From an uncultured virus (IMG/VR IMGVR_UViG_2522572172_000008) (taxonomy: Duplodnaviria; Heunggongvirae; Uroviricota; Caudoviricetes), in IMG/VR virus record IMGVR_UViG_2522572172_000008: a stretch of DNA of 64,000 bases, one strand, 5' to 3'. This document shows positions 1 through 64,000 of this stretch, in pieces; positions within the stretch are counted from its first letter, which is position 1, and each line of letters opens with the position of its first letter. Below the pieces are notes generated by a model that saw only the letters and a list, made by a program, of their open reading frames with translations, did not search any database and was not told where the DNA came from. Position numbers and translations under genes: made by a program.

Positions 1-600
1 TTAATAATGTGAATTCTCCATTCTATACTTAGCAAATTCGAATGTCTCATAGCTAATTGGATATCCGAGTTCTTTCACCTCTACTATTACTTCTTTTTCT
101 ATTATCTCATCCTTATCTAAAACCTGTAAAACAAATACTTTTTCTTCTTCATTACTATTTATATATTTACAAACTTTATTTTCTCCATCTACTTCCCGAA
201 TCATAAAAGGTTTTTCTTCTAAAGAAAATTTAGCTTTATTCATTTTAAAGAAATCCCAATCGAATTCTCCATCCTTGATTCGACCAAACTTAGAAAAATC
301 AGCATCTCTCATGTAGTACCCTTCCTCAGTGCCACCTAACGCACCTTTTTCATACCCATAACACTGACAATTTGTAGCAAAGTCACAAGTAGGTGATAAA
401 TCGCAAGAACCACAGCAACGGTTATCTTGAAAAACTGGACATTGATTTTCTTCTAAAGGGATTCGAAACGCCTCTCTTCTTCTTTCGTTACGTCTTCCCA
501 AGTTTGTACACTCAAATACTTCTCTTTTCCGTAAACTATGCTTTTCATCATGCTTATCCACAATTCTTCTCAACATATTAATTAATACACTCATTTTCAT
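1..600 (-). CDS. Hypothetical protein with Cys-rich patch
   Basis: 199 aa ORF, AGGAGG RBS, CCGSCDLSPTCDFATNCQC cluster. Confidence 0.75.
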   Translation of the reverse strand: MKMSVLINMLRRIVDKHDEKHSLRKREVFECTNLGRRNERRREAFRIPLEENQCPVFQDNRCCGSCDLSPTCDFATNCQCYGYEKGALGGTEEGYYMRDADFSKFGRIKDGEFDWDFFKMNKAKFSLEEKPFMIREVDGENKVCKYINSNEEEKVFVLQVLDKDEIIEKEVIVEVKELGYPISYETFEFAKYRMENSHY

Positions 601-623
601 ATCCTCCTAAAATCAATTCAAAT

Positions 624-655
624 AAATACCTGTTTTTTATCTTCCAGACATTATA
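624..655 (-). promoter_or_regulatory. Motif A promoter (TATAAT then AAAACAGGTATTT)
   Basis: + strand aaatacctgtttttt 624-638; -10 (attata) 650-655. Confidence 0.7.
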
Positions 656-811
656 TGCAATTAGTATAAAATCTAAAAGTATGTAGATATAAATAAAAGA
701 ATACATATTAAACAAAATAACTATATTGATAAAAAACAAAGAAAAAGTGAGTGTTTTTATGGGGAAAATGCATTCGACAAATCATTTTATCTATAGATAG
801 GAGGTGATGTT

Positions 812-1204
812 ATGACAAAGGATTGTTTTTTATTAATCTTTTTTATCATTAATGTTATTCCAGCAATAAAATTAGTTTATGTGGCTACTCGTCCTTTAAA
901 TACTTATAATGCAAGAGAATGGAAAAATAGATTTATTAAACATTGTTTTATACTAAGTTGCACTTCGTTCTTTTGTCTTATGACTATGTTACTTTTTTTT
1001 GGAACTAATGGCTTGTTTAACTTTTTAACAGGTATGTTAATGACATCTTTTATCATATTTATGTTCAGTTTTCTCTTTTCTTTAATGAAAGAAATAAAAT
1101 TTCTTTCATTATTAAATCAAAACAAATTATTTATTCTTTTTTTAACAGTAGTTGGGGTTTTATCTTCGTACTATCAAGGTGTATTTTTACATTATATTAT
1201 ATGA
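812..1204 (+). CDS. Small multi-pass membrane protein
   Basis: AGGAGGTG RBS, about 4 hydrophobic segments, terminator follows. Confidence 0.75.
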   Translation: MTKDCFLLIFFIINVIPAIKLVYVATRPLNTYNAREWKNRFIKHCFILSCTSFFCLMTMLLFFGTNGLFNFLTGMLMTSFIIFMFSFLFSLMKEIKFLSLLNQNKLFILFLTVVGVLSSYYQGVFLHYII

Positions 1205-1212
1205 ATTTAATA

Positions 1213-1242
1213 TAAGAGCAGGTATTCACCTGTTCTTTTTTA
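1213..1242 (+). terminator. Intrinsic terminator
   Basis: aagagcaggt-attc-acctgttctt plus T run. Confidence 0.7.
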
Positions 1243-1356
1243 CTATCTACAATTGTCAGACATTTTTTGAGAAAATTAAGTTTTTCGAATATTTAATTTA
1301 CTAAAACCTGGTTTATTGATATGATTTAATTACAACATTTGGGAAGAGGGGATTTT

Positions 1357-2451
1357 ATGAACACTAAGTTTTTGACCCAAGAAGCTTTGGCTAAACTCTT
1401 AGATGAATGGTATAGAGAGATAAAAAAACAAAATGTCGATATGGCCACGAAATTACGAGAAGAAGTAGTTGGATATGTCAAAAATAATAAGTTGAGTGAA
1501 ACATCTCAATTCCATTATCACTTAATCTCATTTCGCCATCAGGTTCTAACGGATGGCATTCATATTGGGCAAGACTCATTTGATAAAATCAATGAGTTTC
1601 CAGTTCCTTCAGATAACGTATTATCCTACTATTATCACTTATTCAAAGCGATTTACTGCACTTTCTTATTGAACATAAAAGAAGCTCATTATCATTTTGA
1701 TGAAGCATCTTACCTCTTAGAGAGTATTTCGGATGAATTAGAAAAGGCAGAGTTCTATTATCGAACTGCTGTATTGTATCACCATAATAACCAATCTATG
1801 TTGGCAATTAAAAATACATTAAAGGCGAAAGAAATTTATGAACAATATCCAGGGAACGAATTGAATATAGCATCCTGCGAAAACGCATTTGCCTCTACAT
1901 GTGTTTTATTACAACAATTTGAACAAGCTGAAGAGAGCTACAATACAGCTATTAATATATTACAAAAAGCAAATAAAAGCGATTTAGTCCTACGCATACG
2001 AAATAACTTGGGTTGGCTTTATGCGAGTCAAAATCTATCTGAATTGGCAATACGTCACTTATCTGAAGTATCAGAGAGCATACCGCATCATTTTAAAGCT
2101 ATTTTTCTACAGGCCAGAGAGTATTACAAATTAAATGAACTAACAACAGCAGAAACATTTATTGAAAAAGGTTCTTCTATCTGTCAACAGTTAGGAAATG
2201 AAGAATACAAATGGCATTTTGCTATTTTAAAAGCATTAACAAGTGGAGCTTCTATTGAAGAAACTGAGGAAGTCGTATCGTTAGGAATTACTTATTTTGA
2301 AAAAGAAAGTCTATGGGAATATGTAAATGAATATAGTGAAATGTTAGCAGTGAAATACTACAGTGTAGAGAATCATCTAAAAGCTTCTCATTATTTCTTT
2401 AAGGCACATGAAGCGAAAAAAGAATTAGATAAAAAAGGAGCGTTACAGTGA
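1357..2451 (+). CDS. rap: Rap family TPR response-regulator aspartate phosphatase
   Basis: LLDEWY N-terminus, FRHQ motif, EKAEFYY, TPR helices, overlapping phr-like ORF. Confidence 0.9.
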   Translation: MNTKFLTQEALAKLLDEWYREIKKQNVDMATKLREEVVGYVKNNKLSETSQFHYHLISFRHQVLTDGIHIGQDSFDKINEFPVPSDNVLSYYYHLFKAIYCTFLLNIKEAHYHFDEASYLLESISDELEKAEFYYRTAVLYHHNNQSMLAIKNTLKAKEIYEQYPGNELNIASCENAFASTCVLLQQFEQAEESYNTAINILQKANKSDLVLRIRNNLGWLYASQNLSELAIRHLSEVSESIPHHFKAIFLQAREYYKLNELTTAETFIEKGSSICQQLGNEEYKWHFAILKALTSGASIEETEEVVSLGITYFEKESLWEYVNEYSEMLAVKYYSVENHLKASHYFFKAHEAKKELDKKGALQ

Positions 2452-2600
2452 TGAAAAAATTCAAAATTGCCCTATTAGGTTTTGTATCTGTAGCTGTATT
2501 ATCACTTGGATTGAATTCTGGAACCGAAACACAAAAGGCGTCCTCTGTTACCGAGAGTCCAACTCATGTTATTTACTACTCACACGCTGATGTTTGGTAA
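2451..2600 (+). CDS. phr: Phr signalling pro-peptide, 49 aa (not in ORF track)
   Basis: Start overlaps rap stop; MKKFKIALLGFVSVAVLSLGL signal peptide; C-terminus IYYSHADVW. Confidence 0.85.
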   Translation: MKKFKIALLGFVSVAVLSLGLNSGTETQKASSVTESPTHVIYYSHADVW

Positions 2601-2618
2601 GTTATGTTCCTAACATAC

Positions 2619-2654
2619 AAAAAGGAGATAGATTCGTTTCTACCTCCTTTTTTT
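2619..2654. terminator. Bidirectional terminator
   Basis: aaaaggagataga...tctacctcctttt between convergent genes. Confidence 0.6.
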
Positions 2655-3074
2655 CTATTTAACCTTAAAAATTCTGTAACAATAGATTTCATCAATATGG
2701 TCTTCATCATATAAATAATCGGCAGTCGATGTTTGTGTGCCGATGTATTTTCCCCACTTACACCATCTCCAACCACCCCATGGAGACTGGTCCAGCTTCC
2801 TTACTCTTGTCAAAGCAACTACATATTTCTCTTTCGACGTTTCTAATTCAGGAATATACTCTAAAATTTGTTGAGGATTATCGCAAACACCATTGCAACT
2901 AACATCACGTTCTTCTGTGTCTACAATCGGTTCATACTTATCAATAACCTGAACACCACAAATTTCTAATAAGAAATGAAAATTAAATTCAAATCCTGAT
3001 TTCGCTAAATACATTCCTTTACCAATTCTCATTTTATTCCTACGCTTTTTTAACGCCTTTAAATCTACTAACAT
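2655..3074 (-). CDS. Phage-type hypothetical protein
   Basis: GWRWCKWGKYIG aromatic motif; coupled to upstream ORF. Confidence 0.7.
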   Translation of the reverse strand: MLVDLKALKKRRNKMRIGKGMYLAKSGFEFNFHFLLEICGVQVIDKYEPIVDTEERDVSCNGVCDNPQQILEYIPELETSKEKYVVALTRVRKLDQSPWGGWRWCKWGKYIGTQTSTADYLYDEDHIDEIYCYRIFKVK

Positions 3075-3499
3075 TAGGATTCACAAGCTTCTCTATTCGT
3101 TTCGATGTTCTTATTTTTTTGCTCTTCTAATTCTTGTAGTAATTTTTGAATTCCTTCAATTGATTCGAGTTTTTCACTCTTTAAATCTCTTGTATGTTCA
3201 TATTCTTTAAACACCATCGAAAGTAATTCTTCCATAGATAACATAGATTTAGAAAGTCCTTTTCTTTTAAGGAATTTCCAAAGAAGTTCTTGCAATAGAT
3301 AATTCTCCACTGATTGAATATTTAATGTACGCAAATTATAATATTCATCCTCTAATAGTTCATTTTTATTTGGACTCTTTTCGATTTTCAAAAGAGGTTT
3401 ATAAATATTTATAGCATGATTCAAATATCCCCTTTCAACATCGGACAAAGAATCATAACGGTTCGCCATTTCTATTAAAATCGAAGGTCTTAACTTCAT
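3074..3499 (-). CDS. Hypothetical protein
   Basis: 141 aa ORF in operon. Confidence 0.7.
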   Translation of the reverse strand: MKLRPSILIEMANRYDSLSDVERGYLNHAINIYKPLLKIEKSPNKNELLEDEYYNLRTLNIQSVENYLLQELLWKFLKRKGLSKSMLSMEELLSMVFKEYEHTRDLKSEKLESIEGIQKLLQELEEQKNKNIETNREACES

Positions 3500-3501
3500 T
3501 C

Positions 3502-3990
3502 CTACTTCATCCCCTCTGCTTGATTCAAGTAATCCAATCCCTTTTTGTACCGCTTCTGTAGACTTTTATGTTTTTCAGTAATAACAGGGATACGAGTCAA
3601 ATCCATATTGTGCAAGATATCTTCTTTCTTTACCTTACGACCAAGTTCATCTCCAGAAGAGCGTTTAACGAATTCCATATAGGTTTCATCAGGTCTACGA
3701 GTAACAGAATCAATACCCTGAATGATTCTTTCTGGGAACCCTTCTGAACGGAAAAATTCATCTGTTAGTCCTGCATCCTCTTTTGTATCATGTAAAACCC
3801 CTACTATCTTCTCATCAATCGTTTCTAACTGATTCACCACATGCAGAGGGTGTAAAATGTATGGATTTCCACCTTTATCTGTCTGTCCTTCATGAGCCTC
3901 AAATGCGATTTGAATGGCTTTTTGTAATAGAGGATATCCTTCAGCTTTTTTTATTTCTTCTTTCACTATTTGCACAATCTCTTTAGTCAT
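3502..3990 (-). CDS. Stand-alone HD-domain (p)ppGpp hydrolase-like protein (SAH/Mesh1-like)
   Basis: AHEGQTDKGGNPYILHP, LHDTKED, KKEDILHNMD. Confidence 0.85.
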   Translation of the reverse strand: MTKEIVQIVKEEIKKAEGYPLLQKAIQIAFEAHEGQTDKGGNPYILHPLHVVNQLETIDEKIVGVLHDTKEDAGLTDEFFRSEGFPERIIQGIDSVTRRPDETYMEFVKRSSGDELGRKVKKEDILHNMDLTRIPVITEKHKSLQKRYKKGLDYLNQAEGMK

Positions 3991-4026
3991 ACTAAACCGC
4001 TCCTTTAGCAAACAATCCATATATAT

Positions 4027-4749
4027 TTATAATCCTTTCGAAATTCCATATTTCTCAACAAACTCATAGAAGTTACTATCAGGTTGAATATTTAACGCTA
4101 ATTTAGCAAATCCATCTGCTAATTCATTAAAATCATCACCAGTATGTGCATCTACTTTACAGAACGTCACCTCAATATCAGGGTTTTCAGCAAAGAATTT
4201 CTGCATCCATTGATAATAAGTCTCCGAAAATTTATTATCTCTTTTCCAATATCCAGTAGCGTGGAGAGCAACACCTTCATAATCAAAGAAAATGACCAAC
4301 TTTTTAGGCTTTTTCTTTTTCGCTACTAAAAGAGCTTTCATCGTACCAAGTAATTCTCCACCTATTTGTTGCATAGTAACTGCATCTTTATTACTTCCCA
4401 CGCCATTATCAACATAAACAACTGTTTTTCCACCTTCTACACAAATCAATCCATATGAGTAATTCTCGATTTCTTTACTAAAACTTCCGTCAACATAACA
4501 ATGAAGAGCATCTTTTGGATAAGACTCCTCACTTTTATGTATGTATGGGGCATCTTTTTGCAGGAACGCTTCAGCTTCTTCTCTTGTAGGGAAGCCTTTG
4601 TATTCAGAAGCAATACCATGCGATTTCTTATTCACACCTTGAACCAATGATGCAGTTTCATTCCACGAAGTTAAAATTAAATTTGAAACAACCTCATTCT
4701 TTTGTTTATCAAATCCCTTTTTGACTGCATAAAATTTATTTTTAGCCAT
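4027..4749 (-). CDS. rnhA: Ribonuclease HI with N-terminal hybrid-binding (viroplasmin) domain
   Basis: KFYAVKKG...YKGFPTREEA; YVDGS, GEL, FDYEG, KVDAHTGDDFNELAD. Confidence 0.9.
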   Translation of the reverse strand: MAKNKFYAVKKGFDKQKNEVVSNLILTSWNETASLVQGVNKKSHGIASEYKGFPTREEAEAFLQKDAPYIHKSEESYPKDALHCYVDGSFSKEIENYSYGLICVEGGKTVVYVDNGVGSNKDAVTMQQIGGELLGTMKALLVAKKKKPKKLVIFFDYEGVALHATGYWKRDNKFSETYYQWMQKFFAENPDIEVTFCKVDAHTGDDFNELADGFAKLALNIQPDSNFYEFVEKYGISKGL

Positions 4750-4835
4750 GTCACATCTCTCCCTATAATATATTTAATAGTTCTTCTTTATATAAAAGTG
4801 TTTGAAACGCTGTAATTTAACTATCCTTTTAGTAA

Positions 4836-4864
4836 ATCATACATTTTAAATTAACTATAGTCAA
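4836..4864 (-). promoter_or_regulatory. Motif B promoter (palindrome on -35)
   Basis: ttaactatagtcaa 4851-4864; minus strand TTGACT-17-TATGAT. Confidence 0.75.
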
Positions 4865-4944
4865 CACAAAAAGGCGTATAAAAATCATACACCTTTTTCA
4901 ATTCAACTTATCTTATTCTGTCATAATGTAGAGTTCCAATACAA

Positions 4945-5733
4945 TTAACTGAATCTCAATCCTAATTTAGATATAATATCAATCTCATCAAATCCTGCTA
5001 ATTCATTATTTCTCCATGAATACGAATGTATGAACCAGGATAACGTTTGTTTTACCATGTTAAGGTAGAATAATAAATCAACATGTAAATCATGATTGGT
5101 TTTACCTTCTATAGAATCTTGATAAGACACCCTATCCGAATTTGGCTTAAGGTTAACATTACCTAACCAAAATGCAATTTGTTTGAATCGGTCTTGTAAA
5201 TCCTTAGGCTTCTTATAAACCACAGCCATATATAATCTTTTCTTTTCTTCTCTTTCATCTAAACAGTAAATGCTTTCTTCTCCTTCGATTATTTTAGATT
5301 TTAATAAAGAAGGACGATTTGCATTGCTTGAGAAAGTATTTGATTTTGTTATCGAAAAACATTCCTGTATAATGCCATTTATTTCTTCCCTATGCTCGCT
5401 TGTAAATGGTGCATAAGCAAAGCGTTCATGAGTTAGATAGTCTAATGCTAACAGAAGCGTTTCTATAACGATTAATAGTTGTTCTTCCATCGCTCCTTCT
5501 TCTTTTAATTTCGGTAGCATCTCTATTAATTCTTGCGTATACATATATATAAGATGTCGTTCATGAAAGCTTTCAGGAGATAATAAGTCTACTTCGTCAT
5601 GTAAGTAAGGCAACCATTCTTTTTCAATTGCTAATTTTACCTCATCACCATCTTTAGCGTAATGATGCAGAGATAGTAGTTTCGTTCCATTTTTGAATTC
5701 TTCAGCTATGATATTCTTGATTTCTGTTGTCAT
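4945..5733 (-). CDS. Hypothetical protein
   Basis: 262 aa ORF. Confidence 0.75.
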   Translation of the reverse strand: MTTEIKNIIAEEFKNGTKLLSLHHYAKDGDEVKLAIEKEWLPYLHDEVDLLSPESFHERHLIYMYTQELIEMLPKLKEEGAMEEQLLIVIETLLLALDYLTHERFAYAPFTSEHREEINGIIQECFSITKSNTFSSNANRPSLLKSKIIEGEESIYCLDEREEKKRLYMAVVYKKPKDLQDRFKQIAFWLGNVNLKPNSDRVSYQDSIEGKTNHDLHVDLLFYLNMVKQTLSWFIHSYSWRNNELAGFDEIDIISKLGLRFS

Positions 5734-5895
5734 AATTGCACCTATCCTTTTTCATATGTAAATTAACTACACCTTTTGTATAAACCTTCTCTATTTTAGC
5801 AAAGTTGTATCTGCTTCATAACTAATTACATTATTCAATTTATATAAAACAATAAAAAGAGTAGCTATCTGTATAAAACAGCTACTCTCCTGATT

Positions 5896-6348
5896 TTATT
5901 TTAGTTCTTTATAATCTACTGGTAGTTCTGATGGAAGGTTTTTATCCTTGAAAAGATTACGATTCACTTTAGAACTATTAGAATTGTAATCTTTAACAAT
6001 ACTTTGATATTGCATAAGATACCCATCTATGTTTTGTTGTAAGAAAGAATGTTTTTCACGAATATCTTTTGTCCATGTGCTTGGCTCACCATATAAAGAT
6101 TCTATATCTTTTAAACTCTTCTCAGCGTTTTTAATGTTTTGAACCATCGCTTTTGCTCCGTTATATCCATCTTTAAACTGTTCATAGTTTGTTAGTGCAT
6201 TATCGGCATTAAGCGTTTTGTCAATGACTCCTGTTGTCGTGTCTACTGCTTTATTTGCTACATGTGCGGGAAAAAAGATAACTTTCACTGCTACACCTAA
6301 AAATGATAAAGCAAAAAGGGTCAGAATAATTTTAAATGTAGTTTTCAT
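5896..6348 (-). CDS. Membrane-anchored coiled-coil protein
   Basis: N-terminal TM, helical body; coupled to upstream lipoprotein. Confidence 0.75.
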   Translation of the reverse strand: MKTTFKIILTLFALSFLGVAVKVIFFPAHVANKAVDTTTGVIDKTLNADNALTNYEQFKDGYNGAKAMVQNIKNAEKSLKDIESLYGEPSTWTKDIREKHSFLQQNIDGYLMQYQSIVKDYNSNSSKVNRNLFKDKNLPSELPVDYKELK

Positions 6349-6980
6349 TATTGATTCTCCCCTTGTTCTTTTGGATTTGAAACTTGAACCTTTTCGTTAT
6401 TTTTCGAAAGTTCCTCCATTTGTTTATTAGCTACTTCCATCTGTTTTTTATATTGAGTTGTGTTTTGTTGTTCAGACTCATCAACTTGTGTAGAAATAGT
6501 GCCATACCCTTCTTCAATCTTATAAGGAACAGGACTAACAAAATAATCCCCTCTATGCTGATGAATAAGACCAGCAGGGTCAAACCAAAAAACATACGTT
6601 TCACTTGAGCCATATGTGCCCATTTCATCTGGTGCCTCTACAAGTGTACCTGTCCCTGAACTATACGCTTGCGATGTAGTAAGTCTTTTATTTCCACTGG
6701 TTACTTTCCCCTTTACAGGAAAACGACCAATTACACGACCTGCACTCATAGGATAAATCCATTGAAGAGTATTGGGGTCATTTGACACCAATATACGTTG
6801 ACGAATATTTTCACGTTCCAAACTCTTAGTAATATTAGGTGTTTTTGTTTCCCCCATTAAATGTTTTGCATTTGCAACTTTCGCTTGTTGCTGTCTGCTC
6901 ATTTCATCATCTTCTACACAACCTGTTAACATAACTGTTGCAATTGCCATTGGTATTACAAATTTAAGCGTCTTCTTCAT
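6348..6980 (-). CDS. Lipoprotein
   Basis: Lipobox LTGC after MKKTLKF signal; APDEMGTYGSS motif. Confidence 0.8.
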   Translation of the reverse strand: MKKTLKFVIPMAIATVMLTGCVEDDEMSRQQQAKVANAKHLMGETKTPNITKSLERENIRQRILVSNDPNTLQWIYPMSAGRVIGRFPVKGKVTSGNKRLTTSQAYSSGTGTLVEAPDEMGTYGSSETYVFWFDPAGLIHQHRGDYFVSPVPYKIEEGYGTISTQVDESEQQNTTQYKKQMEVANKQMEELSKNNEKVQVSNPKEQGENQ

Positions 6981-7042
6981 TTTTCTTTTTTCTCCTCTCA
7001 TGTCCTTCATTACCAATCCGAAATTTCAAGTTTTACAATTAA

Positions 7043-7072
7043 ATCATATATTTATTCGTTGACTATTGTCAA
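7043..7072 (-). promoter_or_regulatory. Motif B promoter
   Basis: ttgactattgtcaa 7059-7072; TTGACA-18-TATGAT. Confidence 0.7.
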
Positions 7073-7133
7073 TGAAATTATTTTATAAAATAAAAAAGAA
7101 CGCAAGGATTAACCATACGTTCTTTTACAGACC

Positions 7134-7631
7134 TTATTTTTTCACAACTAAGAATTTGTAATCATCAAAATATGTAGAGTCATCTACCACAATTAGATTA
7201 AAGAATTTTAAAATTTTATCTAATGAAGTATGACATTCATCCCACATATTCGTATTGCTAATAATCGCTTGTTCTGTTTGCCCAACTACGATTGCATAAA
7301 TCTCATTTAGACCTTGCTTTAAAATGGAAATATCGCCTTCAATATCTCTTCCATCGTCTTCTAATTCACGAATTCGTTCAATTTCATCTTGTACGATTTC
7401 ATAATCAAAGATACTTGCAGGGTTATAGTCATAACTTGCGATAGGTTCATCTTCATTCCCTTGATAGTTATGAATTCTAAAATTATCATTATCCGAATCT
7501 AATTCAACTACAGTAACAAGCTCTCCATTAATCATGATTTTAATAGATGGATATGCATCATCATTTACTGCAATTGCTGAGATTTCACCTTTTCCTGTAT
7601 TGATTGTCATTTTGTTTTTAACTGTTGTCAT
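7134..7631 (-). CDS. Acidic hypothetical protein
   Basis: GGAGG RBS; motif A upstream. Confidence 0.75.
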   Translation of the reverse strand: MTTVKNKMTINTGKGEISAIAVNDDAYPSIKIMINGELVTVVELDSDNDNFRIHNYQGNEDEPIASYDYNPASIFDYEIVQDEIERIRELEDDGRDIEGDISILKQGLNEIYAIVVGQTEQAIISNTNMWDECHTSLDKILKFFNLIVVDDSTYFDDYKFLVVKK

Positions 7632-7664
7632 TTCATTTTCCTCCAATATTAATTCATTTAATTT

Positions 7665-7680
7665 AAAATACCTGTTTTAT
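7665..7680 (-). promoter_or_regulatory. Motif A
   Basis: aaaatacctgttttat. Confidence 0.65.
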
Positions 7681-7692
7681 AACTTACTGTTA

Positions 7693-7878
7693 TTAAGTAA
7701 GCTTTCCTCTTGTTTCTATACAATTTCTAATCAGACTTGAAAAATCTTCTAATGCATAGTTAAATCCATTCATTTCAGAAATTATTATATTAAACTCCTC
7801 ATCCTTAATACACTCTTCCTCTAAATCTAACAGTACCTTATTTAATTGATTTAATAATAAAATTTGTTTTGCATTCAT
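7693..7878 (-). CDS. Small hypothetical protein
   Basis: GGAGGA RBS, 61 aa. Confidence 0.65.
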   Translation of the reverse strand: MNAKQILLLNQLNKVLLDLEEECIKDEEFNIIISEMNGFNYALEDFSSLIRNCIETRGKLT

Positions 7879-7907
7879 TGTAAATCCTCCATTAATATAA
7901 TTGATTT

Positions 7908-7938
7908 CAATACCTGTTTTATAAATTCAATTATTATA
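7908..7938 (-). promoter_or_regulatory. Motif A promoter
   Basis: caatacctgttttat, attata 7933-7938. Confidence 0.7.
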
Positions 7939-8006
7939 TGTATATACAGAGTAATTTATCTATGCAAAAGAAAAAGACTATAGATATTTCTATAGTCCTT
8001 ACCTAC

Positions 8007-8486
8007 TTATAACGATTTAATAAAATCTAAATTGTTTTTTATGAACGAGATTGTTTTCATTTTTACTTTCGAATCTTTTTCATCTTTTAATCTTTCAAGA
8101 AGTTCTCTATCTATATCTGATAGACTTGATGCTTCCAAATTAAATTCATAGAAATCTAATTCATTCGGTTCGTTATTGTCCTTTATGTACCAACCACCAA
8201 AATGTTTTACAATAGATTCTATTACTTCAAATGAGCATCCACCCTTACTCATATCAATTAAGACTAACTCTCCATTATGACCTGTTTCCTCCACATAGTC
8301 CCGATTATTGGTGAAAAATGAAAGAACTCTTTTCTCAATCGTTACTTTCTCTGTAAAGTATATTTCCAGATATCTGTCCGTAACATGTTCTACCCTTGCA
8401 TCATTACAAATGTTTTCTTTTATGTAGTGAAAAACATCCCACACTGAAATATTTTCGTTTAATAATCCTGTTGTACATGCACCCAT
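8007..8486 (-). CDS. Hypothetical protein, paralog of 9055-9405
   Basis: Shared D(V/I)xxxIKE and (H/E)FGG motifs. Confidence 0.75.
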   Translation of the reverse strand: MGACTTGLLNENISVWDVFHYIKENICNDARVEHVTDRYLEIYFTEKVTIEKRVLSFFTNNRDYVEETGHNGELVLIDMSKGGCSFEVIESIVKHFGGWYIKDNNEPNELDFYEFNLEASSLSDIDRELLERLKDEKDSKVKMKTISFIKNNLDFIKSL

Positions 8487-8648
8487 TGTTATGAGCCTCC
8501 TATAATAAATTTTTAAAAAAATCCCTTATTTCTATAATTCATGTATTATACTGACTCTATTCATCTCATATTCCAGATGTCTCTATTCAAGTACAAAAAA
8601 GAAGCAAAGGATTATACCTTCACTTCTTCCTCTTTCTCTTTTCCATCC

Positions 8649-8987
8649 TTATTCATCTAACTCCACTAATTCACATGTAAAGTCTTCATTAACCTCAAAT
8701 CCATAAGTTCCTAACAAATCTCCAAGGTCACTCAGAAATTTGTCCTTTTCATCTTCTGAAATAGACTTTCCACTTTTATTTAGCAAGCAATTTAATTGAA
8801 TGCCCATTGGTTTTCCTTCTATAATCTCATCTAATTCGTAATCACTTAGTTCTTGTTCTGTTAATGGTCTATTATATGCTATGGACCCGAATCTTCCATA
8901 GTCGTCATTTCTATCAATAAAACCTTTCGGCTGACAACCAAGGCTAAATCCTCTTAATCTATACGCATACCAATATAATGTACTCAT
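8649..8987 (-). CDS. DarA C-terminal-like domain protein
   Basis: YxYRLRGFSLGCQPKG...FGSIAYNRPLTEQELSDYEL resembles DarA_C. Confidence 0.55.
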   Translation of the reverse strand: MSTLYWYAYRLRGFSLGCQPKGFIDRNDDYGRFGSIAYNRPLTEQELSDYELDEIIEGKPMGIQLNCLLNKSGKSISEDEKDKFLSDLGDLLGTYGFEVNEDFTCELVELDE

Positions 8988-9054
8988 TACTTACACCATC
9001 CTAATTAATTTTGTATTTTTATATGTTAAAGTCTACATTTACAATACCTTCTAT

Positions 9055-9405
9055 TTAATACTTAACCATTTCCTTTAATTTATGTTGATTTACTGCAAAA
9101 CATCCTCCAAACTCTTTTACAATACCATGAATGATGTCAGGAGCTCCATACCCTCTCATACTAAGGAACACATGTGGACTATTCATTTCTGTGTACTCAT
9201 AATCTTCCTTATACACTTCATTAAAATATATTTCTCCCGTATATGTTCTGTCCTCTACTTGATATTTAACATCCATTAAGCCACTTGTATTCAAAAAAGA
9301 AAAACGTCTGATTCTTAAAACCTCAGCATATTTCTCTTTAATCACCTTTAAAATATCATCAAATACTACAGCTTTTTTTACATATCCATTTGAGTTTACA
9401 TTCAT
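9055..9405 (-). CDS. Hypothetical protein, paralog of 8007-8486
   Basis: Shared motifs; GGGAG RBS. Confidence 0.7.
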   Translation of the reverse strand: MNVNSNGYVKKAVVFDDILKVIKEKYAEVLRIRRFSFLNTSGLMDVKYQVEDRTYTGEIYFNEVYKEDYEYTEMNSPHVFLSMRGYGAPDIIHGIVKEFGGCFAVNQHKLKEMVKY

Positions 9406-9436
9406 TTACACTCTCTCCCTTTTGATTAGATTCATT

Positions 9437-9470
9437 GAAACACCTGTTTTTTATATTCATTGCTATTATA
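9437..9470 (-). promoter_or_regulatory. Motif A promoter
   Basis: gaaacacctgtttttt, attata 9465-9470. Confidence 0.65.
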
Positions 9471-9529
9471 GAAATATATTTAATCTCCTATTCAAAAAAG
9501 AAGCATTTAAATTATGCTTCTTCATACAT

Positions 9530-10078
9530 TTACTTATTCTCTTTAAAAATCTTGTGTATCATTTCTTGATGATACGCTCGAAACTCTTGTAGTCTTTGAT
9601 TATATTCCTCTACTAATTTTTTCTTTTCTTCTGTTACCGCAGTATGGGTTGTAATTCGTTTTTTTAACCGTAATGGCGAACGACCTCCATTTGCTTCAAT
9701 TAGAATTTCTTCCTTTTCAATGAATTCTTTTTCTGAAATTCCAGAATTCGAAGACAGTAAGTGGGAGCCTAATAAGAAGAATCTTTTTGGCGTATCTACT
9801 TTCTTTTTAGAAATCCCTAAGTATTCTTTTAAGGCCCTTAAATGTCTTCCTCTTGCTCTAATAATTTTGTTGTAATCCAAGTCCTCTTTTCTCTTATCTA
9901 TTAAAATCTTATTCACACATTCCTTGTCTAAATATATATTTTTTAACTCCAATTCAGAGTTCCATACTGTTTCCCATTTTTGATAATTATGATAACAAGC
10001 TCTATTTACATAACCGCCATCTGTTACATCTGATACTATATACATCCCATTCTCTTCATTAATTTTCAAATTTGACAT
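9530..10078 (-). CDS. Hypothetical protein
   Basis: GGAGGAG RBS. Confidence 0.7.
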   Translation of the reverse strand: MSNLKINEENGMYIVSDVTDGGYVNRACYHNYQKWETVWNSELELKNIYLDKECVNKILIDKRKEDLDYNKIIRARGRHLRALKEYLGISKKKVDTPKRFFLLGSHLLSSNSGISEKEFIEKEEILIEANGGRSPLRLKKRITTHTAVTEEKKKLVEEYNQRLQEFRAYHQEMIHKIFKENK

Positions 10079-10133
10079 TTTAAAGCACTCCTCCATGTAT
10101 TTTTATAAAAAAAGAGACGAATTTTCGTCTCTT

Positions 10134-10820
10134 TTAACCTAATGAAAGGATTTCCTTTGTAACTCTCGCAAATTCTTCTAAATAAATAAAGAAGTCATGC
10201 ATACAAGAATGTTTATCATTGTAAACATATCCGTATAGTTTCTCAGCTTGAGCTTCATTTAGACCGTAATCTTCTTTCAAGATTTGAACACAGTCATTTC
10301 GTAACTTAGCATTTAATCTGCTCTTTTCAGAATTCCATTCCATTTTTCGTTGTTTTACTTGTTCATTTTGTCTCTCTACTTCTTCTCGATTCCATTTTAC
10401 AGATTTTTCTTCATCAAACACATGGTTTTCTGAGAATTTTCTGTGAGATGGATATTCTTGAAGAGGCTCATAGAACTTATTAACAAATGCATTTGAAATT
10501 TCATCAATACAACTATAAGAAATTTCTTTTTCGCTTAGTTTGGTCCAAATAATTTCATGTCCCTTATGACAGAATTCACAATTTATTAACGTTTCTAATG
10601 CACTATCAACTCCACCTTCTTTTGAATTGATTGTACAATCTACTATGCAAATTCCTATTTTTTCTTTTTTCTCATAAGTGAAATTTGCTAAACGACCTTG
10701 AATAAAACCATCTGCATTACAAAACTCGCAATACATCATAGAGTTTACTAAATCATAAGCATCATTCTCTTTTTTTAATCCTTTTACTTTCAATTCTACT
10801 ACAACTTCATGGTTAGCCAT
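10134..10820 (-). CDS. Hypothetical protein with two CEFC motifs
   Basis: CEFC twice; VFDEEKSVKWNREEV. Confidence 0.75.
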   Translation of the reverse strand: MANHEVVVELKVKGLKKENDAYDLVNSMMYCEFCNADGFIQGRLANFTYEKKEKIGICIVDCTINSKEGGVDSALETLINCEFCHKGHEIIWTKLSEKEISYSCIDEISNAFVNKFYEPLQEYPSHRKFSENHVFDEEKSVKWNREEVERQNEQVKQRKMEWNSEKSRLNAKLRNDCVQILKEDYGLNEAQAEKLYGYVYNDKHSCMHDFFIYLEEFARVTKEILSLG

Positions 10821-10852
10821 TTTTAATTCTCTCCCTGTCAAATAAATTAGTT

Positions 10853-10884
10853 AAATACCTGTTTTTTATATTCGAATTATTATA
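10853..10884 (-). promoter_or_regulatory. Motif A promoter
   Basis: aaatacctgtttttt, attata 10879-10884. Confidence 0.7.
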
Positions 10885-10908
10885 CATTCAAAAAATGAAA
10901 TTTATTCC

Positions 10909-11127
10909 CTATTGATTTAATTCTAACTCTTTTCTTTTGAAGTATAAGTCGATGCAACTTTTAATTGCTCCAGTATTTACATAAAATCCGTGATTTAACG
11001 AAACTTCACTTGGAGCATCTGTCACTGTTAAAAACCCTTTTCGATTCATTTCATTTGAAGTGATTTTATGAACGTTACATTCAATCCCTCTGTATACTAA
11101 TCTTTCAACAAACTCTTTGCTTCTCAT
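10909..11127 (-). CDS. Small hypothetical protein
   Basis: AAGGTGG RBS. Confidence 0.65.
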   Translation of the reverse strand: MRSKEFVERLVYRGIECNVHKITSNEMNRKGFLTVTDAPSEVSLNHGFYVNTGAIKSCIDLYFKRKELELNQ

Positions 11128-11157
11128 TTTTATTCCACCTTTTTAATCAATTTATAA

Positions 11158-11172
11158 AAATACCTGTTTTTT
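11158..11172 (-). promoter_or_regulatory. Motif A
   Basis: aaatacctgtttttt. Confidence 0.65.
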
Positions 11173-11272
11173 CATGTTCTCTTTATTTTAGATTTTGATA
11201 ATGGGGTTATTCATTCTTCTAAAATTTCATAAAAATAAATGATGAACCAAAATAAAAAAGAGCATTATGCTC

Positions 11273-12277
11273 TTATTTTTGAAGGGATTGATAAAATCTA
11301 TTAGCTAAATCATATATATCCGATTTTTTACTAATCGTTCGTATCCACTTTTTTGGAATATTGTTTTCTCCGTAGAATATCCCTGCTAAACCACCAGTTA
11401 AAGCTCCGATTGTATCCGTATCCTCTCCTAAATTCACAGCTTTTAATACCGCCTCAGAAAAGGTTTCTGTTGTTAATAAGGACCATAAACAAGCTTCTAA
11501 AGAGTCTACAACATATCCTGTACTTTTTATCTCATGCTCCTGATACGTATAGATATTTCGTTTTATAATTCGTTCAAAGTGCTTTAATTCTTCTTCATAC
11601 CCTTTGTTATTGTAATAAGAAATAATAACTTCTTTCATTCCTGCATATGCCTTTTCTCGTGAATGATATTTTATCAATTGAATAGCAAACTCTACATACA
11701 TACTACAAGCAATCTTTGAACGGATATGAGCATGGGTGATTCCTGATACAGCTTCTATAATCGGGAATTTTTCTGCATCTTTTTTATCTATTAAATAGAA
11801 AACTAAAGGTAATACTCTCATCAACGAACCATTTCCATTATCTTTTTCACCCTTCTCTCCTGCTTCTTCCAAAGCTATCCCTGACTTTATTTTTGAAAGA
11901 GCTTTGAATGTTGTTCTTCCAATGTCAAATGGCAATTTATCATTAACATTCCAATAGCCAAAGTAATACCAATCACACATCTTTTGTTTTATATCGTTCA
12001 AATCATAGCCATGAGTTAGACTTTCTGTTAGGCAAAAAGTGAGGGAACTATCATCTGACCATGTACCTGGTGGTTGATTATGTGTCCCATAACCTGTCAT
12101 TGTCATTATCTTATTCATTTTATCTCTTGGCTGAAACTCAACAGGAACACCCAAAGCATCACCTATACAAAATCCTAATAACCCCGAAAGAGCTACATTT
12201 GATTTTTGTTTATTACGATTCAAATTAAACATTTTTTGTAGAATGGATTGTTTAACTGTATATAATCTATTATTCAT
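11273..12277 (-). CDS. ADP-ribosylglycohydrolase (ARH/DraG family)
   Basis: GDALGVPVEF, GTWSDD, GNGSLMR, ITH, GEDTDT. Confidence 0.92.
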   Translation of the reverse strand: MNNRLYTVKQSILQKMFNLNRNKQKSNVALSGLLGFCIGDALGVPVEFQPRDKMNKIMTMTGYGTHNQPPGTWSDDSSLTFCLTESLTHGYDLNDIKQKMCDWYYFGYWNVNDKLPFDIGRTTFKALSKIKSGIALEEAGEKGEKDNGNGSLMRVLPLVFYLIDKKDAEKFPIIEAVSGITHAHIRSKIACSMYVEFAIQLIKYHSREKAYAGMKEVIISYYNNKGYEEELKHFERIIKRNIYTYQEHEIKSTGYVVDSLEACLWSLLTTETFSEAVLKAVNLGEDTDTIGALTGGLAGIFYGENNIPKKWIRTISKKSDIYDLANRFYQSLQK

Positions 12278-12445
12278 ATCATCACCCCCTTATTATTCTT
12301 CATTGCCATTCTTTATGTTTATATTAATATTTTCTTTTCTTTTTTATGCTCTACATCCGATTGAATGCCATACAAACTCCGTATAATATTTTGATATTAA
12401 AAAACTGGTTCTTATATTAAGAGATATGAAGAGGAGAGATTTATT

Positions 12446-12699
12446 ATGGTGGCAAAAATGTATGAAGTTGACGAAGTAGCAAAATGTGTGAGATAGCTGT
12501 AATAGCTACTACATTTGAGAAATCTGGAAAAATTGATTTTGAAGTTGATGACCTTCATGACTTCTACGAAACAATTGTTGAACCTATTTATACGGAATGG
12601 GCAAATCAGACAGGTTCATTCAAAAATGAAGAAGAAGAAGTTTATATTACAGCCTATGCAAACAGAGTCTTACTTGAACGTTACGGCACAAAGAATTAG
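12446..12699 (+). pseudogene. Small acidic protein, apparently frameshifted near 12481-12484
   Basis: GAGGAG RBS and ATG 12446 stop after 16 codons; -1 frame continues as the 12484-12699 ORF. Confidence 0.45.
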
Positions 12700-12815
12700 G
12701 TAGGTTTGAGAATAGTATAAGAGGAATGGATTGCGTCTATATCTTATCTTTTTACACTTCTAAAATAAAAGGATGTGATATAATTTAGAAAACAATTCCT
12801 TGAGAAGGTGAAATT

Positions 12816-12986
12816 ATGAAAAAGACTGCTGAAGAAATTATGAATTCTATTGATGAAATGGATAATAGTGAACGGATAAAACTATTAGGTAGTCTATTTG
12901 ATAAGTATTTTGACAATAGGCCGCCCAAAGAAGAATTAGAAAAAGAAAAAGAAAAAATGCTTTGGGGAGAAAATGATGAAGAATAA
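12816..12986 (+). CDS. Putative antitoxin, 56 aa (not in ORF track)
   Basis: AAGGTG RBS; MKKTAEEIMNSIDEM...GENDEE; overlaps toxin start. Confidence 0.65.
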   Translation: MKKTAEEIMNSIDEMDNSERIKLLGSLFDKYFDNRPPKEELEKEKEKMLWGENDEE

Positions 12987-13284
12987 ACGTGGCGAGATTT
13001 GGTTTTTAGAATTAAACGGTAAGAAACGACCAGTTGTGATTATCAGTAATGATAACATCGTTGTTGAATTAGACCGTTTAGTTGCTACTGTAACCAGTCA
13101 AGAAGCAAGAAATGAATTTGATGTAGTTCTTGAAAGTTGGGAACAAGCAGGTTTAGATAAACCGTCTGTAGTCAGATGTTCAAAAATAAACACTGTCCAT
13201 TACAAAGAACTATTGTTCAAAATCGGTAAACTACAAGAGCAGGATTTAGAAAGAGTATTAAAGACAATAAGAAGTTATTTTTAG
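12973..13284 (+). CDS. PemK/MazF family toxin
   Basis: RGEIW, KKRPVVIISND, GLDKPSVVRCSKI, KIGKL. Confidence 0.85.
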   Translation: MMKNKRGEIWFLELNGKKRPVVIISNDNIVVELDRLVATVTSQEARNEFDVVLESWEQAGLDKPSVVRCSKINTVHYKELLFKIGKLQEQDLERVLKTIRSYF

Positions 13285-13343
13285 GCTTGGATATTATTTA
13301 TCCAGGTCTTTTTTATTTCATTATAAAAATATTTATTCTCCCA

Positions 13344-13376
13344 TATGATAAGTAGATATTTATAAAACAGGTATTG
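13344..13376 (+). promoter_or_regulatory. Motif A promoter
   Basis: TATGAT 13344-13349, ataaaacaggtattg 13362-13376. Confidence 0.7.
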
Positions 13377-13407
13377 AAAATCAATTATTTACGAGGAGAT
13401 GTAGGAC

Positions 13408-13797
13408 ATGATTACTTATACACAGGATTATAAGGTTATGAAAGAAAAAGTATCTGGAGATATTTTAAAGAACTTAAAGAATATGGAACATAGAATATTG
13501 TATCTAAACAACGATGTACCAATCGCCTATGGTGAAGCAACCTTTGAAGAAGATGGTTCTGTATACATCGAGTATATTCAATGCATAGAAAAAAGAAAAG
13601 GTCATGGCAGAGACATTATCAATCATTTTAAAAATCAGGAAACCATTACTGAAATTTGGGGCGAAGCTATCCCTGATGCTGTACCTTTTTGGCATCGAAT
13701 GGGAGTAAAGTTTGAACAATCAGCATTTAATGAATTCATAGAGGAAGATGAATTAGTTGAAGGATTTTTAATTCCTTTTTCGCTGAAATGTAGTTAA
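13408..13797 (+). CDS. GNAT family acetyltransferase-like protein
   Basis: YIEYIQ..KRKGHG, AVPFWHRMG. Confidence 0.7.
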   Translation: MITYTQDYKVMKEKVSGDILKNLKNMEHRILYLNNDVPIAYGEATFEEDGSVYIEYIQCIEKRKGHGRDIINHFKNQETITEIWGEAIPDAVPFWHRMGVKFEQSAFNEFIEEDELVEGFLIPFSLKCS

Positions 13798-13959
13798 AAA
13801 AGTATTTATAGTTGATATTACATAAAAGAATCGCAGTAGCGGTTCTTTTTTTGTAGAGTAGGTAATCAAATAAATGTTTGAAATCACATCGCTTATGTTA
13901 TAATGTATTTGAGGATTCAATTTGTGAACCTCATAATTTCGAACATACAACGTATACTA

Positions 13960-14096
13960 ATAAAGCGAGAGTGCTCCAACACTCCCGCTCTTGTAACCAA
14001 ATTACTTGTAAAGTGGATTGGTTCATAATTTAATTATTTGTTTCTTTTTTCGAACCATCCTGACTCTTCGACTTGTGCAGGGTGGTTTCTTCTTTA
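13960..14096 (+). ncRNA. Putative type I antitoxin RNA
   Basis: Hairpin gcgagagtgctccaacactcccgc; terminator gaaccatcctg/cagggtggttt inside the opposite-strand ORF; 5' end uncertain. Confidence 0.55.
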
Positions 14097-14191
14097 TCTG
14101 AAGGCTTTTTCAGAATATGTTCAGTAATTGCTCTTGAAACACCACTGGACATACCCTTAATAATAGCTAAGAAGATTTCATCCATATTCAT
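14030..14191 (-). CDS. Putative type I toxin peptide, 53 aa (not in ORF track)
   Basis: AAGGAGGTGA RBS in a hairpin; MNMDEIFLAIIKGMSSGVSRAITEHILKK...; extended -10 at 14264-14272. Confidence 0.65.
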   Translation of the reverse strand: MNMDEIFLAIIKGMSSGVSRAITEHILKKPSDKEETTLHKSKSQDGSKKETNN

Positions 14192-14383
14192 TCACCTCCT
14201 TCCTACTTAAAGTAGAAAAGAGTGAACCAATACCACCCTACAATTCGATTCAGTTACCCTTTAATTATACCATATTTTTCATAAAAAACCCTTATTTCAC
14301 GGGCTTTTTTACATATAAATTTAGTATATTAACCGTTCCTTTTATGAGTTTTTTATTATGATTTTATATATAAAAAACTCAAG

Positions 14384-14608
14384 TTAATCTCTTGTTAGAA
14401 CCTCTCCTACACGAAGAATCCCTAAACTTCCTACAACATCATTTAATTCTTCAATTGATTCGAAGATAATGTTGTTTTCTTTATATACTTCGTACCCCAT
14501 TACTTCATTTACTGCTTTAATAGATGCATGTAATTTTGAGTCAGCTTCTACATCTATAATTTGCCAATCATCATGTTCCAGATAAATAACCACAACATAT
14601 TTATGCAT
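14384..14608 (-). CDS. Small hypothetical protein
   Basis: GGAGGAG RBS. Confidence 0.7.
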   Translation of the reverse strand: MHKYVVVIYLEHDDWQIIDVEADSKLHASIKAVNEVMGYEVYKENNIIFESIEELNDVVGSLGILRVGEVLTRD

Positions 14609-14634
14609 ACGTACTTACTCCTCCATTATTCAAA

Positions 14635-15036
14635 TCATTCTTGTTTTTCTTTCACTTGAAATAGTGCCTTTACTTCTTCAATTGATTTCCCACACATAGG
14701 CTGTTTTGTCTCACTATCTAATAAATAATTAGATGTCATTGCTGGACTATATCCACCTTGTACTACGTGCTGTTCGGTTACACATTTGTTCGCATGATTA
14801 AAATAGACTTTATAATAGTAATCTTTGTAACCATCGCCTCTACGGTCCACTTGATTATATATCAATTCTTCAATAGGTCTCAGACCTTGACTACTCTCTG
14901 TTTTTGTGTCCATCTCTTGCTTGCTAACAGCTTCATTTTCTTTAGGCTTCACTTCTTTTGTATCTTCTGAATTACATCCGAATAAAAGGAACGAGCAACC
15001 TAATAGCAATGCTAATGATTTTGTACTGAGTTTCAT
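14635..15036 (-). CDS. Lipoprotein
   Basis: Lipobox LFGC. Confidence 0.75.
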   Translation of the reverse strand: MKLSTKSLALLLGCSFLLFGCNSEDTKEVKPKENEAVSKQEMDTKTESSQGLRPIEELIYNQVDRRGDGYKDYYYKVYFNHANKCVTEQHVVQGGYSPAMTSNYLLDSETKQPMCGKSIEEVKALFQVKEKQE

Positions 15037-15050
15037 ACAATTTCTCCTCT

Positions 15051-15377
15051 CTAACGCCAATGTGTAAAAACAATTAATGTGGGCTCTATATCCATATCAA
15101 AATGTTCTTTCACATGCTCTTTAATTTGTCTTTTTTCTTCTACATACAATGATTCATCATATTCAAACAACGATAGTCCTCTAAATCCTTCTGGGTCATA
15201 AGCTAATACCTTACCAATGACAAAGTATTTACCTGTATTCCCATCACTTATGTATCTTAGTTGAGATGGATGAGTTCCTTCTCTATATGGCTCATGCTTT
15301 TCCCAATCATCTTCATTTTCTTTCTCATATCCAATATTTGCTCCAATCATAATATAATGTGATTGCACTGAACTCAT
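15051..15377 (-). CDS. Hypothetical protein
   Basis: Operon member with RBS. Confidence 0.7.
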   Translation of the reverse strand: MSSVQSHYIMIGANIGYEKENEDDWEKHEPYREGTHPSQLRYISDGNTGKYFVIGKVLAYDPEGFRGLSLFEYDESLYVEEKRQIKEHVKEHFDMDIEPTLIVFTHWR

Positions 15378-15392
15378 TATGAACCCCTCCAT

Positions 15393-15689
15393 TTATATTC
15401 CGTTAACTTTTAATTCTCTTTCTAATTCCTCTATTTTCCCTGCTAATAAACATTCACGAATTACAAACCATACAGCTATCCCAAACAGTAATCCATGCAC
15501 AACTACATAAAAAAAGAATCCTTTGATAGTTGAAATGTCTACCCAATTTGGGAAGTTTCTCCCCAAAACAATCTTAAAGAAAGAGAAATAAACTGCCCAC
15601 CCTACATATGAAAGAAATATATATATTTCATTTATTCCTCTCTCTGCTTCTATTTGTTTCATTTCTGCTTCAATCGAGTTTTTCTTCAT
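15393..15689 (-). CDS. Small 2-TM membrane protein
   Basis: Two hydrophobic segments. Confidence 0.65.
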   Translation of the reverse strand: MKKNSIEAEMKQIEAERGINEIYIFLSYVGWAVYFSFFKIVLGRNFPNWVDISTIKGFFFYVVVHGLLFGIAVWFVIRECLLAGKIEELERELKVNGI

Positions 15690-15973
15690 TATTTTCTTCT
15701 CCCTTCCCCTTCTTCTTCCAGGCGTTTTCTCAGTCGATTCCCTAATCTTCTACATGAGAAGGTGTTTTCATTAATACTACTTTCATATTCTTTAAATCTA
15801 TCTATTTGTTTAACGAATTCTCTATTTGCCAAAACGTTGTATTCACTAACCATACCTTTATAGCAAATTTCATATAGTTGTAATTGTTGATTTATCCATC
15901 TTTCAGCTTTCCTTCTGTTTGAAACGAATTGCAAACAAAAATGGTCATCAATCCCTAAAAAATATACATACAT
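15689..15973 (-). CDS. Hypothetical protein
   Basis: Translational coupling to next ORF. Confidence 0.6.
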   Translation of the reverse strand: MYVYFLGIDDHFCLQFVSNRRKAERWINQQLQLYEICYKGMVSEYNVLANREFVKQIDRFKEYESSINENTFSCRRLGNRLRKRLEEEGEGRRK

Positions 15974-16022
15974 GCCTCATTCATCCTTCATCCATTAAAA
16001 GTTATGAAGATAACCTTAGTTC

Positions 16023-16646
16023 TTAAAGCCATTTACAATCATGATGTTGTAAAATCCTAAAGAATTCTTTCTCAGTTAATTTTGCATAAATTGTAATGTC
16101 ATTATCCTTTGGTTCTTCTTTCCATAATCTTTCGTCTTCTGTTCGCATTTCAAACTCTTTTAGACTGGACATACGGATTAGTAAAAGAGTTAATAATTCA
16201 TACTCATGATGTGCTTTTACATGAATCTTTGCTTGTTTTAAAACATTTTCATCAAAAATCTCTTCTTTCAAGTAAATACTATCGATAATGAGAGAATTCC
16301 ATTCCGTAGTGTGTAATATGCGTTCCATTCCTAATGAATCATATGCAGGGAAACAACATCTCTGGTTCCAATCTAACCAATGAATCCAAAAACTTGAGTC
16401 TTTATAGATTACAAGACCTCTCGCAAACGGAAACTTCAAAATGTCTCCTTCTGTTATGAAAGAACCTTTCTCATCTTTTTGTTCAGAAACATGGAGCAAT
16501 TTTGCATAAGGAACCTCTATTGATTCAAAGACGCTCATAGCTTTATATATTTTTCCATCTAATCCTATTTGATAAGGTATTTCTTTTTTTAAAAAATCCT
16601 GGCAGTCATATAATTTATTAGTATTTTCGTCAAAAATCTTAAACAT
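16023..16646 (-). CDS. YopX-like protein
   Basis: FKIFD N-terminus, KDEKGSFITEGDIL. Confidence 0.6.
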   Translation of the reverse strand: MFKIFDENTNKLYDCQDFLKKEIPYQIGLDGKIYKAMSVFESIEVPYAKLLHVSEQKDEKGSFITEGDILKFPFARGLVIYKDSSFWIHWLDWNQRCCFPAYDSLGMERILHTTEWNSLIIDSIYLKEEIFDENVLKQAKIHVKAHHEYELLTLLLIRMSSLKEFEMRTEDERLWKEEPKDNDITIYAKLTEKEFFRILQHHDCKWL

Positions 16647-16703
16647 TTCATCACTCTCCCCTTCATAAGGTATCTATTTTTATTATAACAATAATAAATT
16701 ACA

Positions 16704-16717
16704 TTGACTATAGTGAA
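16704..16717. promoter_or_regulatory. Motif B
   Basis: ttgactatagtgaa. Confidence 0.6.
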
Positions 16718-16994
16718 TAAAAAAAGACATTCATTTCATCATAATCGAAACGAATGTCTTTTTCATCTTATTGTGGTAATAGAACTAAGCCAATGTTTTC
16801 ATCATCAATTGGGTTTTTACTGATGGCGAATCCATGTTTTTCTGTTAATTCTATTACTTTTTGAATATCTCCTTTTACAGAAAGATAAACCTTTTTAATT
16901 AATTTTCCTTCTTTATCAAATGATTCTGGGTAATTTTTGTTGTATAAAAGGAATGAAGTAAAAAAGACCTCTCATATATGAGAAGTCCTTTTTA

Positions 16995-17165
16995 TTACTT
17001 TCTAATCTCTAATTGTTCTTCATAGTATCTATTTGTTTCACCATCTTCAAACTCAACCTCAATTGGATAGTCTTCATTGTTAAAAGTATTAACAACTTCT
17101 CCATCAAAATTTTTCCAAAATCCAACTAATGGCATTACTTTCATACCTTTTTGAATTAAACTCAC
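16995..17165 (-). CDS. Small beta-rich protein, 56 aa (not in ORF track)
   Basis: AAGGAG RBS, GTG start, MSLIQKGMKV...YPIEVEFEDG. Confidence 0.6.
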   Translation of the reverse strand: MSLIQKGMKVMPLVGFWKNFDGEVVNTFNNEDYPIEVEFEDGETNRYYEEQLEIRK

Positions 17166-17200
17166 TGAAAATCATCTCCTTGTATCACATTTATCACTAA

Positions 17201-17506
17201 TTATTTCGGGTCAAAAATAACACAAGAAGAATAATTCCCTAAAATTCGGGCCACATATTCATCGCCATCAATTACAACTGTTTCTCCATTTTTAATTGGA
17301 GTGTATTCTCTCATGCTTTTATTATGTAACTTATCATCTTCACTATAATTTGCTTTCATAACAGTAGCATGTTGCATTCCCCATAATACACCATCATCTT
17401 CTGTTTTGTATCCTCTACGAAGACTTACGTCCGAAGTAACGCCTTCAACCTTGAATTTATTTTCGTTTTTTATAAATGAAGTTTCTGAAACAACTAATGT
17501 TCTCAT
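17201..17506 (-). CDS. Hypothetical protein
   Basis: AAGGAG RBS. Confidence 0.75.
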   Translation of the reverse strand: MRTLVVSETSFIKNENKFKVEGVTSDVSLRRGYKTEDDGVLWGMQHATVMKANYSEDDKLHNKSMREYTPIKNGETVVIDGDEYVARILGNYSSCVIFDPK

Positions 17507-17545
17507 ATAAAAATCTCCTTTTTAATTAATTTATTTTATATCCAT

Positions 17546-17761
17546 TTATGCAGTCTTACTTCTTTTTTCGATTACACTCAATAATCCTTTAATATCTTTA
17601 TCATAACCTTCCCCTAAACAATTTTCTAATTCTTTCTTGAAATACTTTGAAAAGAAGGGATGAGTTAAAATATTCTCTTCGGTTACTTTACCTGAGTAAC
17701 CGAAAATTTCCAAGTTCCTCACGCCATTTTTAATCATTTTTCGTTGTACATCTGTAAACAT
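17546..17761 (-). CDS. Small hypothetical protein
   Basis: AAGGAG RBS; degenerate motif A at 17793-17806. Confidence 0.7.
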   Translation of the reverse strand: MFTDVQRKMIKNGVRNLEIFGYSGKVTEENILTHPFFSKYFKKELENCLGEGYDKDIKGLLSVIEKRSKTA

Positions 17762-17954
17762 TTCAAAATCTCCTTTTTAATCAATAATCTTTTATACCTT
17801 ATTTATATCGAAATCTATTTATTATATAAAAAAAGACGCTACTTTATAGCATCCTATTATTTTGTATTTTGTTTTGTTATGTACATATTTTTTTAAATCC
17901 TGCATATAAAATATAACATAAAATTATATTATTTTGAAAAGATAATAGTTAATT

Positions 17955-18236
17955 TTATCTGTAACCTCTATATCTGCCATCTTTCCTTAAATTCTCAATC
18001 ATTTCTTCTTTTGTGGTCGCTTTTTTCTTTTGTATACCTACTTTAGTACAATCCTCAATGAAATCCATATAAAGTTCTATTCCTTTAGCACTTAGATGGT
18101 TTATTAGATTGTTATGTAAAAATTCTATTTCACTCTGGTCATACTCGGAAAATCCCCCTTCTTCAGCTAAGAATGATTCCACTTCTACTTCGTAAAGCAT
18201 TCTTTTCAAGATATCTATTTTATCAGCCTTTTTCAT
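17955..18236 (-). CDS. Hypothetical protein
   Basis: RBS, operon member. Confidence 0.7.
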   Translation of the reverse strand: MKKADKIDILKRMLYEVEVESFLAEEGGFSEYDQSEIEFLHNNLINHLSAKGIELYMDFIEDCTKVGIQKKKATTKEEMIENLRKDGRYRGYR

Positions 18237-18265
18237 TATTATTCCCACCCTCTTTTTTATTTAAA

Positions 18266-18460
18266 TTAATTAACTATCCCCGCTTCCAAATGCTTTAAAA
18301 ATTCTCGTTTTAATGCATCTGTTCGTTCACGCTCTTTATTAAAATCCACTTTATTACCAAAGTCTAACATTACTTGGATTTTATCGGAACTCCCTCTATC
18401 AACTACTTCTTCAAACATTTTGTACAGTTTTCGTTGAACAGATTTACTTATTTTCTTCAT
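18266..18460 (-). CDS. Small hypothetical protein
   Basis: AGGAG RBS. Confidence 0.65.
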   Translation of the reverse strand: MKKISKSVQRKLYKMFEEVVDRGSSDKIQVMLDFGNKVDFNKERERTDALKREFLKHLEAGIVN

Positions 18461-18731
18461 TGCTTTCACTCCTATTTATATTCAATACCAATTCACCATC
18501 TGTTTCAGCTATCCATCCTATTTTTTGACTAATTGCAAGAATACACATCTTAATACCTTCTGTTATTTTTACAGATTTATTTTCTCGTTCCCATTTTTCA
18601 TAGAATAAATAAAATAAATCTTTTGTAGTTTGTTTTCTTAAATCTATTTTTTCGAATTTATAATGTATATGTAATTGAAATAGGAGATTTTCTCTTAATT
18701 CAGATTCCCAATCTATCGTAGCATCATTCAT
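18444..18731 (-). CDS. Hypothetical protein
   Basis: AAGGGGG RBS. Confidence 0.65.
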   Translation of the reverse strand: MNDATIDWESELRENLLFQLHIHYKFEKIDLRKQTTKDLFYLFYEKWERENKSVKITEGIKMCILAISQKIGWIAETDGELVLNINRSESNEENK

Positions 18732-18834
18732 TATTCCATCCCCCTTAAATATCATTTTTATTGACTATATATAATGAATTATATAGAATTTCAATTATAA
18801 AGTCTACAGAATAATTTTAAAGAAGGTGACGTAA

Positions 18835-18999
18835 ATGGAGAGCATAGAAGAAATGGAAAAACGGATTACAAACATGTTTAACAACATGACAGATGAAGAG
18901 TTTGATAAAGAGTTAACTGAAGCAGGATTCGAGGTTATTAAAGGGGGAAACGGAGAGATTATTTTTACAGATGAAGTAGAAAGAATGAAAACCGCATAA
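18835..18999 (+). CDS. Small acidic protein, 54 aa (not in ORF track)
   Basis: AAGGTG RBS; MESIEEMEKRITNMFNNMTDEEF...; terminator follows. Confidence 0.65.
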   Translation: MESIEEMEKRITNMFNNMTDEEFDKELTEAGFEVIKGGNGEIIFTDEVERMKTA

Positions 19000-19050
19000 G
19001 AATAAATACAAAAAGCCATCATTAAGACGGCTTTCTCTTTGCTTTATGTA

Positions 19051-20241
19051 TTAAACCTCAGTTTCTTCTGCCAATTTTACAATGGTAGACTTTCCTGTAC
19101 TAAATGTAGTAATGAAGGGAATATCTCTTTCTTTACACAGTGCCTTTACTTGTTTCATCGCAACATGCTTCGTTACTTTTAGCAAGAATATCACCATATC
19201 AGCTTTCTTCACAAGTGGTTCCAGTAACGTAACATGACTTCTGGCATTTGCCCACAAAAAAGAACCGCCTCTTTCCTCAATACTGGCTTTGTATAAGGCC
19301 TTTTTAGGCTCATTTCCTATTATTAGAATACTCTTACCTTTTAAAGCATCTTCATCTATTACAATTTCATCTTCTTCAATATTCTTTTCTTCTTTTTTAT
19401 TTACTGTTCGTTTGCTTTGAAATACCAATTTTGCTTCTCGTTCGCTATCTCTTATATCATATACCCAAATAACCTTTACCTTATCTGGTTTGTCAGCAGG
19501 ATACGCAATGTCCACAATCATTTCTTCCTTTAGTCTCAAATCATTAACTTCATCCACATTTAATAGGAATGAATAAGGTACCTCGCCAAACTTTATATCT
19601 CGACCATCTTCTAAACTTTTTCGTACAACTAACATATTTCCATCTTTTTCTATTGGACATAAATTAACTTGAATTCGGTTATCATCAACCTGCTTTTCTG
19701 CTCGTTTCGCTAAAGAATATTGATATTTTTTCATATCTCCATTTGCATAACCATCTTCTATTGCATAGATATAATCATGATGTTTCAATCCTAACTCTCT
19801 AATCACTTTCTCAGGTACAAAACCATCAATTTCAGGTACGAACCCACCTCTAATTTTTCGTTCAAATAAATACATCTTGTTTTTGGCAATATCTAAGGAG
19901 TTATGTATTTTATCATTTTCAATTTCTTTTTCTTCACTCTTTATACTATCAGATTCTTTCTCCTTAAAATCTGTGGTTTCTGCTTCTACATTACTATCTT
20001 CTGTATTATCTATATGAACATCTTCTTTTAATTGTCTTGTATTATCAGCGAGAATAGTCTGTAAACCCTTCTTCTTCTTCTCTAAACCCTTAATACTCTC
20101 CAGTACATCAAAATACTTTTTTATCACCTTTTTGTGCTCATCTAAATGTTCCAAAGTTAAACATTCAATTGTTTGAACTAACTCTTTTTTTATTTGTTCA
20201 ACTAATATATTATCCACAGAAAATAACCCCTTTCCATTCAT
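19051..20241 (-). CDS. Protein with C-terminal DUF2325-like domain
   Basis: ILIIG...KADMVIFLLKVTKH...CKERDIPF. Confidence 0.7.
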   Translation of the reverse strand: MNGKGLFSVDNILVEQIKKELVQTIECLTLEHLDEHKKVIKKYFDVLESIKGLEKKKKGLQTILADNTRQLKEDVHIDNTEDSNVEAETTDFKEKESDSIKSEEKEIENDKIHNSLDIAKNKMYLFERKIRGGFVPEIDGFVPEKVIRELGLKHHDYIYAIEDGYANGDMKKYQYSLAKRAEKQVDDNRIQVNLCPIEKDGNMLVVRKSLEDGRDIKFGEVPYSFLLNVDEVNDLRLKEEMIVDIAYPADKPDKVKVIWVYDIRDSEREAKLVFQSKRTVNKKEEKNIEEDEIVIDEDALKGKSILIIGNEPKKALYKASIEERGGSFLWANARSHVTLLEPLVKKADMVIFLLKVTKHVAMKQVKALCKERDIPFITTFSTGKSTIVKLAEETEV

Positions 20242-20357
20242 ATATTCATATTATATAAAGAGGTGAATAATTGCAAAAGGATATCAAGAAAATATTAGAT
20301 TTTATACAAAGAAAAAAGACTACAAATTTCGTAGCCTTTCTATCTTGATGGGCGATA

Positions 20358-20981
20358 TTACATATCAAATTTATCGTTAAAATCTTCCTCTGATACGCCA
20401 TATCTACGCTTATATTCATCTGCTGATAAAACATGTAAATCTTTTTCATCGTCCACAGTTTTAATTTCAACAATATATGTTCTGTTATCCATCACAACTG
20501 CAACATCTGTACATTCCTCTTCTAAACGTTCAAGAACCTTGTTCAACTCTTCTATAGATAGATTTTCAATCAATGAGTCATAACAGCTTAATTGAAAATA
20601 TCCATCCATCGTTTCTATTTTCTTTTCGATTAATTCTCTGTTTTGATTATCTTTTAACTCACTAACTACCCAATCCATCATACGTTTTGGTTGACTCGCT
20701 TTATACAATACCTTTTCTGGCTCAACTACTACACCATATGAACTTTCTTTAGCATCTTTAAATACTTCATAAATTGCCATGCGATGACTCGCACCTTTTA
20801 AATCAGACAACTCATCATGTCCCCAAACATCAACAAGAATGCTTCGACCTGTTAATGGATTGGAAACAGCAACGACTTCACCAACACCTTGATAATCTAA
20901 TCCATGCACATCTTTATTTTTGTGCAATAAATCCAGTAATCTATCCATATTTTCATCCATTGTAAATTGCTTTTTCATCAT
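20358..20981 (-). CDS. Hypothetical protein
   Basis: AAGGAG RBS; motif A variant at 21014-21029. Confidence 0.75.
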   Translation of the reverse strand: MMKKQFTMDENMDRLLDLLHKNKDVHGLDYQGVGEVVAVSNPLTGRSILVDVWGHDELSDLKGASHRMAIYEVFKDAKESSYGVVVEPEKVLYKASQPKRMMDWVVSELKDNQNRELIEKKIETMDGYFQLSCYDSLIENLSIEELNKVLERLEEECTDVAVVMDNRTYIVEIKTVDDEKDLHVLSADEYKRRYGVSEEDFNDKFDM

Positions 20982-21154
20982 TAACCAATCTCCTTTTTAA
21001 TTCATTCTGTATTGAATACCTATTTATATATAATCACTTATTATAAACGATTGTAAATGTCATTATTCTATGTATAAAGAAAAAGGCAGAGATACATTCC
21101 CTACCTTACTTTACAACATTCCTTTCTTTATGTACATAATATCAACACTACTTA

Positions 21155-21955
21155 TCAACGCACTTCAATTTGAATGTCTTTAAATTTATCATCTGATTTT
21201 CCAATACGAAGAGCTTGGTTAAGTGGTTTGCACTTCTCCAATAAAGCTTTCCCTCTTTCGTCTTTCGCATACCATTCATCATTTTCATTTTTCATATATT
21301 CTCGAATTGTATCCGCTTGACATACCATTGATTTTTTACTTTTAAACATATCATGGTACTCATCAAATTTAGCTAATACCTCTTCTAAATACTCATTACT
21401 TTTTAAATACTTGTACCAAAGTAATTCATAAAACATTGATAGATATTCAATTGATAGAATCGTATTTCCTATTTTACATGCAACAGGTTTTTTCCCTTTT
21501 GCATTCTCCCACTTTTTACAAGTGTAATAAAAACCACTTTCATCTTGAAACACTTTAGACTTCTGATAATGGTTTTCTATGGTGTCAAATACGTCATGTA
21601 CTGAAACTTTTGCAGATAGTGCTGAAAAACGCTTATCACCTTTTGTAGAGCATTCTAATACGTTTAACTTACGTATCTGAAGGATATTTGGCGAAACATC
21701 TGCTCCTCTTAATATACCTACATTCTCAATTTCACGTAAAATCTTCTTTTCCACTTTTTCTCTCCCAATAACAAACATCAATAGTTCTTTTGCCTTTTCA
21801 ATATCCATCTTGGCTGTACCTTCCATCACGTCTTCTTCTGTAAAAATGGCAGGAAATATATCTTTAAACTTTCCTAATTCATTAATTACGCCTGATTCCT
21901 CTACTAATTCAACTCCATAAAATACAGTCATCTGAAACCGCTCCTCTTCATCCAA
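21155..21955 (-). CDS. Hypothetical protein, possible NADAR-like domain
   Basis: LECSTKGDKRFSA...TIENHYQKSKVF...CQA. Confidence 0.5.
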   Translation of the reverse strand: MDEEERFQMTVFYGVELVEESGVINELGKFKDIFPAIFTEEDVMEGTAKMDIEKAKELLMFVIGREKVEKKILREIENVGILRGADVSPNILQIRKLNVLECSTKGDKRFSALSAKVSVHDVFDTIENHYQKSKVFQDESGFYYTCKKWENAKGKKPVACKIGNTILSIEYLSMFYELLWYKYLKSNEYLEEVLAKFDEYHDMFKSKKSMVCQADTIREYMKNENDEWYAKDERGKALLEKCKPLNQALRIGKSDDKFKDIQIEVR

Positions 21956-22036
21956 TATGAAATATACCTAATTTATAAAATATCTACTGTATTCTATTGA
22001 GTTTTCTCAGAAATTATAATTGCTGAGAAATTGAAG

Positions 22037-22068
22037 TATAATAAAATAACTTATAAAAACCAGGTAAT
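22037..22068 (+). promoter_or_regulatory. Motif A promoter
   Basis: TATAAT 22037-22042, ataaaaaccaggtaat. Confidence 0.6.
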
Positions 22069-22108
22069 GCAAACGTGCATTGAAATAAAATTTAAGGTGG
22101 AATTACTT

Positions 22109-22327
22109 ATGTTAGAAGACACATTAATTGTGGACCATACAAAAAGGAAACGAATTTTACCAAATAAATCACTATTACGTTGTCCAAAATGCAATAAGAT
22201 TGGAGAACGTCAGGTATCTGATAACAAAAAATACGTGCAATACATACATAAAAAATACAATTCGAATAAAATTCTATCTTGTATGATGAAAACACATCAG
22301 GAAAATTCACTGAAAAATAGTAAATAA
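22109..22327 (+). CDS. Small CxxC-containing protein
   Basis: CPKC; AAGGTGG RBS. Confidence 0.55.
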   Translation: MLEDTLIVDHTKRKRILPNKSLLRCPKCNKIGERQVSDNKKYVQYIHKKYNSNKILSCMMKTHQENSLKNSK

Positions 22328-22376
22328 TAATTATAAAAAAGAGATTATACTATTCTAAATTGAGGAGAATTAATTA

Positions 22377-22991
22377 ATGAAAACAATAACAATTGGTGGG
22401 CACTATACTTATGACGATGGACTAACAGAAAGCAAAACAATTATGTTTGTGATTCGAAGGGGGAAATATGAAGATGATGATGCAGAGTTTTATGATACCA
22501 TCTCATTATTCGGTTCTTACGGAGTACATCAGCGTGAATTTGAAGTAGAGTTTTTCCAAGATAAAGATGTCAGACTTGCTACACAAGAGGAAGTTAATAA
22601 ATTAAGAAGTCATTGTTCATTTACCCCTTCAACAGTAAGAAATAAAATGGACTATCTTATTTCAAAACACTGGGGCATAAACAATCGACCAAACATTGTG
22701 TTTGACCCATATGAACCTTTGGAAACAACGTATTTGGGTGCATATCACGCAGGAACAGAATCTCTTATTTTTAGGTCCGAATTTTTGATTTTAGTTGAAG
22801 AAAATGAATTTGAGAAGATTCTTCTTCATGAATTATGTCACTGGTACTTACATATAACTGGTGAGGAATATCGAGATAGAGATGTTCGTTTTGCAGAAGA
22901 ATTAATAAAAGTTGGAGCAGGTGAAACTGCAAATCTTCATAATGACGAAGCAAGAAAAGCATTCGAGATAGCATCTAATAATCTTAGGTAG
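22377..22991 (+). CDS. SprT-like zinc metalloprotease domain protein
   Basis: LGAY..., ILLHELCHWYLH, RDVRF. Confidence 0.75.
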   Translation: MKTITIGGHYTYDDGLTESKTIMFVIRRGKYEDDDAEFYDTISLFGSYGVHQREFEVEFFQDKDVRLATQEEVNKLRSHCSFTPSTVRNKMDYLISKHWGINNRPNIVFDPYEPLETTYLGAYHAGTESLIFRSEFLILVEENEFEKILLHELCHWYLHITGEEYRDRDVRFAEELIKVGAGETANLHNDEARKAFEIASNNLR

Positions 22992-23142
22992 CACAAAAAA
23001 TCCCTTGTACTAATAATTATGAATTTATCCGAATCCTACAAAAATATCAATTAAAAGTTAGGCATCCATATTAGGATGTCTTTTTTCATGTATAATACTA
23101 TTAACAGCATTTATTTTAATTTGAAGGGAGTTTTTCCATCTC

Positions 23143-23463
23143 ATGAGTGAGACAATTCGATTAATACAGATTGATGGTGAGACAGCATACATAAAGGAAG
23201 TTCCGAATACATTAGAATCCTTAAAAGATTTAATTGGTGGCGGGTATTTAGAATCATTTCCTTTCGGGTTTGGATTTATAGGATTATGTGATGAAGATGG
23301 TCTCATGAAAGAATTACCTAAGAATCCTTTAGGGATTGCAGGGTTAATGATTGTTTCAAAATATGATTCTACTCGACATGGCGAGTTAGGTAGTTTAACA
23401 GATGAAGATATTGAACAAATACAATCATTAATCGCCCAAAAAGGTATTCACTTTCTTAAATAG
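23143..23463 (+). CDS. DUF3846-like protein
   Basis: NTLESLKDLIGGG, CDEDGL..LPKN, SLTDEDI. Confidence 0.7.
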   Translation: MSETIRLIQIDGETAYIKEVPNTLESLKDLIGGGYLESFPFGFGFIGLCDEDGLMKELPKNPLGIAGLMIVSKYDSTRHGELGSLTDEDIEQIQSLIAQKGIHFLK

Positions 23464-23470
23464 AACGCAA

Positions 23471-23503
23471 AAGGTAGATGAATATATTTCATTCATCTAC
23501 CTT
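23471..23503. terminator. Bidirectional terminator
   Basis: aaggtagatgaat / attcatctacctt 13-bp stem. Confidence 0.75.
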
Positions 23504-23504
23504 C

Positions 23505-23712
23505 TCTTGAGTACCCTTACACAGAAGGGTCTTACGGGTCACCACCCGCATTATCGACTTTATCTGCTCGCTACACATCTTATTCGGTTCGCCATGCATT
23601 ACAGTATTAATGTCATAGGTAGTCGAGCTGTACTTCTCATAACATTAATCACAGAAACCTGTGTATATGCTTTTCAAAAGAAAAACTATTTTGTAGGTTT
23701 TTTACACCTTAT
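23505..23712 (-). ncRNA. Candidate structured ncRNA
   Basis: Four hairpins, possible pseudoknot, G-U pairs favour minus strand, TATAAT upstream, terminator downstream. Confidence 0.5.
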
Positions 23713-23788
23713 CTCATTATAGAGAAGTCACTACTCATTTATTCCAAAACAAAAGAACCACATCAAAAATGAATTTGAATGTAGTTCT

Positions 23789-24187
23789 TTATGCTGAAAT
23801 TTGCATATTTTGTTTCCTCATAAAATAATGATTATATATGTATTTCACAATTGCATTTACATCACCTTCAGATACATGTGTTTGTTCATTCCACATCTTA
23901 ACACGATATAAATCTTTCAACAGCCTCAATTGCATCTCTTGATTCCATTCAGAAGAAATATAAACAATGGTATTTTTAAATACAAAGCCTGATTCATATG
24001 TTTCAAGCATATATTGAATATGCCTCTCTCGTGACTTTGAGATAGACACAATCTCTTTCACTTGTGAACTTGTATATCTATACGGAAGAAAAATCAAATG
24101 AAAAGAAGATACATTCAATAATTCTTTTGCCCTTTCTAAAAACACATATAATGAATTTCTTGGTATATTGTCATGTATTTGAATCAT
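23789..24187 (-). CDS. Hypothetical protein
   Basis: 132 aa ORF. Confidence 0.65.
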   Translation of the reverse strand: MIQIHDNIPRNSLYVFLERAKELLNVSSFHLIFLPYRYTSSQVKEIVSISKSRERHIQYMLETYESGFVFKNTIVYISSEWNQEMQLRLLKDLYRVKMWNEQTHVSEGDVNAIVKYIYNHYFMRKQNMQISA

Positions 24188-24311
24188 ATTGTCTCACTCA
24201 CTTTCAGTTAATACAAATTAACACCTTATATATTCCGACCTCTACTATAAGCACTTCAATACTGAAATATTCAGCCCAATAAAAAGCAGAGTACATTTTG
24301 CACTCCGCTTT

Positions 24312-25118
24312 TCAGGCACATAATTTATATATTTGACGTATAACATTTTTATTTACAATTTTCCCATGTTCTTCTGCATACACGAATAGAACTGGCACAT
24401 TCTTTTTCTCTGAATATACCTTACTTTTTTCTTTTGCTCTTTTTACATTCTTAGAAGGGAATTTTTTTCCCTTTCGACCATTCATCAATTCTTTTTCAGA
24501 TTTAATCTGAATGGCTCCAAGCAACTTATCAGCTCTGAAAATCTTGTAATCAATAGCAAATTCAATATCTTCTCTCTCTTGTGCTCTTTGAAATCTTAAC
24601 CAACTAAATTTCTCATGTAGTTTAGAAATCGCATTTATTTCACGGGAGAATCCCATCCATGGAACATCAATAACGGAAATATAAATGAAATTTACATAAT
24701 CATTGACAGATACATAGCGTTTTCCACGTTTTATCGCTTCGTCGTACAGAAGTTCACCCATTTCAAAAATATCTTCCAATTTTCGACCATGTTCAAAATT
24801 CACAATACGCTCTTTATGTGAAAGTGATTCTTTAATCATTTCAGATTCTTTTTCATTTAATGTATACTTCTTCATAAACGCTTGTTTTTCTGGTGTCATG
24901 CGTTTAATCAAGCCATTTCTTTTCTTCCCACTTGCAAAATAAAATGATTCCCATTCATAAAAGTTTTTCGCTTTGCTTTTTTTACAAAGTTTCATAAGAT
25001 GTCCTAATGACCAAATAGAATTTAAACCTATAGATAAGCTAAGTTTATTTATTTGAGAGAAGAGCTCTGTTTTTTTGAATTTCAATCGTTCCGCTCTTGT
25101 TTTGATGATGTATTTCAT
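24312..25118 (-). CDS. MjaI-like PD-(D/E)xK endonuclease, paralog of 56059 gene
   Basis: EWESFYF, EDIEFAIDY, GAIQIKS. Confidence 0.6.
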   Translation of the reverse strand: MKYIIKTRAERLKFKKTELFSQINKLSLSIGLNSIWSLGHLMKLCKKSKAKNFYEWESFYFASGKKRNGLIKRMTPEKQAFMKKYTLNEKESEMIKESLSHKERIVNFEHGRKLEDIFEMGELLYDEAIKRGKRYVSVNDYVNFIYISVIDVPWMGFSREINAISKLHEKFSWLRFQRAQEREDIEFAIDYKIFRADKLLGAIQIKSEKELMNGRKGKKFPSKNVKRAKEKSKVYSEKKNVPVLFVYAEEHGKIVNKNVIRQIYKLCA

Positions 25119-25136
25119 TTATATTCACCGTCCTTT

Positions 25137-25191
25137 TTTACTATAGTTAATAACTAATTTTAATAATACTATTTTTATTAACTATAGTCAA
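25137..25191 (-). promoter_or_regulatory. Two tandem motif B copies
   Basis: tttactatagttaa 25137-25150, ttaactatagtcaa 25178-25191. Confidence 0.7.
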
Positions 25192-25207
25192 TAAAAATAA
25201 AAGAGAC

Positions 25208-25366
25208 CTATTTGGTCTCTTCTGATAAATCTTCATATACAACCAAGACTGAACAACCCCATGAATAACTGGCAGTAACAAATTTTATAGATGGATTCGC
25301 TAAGAATTGGTTTAATTTTTTCTCTAATCCACTGTCTGTTAATGCTGTGAATATTTTAGTCTTCAT
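25208..25366 (-). CDS. Small protein, Cse60-like pattern
   Basis: MKTKIF...LEKKLNQFL...VLVVY. Confidence 0.55.
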   Translation of the reverse strand: MKTKIFTALTDSGLEKKLNQFLANPSIKFVTASYSWGCSVLVVYEDLSEETK

Positions 25367-25747
25367 ATAAACACCTTCTTCCTTTTCCTCTAAATAAATT
25401 TTACTTAGACAAATACAAGTGGAGAAGTTTTTTAGCCAGGTATCTCTTCCTCTATCCACTTGTTATATAGAATTATAGTGTTTGTAACGAATAATAATAA
25501 TTAGACCATAGCATGAGCCGTCTCTACTTGATTTAATGCATCTTCCATTTCTTCTTTTAATAATTTTGATAATTGAACAATTTCATTTGAATGAAATCGT
25601 AAAGATACTTCACTTACCTGCTTCCTCTCTACTTCTTTAATGTAGTGAGATACAACGAAGCCCATTTAAATCTCTCTAATACGTGAGCATTAATAGAGAA
25701 ATCCATTTCCTCTCATATTTGCTACAATCAATAAAAAGAGAGCACAA

Positions 25748-26179
25748 CTACGCACTCTCTCTTTCACTCCATATTCTTTTTACATCCAATGACTGAATTG
25801 TTACTGTAGTAACTTCATCCACACAGCAATAATACGTTTGTGTCGATTGTAGTTGTTGTTTGATTTCTGAAACAGTTGCTAAATTGAATCCTTCAGAATC
25901 CTTATTCTCTATGACTTCTCCTGATTTCAATTCAATATATACGATTGATGATTTGAGCACTGGTTGTTCTGCTAATCGTACTTGAATTGACTCAAACGTG
26001 AATTTACCTTCCCCAACATGTTTACTTAAATAGGGAATTAAATCTTCCATATCTCTATCTTCTATATGTTTCGCTTCCTGCAAATCTAATGTGAATAAAA
26101 CTGCTCGTCCAAATGATGAACTCTTTCTCATTTTCTTAACATATAATCCACCATTTACTCGAATTACCTTTTTACACAT
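25748..26179 (-). CDS. Hypothetical protein
   Basis: AAGGAG RBS. Confidence 0.7.
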   Translation of the reverse strand: MCKKVIRVNGGLYVKKMRKSSSFGRAVLFTLDLQEAKHIEDRDMEDLIPYLSKHVGEGKFTFESIQVRLAEQPVLKSSIVYIELKSGEVIENKDSEGFNLATVSEIKQQLQSTQTYYCCVDEVTTVTIQSLDVKRIWSERESA

Positions 26180-26209
26180 ACCAAACACTCCTTAATAATT
26201 AATTTCTTT

Positions 26210-26242
26210 AAATACCTGTTTTGTTATAATCCATTTATTATA
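26210..26242 (-). promoter_or_regulatory. Motif A promoter
   Basis: aaatacctgttttg, attata 26237-26242. Confidence 0.7.
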
Positions 26243-26319
26243 GATTTTTGTAGAGAAAATATAAAAAAACCAAGCATGATTATCTGCTTGGCTTTCATAT
26301 CTAATATTTGTATTTATAT

Positions 26320-26736
26320 TTATGATTCTTTGTAATACGCAATAAGAGCTCTATAGTCGATATTTTGAAAGCTATCAACCATTAACTCAAAAGCATACCC
26401 ATCACCTACAGGTAGTAAGGTTTCTTGCATTTCTTTCTCCACGGTTTCACTGACTAAAGCCACCAATTCTACTTCATCCATATTTTGATTTTCCAAAACA
26501 ACTTCCTCTACTTTGTTGCCATGCCATTTTGAAACTAAAGTTGTTGCTAAATTATCAAACTTTTTCATAATAGGTTGCTCCTTCTTTTCTGTATCGTTCA
26601 TTTTCATTTGTTTATCACAATCTTCACAAACTAAAATCCCTAATTTTTCACAATAAATTGTTTTACATTCTTCAATTTCCTTATCTGTGAAAAAATGCTC
26701 ACATTTTTCGCATCTTAAATCTTCATCTACCATCAT
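26320..26736 (-). CDS. Zinc-finger hypothetical protein
   Basis: CEKC...CEDC; motif A variant at 26766-26782. Confidence 0.7.
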   Translation of the reverse strand: MMVDEDLRCEKCEHFFTDKEIEECKTIYCEKLGILVCEDCDKQMKMNDTEKKEQPIMKKFDNLATTLVSKWHGNKVEEVVLENQNMDEVELVALVSETVEKEMQETLLPVGDGYAFELMVDSFQNIDYRALIAYYKES

Positions 26737-26948
26737 TATTCGCTCCTTTTAAAATAAATTCGATTAAATACCTAATTTTTATATCCTGAGTATTATACTT
26801 TTACGATGAATTAAATATAAGAAAATACATTATTATTCACGAAAAAAAGACCCCTGTCTATAAAGAGGTCTAAATCAGTTTGTATACTTAATTATAATTT
26901 ATATTCTCCCGTTTCTACTTGTCTTTCATAACCAAAATAAAAAACATC

Positions 26949-27365
26949 TTACTTTTGGGGTAAGATGCCTGGGATACATTCTTTGCTTTCTTTCAATATT
27001 TCTATTGCAGTATCGATTTTCGTTAGCAATTCCTGATTTATATGATTAACCTGCGAAGAAGATAATGAAGGTTCATCCGTTCTTCCCAAAAGAAAATCCG
27101 ATGACACATTCAATACATCGCATAATAAATCTAACATTTCTATAGAGGGCGTACTATAGCCTGTTTCATAATTAGATATGGTAGTTTTTTTCGTATTCAC
27201 TTTTATCGCAAGTTCTTCTTGCGTTAATCCACTCCATTTTCTCGCTAATCGTAAACGCTTTTTAAATACATCTACAACACCCAATACATACTCATCCTTT
27301 ACAAACTCATAATTATTTCTATCATAAACCAAAAAAGAAAGGATTTCCACCTTTCTTCTTTTCAT
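26949..27365 (-). CDS. XRE family HTH transcriptional regulator
   Basis: GLTQEELAIKV..TTISNYETGYSTPS..LNVSSDFLLGRTD; true start probably downstream. Confidence 0.9.
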   Translation of the reverse strand: MKRRKVEILSFLVYDRNNYEFVKDEYVLGVVDVFKKRLRLARKWSGLTQEELAIKVNTKKTTISNYETGYSTPSIEMLDLLCDVLNVSSDFLLGRTDEPSLSSSQVNHINQELLTKIDTAIEILKESKECIPGILPQK

Positions 27366-27763
27366 GATTCATCCTTATTCTCTTTCAAATATAATTTTAC
27401 TTCTGACATGTTCTTAATTACTGGTTTATCTTCTTCATACTTGATTTTTACTTTGTATGTTCCTTTAGGCGTAGTTGCTGTATAAACATCATATGAATTT
27501 CCCTGCTCTAATACAATCTCTTTCTCATTCACACCAATTTCTTTAGCAATTACTTTAGTTCTTTCTATGTCACCATCAGTATCCTCTACTATTTGAAATA
27601 GCCTTTCTCCTTGAACCTTTAATGCCCAAAATCCACAAAGTACAAATAATACAACAAGGATTAATAGCACAACTGGAGGAATCCATTCACTATCCATAAA
27701 ATCATAAGTGAACCTTATATTCTTTTGTTTTTCATTTCCTTCTTTATCCAATTTAACCACCAT
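27362..27763 (-). CDS. Membrane-anchored paralog family member 1
   Basis: TM + IAKEIGV...YTATTPKGTY. Confidence 0.8.
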   Translation of the reverse strand: MVVKLDKEGNEKQKNIRFTYDFMDSEWIPPVVLLILVVLFVLCGFWALKVQGERLFQIVEDTDGDIERTKVIAKEIGVNEKEIVLEQGNSYDVYTATTPKGTYKVKIKYEEDKPVIKNMSEVKLYLKENKDES

Positions 27764-27840
27764 AATTACTCCTTTTGTAAGATGTTCACACGATTTATTT
27801 TTGTGATAACATATTTATCATTTTATTAGGATTAATAGAT

Positions 27841-28215
27841 TTAATTATCTGTAGAACCTATTTTCACTTGAGCCATATTTTCTATAACTGGTTTGGATTC
27901 TGTACTCATCTGTTTATCAAAATCTATTGTTTCTTTAACTTTTAATTGATAAACACCTTTTGAAGTTGTAGCTGTATACCATTCAATGCTTTTGATTTCC
28001 TCATTCTCATTATTTTCTTTTTTTAAGACAATTTCCTTCTTAGGAACATCTAATTCACTTGAAACAAGAGCGACAATAGCATTGTTCTTACTCTTTAAAT
28101 ATTCATCATTCATTTCATTTAAAGAGCCTATCGTTAGATTCACTACATAAATACCAGTAACAACTAAGATTAAACCAAATAAAGCTCCCCAACCCTCTTT
28201 ACTCATTTGTTTCAT
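27841..28215 (-). CDS. Membrane-anchored paralog family member 2
   Basis: TM + VSSELDVP...YTATTSKGVY. Confidence 0.8.
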   Translation of the reverse strand: MKQMSKEGWGALFGLILVVTGIYVVNLTIGSLNEMNDEYLKSKNNAIVALVSSELDVPKKEIVLKKENNENEEIKSIEWYTATTSKGVYQLKVKETIDFDKQMSTESKPVIENMAQVKIGSTDN

Positions 28216-28744
28216 TCCTCTCTTTCACTTTAATATCAAACTCTAATTGATTAGCAATGAAACGCCCCATTTCATTAGATACCATCATTGCGACACGTTC
28301 TTTAAATCCAAAGGCTAATTTACCATTATCGCTCATGCCCTGTTTGATTAATTGCTGAATGTAGGATTCAATACATTTATTAATATAATCTTCTTTACCT
28401 TCCATAATTACTTTGGTTTCAACAACAATAGTCTCACGAATTAACTCTCTAATTTCTTCCTTATCCATTTTGAGTTCATTGTGAATTAAATTTTTAAACT
28501 CCTTGTAATTGCGATGAATAGTTGTATTCTTTTCATCAATTTCTGGTGTGATAAAAAAGTGAATATGATTTGTCTTGGCTTGAATCCAACTCCCATGTAA
28601 ATCAAATTCTAAATCTGTTGATTGCAGGGTAATAACCCCATCTTTTATATTTATAATAGTATCTATCGTTCTTTGCACACCTTGATTTATACAAAAGACA
28701 CTTACACTTTGACCTTCTTGAAATAGAAACTCTTCCAAGCTCAA
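28199..28744 (-). CDS. Hypothetical protein
   Basis: GAGGAGG RBS. Confidence 0.7.
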   Translation of the reverse strand: MSLEEFLFQEGQSVSVFCINQGVQRTIDTIINIKDGVITLQSTDLEFDLHGSWIQAKTNHIHFFITPEIDEKNTTIHRNYKEFKNLIHNELKMDKEEIRELIRETIVVETKVIMEGKEDYINKCIESYIQQLIKQGMSDNGKLAFGFKERVAMMVSNEMGRFIANQLEFDIKVKERNETNE

Positions 28745-28756
28745 TTCCTCCTCTAT

Positions 28757-29092
28757 TTAAGACGCTTTTTTATTTTCATCTACTTCTTTCGTGGTGATTT
28801 TTATTTCTACAATTCTTTTAATCTTTGGTTTTTCACTATCTCTATCATTTACTTCAACAGAATATACTCCTTTTTCAGTATCCGCTTGATAGATATTCGG
28901 TTCTTTACTTCTCAAAATAATTTTCGATTCAGCAACATGAACTTCTTTTGCAATCTCTTCTCTAATCTGCGACTCATATATTTGATTTTTGTGTTCAATT
29001 GACCCGATGAAACCACTTAAAAACAAATAAATCAGCGATACGCCGAACATAATAACAATAAATCCAATAGCTAATTCAAAAAAATCATCCAT
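28757..29092 (-). CDS. Membrane-anchored paralog family member 3
   Basis: TM + IAKEVHV...YQADTEKGVY. Confidence 0.8.
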   Translation of the reverse strand: MDDFFELAIGFIVIMFGVSLIYLFLSGFIGSIEHKNQIYESQIREEIAKEVHVAESKIILRSKEPNIYQADTEKGVYSVEVNDRDSEKPKIKRIVEIKITTKEVDENKKAS

Positions 29093-29117
29093 ATAAAACA
29101 TCCTCCTCCCTATAAAA

Positions 29118-29146
29118 ATCATACTAAATTCATTAACTATAGTCAA
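29118..29146 (-). promoter_or_regulatory. Motif B promoter
   Basis: ttaactatagtcaa 29133-29146; TTGACT-17-TATGAT. Confidence 0.75.
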
Positions 29147-29277
29147 TGAATGACACATACAAAATCTACTTTCTCTGCTATTTGCAAATCCATGAGATTA
29201 TAAAAAGAACATCTAACCGAGTTATCTTCATAACTTCCTGTTTAATGAAAATAAAAAAAGACTACCAAAAAGTAGTC

Positions 29278-29871
29278 TTACTGTTCTTCTTCAGAGAAAT
29301 ATTCAATGTAGGCATCAAAATCTGAGTCTAAACACTTTAAAGATATTTTTTTAGACCTATCTAATTCACGATAATGTCTTTTGTAGTAAGGATTATCCCC
29401 CTTAAAATTCGGGTCATCTACTAATGTATTCTGGATATGTCTTTCTAATTTATCAAGTATAAACCTATCTACCCTTTTTATATCTAAACTTCTAATTTCA
29501 TCAAACGCCTGTTTAATGTATGTATTGTATATATAAAACACAACCATTTCAGCTTCAAAATATCCTGAAGGAAAATAGCTTCTAAACTCAGGCTTCACAG
29601 ATTCTCTTGCTTTATCAAATAATGATTCATCTATATATACACACCCTTCTGGGTACCGCTTTACTAAGCTATCACAGACTTCTTTAAGTTCTAACAGTTC
29701 AGGTTTAGATTTACAAAGTAATGATATATATTTCAATATGAATACTTCAATATCGGAAATTTTCCTGCTTAATACAATCGTATATAATTCTTTTACCTCC
29801 TTTAACACTTCAACAATTAACTTATCGTCTTTTACATTATTCGGTTTCTCTTGCACTCTCATTCTCGGCAT
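29278..29871 (-). CDS. Hypothetical protein
   Basis: 197 aa ORF. Confidence 0.7.
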   Translation of the reverse strand: MPRMRVQEKPNNVKDDKLIVEVLKEVKELYTIVLSRKISDIEVFILKYISLLCKSKPELLELKEVCDSLVKRYPEGCVYIDESLFDKARESVKPEFRSYFPSGYFEAEMVVFYIYNTYIKQAFDEIRSLDIKRVDRFILDKLERHIQNTLVDDPNFKGDNPYYKRHYRELDRSKKISLKCLDSDFDAYIEYFSEEEQ

Positions 29872-30472
29872 CTCCTTTTACAAGTTCACTTCCAATAGAA
29901 AATAGTAAATTTCTAAATGGTACAAAATCACCATCATTCGCATAACCTGGTCCTTTTGCATAAATACGAGGTTCATTCAAATTATGTGCCTGATACTTCA
30001 TATAAGCTTCTGCTTGTGGCTTTATAAAGAAAATTGCTTTGTCTACATACGATTCTTTTCTCCACGCAATTCCTTTCATTTCAACCCCAAACACTTGAAA
30101 GTAATCATTGTAATTCTCCACAGTAATTAACTCATCATATGGATTTGAATACTCCTTATGAAGCATTTCTTCATATGATTCAATCTTAATATGTGCGTAT
30201 TCACCTGTAAGTAAAAACCATGATTCCACAGCCTCTACTTCTGATTCTACCCACTCACTTCCATACACATTAACTTTAAATACAAGTGGTGTGTATTCAA
30301 ACAAAGATTCAATTTCACTATTATATGGAATTGAATCATACACTTTGCTTTGCACTACAAAATACGGATTACCTGTTGCATGATTTGCTTCTGCACCAGG
30401 GAAATGATGATTCGCAAATTCCTTCAAGAATTGCTCTTGTTCCTTTGTGATTTCAATAATTACTTTTGTCAT
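29837..30472 (-). CDS. Phage-type hypothetical protein
   Basis: AEAYMKYQAHNLNEPRIY. Confidence 0.75.
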   Translation of the reverse strand: MTKVIIEITKEQEQFLKEFANHHFPGAEANHATGNPYFVVQSKVYDSIPYNSEIESLFEYTPLVFKVNVYGSEWVESEVEAVESWFLLTGEYAHIKIESYEEMLHKEYSNPYDELITVENYNDYFQVFGVEMKGIAWRKESYVDKAIFFIKPQAEAYMKYQAHNLNEPRIYAKGPGYANDGDFVPFRNLLFSIGSELVKGDAENESARETE

Positions 30473-30506
30473 AACATTTACAGCCCCTTTTTATAGATTC
30501 AAATTG

Positions 30507-30537
30507 AATACCTGTTTTGTAATATCTACATATCATA
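30507..30537 (-). promoter_or_regulatory. Motif A promoter
   Basis: aatacctgttttg, atcata 30532-30537. Confidence 0.7.
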
Positions 30538-30595
30538 GAATCTTTTAAAAGGCTCTATAACTAATATTTTTATTCTTGTAACTCTTTGTTATTTT

Positions 30596-30916
30596 TTAAT
30601 TCTCTTGTTTATCTAAATGGTATCTAATTTTGTTAAATAATATAGTATCTAATTCCGACTTACCTGTGCCCATCCCCATTCCTAAGGTCAAATACCATTT
30701 CTCTGCAATTCTTTTCAACTCATCATTATTTAGCTCTAATTTTTTATCATCATCATTTAATGTTTCTATCGTTTCAATACAGTCATCACCATAAGCACTT
30801 GAGGGATACCTTTCGTAGAATTTATCTTTTGCGTCAACCTCGTTCTCTGCGGTTGTTTTGTAAGTTTGAATTTCATTTACAAATCGGTTATAAAAAACGA
30901 CTATATACTTATTCAT
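30596..30916 (-). CDS. Hypothetical protein
   Basis: GAGGGG RBS. Confidence 0.7.
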   Translation of the reverse strand: MNKYIVVFYNRFVNEIQTYKTTAENEVDAKDKFYERYPSSAYGDDCIETIETLNDDDKKLELNNDELKRIAEKWYLTLGMGMGTGKSELDTILFNKIRYHLDKQEN

Positions 30917-30951
30917 TGTTAACCCCTCTTCTATATACACATATAAATTAT

Positions 30952-31116
30952 TTATTCTTTCATAAGTATCATAAAAATCTCTTTTGCTTGATACTCTTTC
31001 GGGATTTGTTTCACCGCTTCCTCTGGTGTATCGCCCTCCAAGACCGTCCAGAACGAACGCCTAATAACTTTAGCTTTCACAACAGACTCTCTGATGTAAT
31101 TCACATGATATCTCAT
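30952..31116 (-). CDS. Small protein, 54 aa (not in ORF track)
   Basis: GGAGGG RBS; MRYHVNY...GDTPEEAVK. Confidence 0.55.
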   Translation of the reverse strand: MRYHVNYIRESVVKAKVIRRSFWTVLEGDTPEEAVKQIPKEYQAKEIFMILMKE

Positions 31117-31135
31117 TATTTTTTACCCTCCACCG

Positions 31136-31345
31136 TTAAAATCTTTTATGCCACCAAGCCATGAATGTTTTCTTCCATTTTCCATTTACTAATTCAAACC
31201 CATCTATATAACATCTTCCATTTATCGTTGTTATGCTTTGTCCATTCATTTCTTTATGAAAAGGAATAACAGAGCTCCCTGAAACTACAACTCTATCCGT
31301 TTGATTTACAATAACCGTTCCTCCACAAAACGCTCCCATTTCCAT
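31136..31345 (-). CDS. Small hypothetical protein
   Basis: 69 aa, YIDGFEL..GKWKKT. Confidence 0.6.
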   Translation of the reverse strand: MEMGAFCGGTVIVNQTDRVVVSGSSVIPFHKEMNGQSITTINGRCYIDGFELVNGKWKKTFMAWWHKRF

Positions 31346-31422
31346 CAGCCTTTCTATTTAAAGTAAATTTTATCCTATAAAAAAAAGAGGAAGCAAAATC
31401 TCCCTCTTTTTTAATTTAGTTA

Positions 31423-32001
31423 TTAAGCATCTAAACCATATGCTTTTACAAGTGCGGCCAATCCACCTTGGAAACCTGCTCCAACAGCATTGAATTTCCA
31501 CTCACCGTTATGACGGTATAATTCACAGAACACAACAGCCGTTTCAATTGAGAAGTCTTCACCTAAATCGTAACGGAAGATTTCCTCCCCTGTTTCTTGA
31601 TTTGCTAAACGTACAAATGCATTTTTTACTTGACCAAAGTTTTGAGAACGTTTTTGTGCGTCATAGATTGTTACAGTAAAGGCAATTTTGTCAACAGTAG
31701 AAGGTACTTTGTCTAAATGAACCACTAATTGCTCGTCATCACCGTCTCCTCCACCTGTTAGGTTGTCACCTGAATGAACAACAGAACCACAAGTTGATTT
31801 TAGATTGTTATAGAAAATGAAATCTAAATCTTTCGCACATTTACCATTTGCATTTAATAAAAATGCAGATGCATCTAAGTCAAAATCATGACCACCATCA
31901 AATTCGTTAACATCCCAACCTAAACCAATCATTACATTTTTAAGGTTCTCTCTGCCTTTCGTAAGGTCTACTTTTTGTCCTTTTTGTAATTGAATTACCA
32001 T
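31423..32001 (-). CDS. terD: TerD family stress protein
   Basis: [38 protein letters not shown]. Confidence 0.92.
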
Positions 32002-32065
32002 AATCAATTCCTCCAATATGTATTAAGTATTAAGTTTTAGCTCTACTTATATAAAACCACATATA

Positions 32066-32079
32066 TCAACTATAGTCAA
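32066..32079. promoter_or_regulatory. Motif B
   Basis: tcaactatagtcaa. Confidence 0.65.
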
Positions 32080-32143
32080 CAGAAAAATAATAATATATAA
32101 TATAGTTAATTAATAAAACCTTAAAGAAAGGAGATGAGGTGAA

Positions 32144-32476
32144 ATGTTTTTTCTTTGGAACGCTCTTAATGTAGGATTACTTATCGCTTCAGCGATTGCA
32201 ATTAATAATAACAATATGAAATCTGGAGTAATTTATGGAGTGATTGGTGGGATATCTCTTTTACTCAGCATACTTTACTACTATAGAAGACAACTTATGA
32301 AAAATAATGCGGATTCAACTATGGGAGTTTGTATTGATAGTCTGGATTGTTTAGCTTGTGACATGAATCAAAAAAATGGATTTGATTGCGTGGATATTGA
32401 ATGTGGTAAAATGCAGATTTTAGAAATTGATTGTGATGGTGTAGAATGCATGAACGCAGATTGCTGTAGTTTATAA
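32144..32476 (+). CDS. 2-TM protein with Cys/Asp-rich tail
   Basis: Repeated DC/EC dipeptides. Confidence 0.7.
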   Translation: MFFLWNALNVGLLIASAIAINNNNMKSGVIYGVIGGISLLLSILYYYRRQLMKNNADSTMGVCIDSLDCLACDMNQKNGFDCVDIECGKMQILEIDCDGVECMNADCCSL

Positions 32477-32500
32477 AAAAAGAAAGGTGCTATTAACATA

Positions 32501-32833
32501 ATGAAACCTACAACGTTTTTATATAAGGCTTGTTTATTAATACCGTGTCATCGAAGAAAAGAAAGGTGCTTACATATAAGAGGAAAACAAATGCCTATAT
32601 GCACACGATGTTTTGCTATACTCTTAGGACATTTGCTCATTCCCATATTCTTTATATATTCTGTACCCTTCTATATAGGTTTACTTCTACAGATTCCCAT
32701 GGTAGTTGATGGATACACACAATTAAAGAAATGGAGAACCAGTAACCACGTCTTGCGGTTCCTAACAGGTATTATAAGCGGTGCAGGATTGTCCATCTTA
32801 ATTATCGCTTTTGTACGTCTACTTACTAATTAA
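32501..32833 (+). CDS. DUF2085-like membrane protein
   Basis: CHRRKERC, MPICTRC, PMVVDGYTQ, SNHVLRFLTG. Confidence 0.8.
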   Translation: MKPTTFLYKACLLIPCHRRKERCLHIRGKQMPICTRCFAILLGHLLIPIFFIYSVPFYIGLLLQIPMVVDGYTQLKKWRTSNHVLRFLTGIISGAGLSILIIAFVRLLTN

Positions 32834-33033
32834 AAAACAGAGGAGGAATAGACCTTTAGATTAAAATTCATATTAAATCTATTAATAAGAATAGCTATAT
32901 CAATATTACTTTATGGTTCTTTTCACTTCATTATGTTTTTAGAAAGTAATGGACTATAAAAATATTTAACCTTATTGACTTTTTTATATACATATGCGAA
33001 ACTATTAAAGGCTGTTATACTTAAAGAATCACC

Positions 33034-33063
33034 AAAAAGAGGATGCATATGCATCCTCTTTTT
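33034..33063. terminator. Palindromic bidirectional terminator
   Basis: aaaaagaggatgcatatgcatcctcttttt. Confidence 0.7.
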
Positions 33064-33073
33064 ATTTATACTA

Positions 33074-33436
33074 TTAATGGCTCAACTCTTTAATCTCTAA
33101 CTTTTCTACTTTGATAATGGCTCCTTCTTTGAAAGTTACATGATAGGAGCCTTCTTTTGTCTTTACTTCATAAAATGCTTTATTACGACCAATAGGTTCT
33201 ATAGACTCTATTTCATCTGCATTTTTCAAATGCAAGCTATCTGCAACAGATTTCCTTTCCTGCTTTGTTATTTCATTCATTAAAGCTCCTCCTGATAGTG
33301 CAAAACATATAGCACTAACAACTACTAATATCAATGACCATGAGTTTTCAACAAAAAGAACTCTATACATAAACACAAATACCAGTATAAAAAATACCAA
33401 AGTTGAAATTTTTAATAAAAAATATAAATTTAACAT
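33074..33436 (-). CDS. Membrane-anchored paralog family member 4
   Basis: 2 TM + VADSLHL...YEVKTKEGSY. Confidence 0.8.
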   Translation of the reverse strand: MLNLYFLLKISTLVFFILVFVFMYRVLFVENSWSLILVVVSAICFALSGGALMNEITKQERKSVADSLHLKNADEIESIEPIGRNKAFYEVKTKEGSYHVTFKEGAIIKVEKLEIKELSH

Positions 33437-33489
33437 CCTTCTATCCCCCTTGTTAGTCTCAATAATACTTATATGTAATTTAAACGATT

Positions 33490-33879
33490 CTATTTCTTCT
33501 CATTAATCTTTTTAATTTTACTTACTGTTGGTACAAGTTTTTCACTTCCTAAAGTTACATGATAAAAAACATTTTTTATCTTCACTTCTTTTAATGACCT
33601 ATTATGACGGTCTATAGTATGTATAGATTCTATTTCTGTTACATCTTTTAATTGAAGTTTTTCTACTATGGCCTTCTTCTCATAATTAAAATTAATAGGA
33701 ATATAAATAAAAGCACATACAAGGAAAGCAATAAGTGTAAATAATGGCGTTTTTAATAGAATCTCTGGCGTTCTATCAAATAGCATGAATGGCAGAACCG
33801 ATATTAACAGCAATACAGTTATCAACCCAAAACCGATAGACATACATTTCAATACAATGTATAAAGTCAATTTAACCAC
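33490..33879 (-). CDS. Membrane-anchored paralog family member 5
   Basis: 2 TM + IVEKLQL...EVKIKNVFYHV. Confidence 0.75.
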   Translation of the reverse strand: MVKLTLYIVLKCMSIGFGLITVLLLISVLPFMLFDRTPEILLKTPLFTLIAFLVCAFIYIPINFNYEKKAIVEKLQLKDVTEIESIHTIDRHNRSLKEVKIKNVFYHVTLGSEKLVPTVSKIKKINEKK

Positions 33880-33911
33880 CTCTTGGTTTATTATAATTTT
33901 TATTATGTAAA

Positions 33912-34379
33912 TTAATGATTTTCTCTTATGCGTATAATTTTTGTTGTTTTTATATCACTATCAAAAATAACAACATATTGTTTATCCAATTTCTTTATGA
34001 TGTAGCCTTTTTGATTTTCTTGAAATTCCCCCTTACTATCTTCAAAATCATAAAAAACAATATCATTTTCATTAACATCTAAAGCTTTTGCTACTAATTG
34101 ATATTGTATTTTTACGGAGTTCTCTTTCTCTTCCTGCATGTTATTGAAATCTATCAAGAATACTGCCAGTAAGGAAACAAGTGCCCCACATAAAAACGAA
34201 ACATAGAAAAACTCTGAAGGCATTCTTTTATTTGTAATTTTTTCATATTCCCACTCTTTCGATAGAATTGTAATAAATAAAATGAAAAAGCCAATGGAAC
34301 TTAACGCGAAAACAAGAATGACTTTATAACAATCTTGAAAATGAAAAAACGTCAACACATTATCAGCCCCTGTCCTCAT
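33912..34379 (-). CDS. Membrane-anchored paralog family member 6
   Basis: 2 TM + VAKALDV...KQYVVIF. Confidence 0.75.
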   Translation of the reverse strand: MRTGADNVLTFFHFQDCYKVILVFALSSIGFFILFITILSKEWEYEKITNKRMPSEFFYVSFLCGALVSLLAVFLIDFNNMQEEKENSVKIQYQLVAKALDVNENDIVFYDFEDSKGEFQENQKGYIIKKLDKQYVVIFDSDIKTTKIIRIRENH

Positions 34380-34396
34380 TCATCATAACATTTTCA

Positions 34397-34410
34397 TTGA
34401 CCATAGTAAA
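34397..34410. promoter_or_regulatory. Motif B variant
   Basis: ttgaccatagtaaa. Confidence 0.55.
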
Positions 34411-34476
34411 TGAAAAACAGAAGAGTGAACTCTCTCCTGTTTTTAGTATCCATAATATAATTATTGTAAACTGATA

Positions 34477-34878
34477 TTATCCTTCTAATACATTTAAATT
34501 CTTTTCAAAATTCTTCAATTCACTAATATCTAAAGTATCTATGCCTACATGTCTCTTTTCCTCATTCCCGACTTGTGTAAACATTTCTCTACTACGATAG
34601 TTCAATGAAACATAACCGTAATACCAAGGGAATAAGCCACTACCGAATCGAACCTTAAATACAATTTCTCTTTCTCTCTCATCGAATGCAATATCAGTAG
34701 CTCTTACAACAATATAATCCTTCTCTTTTCTATCTCCATTTTCTATCATATATAATGCTGTCTTATAGAAAAGTAAAAGTCCTTTCTTTGCAAATTCAAC
34801 GTCAATTCCATAAGTATCACTAAATTTTTGAATTTGTTCCATCGTTTCTTGTTGATTAATTAATAGTTTTACAACCAT
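34477..34878 (-). CDS. Hypothetical protein
   Basis: Soluble ORF. Confidence 0.7.
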   Translation of the reverse strand: MVVKLLINQQETMEQIQKFSDTYGIDVEFAKKGLLLFYKTALYMIENGDRKEKDYIVVRATDIAFDEREREIVFKVRFGSGLFPWYYGYVSLNYRSREMFTQVGNEEKRHVGIDTLDISELKNFEKNLNVLEG

Positions 34879-34955
34879 ATATCTATCGCCTCTTTCTATT
34901 TTTAATATAATTATCATTTGATATTCTATTTCATCTCTATTATTTTTATAAGAAT

Positions 34956-35348
34956 CTATCTTAATTTTTTATTAGATATATAATCATACTCCACAAAATA
35001 TTCTTCTTCTGGAAAACCATCAGGGTCAAGATTGTCTTGATTAATTTGTTCAAATTGCAGGTTCCCTTCAGTATGATTAACAAAAAGATGATACAAACGT
35101 TGAGTATTCAATAATTCCTTTAATAATCCTAAAGTCGAGATTTTTCGTTCTATTAATTGCAATCTCTCATCATTTGAAATCTCACTAAACAACCATTTAT
35201 CTGTATCTTCATCCACGTCCTCCACAAAGTAGTGCAAATAATATAGCTCTTCTTTTGACTTAGTAATAAGAAATAGTGGAAAATCATAATAGTCAAACAT
35301 ATGGATTGTTTTAAGATTTAAATATTTTTCCATCGTCATTAAAATCAT
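34956..35348 (-). CDS. Hypothetical protein (FDYYDxP motif)
   Basis: GGGAGG RBS. Confidence 0.7.
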   Translation of the reverse strand: MILMTMEKYLNLKTIHMFDYYDFPLFLITKSKEELYYLHYFVEDVDEDTDKWLFSEISNDERLQLIERKISTLGLLKELLNTQRLYHLFVNHTEGNLQFEQINQDNLDPDGFPEEEYFVEYDYISNKKLR

Positions 35349-35361
35349 TCTAATATCCTCC

Positions 35362-35736
35362 CTACAACCAACAATATTTATCAAAATTCACTTCTGATTT
35401 TAACCTTAAAATAACAGAAGATTCTCCTATGAAATGTACTACATATTTACCTTTTGTATATGAAACACGACCTACATTATTCGTGTTATAAACAATATCA
35501 ACTTCATTTTTAGGAACATTAAGTTCTTCTGCTACATTCTTTAACCTTTCTTCCTGAAGCTTATTTGGATTCTGTGTCGTATGCAACATATGAAAATATG
35601 AACCTATTATTAGGATTATTCCAAGTGACATTAATAGATATCCTTTATCTTCATGACCCCTTTTATTTAATAACAAAATAAGCCGACTAACGAAACCGCA
35701 TGTAAATATTATGATACCTGATATAAGTACATACAT
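35362..35736 (-). CDS. Membrane-anchored paralog family member 7
   Basis: 2 TM + VAEELNVP...KGKYVVHF. Confidence 0.8.
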   Translation of the reverse strand: MYVLISGIIIFTCGFVSRLILLLNKRGHEDKGYLLMSLGIILIIGSYFHMLHTTQNPNKLQEERLKNVAEELNVPKNEVDIVYNTNNVGRVSYTKGKYVVHFIGESSVILRLKSEVNFDKYCWL

Positions 35737-35742
35737 ACGTAC

Positions 35743-36117
35743 TCACCCTTTTTCTGACTTATTCTTTAATGATTCTATTTTTACAATGGTTGCAGTTTCT
35801 TGTTTGAATTGAACATAATAATCACCTTTTAATGAAACAGCATTCATAGAGTCTTTACCTTCGGATTCAAATCTTATCTGTTCTTTATGAATATTAAGTT
35901 TTTTTGATATACTAATCTCTCTATCGCCATTAAGTTTTTCCCTTGCTTCTTTAGCACTACTAAATGGTGCAGTCACTAAATATGCAAATAATATTATTCC
36001 TGAAGGCACTGAGAGCACTAACCCAATCCCAACGATTGTATTTTTATCTTTCTTATCTCCGATATGTATTAACAACATTCCAGTTCCCAATATGACCATT
36101 AAAATAATATAGTCCAT
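35743..36117 (-). CDS. Membrane-anchored paralog family member 8
   Basis: 2 TM + ISKKLNI...KGDYYVQF. Confidence 0.8.
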   Translation of the reverse strand: MDYIILMVILGTGMLLIHIGDKKDKNTIVGIGLVLSVPSGIILFAYLVTAPFSSAKEAREKLNGDREISISKKLNIHKEQIRFESEGKDSMNAVSLKGDYYVQFKQETATIVKIESLKNKSEKG

Positions 36118-36132
36118 TCTTTCTTTTCCTCC

Positions 36133-36333
36133 CTAATGCGAAGCATTATACATTTCACAAAAACGAATGAATCCCCATACACAAAATGGAAGACTTATAA
36201 ACACAGTAGCAAGATTATAGGCTTCGTCTTTAAGATTATCATCATCGCTTTTCATTCCTTTATAAACACAAAATGCACCTGCTAATAGTGTTGGGATTAC
36301 AAACACCCCAAATAAATAATTGACTGTAACCAT
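36133..36333 (-). CDS. Small 2-TM protein
   Basis: Two hydrophobic segments, no soluble module. Confidence 0.6.
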   Translation of the reverse strand: MVTVNYLFGVFVIPTLLAGAFCVYKGMKSDDDNLKDEAYNLATVFISLPFCVWGFIRFCEMYNASH

Positions 36334-36340
36334 CCTTTCT

Positions 36341-36646
36341 TTATAAGTTTCTGTTCGTTTTCTCTTTTTTATGAATAGCTACAATCGAATCAGCATCTTT
36401 TTTAAATAGAATGGAATATTCTCCATCCTGTGTAATTGCCTCGTAATAATCTTTTTCTTCCCTATCTCTTTCTTTTTCAATTTCTATTTTAGATTCAGGT
36501 ATTTTCAACTCTTTTGAAATTGCTTTATATCTATTTTTTTTAAGCTCTTGAATTTCCTCAAGATAGTCAAACCCAAATAAAGCAATACCACTCAAAAACA
36601 GCATACATGCAAATACACCCAAAATTTCTTTCCATTTCATATTCAC
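36341..36646 (-). CDS. Membrane-anchored paralog family member 9
   Basis: TM + ISKELKIP...YEAITQDGEY. Confidence 0.8.
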   Translation of the reverse strand: MNMKWKEILGVFACMLFLSGIALFGFDYLEEIQELKKNRYKAISKELKIPESKIEIEKERDREEKDYYEAITQDGEYSILFKKDADSIVAIHKKEKTNRNL

Positions 36647-37063
36647 TCATCCTTTTAATTTTATAATCGCTTCTATTTCATTGTTATCTTTTGATAACTC
36701 AATATAGTAGTTTCCTTTTTCTGTTTTTGCAATATATTCTATCTGTGTTTCTTTTTTTAACACCACTTGTTCTTTCTTTACATGCAACTGCTTCGCTACA
36801 AGTTGTCTAATGTTAGCCAATGATTGTTGTTTATCTAATCGTTTTACTGCTACTTTATTTTCATCTGCAACTTCATAAGCACTATGTAAGGCTTTTAAAC
36901 TTTGGAAAATCAAGCCTGATGCTGAGATAAAACATAATAGAGTCCAATATAATTTCTTTGTTTCTATTTCAGCCATTTGAAAGAAACATGTTAAAAACAG
37001 AAATGTGATAAATAAGTAAACATCTCTTTCATCCATGTGTTGAATTGCATGTATCATTTTCAT
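36647..37063 (-). CDS. Membrane-anchored paralog family member 10
   Basis: 2 TM + VAKQLHV...YIAKTEKGNY. Confidence 0.8.
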   Translation of the reverse strand: MKMIHAIQHMDERDVYLFITFLFLTCFFQMAEIETKKLYWTLLCFISASGLIFQSLKALHSAYEVADENKVAVKRLDKQQSLANIRQLVAKQLHVKKEQVVLKKETQIEYIAKTEKGNYYIELSKDNNEIEAIIKLKG

Positions 37064-37094
37064 TAACCCTTTTATGCAGAATATTCAGACCAAT

Positions 37095-37484
37095 CTATTT
37101 ATGTCTGTTATAAGATTCATTTGCAACAGTATCTACTCGCAAAATCTCCGAAGTTCCTTTTTTAAAACGAACATCATATGTACCTTCTTTTGCGTATACA
37201 TGATATACATTTCTATCCTCATTATCTTGAACAATATCAAATTCATCTAAATTTAATTCATTTTGAATCGAACTTTGAATAGCTTTGTGTTCTTCTTTTG
37301 TTGTTCTGCTTGAATCTATAGCCAATGTAAAAGATACAATAATCAATACAACCACTAACAAGATAAAAACAGGCTTTTGATTTTTAATCGAATGAATAAT
37401 ACTTAAAATAACAAGTAAAATCGTGCCTACTAACTCTATAATAAAAAATGTATCCTTACTTAAATTCATTAAAATATCCATCAT
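37095..37484 (-). CDS. Membrane-anchored paralog family member 11
   Basis: 2 TM + IQNELNL...YAKEGTY. Confidence 0.8.
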   Translation of the reverse strand: MMDILMNLSKDTFFIIELVGTILLVILSIIHSIKNQKPVFILLVVVLIIVSFTLAIDSSRTTKEEHKAIQSSIQNELNLDEFDIVQDNEDRNVYHVYAKEGTYDVRFKKGTSEILRVDTVANESYNRHK

Positions 37485-37496
37485 TCTCCCCCTTAA

Positions 37497-38084
37497 TTAT
37501 TTTACAGTTTCTACATCTTTAATCTTATCGAGTTTAAATAGCATACCTTCTTTTACATAGGCTTTATAGGTTTCTGTTTTTGTGACCACTTCATATGAAC
37601 TATAATCCAATTCGTTTATTTCCAATTGATTAGGATTCATATCTAATTTTTGAGCAATTAAACCCTTTACTTGTTCCTTTTCACTTGAACCTTTCTTGTT
37701 TACATATCTATCTAATCCTGAAGTAGGAATTGATTCAACGTAATTTAATCTATCCAGTTTAAATAGTTTTTCATTCTCATTGAAATACGCCTTATATGTT
37801 GCTGTTTTTGTTGCCACTTCATAAATATTACTTCTTATGTTGCTTATATTAAATTCAGTTGGTTTTATCTTTAATTCATTTGAAATTACATTTTGAATTG
37901 ATGCATAGTGCTTAACTTCTGAATTGAGCTTTTCATAGATAACATAAAGAGCAGTACTTGTAACAAGAACCATTCCTACTACCATTCCTATAACCCCTTT
38001 TTTAGTTTTTGATTTTTCACCTATTGCCATTAACAAAACACCTGCTATAGCAATAGCCAAGCAAACAACTACTTTAAATGTCAT
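37497..38084 (-). CDS. Membrane-anchored paralog family member 12 (two modules)
   Basis: ISNELKI...YEVATKTATY and IAQKLDM...YEVVTKTETY. Confidence 0.8.
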   Translation of the reverse strand: MTFKVVVCLAIAIAGVLLMAIGEKSKTKKGVIGMVVGMVLVTSTALYVIYEKLNSEVKHYASIQNVISNELKIKPTEFNISNIRSNIYEVATKTATYKAYFNENEKLFKLDRLNYVESIPTSGLDRYVNKKGSSEKEQVKGLIAQKLDMNPNQLEINELDYSSYEVVTKTETYKAYVKEGMLFKLDKIKDVETVK

Positions 38085-38202
38085 AAAAATCTCCCCTTTC
38101 TATACATATAGTGACATGCTCAATGAATACAAGAGAACTTATCACCTATATCCATTGAGCAAATCCAGAAACCTAATATTAAATTATATAAATTAATAGT
38201 TA

Positions 38203-38664
38203 TTATTTCTTTACTATTCCATCTACATTCACCGTTCCTTCAGATGTTTGTACATAATAAACACCTAAAGAAGTAGTTGCTATATAACGATTATCCTTGT
38301 CATTTTCTTTTTCAATAATAACATCGTCTTTGTTAATGTTTAATTTTTTAGCAACTGCTTCTCGTACTTCTGCCATTGCAATGTTATTATCTTTATTCTT
38401 ATATTCTTTATCAGTGATATTTAACTCTTTTTTATTTTTTAAATAGATTACTTCGTTTTTATCATGTGTTTGAGGAAGAGAATTAAAAACACCTGCAAGG
38501 ACAGCCATACCAACAATACTGAGTATAGTACCCCCTATAAAAAAGAATGCTATTGTTCCTTCGTCTTCATCCTCCTTACATTTATGACCACTAAATAACA
38601 TTACCATCCCAATTAATAGCAATACAATTCCAAGACCTATAGTAGAAAAAATATCCATAAGCAC
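38203..38664 (-). CDS. Membrane-anchored paralog family member 13
   Basis: 2 TM + VAKKLNI...YIATTSLGVY. Confidence 0.8.
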   Translation of the reverse strand: MLMDIFSTIGLGIVLLLIGMVMLFSGHKCKEDEDEGTIAFFFIGGTILSIVGMAVLAGVFNSLPQTHDKNEVIYLKNKKELNITDKEYKNKDNNIAMAEVREAVAKKLNINKDDVIIEKENDKDNRYIATTSLGVYYVQTSEGTVNVDGIVKK

Positions 38665-38812
38665 ACCCCTTCTTTGTTAAATAAACCTCTTACTATACAA
38701 CGCTTTTAATTTACCATAACCTAATACTAAACTTCATAAATTCAAATAATCACAGCAGATATCAATGAAACACATACATATGAAAAAATAGGCATTCCTA
38801 AACTCATTTGGT

Positions 38813-39118
38813 TTACTCATCTCGTCTTTCCAAAAGCTTGCCATCTGACAAGAAGTGAATTTTATAAGGTGGGTTTTGTTCAACTTTCGGTTTGCAATTT
38901 GATGTGGAAAAACATTTAGTTACGTTTCTAAGCATTTCTTTCATTTCCTCGGTTGTTAATGGTCGTAAAAAACTGTCTATATCTATAATGAATTCATTTG
39001 TATTCAGAACTTTAGATACCCTCTCCAAATCCGCTTCTTCATTATCATTTAAACAGTTATTATCCTTTGCCCATCTCTTCGTTACGATAAACAGATTATT
39101 TAATTCCATACTACACAA
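38813..39118 (-). CDS. Hypothetical protein
   Basis: GAGGAG RBS. Confidence 0.6.
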   Translation of the reverse strand: MCSMELNNLFIVTKRWAKDNNCLNDNEEADLERVSKVLNTNEFIIDIDSFLRPLTTEEMKEMLRNVTKCFSTSNCKPKVEQNPPYKIHFLSDGKLLERRDE

Positions 39119-39755
39119 CTCCTCTCCCTATATACTTTTTCATTTCATTAACTACTTTTTCAGGAGTTACGAGGTCTTCCATCCCTGTGCCTTTTAATTG
39201 CGGAGCAACATTTAAATCAACCGCTAATAATTCATTCCCACCTTTAACATAATCAATTGCTACCAGGGGAAATTCATATGGGTCTAAAATCCCTTCAAAG
39301 GAAGGCATTCGTGACCAACAATCAACAACAGTGATTTCAACGTCTCCTACATTGCTTCTCCAGTCATCCTTACTACGATAATCAAGTATCGTTTTTCTAC
39401 GGCCAACATTTAGAACTCTCCAACTCTCACCCAAATTCCCGCAAAGTAAGGTGCAGAAAGTATCTATTGGATAGGTTTCTAATGCTTCTATTAATGACAT
39501 TCGAATTTTCCCTTCCCCTTGGTGCTTACTAATATCTGTGTAAACAACCACTTCGGTATGTAGAGGGTATTTCTTTGCCATTTCATGAAGGTAACCATAA
39601 GGAACGGTTTTAATACCTTTAGAAGACATATAATCAAGCATCTGTAGACGATTCATTCCCATATCATGTTTTCGTAAAAAAGGCACTCCACTTCCATCAA
39701 AATGATGGTCATAATAATCATGAAAATTCGTAATTAACTTCACTTCTCTACTCAT
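39111..39755 (-). CDS. Hypothetical protein, possible ATP-grasp-like fold
   Basis: VAIDYV...LAVDLNVAPQLKG. Confidence 0.55.
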   Translation of the reverse strand: MSREVKLITNFHDYYDHHFDGSGVPFLRKHDMGMNRLQMLDYMSSKGIKTVPYGYLHEMAKKYPLHTEVVVYTDISKHQGEGKIRMSLIEALETYPIDTFCTLLCGNLGESWRVLNVGRRKTILDYRSKDDWRSNVGDVEITVVDCWSRMPSFEGILDPYEFPLVAIDYVKGGNELLAVDLNVAPQLKGTGMEDLVTPEKVVNEMKKYIGRGVV

Positions 39756-39772
39756 CTTTGCCTTCCTCTCTA

Positions 39773-40141
39773 TTAATCAGAACAAACACCTGAATCACTA
39801 CCACCACAATCATTCGAATAAGGACCTACTACCTCATTCGAGCCCAATCCTCCTGTTTTTACCAGGTCATCATTACTTACAGATGTATTAATTTGGTTTA
39901 ATGGATGTAACGGATTTGTTATATCTCCTGAATACGTTTTATTAGCTTCTTTATTTTTTGCAAAAGCTACAGCTCTTTCTGACATTTTATAACCTGTCTT
40001 TCCTGAATACGTAGTACCAATCACGAGTTTATGCAACTGACGTTCTTTTTGACTTTCTAAAATATCCATTGGAATCCCACGAGCCATACTTTCTTGTTGC
40101 TTTTTATTTAAACGGTTTCTTCTAAATCTCTTAAAAAACAA
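39773..40141 (-). CDS. Hypothetical protein with Gly/Ser tail
   Basis: NPLHPLN, isolated GTTYSGKT. Confidence 0.6.
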   Translation of the reverse strand: MFFKRFRRNRLNKKQQESMARGIPMDILESQKERQLHKLVIGTTYSGKTGYKMSERAVAFAKNKEANKTYSGDITNPLHPLNQINTSVSNDDLVKTGGLGSNEVVGPYSNDCGGSDSGVCSD

Positions 40142-40180
40142 ATTTATTCACTTCCTTTATGTCAATGTTAATCCAAGATA

Positions 40181-40210
40181 ATCATACATCTTTTCTTTGA
40201 CTATTGTCAA
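40181..40210 (-). promoter_or_regulatory. Motif B promoter
   Basis: ttgactattgtcaa 40197-40210; TTGACA-18-TATGAT. Confidence 0.7.
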
Positions 40211-40294
40211 TAAAAAACAAAAAGACATGTCTTCCTTGACATGTCTTACTAACAATAACTTTTAAATATATCACGACCATCTCATAGATGAACC

Positions 40295-40792
40295 TTATGA
40301 CTGTTTTACCATCGCTTTAATAGTAGTAGCATTCTCTTTTGTTACGACCACTTCATCTGATTTTAATTGTAATTTCTCTGAAACTAATTTCCTTACCGTT
40401 TCAGCATCGCTTGTTTTAGATTTATTTTTTTTAGATTCATTTGTTTCATCATTATCCTTCACAGAATCTTTCTCGTTATTTTCCTTTGTAACTTCATATT
40501 TTATAATATCTGCTGATATTGATTTAAATGTGAATTTATATGTATTATCTTTTGTAATGGCGATAACATCCCCTTTTTCATCCTTAAATTCAATTTGTGA
40601 CCTTGGAATATCCAACTTGTTAGCAATCGCAGTTTCACGACTATCTTCTTGGAAATCATTATAGCCTAAAATTCCAAAGATGATAGCTAACAATACTCCA
40701 AGGAATAAATTCATTGCTGATTCTTCTTTGAGACTCCAGGCTACACCACCAATAAAACATAACATTGACATAATAAATAAAAAAATAAACAT
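40295..40792 (-). CDS. Membrane-anchored paralog family member 14 (second module shortened)
   Basis: IANKLDIP...ITKDNTY; VSEKLQL..VVVTKENATTIKAMVKQ. Confidence 0.8.
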   Translation of the reverse strand: MFIFLFIMSMLCFIGGVAWSLKEESAMNLFLGVLLAIIFGILGYNDFQEDSRETAIANKLDIPRSQIEFKDEKGDVIAITKDNTYKFTFKSISADIIKYEVTKENNEKDSVKDNDETNESKKNKSKTSDAETVRKLVSEKLQLKSDEVVVTKENATTIKAMVKQS

Positions 40793-40821
40793 TTCTCTTT
40801 TTACTCCTTTAAATTTTCTCT

Positions 40822-41385
40822 TTAACCCTGTTTTACCATCGCCTTTATAGAAATTGAATTTTCTTCCGTTTCTACTACATACTTACCTGATGATGTAATA
40901 GCTGTGTATAAGTTCTCTTTATCTTTCGTTACAACCACTTCATCTTTTTGTAGGTTAAGCTTATTCGCTACCATCTCTCTTACTTTCTCCTCATTTTTCA
41001 TAGAAGGTTCATTTACCTTGTTACTCCCTTCTTTTTTTCTATCTATTTTTTCCCATTTAATAATGGCACTGGAATCAGATTTGAATTCATACATGTAATC
41101 GTTATCTTTTGTGCTTACATATACATTTGATTGATAATGTTTAAAATTAACATTCTCTTTGTTCACATCTAATTTCCCCGCAATAACCATTTCTCTCTCA
41201 TTTTCTAAGGAAGCAGATTGATAAGGTAAAATCCCTAATACAATAGCACCTACAGATAGAACCATTATAAAATATTCCATCCCATCCAAAAGATAGTCAT
41301 TGTCAGTACATGCATAAGCAATAGATAAGCAAAGAACAATCCCCCAAACTATCATCCAAATCATCCAGAACAACATTAACAACAT
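40822..41385 (-). CDS. Membrane-anchored paralog family member 15 (two modules)
   Basis: IAGKLDV...STKDNDY; VANKLNL...YTAITSSGKY. Confidence 0.8.
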   Translation of the reverse strand: MLLMLFWMIWMIVWGIVLCLSIAYACTDNDYLLDGMEYFIMVLSVGAIVLGILPYQSASLENEREMVIAGKLDVNKENVNFKHYQSNVYVSTKDNDYMYEFKSDSSAIIKWEKIDRKKEGSNKVNEPSMKNEEKVREMVANKLNLQKDEVVVTKDKENLYTAITSSGKYVVETEENSISIKAMVKQG

Positions 41386-41437
41386 CCTTTCTTTATCTAT
41401 TCAATTAACGTTTCTTACAAAAGAATAACACTTTTTA

Positions 41438-41451
41438 TTAACTATAGTCAA
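41438..41451. promoter_or_regulatory. Motif B
   Basis: ttaactatagtcaa. Confidence 0.7.
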
Positions 41452-41505
41452 TAAATAAAAAAATGACACCCATATTGAATGCCATTTAAAAACAATCCCC
41501 GTTTT

Positions 41506-41700
41506 TTATACTGTTCTTTTTAATTTAATGCTGTAAATATAGAATGTGACAGAAGAAATTAACGAGATAACTCCCAACAAGATTCCACCTACAAAAGAGA
41601 CATATTGATTCGTGATAGCTCCAATAAATAACAAAATTGATAAGATACACAATGAAAGAGAACCTACTCTGTTTATTAAGACTTGTTTAGGATTCGCCAT
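41506..41700 (-). CDS. Small 2-TM protein
   Basis: AGGAGGG RBS. Confidence 0.65.
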   Translation of the reverse strand: MANPKQVLINRVGSLSLCILSILLFIGAITNQYVSFVGGILLGVISLISSVTFYIYSIKLKRTV

Positions 41701-41738
41701 ATTCTCCCTCCTTTTCAAGGTTATCTTCATAACTTTTA

Positions 41739-42059
41739 TTAATCATAATATTCAACAAGTTCTGCTATTTTTCGTAAAATTTCAGGATTCTTGCACAATT
41801 TCACTTTATGTCCGATACTTTCCCTATTTGCATATAACCAACATTCTTCTACTACTTCTTTATCAGTAGTATAGAAATTAGGTCTATCCTTTCTACACCA
41901 CTTTAGTATCTCTGCATCTTCAGACAGAGTTCTTCCAATAATCCAATACAATTCATTTTCACTAATAATATAACCCTCAACAAAACGTTTTTTCATAGGA
42001 AGGTTCCAATTTTCCCACGTTAAAGGTTCCAATATCCATACCTTATCTCCAATCTTCAA
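41739..42059 (-). CDS. Hypothetical protein
   Basis: KIGDKVW N-terminus; AAGGAG RBS. Confidence 0.7.
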   Translation of the reverse strand: MKIGDKVWILEPLTWENWNLPMKKRFVEGYIISENELYWIIGRTLSEDAEILKWCRKDRPNFYTTDKEVVEECWLYANRESIGHKVKLCKNPEILRKIAELVEYYD

Positions 42060-42149
42060 ATTTCAGTCACATCTCCTTTTTCTTATAATCCCTGAAATAA
42101 AACCCTGTTTCCCCTCCATTGTTAAATACAAAACGATGGTTACATTTAA

Positions 42150-42178
42150 ATCATACATATTACATTTACTATAGTCAA
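42150..42178 (-). promoter_or_regulatory. Motif B promoter
   Basis: tttactatagtcaa 42165-42178; TTGACT-17-TATGAT. Confidence 0.75.
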
Positions 42179-42331
42179 TAAACCTAACTATATTCACCGT
42201 GCCATTCAATAAAGCACGAAATAAAAAAAGACATCCTTTATCGAATGTCCGTAATCCTCTCTCTACTAACCATTAATCTGGTTTGTTTGCACTCTATGTA
42301 TTTTAAACATCAGAAATAATTATTTTATATT

Positions 42332-43276
42332 TTATGCTGATAAAATTTGAGATGTTTTATTTAAAATCTCTTCAATGTCCTCTTTAGACAAGTGAATGTG
42401 CCCTCGATTATATCTATCTTTTTTCACATTATCATATTCAATTTCTACCCTTACTAATGACTTGTCTCTTTCTAAATTCACAAGAAAAATACTATGTTGA
42501 CCTGCAAACTCCCAGGATTGACCATGTGTATCAACATCCTCCTTATTCATTTTCTGTAAGTAGTTAACTAAAACTTCTTGAATCGTAGAAAATTTGGGGT
42601 ATGTTATGCATAAAGACACTGGATTCTCATCAAATGTTTGACCTGTTATTTTAAACTCGATACGATTTCTATCCTCTTCTTTATTTACTGCTATTTTTGT
42701 CTTTTTATAAAAATCCTCAAATATTACATCAGTATGTAGTGCTTCAACTTTTGATATGGCATTTACTTCTCGTAATGGTTCTAATTCGACTGTCTTTACT
42801 ATTTTTTCAGCTTCTTCTTTTACTTCTTCTGCTATTTCATTCTTTTCTACTTCCGTTACCTCTTCTCGCTGTTCTTCAACAACATCTTCTTGAATCCCAT
42901 TTAGTAAGAATTGAGATTGCTGTTCGTTTAAATAAAATAATGATTCTTGTTGAATATCTTCACTCTTTTTAACTAACTTAATCTCAATCCATCTATTCTC
43001 TTCATTTAATGACAATTGTAGTTCTGCTTTCTTTGATGGAAAACTCCAGTATTCACTAAAAACCGAAATGTTAGCTCCGTTCATTTTACGCAAATAATTG
43101 TAAATAACCTTTTGCATTTTTTTTACTTTGAATCTTGTGATTGATAGAGAGATAGGTCGTTCATTCATATTCAAGTTTTTCATACTTAAATTTATACTAC
43201 CCTTTTGTTTCTGCTCTTCAATCATTAATGATGTGTGATTCAAATCATCTTGAAACTTCACCTGACTCCCTCCCAA
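42332..43276 (-). CDS. Hypothetical protein with internal domain duplication
   Basis: PISLSIT..NYLRKMN..WSF vs PVSLCIT..NYLQKMN..WEF. Confidence 0.75.
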   Translation of the reverse strand: MGGSQVKFQDDLNHTSLMIEEQKQKGSINLSMKNLNMNERPISLSITRFKVKKMQKVIYNYLRKMNGANISVFSEYWSFPSKKAELQLSLNEENRWIEIKLVKKSEDIQQESLFYLNEQQSQFLLNGIQEDVVEEQREEVTEVEKNEIAEEVKEEAEKIVKTVELEPLREVNAISKVEALHTDVIFEDFYKKTKIAVNKEEDRNRIEFKITGQTFDENPVSLCITYPKFSTIQEVLVNYLQKMNKEDVDTHGQSWEFAGQHSIFLVNLERDKSLVRVEIEYDNVKKDRYNRGHIHLSKEDIEEILNKTSQILSA

Positions 43277-43428
43277 ATTACCTCTAATTCATACGATACA
43301 CATTTTATATGCTTTATTCAATATCGAATACGTGATATTTAATGGATATTTGTTAAAATTCAAATCCTATAGTATTCATATTGCCATCATCTAAATCTAT
43401 TTCTCTATTGATTAGGCTACTACTTTTA

Positions 43429-43442
43429 AAAACTATAGTCAA
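43429..43442. promoter_or_regulatory. Motif B
   Basis: aaaactatagtcaa. Confidence 0.6.
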
Positions 43443-43523
43443 TAAAAAATTATTATATAAGATATCCACTCCCTTTTATTTTTTGTATAGCAAAAGAAAA
43501 AGCAGAGGAATTATCCCCTGCTC

Positions 43524-43817
43524 TTATTTAGCGTACTCGATTTCTGTATAAAATGGTTTTATCACTTCTTCTAACCTATAATGTTTTAAAATGGTCTTTT
43601 CAAAATAGTGACGTACAAAAGAATTAAAAATTATTTCTTTCCCTTCTTTTCCATAAGTCTTACTTACTTGACGATACTCTTGCATTAAATCTTCTATTTT
43701 ATCATTTACTAAATCAGCAAAATCAATTAAATCTATATTTTTCTTTGACGCTCTTTCTATACCAAGTAAAACATCCGTTGCTACCACTGTTATTTCTATA
43801 ATATCTAATTGTTCCAT
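43524..43817 (-). CDS. Hypothetical protein
   Basis: AAGGAG RBS. Confidence 0.7.
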   Translation of the reverse strand: MEQLDIIEITVVATDVLLGIERASKKNIDLIDFADLVNDKIEDLMQEYRQVSKTYGKEGKEIIFNSFVRHYFEKTILKHYRLEEVIKPFYTEIEYAK

Positions 43818-43857
43818 ACTAAAAGCTCCTTTATCCCCAATTCATTTATTAATACTT

Positions 43858-44634
43858 CTAAAACAATTCATTATCTCGATACACATCTGTTGGATAACGA
43901 TAATTACCTGTGTCTTCTTCAATATTAAAATGAAATCTATATAATCCATCATTATATTCTTGTTCTTCCTGGCTCAACTTTGCCTCTGTTTTGTACTCTG
44001 CTACAACAAATTCATAGCTACCATGTTCATCAGTCCAGGTAAATACTTGCTCTGCATCTGATTGAGTCCAATCATCACCATATGTATCTCTTATACTTTC
44101 TATACTGCCTTGATATTTTAAGCCCAAGTTGTAGTGCTCGTATATCTCTTTTTTTCCAAAGACCATTATAGTTCTACCATTATCTTTAACCAGATAATGA
44201 ATATCCTTATCCTTCATATATTTTTCTTTCACTGCCTTTATGCTCTCAATAGTAACGTCCCTTAAAGTTTTTTCAGAAAAACGATACGTATATGGTCTTT
44301 TATGAAACTTCACTTGACCTATAGCTTCTTCACTCAGCATTCCTATCCAACCACGCTTACTATTCTTTAATACCTGTACATTTCCTGAAATTTCATCTAC
44401 CTCACATTTGATAGGACGCTTTTCATTCACAGAAGCATATACTTCATGCAAAAATTGTAAATGACTATTATCTTTTGTTTTTTTAATTCTTTCACACAGT
44501 TTTTCATCTGCTATTAAAGCCTCGATAAATACCTTATGTGCCTCATATTCACACTGTAAACCATTTAATAATTCCTCTGGTGTAACTTCATCAATACATT
44601 CCTTAAATAACTCTTTCACACTTTTACTTTCCAT
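43858..44634 (-). CDS. Hypothetical protein
   Basis: 258 aa; motif A variants at 44666 and 44691. Confidence 0.75.
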   Translation of the reverse strand: MESKSVKELFKECIDEVTPEELLNGLQCEYEAHKVFIEALIADEKLCERIKKTKDNSHLQFLHEVYASVNEKRPIKCEVDEISGNVQVLKNSKRGWIGMLSEEAIGQVKFHKRPYTYRFSEKTLRDVTIESIKAVKEKYMKDKDIHYLVKDNGRTIMVFGKKEIYEHYNLGLKYQGSIESIRDTYGDDWTQSDAEQVFTWTDEHGSYEFVVAEYKTEAKLSQEEQEYNDGLYRFHFNIEEDTGNYRYPTDVYRDNELF

Positions 44635-44877
44635 AATATCTCGTCTCCTTTAATAATATCATTTTAATACCTGCTTTACCAAATTTATAAAAATACCTTA
44701 TCTATATAATCTATGTATTATATTTATTCAAGAACTGTTACATTCAAAAATCGCATTAGAAAAAGCACATAAAATTATGTGCTTTTTAATTATCATTAAG
44801 TAATATTTCCAGTTATTACAAAATTAAATTTTATTCGCTATAACAACATCATTTTTTACTAAATATAATTATTTATT

Positions 44878-45405
44878 TCAAAACTTTAATTCATAAACCT
44901 TCTGATATTCACACTTATATCCATCAATCCATCTAATCTTACCATCTAAAATTGCTATGTGCTGTGAAAACCCATAATTTTTGGCTTTCTTATTTTTTAT
45001 GTCATCTGAATAAGTACCACAAATGTATTCAAAAAATCCATTTTCACATCTATTAATCATCTCCAAGACCAGATTAACAATTTGTTCTTTTCTATAATCA
45101 TTATACCTCGAAGTGGTCCAGCGAATAATCTTCCTTAAATTCGTTTTGTTTATATTCACTGTTTCTGCAATTGGTTGTTGAAACATATCATGTAATATAT
45201 CTTGTTGTTCTCTTAGCTCTTCTTCTTCTTTCTTTTTCATGTCATATATGTATTGTTCAGAGTTTAGATAACGTTCTTCTTCTGCTTTTCTTTGTTTCTC
45301 TTTTTCTCGAAGCATATTTCTATAATCTTCAACACTCATTCCTAAATCTTTTGCCCTGTTCTTCTCCACATCTTCCATCATCTTCATAAGTGTATTTCCA
45401 AACAT
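44878..45405 (-). CDS. Hypothetical protein with coiled-coil N-terminus
   Basis: Motif A variant at 45438-45453. Confidence 0.75.
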   Translation of the reverse strand: MFGNTLMKMMEDVEKNRAKDLGMSVEDYRNMLREKEKQRKAEEERYLNSEQYIYDMKKKEEEELREQQDILHDMFQQPIAETVNINKTNLRKIIRWTTSRYNDYRKEQIVNLVLEMINRCENGFFEYICGTYSDDIKNKKAKNYGFSQHIAILDGKIRWIDGYKCEYQKVYELKF

Positions 45406-45571
45406 AAAAATTCCCCCTTGTTAATTACTATTTATATAAAATACCTATTTTTCATTCTATTAATTATAGTATATAGCTTTTAGAAAAATACAGAAACAGA
45501 ACACGTTCAAGTTCTTATTAAAGAAAAACACATTTTTAAAAATGTGTTTTTGTCATTTGTTATTATTTCAT

Positions 45572-45964
45572 TTAAATAAGCTCAACTGGTTTAAAGTTTT
45601 CTCTAATCTGCAAATCATTTAAAATTATTTTCTTTGTATTATTGTCAAAAATATATTTCTCACCTTTCTCTCCTTGATATAAACGATAGCTACAATCCTC
45701 GAAAAGACTACAATCTTCATTAGTGAATGATTTTAGTGATTTAATAACACCTATTGGGTTGCTTATATCTTTTGCTTTTAATACTAATTTTGCATCCTCA
45801 CCATATGCTGAAAATCGAAAGTTAGTATTGATATAGCCCCTTATACCAACGTGCCATTCCGCCACAGTTCCGCCATCTCCAAACATATTAACTTCTAATA
45901 TCTCAAATTTCTCCCCTGCATATTCAATAATATCATTTTTCTTAAATCCAAATTTAGTTTCCAT
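45572..45964 (-). CDS. Hypothetical protein
   Basis: GGAGGA RBS; motif A variant at 45998. Confidence 0.7.
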   Translation of the reverse strand: METKFGFKKNDIIEYAGEKFEILEVNMFGDGGTVAEWHVGIRGYINTNFRFSAYGEDAKLVLKAKDISNPIGVIKSLKSFTNEDCSLFEDCSYRLYQGEKGEKYIFDNNTKKIILNDLQIRENFKPVELI

Positions 45965-46127
45965 TATAAATCCTCCATTTTAGTAATTAATTTTTATAAA
46001 ATGCCTTATTTATATACTCTCTTTATTATAGTCTCTTTACTGATTTTAATTAATGTTTCATCTCATTTTAAAAAAAACCTACCATTATAGTTAGATGTTT
46101 TTATCCCTATCACATACTTTTTATTTA

Positions 46128-46382
46128 CTATTCAATTCTTTTTTTACATGTAAAATACTTCTTTGTAGTCGAAATATTTAAATACACAATGTAACAGAAA
46201 ATAATAAATAATATTGCATACACAGTATAAGATAACCATTTAGAACTATCAAAATAAGCCTCTAAAGTAGTGCAGAAAATTACTAAAAAGAATGATTCAA
46301 TTGCATACAGCAATAAAGATTTGTTACTTTCATCCATTGCCTCTTCCAGCATTTCTAAGTCTCTTTGTTTTTCACTATACAT
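46128..46382 (-). CDS. Small 2-TM protein
   Basis: Motif A variant at 46457. Confidence 0.6.
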   Translation of the reverse strand: MYSEKQRDLEMLEEAMDESNKSLLLYAIESFFLVIFCTTLEAYFDSSKWLSYTVYAILFIIFCYIVYLNISTTKKYFTCKKRIE

Positions 46383-46758
46383 GTTTATACATCCCTTCTT
46401 CAAAAGACACAAACAAATACTTCTATGCCTCACCATTATTATCATTTAATTTCTATGAAATACCTATTCTATATATTTGTTTTTATTATAGTTACTAAAA
46501 TTCAAAAATATATCAAACTATAGTTTAAAAATTTTATATTCATTTTTATTAGTGGTTTGAAAAACAAAACAAAAAGCACACATATCATATGTATACTTTT
46601 TAAGTGCATCTATAATAAATAATTTTTCATTGTTAAAATAATATATGTATTAAAGCAAGTGTTGTATTTATTTTTAATCTTAACTATATACGATTTTTTA
46701 ATTTATTTTATATATAGTTAACAAAAACAAAAACACGTAATAACAAAATTTATATTAC

Positions 46759-47073
46759 TTACCCCTTAAGTTCAATTAAAATTTTCATCTGCTCGCCTTT
46801 CTGGGCTATTCTTGTGTAATAGTGAAGAATATTACCTTTTAATATCTTGTAATCATGTACATAATCCTCAATAAACACACCTTCACGATGCTTCAAATGT
46901 AAATCTTCCAATCTTTTCACTGGTTTTCCTGTAAGAGGATTGAATTTACATGAATCCCACATCATCTGCTCATCAAACACACTCCATATTCTCTTTATAT
47001 CCTTTCCTTCTATATTATATGTATTTAAATCTAATGTTCCACCAACTTGAATATCTAATATTACTCTCTTCAT
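46759..47073 (-). CDS. Hypothetical protein
   Basis: GGAGGG RBS before MKRVILD. Confidence 0.65.
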   Translation of the reverse strand: MKRVILDIQVGGTLDLNTYNIEGKDIKRIWSVFDEQMMWDSCKFNPLTGKPVKRLEDLHLKHREGVFIEDYVHDYKILKGNILHYYTRIAQKGEQMKILIELKG

Positions 47074-47263
47074 TTTTATTCCCTCCAAAAGATTTTCTGC
47101 TTTCCGAACTTGTGCATTCACTAAAATCCCTACTATGATAGATAACATCCCTATTAAACCTTTTAAAATATATTTTGATTTTTTGTTATCCCGTTCCTCT
47201 TTAATAAGTAGATGGACATATTATACAACATATTCTCACATATATGGATATATATAGTCTACT

Positions 47264-47298
47264 AAAATGTTCGATAATGATATATTATCGAACATTTT
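47264..47298. repeat. Perfect inverted repeat, candidate tyrosine-recombinase site
   Basis: AAAATGTTCGATAAT-GATAT-ATTATCGAACATTTT. Confidence 0.6.
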
Positions 47299-47849
47299 TT
47301 AGAAATTAAAGAATATATCCTTATATAGCTATCTATAATTTATTAAGAATAATTATAAAAAAGGGTTTTGACAAAAATGAATTATAAAGGAGATACCAAC
47401 ATGAGAAAACTCTGGATTTGCACAGGAAAAGAATATAATTTACGGACAAATTCAACCTGACCATTCACCTTAGCCTTACAACGATAGGTGCATTCTTAGG
47501 ATACGAACATGACGCTCTTGAATGAGCGGATTATTCAAACCAGAAATATTAGGAAGGAGCTACCCCTTCTACTAATAGATTTGATAAACACATACATGCT
47601 CTTTATGAGTGGGCAGTATTCCACCATTACAAATGGAAGAACTGCACGAAATGGTTCTTATATCATTTCAATGATATAAGTCTACAATAATTACATTATG
47701 TAAACATTGTAGTAAAAGGGATTCAATTTTTTGATTCATTGTATACAATCTATATTATATATAGGAAGAAAAATTTAAATTTAAATGTTTAATGATATAT
47801 TAGATGAGAACTTTAAGCTAAATCGGTCAATGTGTTTTTATAAAATACA

Positions 47850-47893
47850 TTGAAAAAAGAACACCTGTTTGCTATAATAAGAACAGATGTTCC
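47850..47893 (+). promoter_or_regulatory. SigA promoter with two LexA (Cheo) boxes
   Basis: TTGAAA-17-TATAAT with extended TG; AGAACACCTGTTTG 47858-47871, AGAACAGATGTTCC 47880-47893. Confidence 0.75.
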
Positions 47894-48106
47894 GAATGAT
47901 TAATTATTCACAAACTCGAATTAGAATTACCTCTTGGTAATCTTTATACGAGCATTGTCTATAGTATATAAAAGTGAATTTTTCTAATAAAAAGAAAATG
48001 ATTCATTATTCACATCTTTTTATTGTAAAACATTGATAATACAATATCTTTCAACTGTTTTTACCATCAGATGGGACTTTCAGTGTTGATATCTTAAAAA
48101 AATTCA

Positions 48107-48134
48107 TTGACTATATTCGAGATTTTGTTATAAT
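48107..48134 (+). promoter_or_regulatory. SigA promoter with half motif B
   Basis: TTGACT-16-TATAAT with extended TG. Confidence 0.55.
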
Positions 48135-48216
48135 TAATACGGAAACTTGCAGTTCATCCCGTTCGTGGATAATCTTAATATATATATAATATAAAACCAA
48201 GGAGTGGAAGTTCGTT

Positions 48217-48603
48217 ATGACAGTTAACAAAGTAAAACAATATGTGAAGGCACTTATCCTAACAGAAGAGGATTTTATTCAAACTATAGAGGATACACTA
48301 CTTGTAGATGGCATTTCAATTCGTTTGGTTGCTTCGAAGAGTGGAAACATGGAAGAAAAACTTTTCATTCCTGTACTACCTGAACGTTTTAAATTAGATG
48401 CGGAATTACATAACCATTTTGACAAAGAAGTTGTATATATTGAAGATGAAGTAGATGGCGAAATCGGTATTAGTATGAACCTTATTGATTCTAAGAACAT
48501 CTTAGAAAAGGTGTATAGCACTTCTTTAACTGGAGAATACACATCACGAGATTTTAATGGTTTTACAGGTTCTTATGACGCATTCTTCTTCACAATGGCT
48601 TAA
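48217..48603 (+). CDS. Acidic hypothetical protein
   Basis: AAGGAG RBS, promoter upstream. Confidence 0.75.
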   Translation: MTVNKVKQYVKALILTEEDFIQTIEDTLLVDGISIRLVASKSGNMEEKLFIPVLPERFKLDAELHNHFDKEVVYIEDEVDGEIGISMNLIDSKNILEKVYSTSLTGEYTSRDFNGFTGSYDAFFFTMA

Positions 48604-48960
48604 CAGTTCTTTGTTTTTTATTTTTAATATCTTTATATCTTTATATACTTTATCCAACACATGCGATTTATTTGGCGATGAATCTCATGTGTTTTTTTAT
48701 ATTATATATCTATCAATATGCTATACACACTATCCCGATAAAACGTAACATAAACATTATATATAATAGACCGCCATTTAGTCAACGATTACTATCTTAC
48801 ATTTCGACATTAATCGACATATTTCTGTAATATTCTACGGAATCTTTACAAAATGTTTACATTTAAACCATATTTTTCTTTATCTTAATTAAATAAACAT
48901 ATTACTTAACTATTACTTTATGAAATATTTAATATGGCTTACATATAGAATTATACAATT

Positions 48961-49045
48961 TTTGTGTGTTTTTTTCTTGTACTTTTTGTGTTTTTTGATA
49001 AAAAAACATGTTGAGCACACATAAAACACACATAAAACACACAAA
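48961..49045. repeat. 11-bp direct repeats with inverted copies
   Basis: CACACATAAAA x2 + CACACAAA at 49016-49045; tttgtgtgtttt at 48961. Confidence 0.55.
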
Positions 49046-49106
49046 TTGCATCTTAAATATTTTTTTGGGATAAACTAAAAAAAGAATGTATCTACTACAT
49101 TCTTTT

Positions 49107-49841
49107 TTAATTCTTTGATTCACTTATAGGTTTTGTTATTTTTGCTTTCTCTAACCAATTTGACAGTGTATAGACAAGCAAACAAGTCATAGAGTCAAAC
49201 GGATTGATTGTTCCTACAAAAATCGCCTTTACAATCAAGATACCTGTAGCAATTAATCCAAATACACGAAATAGAACATATAAATCCCTTGTTTCTTTCT
49301 GGGAAAACAAAAATACGCCCCCCATCATCATACCTAAAAATAATAGTGCTGATAGAAATGGCATCACTAAATGAGCAATTAATAGTAATCCTCCAAAATA
49401 AATTACCATTTTCCTCCCTCTAAAATAAAGACCATAACATTTGTTTTTAAATAAAGCAGACATGGTTGTAGTTACATTCCAAGTTAATAGATTGAGATTA
49501 CTCGTGTATGTGAGTGGATACATATTATAAAAAAACAAAGTAATAAGTATCAAATATCCGCCTGAAAACATTTCTCCAAACTTTCCATTTGCCATAGATA
49601 AGAATAATACATATACACCTGTTAAGAAAAGCAAAATAAATGGTATTTCACTCTTAGAAAAAGATAGCTTTCTCATCTTCCATCCAATTGGAGGTTTTTT
49701 TACTTTGTTTTTTTCTGCTTCTTCTTTCTCCATTTTCTCAACTTCTTTAAATTTTGTGTTATAAGGGATAGTTCCTTTCTCATCTGTCCCTATCCCCTTT
49801 TCATCTTTTAAATTTTTTTTAAAACTATCTGCTCGAATCAA
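49107..49841 (-). CDS. Multi-pass membrane protein
   Basis: AGGAGGTG RBS, 5-6 hydrophobic segments. Confidence 0.75.
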   Translation of the reverse strand: MIRADSFKKNLKDEKGIGTDEKGTIPYNTKFKEVEKMEKEEAEKNKVKKPPIGWKMRKLSFSKSEIPFILLFLTGVYVLFLSMANGKFGEMFSGGYLILITLFFYNMYPLTYTSNLNLLTWNVTTTMSALFKNKCYGLYFRGRKMVIYFGGLLLIAHLVMPFLSALLFLGMMMGGVFLFSQKETRDLYVLFRVFGLIATGILIVKAIFVGTINPFDSMTCLLVYTLSNWLEKAKITKPISESKN

Positions 49842-50057
49842 TTCCTACACCTCCTACATATTTTCTCTCCATTATATGTACATTAGAAATATTCTACTAT
49901 TAAAACCATAACTGAGTACGTCTCAGTAAAACCCCTCCGAAACATAAACCTATATAACCTCAAAAATCATTTAAACAACACAGAAATTCATACAAAAAAA
50001 TAGTAGTTTACTCAAATTTAGAGATTGTGATACCATGATTTTAAAGAAGGTGAAATC

Positions 50058-51041
50058 ATGTTACATTCATTTAATATAGAACGTTCAATTGAAGATTTTT
50101 TACTTTACTTAGAAGGATTAAGATATGCACCAAATACAATCAAAAGTTATCGTTTTGATTTGGAAGGTTTTTTCACATTTGCCATTCCACACAACAAGTC
50201 TATGGAATTTGAGTTTAAAAGATTAGAACAACTACTACTGCTGTACATTAATAGTTTGCGTGTATACAACAACAAGAGTGAATATGAAATCTCAACATTA
50301 AATCGAAAAAGGGCCTGTTTTCGTAAATACATTAAATTTCTGAATAAGTGGGAATATATTTCCTCTGACTTCTCTCATAAAATTGAATCTATGAAAAACA
50401 AAAAAAATCCCAACAAAGATATATTAAATCACGAAGAAGTTGCAAAGGTTCAATATTACTTAGATTCCATTCAGACTTCCCCTTGGCTTACACCTAAAAA
50501 GCAAGAAAAGTATATACGCAATCGTTTTATCTTTTATACACTCTTATATTCAGGTTTACGTGTGTCTGAACTTACAAATTTAAGATGGAAACATTTTAAT
50601 ATCACTGAAGGTATAATTATAGTAGATGAAGGTAAAGGGAATAAAAACAGAACTATTCCTATACATGAAGAATTAGTTCAAGAGTATGACACGTATAAAT
50701 CATCTCTTCTATCTATGTATGGCAAGGAACATCCTATATTAACAGGATACTTATTCCCAAGAAACGAAAAACATCCTGACATTTCATTAACTACAAAAAC
50801 AATTCGATTAATCATTCGAACAATTGTAAAGGAATCGTCTATCGTAGATAAACATATTTCCCCTCACAATTTACGGCACACTTTCGCATCTTATAGTGTA
50901 TTAAACAACATTTCAATCCCTGTCCTCTCTTCTATACTTGGACATTCTAAAAAATCCATTACGATGGATATATATGCTCATGTTATTGATGATAAACAAA
51001 AAGAAAACGAACTAAAAAAACTCTCCTTTCGCTCTGGTTAA
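50058..51041 (+). CDS. Tyrosine recombinase (XerC/D-like)
   Basis: SGLRVSEL, GKGNKNR, HNLRHTFA, LGH, IYAH. Confidence 0.93.
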   Translation: MLHSFNIERSIEDFLLYLEGLRYAPNTIKSYRFDLEGFFTFAIPHNKSMEFEFKRLEQLLLLYINSLRVYNNKSEYEISTLNRKRACFRKYIKFLNKWEYISSDFSHKIESMKNKKNPNKDILNHEEVAKVQYYLDSIQTSPWLTPKKQEKYIRNRFIFYTLLYSGLRVSELTNLRWKHFNITEGIIIVDEGKGNKNRTIPIHEELVQEYDTYKSSLLSMYGKEHPILTGYLFPRNEKHPDISLTTKTIRLIIRTIVKESSIVDKHISPHNLRHTFASYSVLNNISIPVLSSILGHSKKSITMDIYAHVIDDKQKENELKKLSFRSG

Positions 51042-51076
51042 TTCCAGAGTGTTTTTTTATAACAAAACTTATTTTA

Positions 51077-51105
51077 TTGACTATAGTAAATAAAAATGTT
51101 AATAT
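51077..51105 (+). promoter_or_regulatory. Motif B promoter of ftsH
   Basis: ttgactatagtaaa; TTGACT-17-TAATAT. Confidence 0.7.
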
Positions 51106-51150
51106 GTTCATATTGAAAAATACAATTGAATACGTACTCAGGAGGGTTTT

Positions 51151-52911
51151 ATGAAGAAATTTAAATTTAAGAAACCTAATAAAAAAAATCTTCGTAATTA
51201 CTTAATGTTTATTACGATTTTATTAGTAGTTCTTTCTCCATTTATTAGTGCATACTTTACGGAGAATCCTAAAGAAATTTCGTATACGACATTTACTAAC
51301 ATGCTTAAAGAGCATAAAGTAAAAGAAGTTACAATTATAAGAGGAACTGGTTCTGTCGTAGTAACAGATAAATCAAAGAAAGAATTTCAAACAGAAAATC
51401 CTCGTCATGAAACATTCAAGAAGGAATTACTTGAATCTGATGTTCGTGTCGTAGAGTATACACCTATTGATTTTGCAGGGTACCTTCGTAACCTTATTAT
51501 TATTGGATTAATAATTGCCTTCTTCATTTGGATGCAGAAGAAACAAATGAATATTGGTGCTTCCTCTAAAACATCATCTACTGTAAAAATTAATTCCGAT
51601 TTATCCTTTAAAGATGTTGCAGGAAACAAGGGTGTTATTAAGGATTTGAAACTACTTGTGGACTTTTTAAAGGACCCTAAGAGATATGATAAATTAGGAG
51701 CAACAATGCCTAAAGGTGTTCTTTTATATGGACCACCAGGAACAGGAAAAACACTAATTGCTAAAGCATTAGCAGGTGAAGCTAAAGTTCCTTTCTTCAG
51801 CATCTCAGGTTCGGATTTTATTGAGAAATTTGTAGGGGTTGGTGCTTCTCGTGTTCGTGATTTATTTGAAAACGCAAGAAAACATTCTCCATGTATCATT
51901 TTTATTGATGAGTTAGATGCAATTGGTGGAAAACGTGAAGGTGCTCACGCTGAAAATACCCAAACAATTAATGCATTACTTTCTGAAATGGATGGATATT
52001 CTTCTGCAAATGGAGTATTAGTCATCGCTACTACAAACCGTATTGAATCTTTAGATGATGCTCTTGTCCGAGCAGGACGATTCGACAAGCACGTAATGGT
52101 TCCATTACCACAGACTCCTCAAGAGCGTGAAGAAATTATTGAGATTCATGCAAAAGGAAAAACATTTGCTGATGATTTTTCAATTAGTCATTTAGCAAAA
52201 CAAACTCTTGGTTTTAGTGGTGCAGATATAAAATCCTTATTAAATGAAGCTTTACTCATCTCAATTCAAGATGGTAAAGAAGCCATAGATATGCAAAGTA
52301 TTGACAAGGCTATGTTTAAGATAATTCTGAAAGGTCATCCAAATGAGGATATGCCACGAAGCAAAGAGGAAATTCGATTAGTAGCTTATCATGAAGCTGG
52401 TCACGCCCTTGTTGCGAAGTTAATAACAGATATTTCAGTTCCTAAAGTAACGATTATTTCTTCCACTTCTGGTGCAGGAGGCGTAACATTCTACAGCCCT
52501 TCTAAATCAGGACTACATACGATTGAAGAGTTGAAGAATGAAATCAAACGAGCATACGGTGGTCGAGTAGCTGAATATTTACTGTTTAATGACAACCAAA
52601 AAGTAACAACAGGTGCTCATAATGATATCTTGCAAGCTACTAAGAAAATCAAAGAAATGATTTCTTCCTATGGTATGGATGAATCAATTGGCATGTTAAA
52701 TCTTAATGTGTTAAAGGCTAATGAAAGCTCAATCTTAGAACGTGCAACGAAGTTATCAAGCCAACTTTACGATGAGACTGTTCAACTTCTTACAGACAAT
52801 CGACTTCTATTAGATGCCATTGCAGAAGCCCTAATCGAAAAAGAAACATTATCAGAAGAAGAATTGGATGCTATTATCAGTGAACATTCTGATGTACGAA
52901 TTGCAAGTTAA
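51151..52911 (+). CDS. ftsH: ATP-dependent zinc metalloprotease FtsH
   Basis: 2 [37 protein letters not shown]. Confidence 0.93.
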
Positions 52912-53009
52912 AAGAGAGAGTTTATCTCTCTTTTTTATAACTATATTAAGGGAATACATAGCAAAAAAGGAGTATGAATTATCATGCTCCTTTTACCTCT
53001 TTTACCTAT

Positions 53010-53402
53010 TTATAGATTATTATTCAATTTCTCATAGTAAAATACCCAAATTGGATATCCACTTGAGACATTACAACATTCCATAATTACAGTTAGCTTC
53101 ACTTTTTCACCAAAATATTTACTTAGGAATTTCTCAATATCTTCTGGTTCTCTTCCATTAAATCCTTGTCTATGATTTCCCCAAATATCCATACAACACT
53201 CTTCAAACTTCTTGTAATCCCACTGTAAAAGCCTATCTGAGTAAACTGTATGGCTTTTTGCTTCAACATAATCTTTTTTCCACACTACATACGGGTCATA
53301 GCTAAACGGATACTCTCTTTTCGTTTTCTTTACAGGATTACCGTTGAGGTCTACATATCCATTATTCACAAAAATTACTCCATCTTCTGTTTCATAATAC
53401 AT
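53010..53402 (-). CDS. Phage-type hypothetical protein
   Basis: YPFSYDP, VYSDRLLQWD; motif A variant at 53457. Confidence 0.75.
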   Translation of the reverse strand: MYYETEDGVIFVNNGYVDLNGNPVKKTKREYPFSYDPYVVWKKDYVEAKSHTVYSDRLLQWDYKKFEECCMDIWGNHRQGFNGREPEDIEKFLSKYFGEKVKLTVIMECCNVSSGYPIWVFYYEKLNNNL

Positions 53403-53567
53403 AATCTAATCTCTCCCTTTTCTACTATTAATTGATTCTTCTTGAATGAATTCCCTAAAATACCTCTTTTATATCAATATGTTTATTATATTCTTTTTGG
53501 ATGAAAGAAATAAAACAATGACAAAATAAAAAAGCGTTACGCATCATTGTTTGATGCTTGTAACACT

Positions 53568-54029
53568 TTATTTAAAATCCATATCCACAACCATGTTTGG
53601 ACATCTCTTTTTCAATTCTTTTACAAACTTTTCTTGTTCTTTAGGAGAAATCTTTATACTGCCAAACGGTGCTAACTTGTAAAAAATCTCAATAGCATCT
53701 GATGAACCTACGATTCTATAGCCCATAATAATATTTGTCGCTTTTGTTACTTTTTGAATATCTTCATATGCAATATAAGAACGAAAAATACCTCCTTGCA
53801 CGAGCAGATAATCTTTTTCCATCACATATTTAATATCAATAAATAGCTTTCCTAAAAAATAGGTAAATATGAATCCCATCACGAGAAACGCCAAACTACC
53901 ACCGATAAATTCTTGTTGTTGAGACATGATATCCCCTAATGGAATACCTATTGTCGATAGTCCTATAGAAACCGTTAGAAACACCATAAAGCTTGTTAAT
54001 AGGATTCCTCTCTTTGTTTTAAATAACAT
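53568..54029 (-). CDS. 2-TM bacterial PH-domain protein
   Basis: IAYEDIQKV, SSDAIEIFY, KISPKEQEKF. Confidence 0.75.
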   Translation of the reverse strand: MLFKTKRGILLTSFMVFLTVSIGLSTIGIPLGDIMSQQQEFIGGSLAFLVMGFIFTYFLGKLFIDIKYVMEKDYLLVQGGIFRSYIAYEDIQKVTKATNIIMGYRIVGSSDAIEIFYKLAPFGSIKISPKEQEKFVKELKKRCPNMVVDMDFK

Positions 54030-54126
54030 GACACACACCTCTTCCTTCTTCAATTCATATCAAAGCACATTGTCATTATAATTACATACATATAAAAACA
54101 TAACGATTTTCCTTCTCAATCTCTTC

Positions 54127-54741
54127 TTATAACAACTTTGCATGAATCACCAAATATTCTTCTGGATTACCATTTATCAAAATCGTTAGCATAGATTCAT
54201 CCATGTTTTCTTCACCCGTCATAATAACTTGTTTTTTGGGAACAATCTTCTTATTTAGAACCACGTAACGAAACTCACCATTTAGTGTCTTAATGATGAA
54301 ACTATCCTCTTTCTCTAATGAGCTTAGTTCTAAAATGGATTTTTTGAATTTCAAATGAGTAGACCCTTCTAATAAAACATTCCCCTTTTGCCCAGGTAAT
54401 GCAGTATCCTTTATATGCCCAATCTCTTGGTCCACCTTATCAAAGTTCGTACCTTCTCCAATAGAAGCTTTATAATTCAACTTAGGAACTTCTAAAATAC
54501 CTATTGAATTGTCACTTAACAGGTACTCTTCTTTTTCAAACGTATCTAATACATCCTTTACATCTTCTTTTATTTCATCTGAGACCTGATGCTTATCAAT
54601 TGCTTCTTCCAATATTTCTACCTTCTGATTGTTTTCTGTTTGATTTACCTGCCTAACACACGTACCTGCCACTACAACAATTACCACAACTAAAAGTATT
54701 ATATTGACTATTACTCTCAATATTTTTTTCATACACAACAC
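54127..54741 (-). CDS. Class D sortase-like protein lacking catalytic residues
   Basis: IGILEVPKL, IGEGT, GH..TALPGQKGN; LTILING instead of TLxTC. Confidence 0.75.
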   Translation of the reverse strand: MLCMKKILRVIVNIILLVVVIVVVAGTCVRQVNQTENNQKVEILEEAIDKHQVSDEIKEDVKDVLDTFEKEEYLLSDNSIGILEVPKLNYKASIGEGTNFDKVDQEIGHIKDTALPGQKGNVLLEGSTHLKFKKSILELSSLEKEDSFIIKTLNGEFRYVVLNKKIVPKKQVIMTGEENMDESMLTILINGNPEEYLVIHAKLL

Positions 54742-54851
54742 CTCACCTACTAAAAATGTAACTGTCTATTATAATCATCTATCCATGTGTTTTATGCCTA
54801 AATAAAAAAGCCCCTTGTAATAAGAGGCTTTTTACTATTGTATGTATGATG

Positions 54852-55907
54852 TTATGATACTTGTGGTTCTGCATCGTTCACATTACCAAGAATGTCCCAC
54901 TCCTCAATTCGAGGATAATTTTCTAAAAATTCTATCAGGGTATCGGAATCCTTAAATGCATCAGGGATTCGGAATGGAACAGTCAGATTTGTTGCCATCA
55001 ATTGAAGTTGACCCGTTTTTTCATTTTTAACAACAAAGAATCGAACGTCTTTTTGATAATCTTTAATGTTAATAACGACTACATCTCCATGATGAAATTC
55101 AATTAACTCACCTTCAGCGTGTTCTTGAATCATATTCTCCTCGATAAATGCTCCAATAAGCTCCAGTGTTGCAAAGATGCTTTCTTGACTTGCATGTGCA
55201 GTAAATTGTTGAGGCATCATTTGTAAAAACGGAAACACGTCTGCAAATGCACCTTCTGGAATTCCATTTTTAAAATCAGCTTCACCAAAAGGATGACCAA
55301 ACATTTTGAAGATATGATAAACTTCTTTCATTTCCTTAATGAATTCTTGGTATTCTTCCGCCTCTTTCAATTCTTTAGGTAATTCTTGCAAGCCTAACAA
55401 GTTTGCGAAGAATCGTTCCCCACCGAACGGACAAGAACCGCCACTCATGCAACAAACTTTCTCAGTATCCTCTTCCACACCAAATTCCTCTACAGTTTGA
55501 TGTGCAATAAATTCAAGGATTTTCTCATTTTTAACTACCGTTTGAATTGCCTTTTGATAATCATTCGGGTTTCCGTTGAACTGAATCTGAACACCTTCAC
55601 CAGTAAAGTCAATCTCAATCGTTACTTTACCTTTTTCCATTTCTGTCTCTTCATCAATAGGTGCATCAGTGAATTCTTCTGCTACTTCATACCCATTCAC
55701 TAACGCTTCCGTTAAAATTTTGTAATTATAACTTGATTCATTTAACCACGCTGTTGTATGTGGTTTTTTCTGAATTACTAAAGTGGCCATAGTGACTAAA
55801 ACGTCTGCTTCAGGAATGCCAGTCGAGTTTCCTTTCATAGAAGCTTTCACTTCTTCAATCTCCATATCCATCTCCGCTGATAAAACGATTGTATTTTTAT
55901 TTTCCAT
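54852..55907 (-). CDS. Acidic hypothetical protein
   Basis: 351 aa; GAGGTG RBS. Confidence 0.75.
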   Translation of the reverse strand: MENKNTIVLSAEMDMEIEEVKASMKGNSTGIPEADVLVTMATLVIQKKPHTTAWLNESSYNYKILTEALVNGYEVAEEFTDAPIDEETEMEKGKVTIEIDFTGEGVQIQFNGNPNDYQKAIQTVVKNEKILEFIAHQTVEEFGVEEDTEKVCCMSGGSCPFGGERFFANLLGLQELPKELKEAEEYQEFIKEMKEVYHIFKMFGHPFGEADFKNGIPEGAFADVFPFLQMMPQQFTAHASQESIFATLELIGAFIEENMIQEHAEGELIEFHHGDVVVINIKDYQKDVRFFVVKNEKTGQLQLMATNLTVPFRIPDAFKDSDTLIEFLENYPRIEEWDILGNVNDAEPQVS

Positions 55908-56058
55908 TTCTAATCACCTCATAATGTTATTTGTATTCAACGAATCATTTGAATTTGATTCAGTATTTTTTATTATATAAATGTAACGATTACTTCATTC
56001 CTTTTATAGAATCGAGCATTTTCTTTCGAATAACAAACAAATTATTTTGTTTTCGGAA

Positions 56059-56922
56059 TCAATTAAATACTGTTTTCGGAATGTACGAAATAATTTCTTC
56101 TATGACTTCATCATTTACAATTTCTCCATTTGTTTTCGAATATACATAAAAAACATCTACTTTATAATCTTGCTTGTATTTTTTATTCTTATATTCATTT
56201 ACTTCTTTTGTTTCTCGTAAATAAGGAGTATCTTGTAAATAGCTTGGTGGTTTCACTTGGATACCACATAATAATGTTTCATTTTTAAATAACTCATAAT
56301 CTACTTCGTATTTGTAATCAATACGACCCGATGTTTTTTTACAAGATACAATAACACCTTGTTTCTTTAACTCTGTTTGCAGTGCATCCATTGTATTACG
56401 TTCTCTAACGACAACGCCATTCCAACTCTCAGCAATCACTCGATAAAACACTGCATATTGGCATTCTCTCTTCGTTAACCCGTAAGGATTCCCTCTTTTA
56501 ACGATTTCGTTATAAAGAACATCTCCCTTAAAGGCTAAACTCCCTCTGGTTCTTCCATACTCATAATTCAATTGCTTTACGGCATATGGAATTTTACCGT
56601 CAGGTCGAATTAAGATAACCTTTCTTTTTAAATCCTCGCTTAAATCCATTTGTTTTAATTTTTCTAAACGTTGATTTCCAGAATGAAAATAAAATTCTTT
56701 CCATTCTTCTTTTGTTCGAAAAGTACCTTTTTCTATAAGAGATGCTACAGAGCCAATACTCCAAGAAGTATTTAATCTTAACTCATTCCAAATTGCATTT
56801 GTATAACGGAATTTATCGGGTTCCATTTCATTTTCGAATAAGTCAAGTTGCAAAGTAACACCTCGCTTTTTGGTTTTGTATAGGTGTAGGATATAGTTCA
56901 ACCAAATTGAACGCATTTCCAT
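56059..56922 (-). CDS. MjaI-like PD-(D/E)xK endonuclease
   Basis: EEWKEFYF, IDYKYEVDY, GIQVKPPSY; likely TTG start at 56853. Confidence 0.65.
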   Translation of the reverse strand: MEMRSIWLNYILHLYKTKKRGVTLQLDLFENEMEPDKFRYTNAIWNELRLNTSWSIGSVASLIEKGTFRTKEEWKEFYFHSGNQRLEKLKQMDLSEDLKRKVILIRPDGKIPYAVKQLNYEYGRTRGSLAFKGDVLYNEIVKRGNPYGLTKRECQYAVFYRVIAESWNGVVVRERNTMDALQTELKKQGVIVSCKKTSGRIDYKYEVDYELFKNETLLCGIQVKPPSYLQDTPYLRETKEVNEYKNKKYKQDYKVDVFYVYSKTNGEIVNDEVIEEIISYIPKTVFN

Positions 56923-56968
56923 TACCTGTTGTTCTCTCGTCTTGTTTTACCTCTTAAGGTATAAACTA

Positions 56969-56997
56969 ATCATACACTTTTCATTTACTATAGTCAA
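56969..56997 (-). promoter_or_regulatory. Motif B promoter
   Basis: tttactatagtcaa; TTGACT-17-TATGAT. Confidence 0.75.
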
Positions 56998-57038
56998 TAA
57001 AAAATCCTTGTTTTTATACAAGGATTTCTTTTTTTGTA

Positions 57039-57683
57039 TTAATTTGCGACAATTTCCGTTTTACATTCAAAAACAAGTGTTTTTATCGTCTCTAAAATGC
57101 TTTCAATTTGATACTTCATCGTATAGATGGCATCTGCGTATTTCGGACACATATCACTTACGTAGCTACAAAGTGGCAATGCATACTCTTCTGTTTCTTT
57201 AATATATCGTTGAATTTTCGCTTTTTCGAAGAAATACATCGTACTTACGTTGTGACATCTATCAGCAATTTTAATTAGACAAGTTTTAAAACATACTCTC
57301 ATTTGTTCATAATACACATCTGTTGTCATTTCTGGGATTTCTTCTTGCATTACTATTGTAGTTTTTGTTAATCGAATGATAATATCTACAATTTTTTTAG
57401 GTAAGTAATATACATTCAATAACATATCTACGGTAACTTCTGTATCCTCTAAAATATCGTGTAGCAAAGCTCCTGAGATGACTTCTTCATCGTGAATGCC
57501 TAAAGAGATAATTGCATTCGCTATGCGAACAGGGTGGCTAATGTAAGGCTCTCCACTTTTTCTCGTTTGTCCTTCATGCATCTTTTCCGCTAAGTTCAAT
57601 GAAATAATAGCGTAGTTAAAATTTTTCCCTTTTAAATATCCTCTTAAATAGGCTAATTCTTTGTGCATTTGATTTGTATACAT
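57039..57683 (-). CDS. Stand-alone HD-domain (p)ppGpp hydrolase-like protein
   Basis: HEGQTRKSGEPYISHP, LLHDILED, IKIADRCHN. Confidence 0.88.
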   Translation of the reverse strand: MYTNQMHKELAYLRGYLKGKNFNYAIISLNLAEKMHEGQTRKSGEPYISHPVRIANAIISLGIHDEEVISGALLHDILEDTEVTVDMLLNVYYLPKKIVDIIIRLTKTTIVMQEEIPEMTTDVYYEQMRVCFKTCLIKIADRCHNVSTMYFFEKAKIQRYIKETEEYALPLCSYVSDMCPKYADAIYTMKYQIESILETIKTLVFECKTEIVAN

Positions 57684-57714
57684 TGAAACACCACCCTTTC
57701 ATTTGTTGCTATTT

Positions 57715-57750
57715 ATCATAAAACTTTTATTGACTATTGTCAATAAAAGT
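57715..57750 (-). promoter_or_regulatory. Extended motif B palindrome and promoter
   Basis: ACTTTTATTGAC-TATT-GTCAATAAAAGT; TTGACA-17-TATGAT. Confidence 0.75.
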
Positions 57751-57826
57751 AAGGTTTATTTCAGCATATATTTATATTATAAATCATCTATAATAACTAT
57801 ATCTTTTCCCGAAAGGAGGATGCCGT

Positions 57827-58504
57827 ATGGAATTATTTCTTTTTATTGGCTCTTTTGTACTGACGTTTTTATTTGTAACCGTAACACTATACTTACTACT
57901 CAATAGATGGAATTATCATGATTCTACCTACAAAGACATAACAGGATTTCATTACAAAAATATAAATCAAGATAAAAGCATATTAGCTGAGTGGAAAATT
58001 TTTAGAAGGTTAGAAAAATCTTTTCCTGATAGTATGTTATTAGCAAATGTACATATCCCTTATCAAGATGGGCAAACAAATGACATTGACATCGTTCTTA
58101 TACATTCCAGTGGTGTATACCCAATCGAATGTCAAACCTTAAAAGGGAAAGTATACGGCTCTGACAAGAGTAAAGAATGGGTTCAATGGATTACAGCAAA
58201 AAACAAATATCAATTTCCAAACCCGCTTTCAAAAAATAAACAATGTACTCGATTCTTGTCACAATACTTATCTCTCCCTTATGAAGGATTAACCCCTCTT
58301 ATTGTTTTTGGAAAAGAAACGTTAACAGTAAAAGTTAAATTGTCATCCAGTACAAAAGCAAAGGTAATACAAGTAGATGATATAGAAAAAACAATTCGAA
58401 ATCTCATAAAAGATTCATCTCCCGTATTAACCACAAAAGACATGAAGGGTATCTATCAAAAACTATCCTTATTTACGTCTATTTCAAATACACATAAACA
58501 ATAA
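57827..58504 (+). CDS. Membrane-anchored NERD domain protein
   Basis: N-terminal TM, DIDIVLIHSSGVYPIE, GKVYG, FPNPL. Confidence 0.8.
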   Translation: MELFLFIGSFVLTFLFVTVTLYLLLNRWNYHDSTYKDITGFHYKNINQDKSILAEWKIFRRLEKSFPDSMLLANVHIPYQDGQTNDIDIVLIHSSGVYPIECQTLKGKVYGSDKSKEWVQWITAKNKYQFPNPLSKNKQCTRFLSQYLSLPYEGLTPLIVFGKETLTVKVKLSSSTKAKVIQVDDIEKTIRNLIKDSSPVLTTKDMKGIYQKLSLFTSISNTHKQ

Positions 58505-58528
58505 AAATAAGCTATCAATGTTGATAGC

Positions 58529-59260
58529 TTATTTTCTAATCTTTTCTAAGAATTTCAGTATTTCAAGGTATAACCATACAATTGAAACCAATAAAGCAAA
58601 TCCGAAGTATGACTCCATATATTTTGGAGCTTTTGCATTTACACCTTCCTCAATTAAGAAGAAATCTGCAAGAAGATTTAAAGATGCAATTCCGATAATT
58701 AGTAAGCTGATACCGATACTTAATGGACTGCTATCATGCAAGAATGGAACAGAAACACCACATAACATAAGTGCAAAATCAACTAAATAAATAATTAATA
58801 CAGATAATGTTGCAATCTTTACTACGTTTAAAAACTTCTCATTTACTTTAATAATTCGAGTTACGTATAGGAATAGCATAGCCATCACAACTGCAATAGT
58901 TGCCAGTACAGCTTGTAAAACAATACCTGGGTATTTATGCTCTATCATCGTAGAGATAAAACCGATTAAAACTCCTTCTAAGGTCGCATAAATAGGAGCT
59001 GTTAACCATGCTATTTTAGGTACTGATGCTGTTATCAACGAAATAACAAAACTGGCAATTAAAATACCAATAATTAGCCCTACAGATGTTTTCATCCCCA
59101 TGGTACCTTTCTGTATTTGCATAAACGAGTATAAACTCGCTCCTAATAACAGAATTAAATAGATAAATGTTTTTGCTACTGTTCCTCCTACTGTCATATG
59201 TTCTTCATTGATTGATGATTGCTGAAATTTTTCTTTATCTTTCAACATTGGATTTTTCAA
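58529..59260 (-). CDS. Bax inhibitor-1/YccA-like membrane protein
   Basis: MTVGGTV.KT, YPGIVLQAV, DF..IEEGV..KAPK, WLYLEIL. Confidence 0.85.
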   Translation of the reverse strand: MKNPMLKDKEKFQQSSINEEHMTVGGTVAKTFIYLILLLGASLYSFMQIQKGTMGMKTSVGLIIGILIASFVISLITASVPKIAWLTAPIYATLEGVLIGFISTMIEHKYPGIVLQAVLATIAVVMAMLFLYVTRIIKVNEKFLNVVKIATLSVLIIYLVDFALMLCGVSVPFLHDSSPLSIGISLLIIGIASLNLLADFFLIEEGVNAKAPKYMESYFGFALLVSIVWLYLEILKFLEKIRK

Positions 59261-59382
59261 TGGAATAACCCCCTTTATTTGATATACCTTATATTAGATT
59301 TTAGTAGCAGATTTTATAAATCAATTTGGTCGAATATAAGCAAAAAGGACGAAATGATATCATTCGCCCATTATCTACCTGC

Positions 59383-59739
59383 TTATTCATTTGATGAGAG
59401 TTTGTATTTCTCAAAAGTTTCTTCAAAGACTGCCAATTTAATTGTTGTAGTAATTGGAAGTTTCGAGTAAACCCATTCTGAGTATTCTCGTATGTATCCA
59501 TATGCGATTTCACATAGTTTGTAATGCCCATCAAAATAAGTAGTTGATATTTTTATACGCTCCATTATGATAGCTAAACAAATCGGATGAGAAAAATGTT
59601 CTTTGTTTTCCATAACATACGCATCAAACTCTGAATCTTCTATTTCGCCAATCGTAACTAAGTTATGTAAGTCAGCTAATTTTCTAATAAATTCTTTATC
59701 TTGTTCTTCAACTTTCTTTGATTTGTTCATTGGAAGCAT
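59383..59739 (-). CDS. Hypothetical protein
   Basis: 118 aa ORF. Confidence 0.65.
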   Translation of the reverse strand: MLPMNKSKKVEEQDKEFIRKLADLHNLVTIGEIEDSEFDAYVMENKEHFSHPICLAIIMERIKISTTYFDGHYKLCEIAYGYIREYSEWVYSKLPITTTIKLAVFEETFEKYKLSSNE

Positions 59740-59800
59740 CCCTTTCTTTTATCAAACAGAAACTCCCAAGAAACGTTTCTTGAGAGCTTATGTATCTGTA

Positions 59801-60997
59801 TTAATTTAACACTCGTGTTGCACTTGTTACTCCACTTGGATTCATTTTAGAGATTTTAATTACATCTCCTGTTTGTGGAGCGTGAATGTATTGACCATTA
59901 CCAATGTACATTGCTACGTGATGTGCAGGTTTGCCCCAGAAAATTAAATCCCCTGGTTGAACTTCACTTACAGGAATTTGTACACCTGCATTTTGTTGTT
60001 CTCTCGCAACCCTTGGTAATTTCACTCCTGCAACATTTTTAAAGATATATTGCATGTATCCAGAGCAGTCAAATCCAGAAGGTGTTGTTCCTCCCCATAC
60101 ATATGGAAGACCAAGGAATTTTTTTGCTTCAGCAATTACATTTTGAGCTTTATCTGTAGATACAGGAGCTGTTGGAACGGATACAGATACTGGAGCTTTT
60201 ACACCATCTGTATTCGATGTTTGAGCTTGTGCAGTAGCATTACGACTCCCTTGAATTCCTGCAATCACTGGCGGTTGTACTGTAATACGGAATTGATTTT
60301 GCTCTTGTGATTGATTTTGAGCATTTAATTCGACTTGTTTTTGAGCTTCTAACTGAGCTTGGCGATTTCGTTCTGCTTCTTCAGCTTTTTGTCTTTCAAT
60401 CTCAGCTTGACGAGCACGTTCCTCTTCTTCCGCTTTCAGCTTTTGAATTTCCACTACTACCTGTGCTTTGTTTTCTTCGAGCTTTTGTTTTTCCGTCTCT
60501 ACTTGCTCTTTACTCTCTTTTAATTTAACAGTCTCTTTATCTAAAACTTCTTTTTTCTCCTTTAAATCAGCCTCTTTTTCTTTTAGGGAACCCATCATAT
60601 CTGTATCAGCTTCTACAACCGTGTTGATGGCAGATACTTTGCTAATAAAGTCTGTAATTCCTTCAGAAGAAACAAGAGCATTCATATAACTAAATTTAGG
60701 AGCATTCTTTTCTTGAATTACACTTAATCTATTCTTAGAAATTCCTTTTGTACGTTCAAAGCTCTCCTGTGTTTTCGCTATATCTTCTTGTGCTTTTTCT
60801 ACTTTTTTCCCCGACTTTTCAATGTCTTTTGTTAACTTATCAAGCTTTGTCATGGATTCGATAATCTCATTATCCATTTTTTGAACTTTCGTTTCTGCTT
60901 CTTCAATCTCAGGACTCGCAAATACCTGTAATGTATTAAATGATAATGCAGTAGCTAACGTTGCTAAAGCAATAACCTTTTTACTTTTCTTTCTCAT
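59801..60997 (-). CDS. Secreted coiled-coil NlpC/P60 peptidoglycan endopeptidase (CwlO/PcsB-like)
   Basis: Signal peptide, coiled coil, PYVWGG..GFDCSG, HHVAMY, IHAP. Confidence 0.92.
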   Translation of the reverse strand: MRKKSKKVIALATLATALSFNTLQVFASPEIEEAETKVQKMDNEIIESMTKLDKLTKDIEKSGKKVEKAQEDIAKTQESFERTKGISKNRLSVIQEKNAPKFSYMNALVSSEGITDFISKVSAINTVVEADTDMMGSLKEKEADLKEKKEVLDKETVKLKESKEQVETEKQKLEENKAQVVVEIQKLKAEEEERARQAEIERQKAEEAERNRQAQLEAQKQVELNAQNQSQEQNQFRITVQPPVIAGIQGSRNATAQAQTSNTDGVKAPVSVSVPTAPVSTDKAQNVIAEAKKFLGLPYVWGGTTPSGFDCSGYMQYIFKNVAGVKLPRVAREQQNAGVQIPVSEVQPGDLIFWGKPAHHVAMYIGNGQYIHAPQTGDVIKISKMNPSGVTSATRVLN

Positions 60998-61047
60998 AAA
61001 CTATCATCTCCTTTTAATTTATATATATGTAATTTAAATTATTGTCA

Positions 61048-61061
61048 TTTACTATAGTTTA
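61048..61061. promoter_or_regulatory. Motif B
   Basis: tttactatagttta. Confidence 0.55.
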
Positions 61062-61204
61062 TGATATAAATTTTATTGACTAAAAACAACGAGATTATCG
61101 TTATGTAAACGACTCTTAACAGTCTGTAATGTTAGTGTAATGTTTCTGACAATTGATATTTTTATAGAAAAATAGCACCCTTTACAAAAAGAGTGCTACA
61201 TAAA

Positions 61205-61753
61205 CTATTGTTCTCGGAAATATTTCTCCCATTCTTTCATCTTTTCGAAAGACAATTTTCTTTCACCATCAATTGTGAATTTATCAATTCCTTTATCTTT
61301 AAAAACTTCAACAATGGGTTTCTTTCTATTGATAGTTTTGATTTGAATATCTGGGGTATCTAATTCTGTTCCTGTAATTAATTTTTTCGCATTCTCTTTT
61401 GTGGTAAACAAGAATGCGAGGTTTTCATAGTTTTTATAGACTGAGTTTTTTCTGTTAATTGTCACATATGTTCTGGTTCTTTTATCCCATAAGGAATAGA
61501 TACATGGTTCAAAAAAGAATAGGTTATAAAATTTGAAGTTTTCAGCTTTAATTTCATGCTTCGAAAATACATATTGTACCCTACCTTCTATTTCATTTAA
61601 TAACCTAACTCTAATTCCTTTTTTATTATTGGATTGAGAGAGGATTTCTTTTATGTACCCACGTTCTATTTCACCTTTGGACGTTTGAACCTCTACATAC
61701 AACCCGACAATTAAATTCTTTTTAACTGTAACATCAATATTCATGATTCTCAC
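61205..61753 (-). CDS. YwbE/DUF2196-like domain protein
   Basis: GYIKEILS...GIRVRL...GRVQ. Confidence 0.65.
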   Translation of the reverse strand: MRIMNIDVTVKKNLIVGLYVEVQTSKGEIERGYIKEILSQSNNKKGIRVRLLNEIEGRVQYVFSKHEIKAENFKFYNLFFFEPCIYSLWDKRTRTYVTINRKNSVYKNYENLAFLFTTKENAKKLITGTELDTPDIQIKTINRKKPIVEVFKDKGIDKFTIDGERKLSFEKMKEWEKYFREQ

Positions 61754-61817
61754 CTCACTTTTTAAAGAATTATATGCAAATCTTTATATTAAAAATATAT
61801 ATTTCTGTTCTACTGCT

Positions 61818-61849
61818 TATAATAAGTAGATTTGAAAGAACAGGTATTT
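61818..61849 (+). promoter_or_regulatory. Motif A promoter
   Basis: TATAAT 61818-61823, aagaacaggtattt. Confidence 0.7.
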
Positions 61850-61884
61850 CACAAGGAATCTATTATACAAGGAGTGTTTTTATA

Positions 61885-63234
61885 ATGAATACAAACGAAA
61901 CAAAGCAAATTTTATTGCAAGTTGCTCAAGAGATTAAAAATCATGGAGGTCGAACATTTTATGTTGGTGGTTATGTTCGAGATATGTTCATGAATAAGGA
62001 AAGTAAAGATATTGATGTAGAAATTTACGGTATTACACCTGAAACGTTACGAACTATCTTATCTCAGTTTGGATATGTAGATGAGTTCGGTGCTTTCTTC
62101 GGTATTTTAAAAATTTACGGAGTGGATATCGACTTCTCTATGCCCCGTAAAGAGGTAAAGACAGATGATGGCCATACAGGATTCGATGTTGTTGTAGACC
62201 CATTCTTGGACACCCTAACAGCCTCAAAACGCAGAGATTTTAGAATGAATGCTATTATGGTAGATGTGTTAACTGAGGAAGTAATTGACCACTTTAATGG
62301 TGTCTCTGACATTCAGTTAGGCATCATTCGTCACATTGATGAACATACATTTATTGAAGATGAATTAAGAGCATTTCGAGCTTGTCAATTCGCTTCAAGG
62401 TTCAACTTTACAATTGCAGAAGAAACAATTGATTTATGCAAGGGATTTCGATTCTCTCTTCCAAGAGAAAGAATTTTTGAAGAGTTTTTAAAAGCATTAA
62501 TGAAAAGCGAAAAACCTTCCATTTTCTTTTCATATATGAGAGAAATGCTTATTGTTAAAAAGTTGTTTCCTGAATTAGATGCATTAATTGATTGCCCTCA
62601 AAATCCTATCTTCCACCCTGAAGGTGATGTATGGACACATACAATGATGGTAATTGATGAATTAGCAAGCTTAAAGCATTTATCTTCAAATCCTCTTGCA
62701 TTTATGTTGTTGGGACCTACCCATGACATGGGAAAACCTATTACAACTGTTATTCAGGAAGATGGACAGATAACAGCTCGTGGACATGCTGAAGAAGGTG
62801 TACCTGTTGCGAAGCAATTTTTGAAGAGAATTACTAATGACAAACGATTAATTAAAAATGTTTTAAATATGGTAGAAAATCATATGAGACCAAACTCAAT
62901 TGCATTTGGTTCAGACAAGGCTGTTCGAAAATTAATGGTTGCTACTAACATCGAAGACATTGTGTTGTTCGGAGAAGCAGACCATAAAGGTAGAGGTATT
63001 TCTGAAGAAAAGAAAGATTACACAGAAGTAAAAGAATGGTTCCATCAAAAAATAGAAAAACTGCAAACGGTTGGAGAACAATCTACTATCTCCCCTCTTG
63101 TTTCAGGAAAAGATTTAATTGATGCAGGATTAAAACCTGGTAAAGAATTTAGCATTTTACTGAAAAAAGCATTTGATTTACAAATCGAAAATGGTTTATC
63201 GAAAGAAGAAATTCTTGAAAAAATATTATTATGA
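61885..63234 (+). CDS. cca: tRNA nucleotidyltransferase (CCA-adding/poly(A) polymerase family) with HD domain
   Basis: VGGYVRD, DID, RRDF, FIEDELR, ERIFEE, HPEGDVWTHT, HDMGK. Confidence 0.88.
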   Translation: MNTNETKQILLQVAQEIKNHGGRTFYVGGYVRDMFMNKESKDIDVEIYGITPETLRTILSQFGYVDEFGAFFGILKIYGVDIDFSMPRKEVKTDDGHTGFDVVVDPFLDTLTASKRRDFRMNAIMVDVLTEEVIDHFNGVSDIQLGIIRHIDEHTFIEDELRAFRACQFASRFNFTIAEETIDLCKGFRFSLPRERIFEEFLKALMKSEKPSIFFSYMREMLIVKKLFPELDALIDCPQNPIFHPEGDVWTHTMMVIDELASLKHLSSNPLAFMLLGPTHDMGKPITTVIQEDGQITARGHAEEGVPVAKQFLKRITNDKRLIKNVLNMVENHMRPNSIAFGSDKAVRKLMVATNIEDIVLFGEADHKGRGISEEKKDYTEVKEWFHQKIEKLQTVGEQSTISPLVSGKDLIDAGLKPGKEFSILLKKAFDLQIENGLSKEEILEKILL

Positions 63235-63367
63235 AAAAGACCTGTTCGGGTCTTTTTTTCTTGCTATTTACATGAGTGTTATTTATCCTTTATTGTTCTC
63301 GGTTTTAATTTATTATTTTTAAATACGGTACGTGAAATTTTAAAGTAATATAAAAAATATTTTTATC

Positions 63368-63402
63368 TATAATATATAGAATTTATAAAAAAACAGGTAT
63401 TG
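63368..63402 (+). promoter_or_regulatory. Motif A promoter
   Basis: TATAAT 63368-63373, ataaaaaaacaggtattg. Confidence 0.7.
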
Positions 63403-63436
63403 ATTTTATCAATTTAATTAGAGGAGATGTTTCAAT

Positions 63437-63838
63437 ATGTACGCAAAGATAATTCTAAAAACAGGTGAGTATCATTTCAAAACAGAATCACATTACAGAC
63501 CAGAAGAATTGGAAGCATTAATGCACAGAATAAACAATTGTTGGGAACAATTTAAAAAAGACAAAGAAATTTCCGATGTTTTTATCAGTAAGGTTAATAT
63601 AAAAGACAGATTCATCATTGAATACTTGGAGTGCTTCCAGAAATGGAAATTAACAGAAGCAGGAGATATTATTTCATTTGTTGACAATACTTCAAAAAAG
63701 AAAAGTTTTCATGTAAGTTTCATTTCGTTATGGCATTTAGGATTTTTCACTGTACCAAATAAAGATTTATTTAATACTCGTTGGGAATGCGACGTAAATG
63801 ACCGACAAGTTTCTCACAAAGGATATTCATATCTATAA
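63437..63838 (+). CDS. Hypothetical protein
   Basis: GAGGAG RBS. Confidence 0.7.
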   Translation: MYAKIILKTGEYHFKTESHYRPEELEALMHRINNCWEQFKKDKEISDVFISKVNIKDRFIIEYLECFQKWKLTEAGDIISFVDNTSKKKSFHVSFISLWHLGFFTVPNKDLFNTRWECDVNDRQVSHKGYSYL

Positions 63839-63884
63839 TAAAAATATAAAAAAGAGGTTACCTGATTTTTTCAGGAACCTCTTT

Positions 63885-64000
63885 TTAAATAACCTCGTTG
63901 TTATATGCTCTTGATGTACACTTTGGACAAATGTGTTCACTCCAACCTACTTTACTTGCTAATGTGATAGATAAAGCATTTTGACCGTAAAATTGTTTTG
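63885..64000 (-). CDS. 3' end of a gene running off the window
   Basis: ...WSEHICPKCTSRAYNNEVI*, next to bidirectional terminator. Confidence 0.5.
   Translation of the reverse strand, partial: KQFYGQNALSITLASKVGWSEHICPKCTSRAYNNEVI

Follow-up and report, generated by a model that had tools for sequence, protein, structure and literature searches.

Why would one plasmid carry so many diverged copies of a single small membrane protein, and what could they do? The stretch of DNA analyzed here (64,000 nucleotides, referred to as the window) is part of BTB_502p (NC_018878.1), a 502-kb megaplasmid of Bacillus thuringiensis Bt407, and contains an array of 15 minus-strand family genes arranged in four operons, in which a common module follows one or two N-terminal hydrophobic helices. 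All 15 co-oriented reading frames listed in a preliminary description of this DNA are present where it placed them, each annotated as "hypothetical protein" in NC_018878.1.

The array encodes one family of membrane-anchored proteins

We built a family profile from 17 modules and tested it against the 281 open reading frames of the window, leaving out one gene at a time. The profile recovered 14 of the 15 genes (E values from 8e-21 to 1.4e-4), with the best non-family reading frame at 0.014 to 0.25; the sole miss, 33490-33879, matched its neighbor 33074-33436 in BLASTP (E 7e-10). The shared module, first described as about 50 residues long, is thus real and extends over about 55 residues. Pairs of modules share 18.6-48.1% identity (median 31.5%; 104 alignments of at least 35 residues). 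In a crude hydropathy scan, one hydrophobic segment was detected in five of the 15 proteins and two in the other ten, consistent with the one or two transmembrane (TM) helices reported before. The module profile and these N-terminal segments together bear out a diversified family of membrane-anchored paralogs.

Three genes had been described as carrying the module twice. This holds for 37497-38084 and 40822-41385, but the third, 40295-40792, has one full module and the stump of another (24 of 58 profile positions, 1-24; E 4.1e-4), the second module being still intact in its relative P0004. In 38203-38664 the first module is lost, and its relative P0005 retains it. Across the whole of BTB_502p the family profile matched 23 places, with five to six weaker copies outside the array near record positions 19.8, 171, and 220 kb; the plasmid encodes about twenty copies. 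One family of small membrane-anchored proteins has thus expanded in this plasmid lineage to form the array.

Operon organization and representation in RNA libraries

A sigma-A-type promoter lies ahead of each of the four operons, together with the palindrome TTGACTATAGTCAA or a variant or degenerate form of it (Table 1). For the operon 3 gene 35362-35736 we preferred a long start over the database start at 35631, which would cut off the first TM segment, because relatives of 114-129 residues support the long form.

Table 1. Features of the four array operons. Positions are those of the window; "leave-out E" is the E value in the leave-one-gene-out profile search.
Feature	Position	Strand	Remarks
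Operon 1 promoter	29118..29146	-	TTGACT, 17 nt, TATGAT; -35 hexamer within palindrome TTGACTATAGTCAA
Family gene, one TM segment, one module	28757..29092	-	Annotated start; leave-out E 4.1e-9
Non-family gene inside operon 1	28199..28738	-	None assigned in family searches
Family gene, one TM segment, one module with long loop insertion	27841..28206	-	Leave-out E 1.1e-6
Family gene, one TM segment, one module	27362..27763	-	Leave-out E 3e-11
XRE-type helix-turn-helix regulator, last in operon 1	26949..27365	-	4-nt overlap with family gene
Operon 1 terminator-like hairpin	26848..26871	-	RNA contig of run X1 stops at 26841
Operon 2 promoter	34382..34410	-	TTTACT, 17 nt, TATGAT; palindrome degenerate
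Family gene, two TM segments, one module	33912..34358	-	Leave-out E 1.4e-4
Family gene, two TM segments, one divergent module	33490..33870/33879	-	Leave-out E 35; BLASTP link
Family gene, two TM segments, one module	33074..33436	-	Leave-out E 9.5e-12
Operon 2 terminator-like hairpin	33033..33064	-	Sequence
Operon 3 promoter	40181..40210	-	TTGACA, 18 nt, TATGAT; palindrome variant TTGACAATAGTCAA
Operon 3 head, three non-family genes (39773-40141, 39111-39755, 38813-39109)	38813..40141	-	
Family gene, two TM segments, one module	38203..38658/38664	-	Leave-out E 2.2e-11
Family gene, two TM segments, two full modules	37497..38084	-	Module E 5.5e-18, 3.1e-18
Family gene, two TM segments, one module	37095..37481	-	Leave-out E 4.3e-10
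Family gene, one clear TM and one weaker hydrophobic segment, one module	36647..37057	-	E 4e-11
Family gene, one TM segment, one module; structure-predicted protein	36341..36640/36646	-	Leave-out E 2.9e-13
66-residue ORF within array, two hydrophobic segments, no module	36133..36333	-	Missing from PLSDB gene table
Family gene, two TM segments, one module	35743..36117	-	Leave-out E 7.4e-13
Family gene, two TM segments, one module	35362..35736	-	Leave-out E 4.6e-6
Operon 3 end, two non-family genes (DUF6575 protein and hypothetical protein)	34477..35348	-	
Operon 3 terminator-like hairpin	34413..34444	-	Sequence
Operon 4 promoter	41422..41451	-	TTGACT, 18 nt, TATTCT; TG before -10; palindrome over -35
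Family gene, two TM segments, two full modules, disordered linker	40822..41376/41385	-	Module E 5.6e-22, 9.3e-18
Family gene, two TM segments, one full and one shortened module	40295..40792	-	In-frame loss
Operon 4 terminator-like hairpin	40222..40247	-	Sequence

The array genes appear in RNA libraries. Run X1 gave read depth in all 30 bins of the array, and its contigs (26841-29103, 33122-40237, and 40223-41321) cover the whole array, the first of them having its other end, at 29103, beside the operon 1 promoter. Adjacent contigs of this run lie 15-fold apart in depth (95.8 to 1476.8). Array contigs are likewise present in a second RNA study.

Family members occur only on plasmids of Bacillaceae

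Within the B. cereus group the family is found on contigs of about 485-506 kb, and it also occurs on plasmids of Bacillus measuring 215 kb and 66.8 kb; in the genus to which the B. cereus group belongs, none of 71 species genomes has a member. A pLS20-type copy is present in 35 plasmid records, 33 of them conjugative. The family is confined to plasmids of Bacillaceae.

The product of gene 30 (p30) of pLS20, a conjugative plasmid of Bacillus subtilis, scored 43.9 bits against the family profile over positions 2-55 (21.8 bits with the window-only profile), and the copy on pBatNRS213 scored 66.6 bits. Encoded by 99 codons, p30 is built like the array proteins, with one N-terminal hydrophobic helix followed by the module, and is borne by a Bacillaceae plasmid, but it is a single copy directly after ses in a conjugation operon, whereas the roughly twenty BTB_502p copies of the array family have operons of their own. 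By these profile scores p30, the only studied relative, belongs with the array family. The earlier suggestion of an undescribed system is half right: the family is unnamed, yet there is published work on one member, and a remote relative is listed in Pfam as DUF3290.

The module has a predicted helix and four-stranded sheet and a remote relative in DUF3290

The AlphaFold model of the protein encoded by 36341-36646 (pLDDT 89.9) has a helix at residues 4-47 and strands at 55-62, 65-71, 76-82, and 88-93. The proposed helix-then-strands topology is thereby borne out as one helix and a four-stranded antiparallel sheet, and in the model the last N-terminal helix is predicted to continue straight into the module of about 55 residues. 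For the double protein 40822-41385, the predicted structure has the helix/four-strand module twice, as separate beads joined by a linker (117-128) with pLDDT below 50.

Profile comparison by hhalign aligned the family with DUF3290 (PF11694) over the whole module (87% probability, E 4.1e-6, 50 columns), and the window modules alone gave 73.5% (E 3e-5, 41 columns); three other families under the same procedure gave 0.2-2.2%. The DUF3290 Pfam model itself matched weakly (four of 24 members at E<=1, best E 5.3e-4; window proteins at 0.057 and 0.94), and no family member reached its cut-off of 31.3 bits. The array family is thus a remote relative of DUF3290, an uncharacterised family of Lactobacillales; a full-text literature search returned no paper containing the word DUF3290. 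Both families place a C-terminal module behind TM helices, with two hydrophobic segments in nine of nine DUF3290 rows versus ten of 15 array members (one in the other five). They differ in that DUF3290 occurs once per matching genome (nine of 151 genomes sampled from the class, none of 60 from the taxonomic family), whereas BTB_502p has about twenty copies of the array family. At all nine DUF3290 loci a gene of about 210 codons follows directly, and in the six loci scanned it encodes a YetF/DUF421 membrane protein. No such gene is present on the three family-bearing plasmids (BTB_502p, the 215-kb plasmid, and pBatNRS213), so there the DUF3290 analogy stands without its partner.

From charge patterns the module probably faces outward. 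The loop between the two TM segments is basic in nine of nine DUF3290 rows and in four of the ten array members with a TM hairpin, and acidic in two of the ten. Charge counts over 38 family members are divided, favoring the outward orientation in 21 and the reverse in 13, with four equal. For p30, a TMHMM run by the authors of the pLS20 study placed the greater part of the protein inside the cell (PMC6635565).

Among orthologs, variation falls mainly in the anchor

The array had been called hypervariable. Comparison of orthologs does not support this: among 14 orthologs of 36341-36646, 18 of 25 columns vary in the anchor versus eight of 42 in the sheet, and pooled ortholog pairs are 76% identical in the anchor and 87% in the module. 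Modules that are conserved while anchors drift are the opposite of what an arms-race surface would show. Some faster evolution of the family genes is real, since at 90% identity they fall into 14 clusters, versus two in the B. cereus group for a neighbor in the same operon.

The reading we tentatively favor, with slightly less than even confidence, is that each paralog is a putative docking subunit, tethered to the membrane and paired with a partner of its own. Each would present a docking module with a conserved surface of its own, held on the outer side of the membrane by an anchor that has no other job, and would bind a different target among the membrane or envelope proteins that host and plasmid encode, altering the activity or stability of the bound protein. 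If the modules dock and the anchors merely hold them, the array would therefore be a set of accessory subunits that is old and specialised, and neither a fast-evolving arms-race repertoire nor an exclusion system.

Alternative roles for the array

Immunity genes occur as tandem diverged arrays, and incoming threats are neutralised by such sets of immunity paralogs or of superinfection-exclusion proteins of phages. The array could likewise be a protective repertoire in which each tethered module neutralises a different threat arriving at the surface, such as a secreted toxin, wall hydrolase, bacteriocin, or phage component. In Firmicutes, too, arrays of immunity or exclusion genes consist of many diverged versions of a single small protein, encoded next to one another on a mobile element. 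The number of diverged copies that a small anchored domain has here, their restriction to plasmids, and their faster divergence than the neighboring gene fit this reading. The best viral fold rows come from large phages of Listeria, Staphylococcus, and Bacillus, where they are small proteins without a characterised role. Helix-on-sheet folds such as cystatin, BLIP-like proteins, and Ugi-2 are among the weak fold matches (Z 4.7-5.8), but these matches lie within the background. Moreover, it is the anchors that drift among orthologs and not the modules, no cognate toxin lies nearby, with no toxin or secretion gene seen in the four operons, and neither tblastn with two members (E<=0.01) nor megablast (E<=1e-5) found a match in 50,697 phage records. 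We consider a protective role unlikely.

For the array proteins, a role as substrates or adaptors of the plasmid-encoded FtsH protease (window 51151-52911) is very unlikely. In E. coli, FtsH has YccA among its substrates, and a Bax inhibitor-1/YccA family gene lies nearby; the ftsH gene is also behind the same type of palindrome-bearing promoter (site 51077-51090). However, the co-regulation with FtsH proposed at first is not specific, because the palindrome occurs at 111 sites across BTB_502p, and relatives of the array proteins are encoded on pLS20-type plasmids, where no FtsH was seen in the stretches inspected by reading.

The modules had also been called PepSY-like. True divergent PepSY domains would regulate or inhibit secreted or membrane peptidases, and in PepSY proteins such as YpeB, YpmB/TseB, and UipA a helix does pack against a four-stranded sheet, in many cases right behind a membrane anchor, with the same order of one helix and then four strands as in our model. 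Structures of YpeB, UipA, and YpmB matched the model at Z 5.9, 5.5, and 5.0, and Atlas clusters with PepSY reached TM-scores of 0.53-0.62. An amine oxidase, TraH, cystatin, and kinases gave the same Z against the model, and Foldseek returned nothing at E<=0.001; the modeled module thus resembles PepSY and cystatin folds only weakly, at Z 5-6 and inside the background. By sequence, PepSY was rejected: the Pfam model (PF03413, cut-off 24 bits) gave no row at E<=1 among 17 window proteins and 24 family members and no match at E<=0.01 on the whole 502-kb plasmid while control genomes do match, and hhalign against 11 PepSY domains from three same-genus genomes gave 2.2%, or 0.5% with a wider alignment. 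What remains of the earlier label is a loose likeness of fold, and it is extremely improbable that the modules are true PepSY domains.

We give just as little credence to surface or entry exclusion, in which the proteins would block repeat uptake of the same plasmid: a family member lies directly downstream of the surface-exclusion gene ses, at the head of a conjugation operon, in pLS20 and pBatNRS213, and in pLS20 the two genes are co-transcribed (PMC6635565), but a search of BTB_502p gave no homolog of Ses (E<=0.01), the array operons contain no such gene, twenty copies far exceed what such a system needs, and the authors of the pLS20 study report that neither deletion of gene 30, alone or with gene 29, nor its expression changed surface exclusion (PMC6635565). 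In that study gene 30 was dispensable for exclusion and transfer, with no phenotype in the matings tested (PMC6635565). The earlier entry-exclusion proposal is weakened by these results, and the lack of a mating phenotype suggests that cells may be able to do without the family in the laboratory.

Implications for plasmid-host biology

A bolder form of the docking-subunit reading, which we regard as decidedly doubtful, is that the plasmid carries a kit of more than 20 putative membrane-tethered docking modules, each for a different host membrane protein, that would retune the host envelope, sporulation, or germination. Example targets would be spore inner-membrane proteins of the YetF family, which are the partners of DUF3290 elsewhere. 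If true, such a kit would give plasmids a new means of manipulating the host, with pLS20 gene 30 as the version that has a single copy.

The array proteins form one family

Alignment of the 17 module stretches of the array revealed one invariant tyrosine and a clear alternation of hydrophobic positions. To guard against circularity, we left the modules of each of the 15 genes out of the profile in turn and searched the 281 ORFs of the window with the rebuilt version. The left-out gene was recovered in 14 of 15 cases, with E values from 8e-21 to 1.4e-4, and the best non-family ORF scored 0.014-0.25 in these searches. The sole gene missed, 33490-33879, matched a neighbouring family gene by BLASTP at 7e-10. 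The preliminary description had listed 15 ORFs with a common module; all 15 are present and the module held up in this test. Identity between paralogous modules is 18.6-48.1% (median 31.5%). Of its three genes said to carry the module twice, two have two full modules and the third, 40295-40792, has a shortened second one, which is whole in P0004, a relative found in the protein search. Another relative, P0005, keeps the first module that was lost from 38203-38664.

The region 33000-41500 is 100% identical to the Bacillus thuringiensis Bt407 plasmid BTB_502p (NC_018878.1, 501,911 bp; record position minus 249,971 gives window position), which is the sole record matching the array among the 72,556 plasmids of PLSDB and was termed 'entirely novel' by its genome announcement (PMC3569317). 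The array is surrounded by a long series of small minus-strand genes, almost all annotated as hypothetical. A surfaceome study of this strain names proteins encoded on BTB_502p, under old locus tags. Across the whole plasmid, the module profile found 23 places, including five or six weaker copies near 19.8, 171, and 220 kb in small proteins with hydrophobic N-terminal segments. All of these lie outside the window. They include a tandem trio near 220 kb with a common YxVYTKKGxY motif, and one 235-aa protein among the outlying copies carries the module behind a long N-terminal soluble part.

Features of the array and its surroundings (window positions)
Position	Strand	Feature	Observation
4851-61058		TTGACTATAGTCAA sites	About 17 in the window
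31423-32016	-	TerD-family gene	Top regional contig depth in three of four RNA runs (1476.8 in X1); array operons are about tenfold lower
35362-35736	-	124-aa reading	Backed by relatives of 114-129 aa; the database start at 35631 gives 89 aa and loses the first hydrophobic segment
36133-36333	-	66-aa ORF within the array	Two hydrophobic segments, no module; absent from the PLSDB gene table
51151-52911	+	FtsH-family protease of the plasmid	Near a palindrome site
58530-59261	-	Bax inhibitor-1/YccA family protein	Few kb from the FtsH gene, near a palindrome site

The module is the protected part of each copy

We then compared the array genes with their orthologs. Across 14 orthologs of 36341-36646, most of the anchor varied (18 of 25 columns), compared to 10 of the 25 columns of the juxtamembrane helix and 8 of the 42 that make up the sheet part. 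Pooled ortholog pairs (60-99.5% identity) were 87% identical in the module and 76% in the anchor, with the reverse trend in two genes, 36647 and 40822. Clustering at 90% identity split a family gene into 14 clusters, whereas the same-operon neighbour 39111-39755 fell, in the group, into one cluster of 34 members and one other. The array genes thus drift faster than the neighbouring gene, and the module is their protected part.

A module that is protected while its anchor drifts is a poor fit to a hypervariable binding surface, and the term 'hypervariable' is not supported. The pattern is in keeping with paralogs that are old and each hold a fixed role. Modules that match each other best often belong to neighbouring genes or sit together in a single gene, which is what tandem duplication would produce. 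A protective immunity or decoy array, in which the copies would be a set of defensive binders as first proposed, is unlikely when set beside this conservation.

The array operons share a plasmid-wide promoter type and are expressed

The motif reported ahead of several sub-operons is the palindrome TTGACTATAGTCAA. It belongs to a sigma-A-type promoter (TTGACT, 17-18 nt, TATGAT), with the -35 hexamer formed by the palindrome's left half. Such sites lie upstream of all four array operons, as the preliminary description had held for some, and a terminator-like hairpin closes each operon. For the 11-base core of the palindrome, 30 strand matches were counted in the window, where 2.07 would be expected. 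With up to two mismatches, the 14-mer occurs at 111 sites on the 502-kb plasmid NC_018878.1, compared to one site for the reversed control, and 17.1 Mb of sequence from three genomes of this genus contained a single site with at most one mismatch. The palindrome thus marks a plasmid-wide promoter type, and the set of TTGACTATAGTCAA sites looks like a promoter-operator regulon of the entire plasmid. The palindrome had been taken to link the array to a co-regulated FtsH; with 111 sites on the plasmid, the shared control is not specific to the array, and it is quite improbable that the array proteins are FtsH substrates or adaptors.

Contigs of the RNA-library run X1 covered all 30 bins of the region and included 26841-29103, 33122-40237, and 40223-41321. 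One end of contig 26841-29103 is no more than 15 nt from the predicted promoter of operon 1 and the other no more than 7 nt from its terminator, although such contigs do not prove transcript ends or levels. Neighbouring X1 contigs had depths of 95.8, 423, 1476.8, and 135.7, an unevenness that speaks against simple carry-over of DNA. In run X5, which belongs to the same study, 34765-38070 had no depth, and a second RNA study yielded low-depth contigs on the array.

Relatives are found on plasmids and include pLS20 gene 30

Searched with the profile, 1.84 billion representative proteins gave 33 matches at E<=0.001. Three were repetitive false matches, and the remainder were all proteins of 92-195 aa with the build of the array proteins. 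Near relatives came from contigs about 485-506 kb long with the label B. cereus group, and far ones carried the labels B. subtilis group, B. amyloliquefaciens, and Peribacillus. Among 71 species genomes of the genus, no match to the module profile reached E<=1e-4, and single family proteins had no relative in species genomes or viral contigs. Phages gave no match in a megablast search with 33000-41500 or in tblastn with two family members. Loci collected around the TerD neighbour were all chromosomal, with TerD genes of no more than 77% identity, and none came from a related plasmid.

By tblastn we detected a tandem trio on a 215-kb B. velezensis plasmid and further copies on B. atrophaeus pBatNRS213. 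The trio (NZ_CP076292.1, 8274-9324) is located just upstream of a topoisomerase IV subunit B gene, and a near-identical plasmid is present in B. amyloliquefaciens. One pBatNRS213 copy lies directly 3' of a gene annotated 'Surface exclusion protein Ses', and 35 plasmid records, among them pLS20, contain relatives of this copy; 33 of the 35 are typed conjugative. The second copy, UFD97627.1, is absent from the supplement text of PMC8708921.

In pLS20, the gene after a 390-codon gene is a clear family member (43.9 bits), and it corresponds to gene 30 of Gago-Cordoba et al. (PMC6635565). These authors report that gene 30 is co-transcribed with the surface-exclusion gene ses, its deletion, alone or together with gene 29, left exclusion and transfer unchanged, and TMHMM placed its product p30 mostly inside the cell. 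The proposal that the array is a repertoire of surface or entry exclusion factors could draw on this co-transcription; it is weakened by the deletion result reported there, a search of BTB_502p found no Ses homolog, and we regard such a role as very improbable.

The module has a common fold and a remote link to DUF3290

We modelled 36341-36646 with AlphaFold2 from a 24-sequence family alignment (pLDDT 89.9) and obtained one long helix (residues 4-47, anchor included) followed by four strands. The model of the double protein 40822-41385 (pLDDT 73) showed a helical hairpin and two helix-plus-four-strand units joined by a linker with pLDDT under 50. Foldseek with the module model returned no match at E<=0.001 in PDB or BFVD. 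An exhaustive structural aligner listed an amine oxidase domain (Z 6.3), TraH of pIP501 (Z 6.3), and the PepSY structures YpeB C-terminal domain (5.9), UipA (5.5), and YpmB (5.0), as well as Ugi-2 (5.8), cystatin (5.6), and a BLIP-like protein (4.7), all values inside the range that unrelated models reach according to the aligner's own note. The modelled module has a widespread helix-on-sheet build, one also seen in PepSY, and the fold supports no closer assignment.

Of the PepSY label only this resemblance of build remains. At E<=1 there was no Pfam PepSY row, a PepSY search had no match on the plasmid whereas control genomes matched, and hhalign against 11 PepSY domains from three genomes of the genus gave 2.2% and 0.5%; with every sequence test failed, true PepSY domains are hardly to be expected here. 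No match below E 0.045 came from a sequence profile search of the PDB, whereas PHROG gave weak matches only (E about 6e-4) and NCBIfam nothing meaningful. DUF3139 and YfjL_N, suggested by Atlas, reached 0.2-1.0% in hhalign with thin profiles of two sequences each, and were rejected.

A weak Pfam signal came from DUF3290, in 4 of 24 family members (best E 5.3e-4). We aligned nine DUF3290 proteins from 151 sampled genomes of the class. In hhalign, the family matched them with 87% probability (E 4.1e-6) over 50 columns spanning the whole module, and the window modules alone with 73.5%. Both have the same order of parts, two transmembrane helices and then the module. At all nine DUF3290 loci, from class Bacilli, a gene of about 210 aa follows directly downstream, and the six scanned encode YetF_N plus DUF421 membrane proteins, so that DUF3290 and this gene are a conserved two-gene unit. 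In contrast, the YetF/DUF421 gene has no counterpart on any of the three family-carrying plasmids.

The hairpin loops are strongly basic in all nine DUF3290 proteins; in ten hairpin members of the family, four are net-basic, two acidic, and four neutral. Counting charges in 38 family members placed the module outside in 21 and argued against this in 13, with four ties, and we lean towards a module that would lie outside the cell.

Together, these results show that the array proteins are a genuine family, expressed and restricted to plasmids, in which a helix-plus-sheet module follows a membrane anchor. The family is a relative of pLS20 gene 30 and a remote one of DUF3290, and it has expanded about twenty-fold on BTB_502p. 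Because DUF3290 is consistently paired with a YetF protein, we suggest that each copy may dock on a partner of its own in the membrane or envelope. Two tempting labels are removed, PepSY, which is wrong, and the hypervariable exclusion repertoire, which is unsupported. In a model B. thuringiensis strain, some 20 genes annotated as 'hypothetical' now have a family identity, as does pLS20 gene 30, a conserved conjugation-operon gene. The array and gene 30 are thereby tied to DUF3290, an untouched Pfam family (a full-text literature search found no paper with the word) consistently paired with a YetF-type membrane protein. With this link, the array is no longer anonymous but can be tested as a set of anchored partner-binding subunits.
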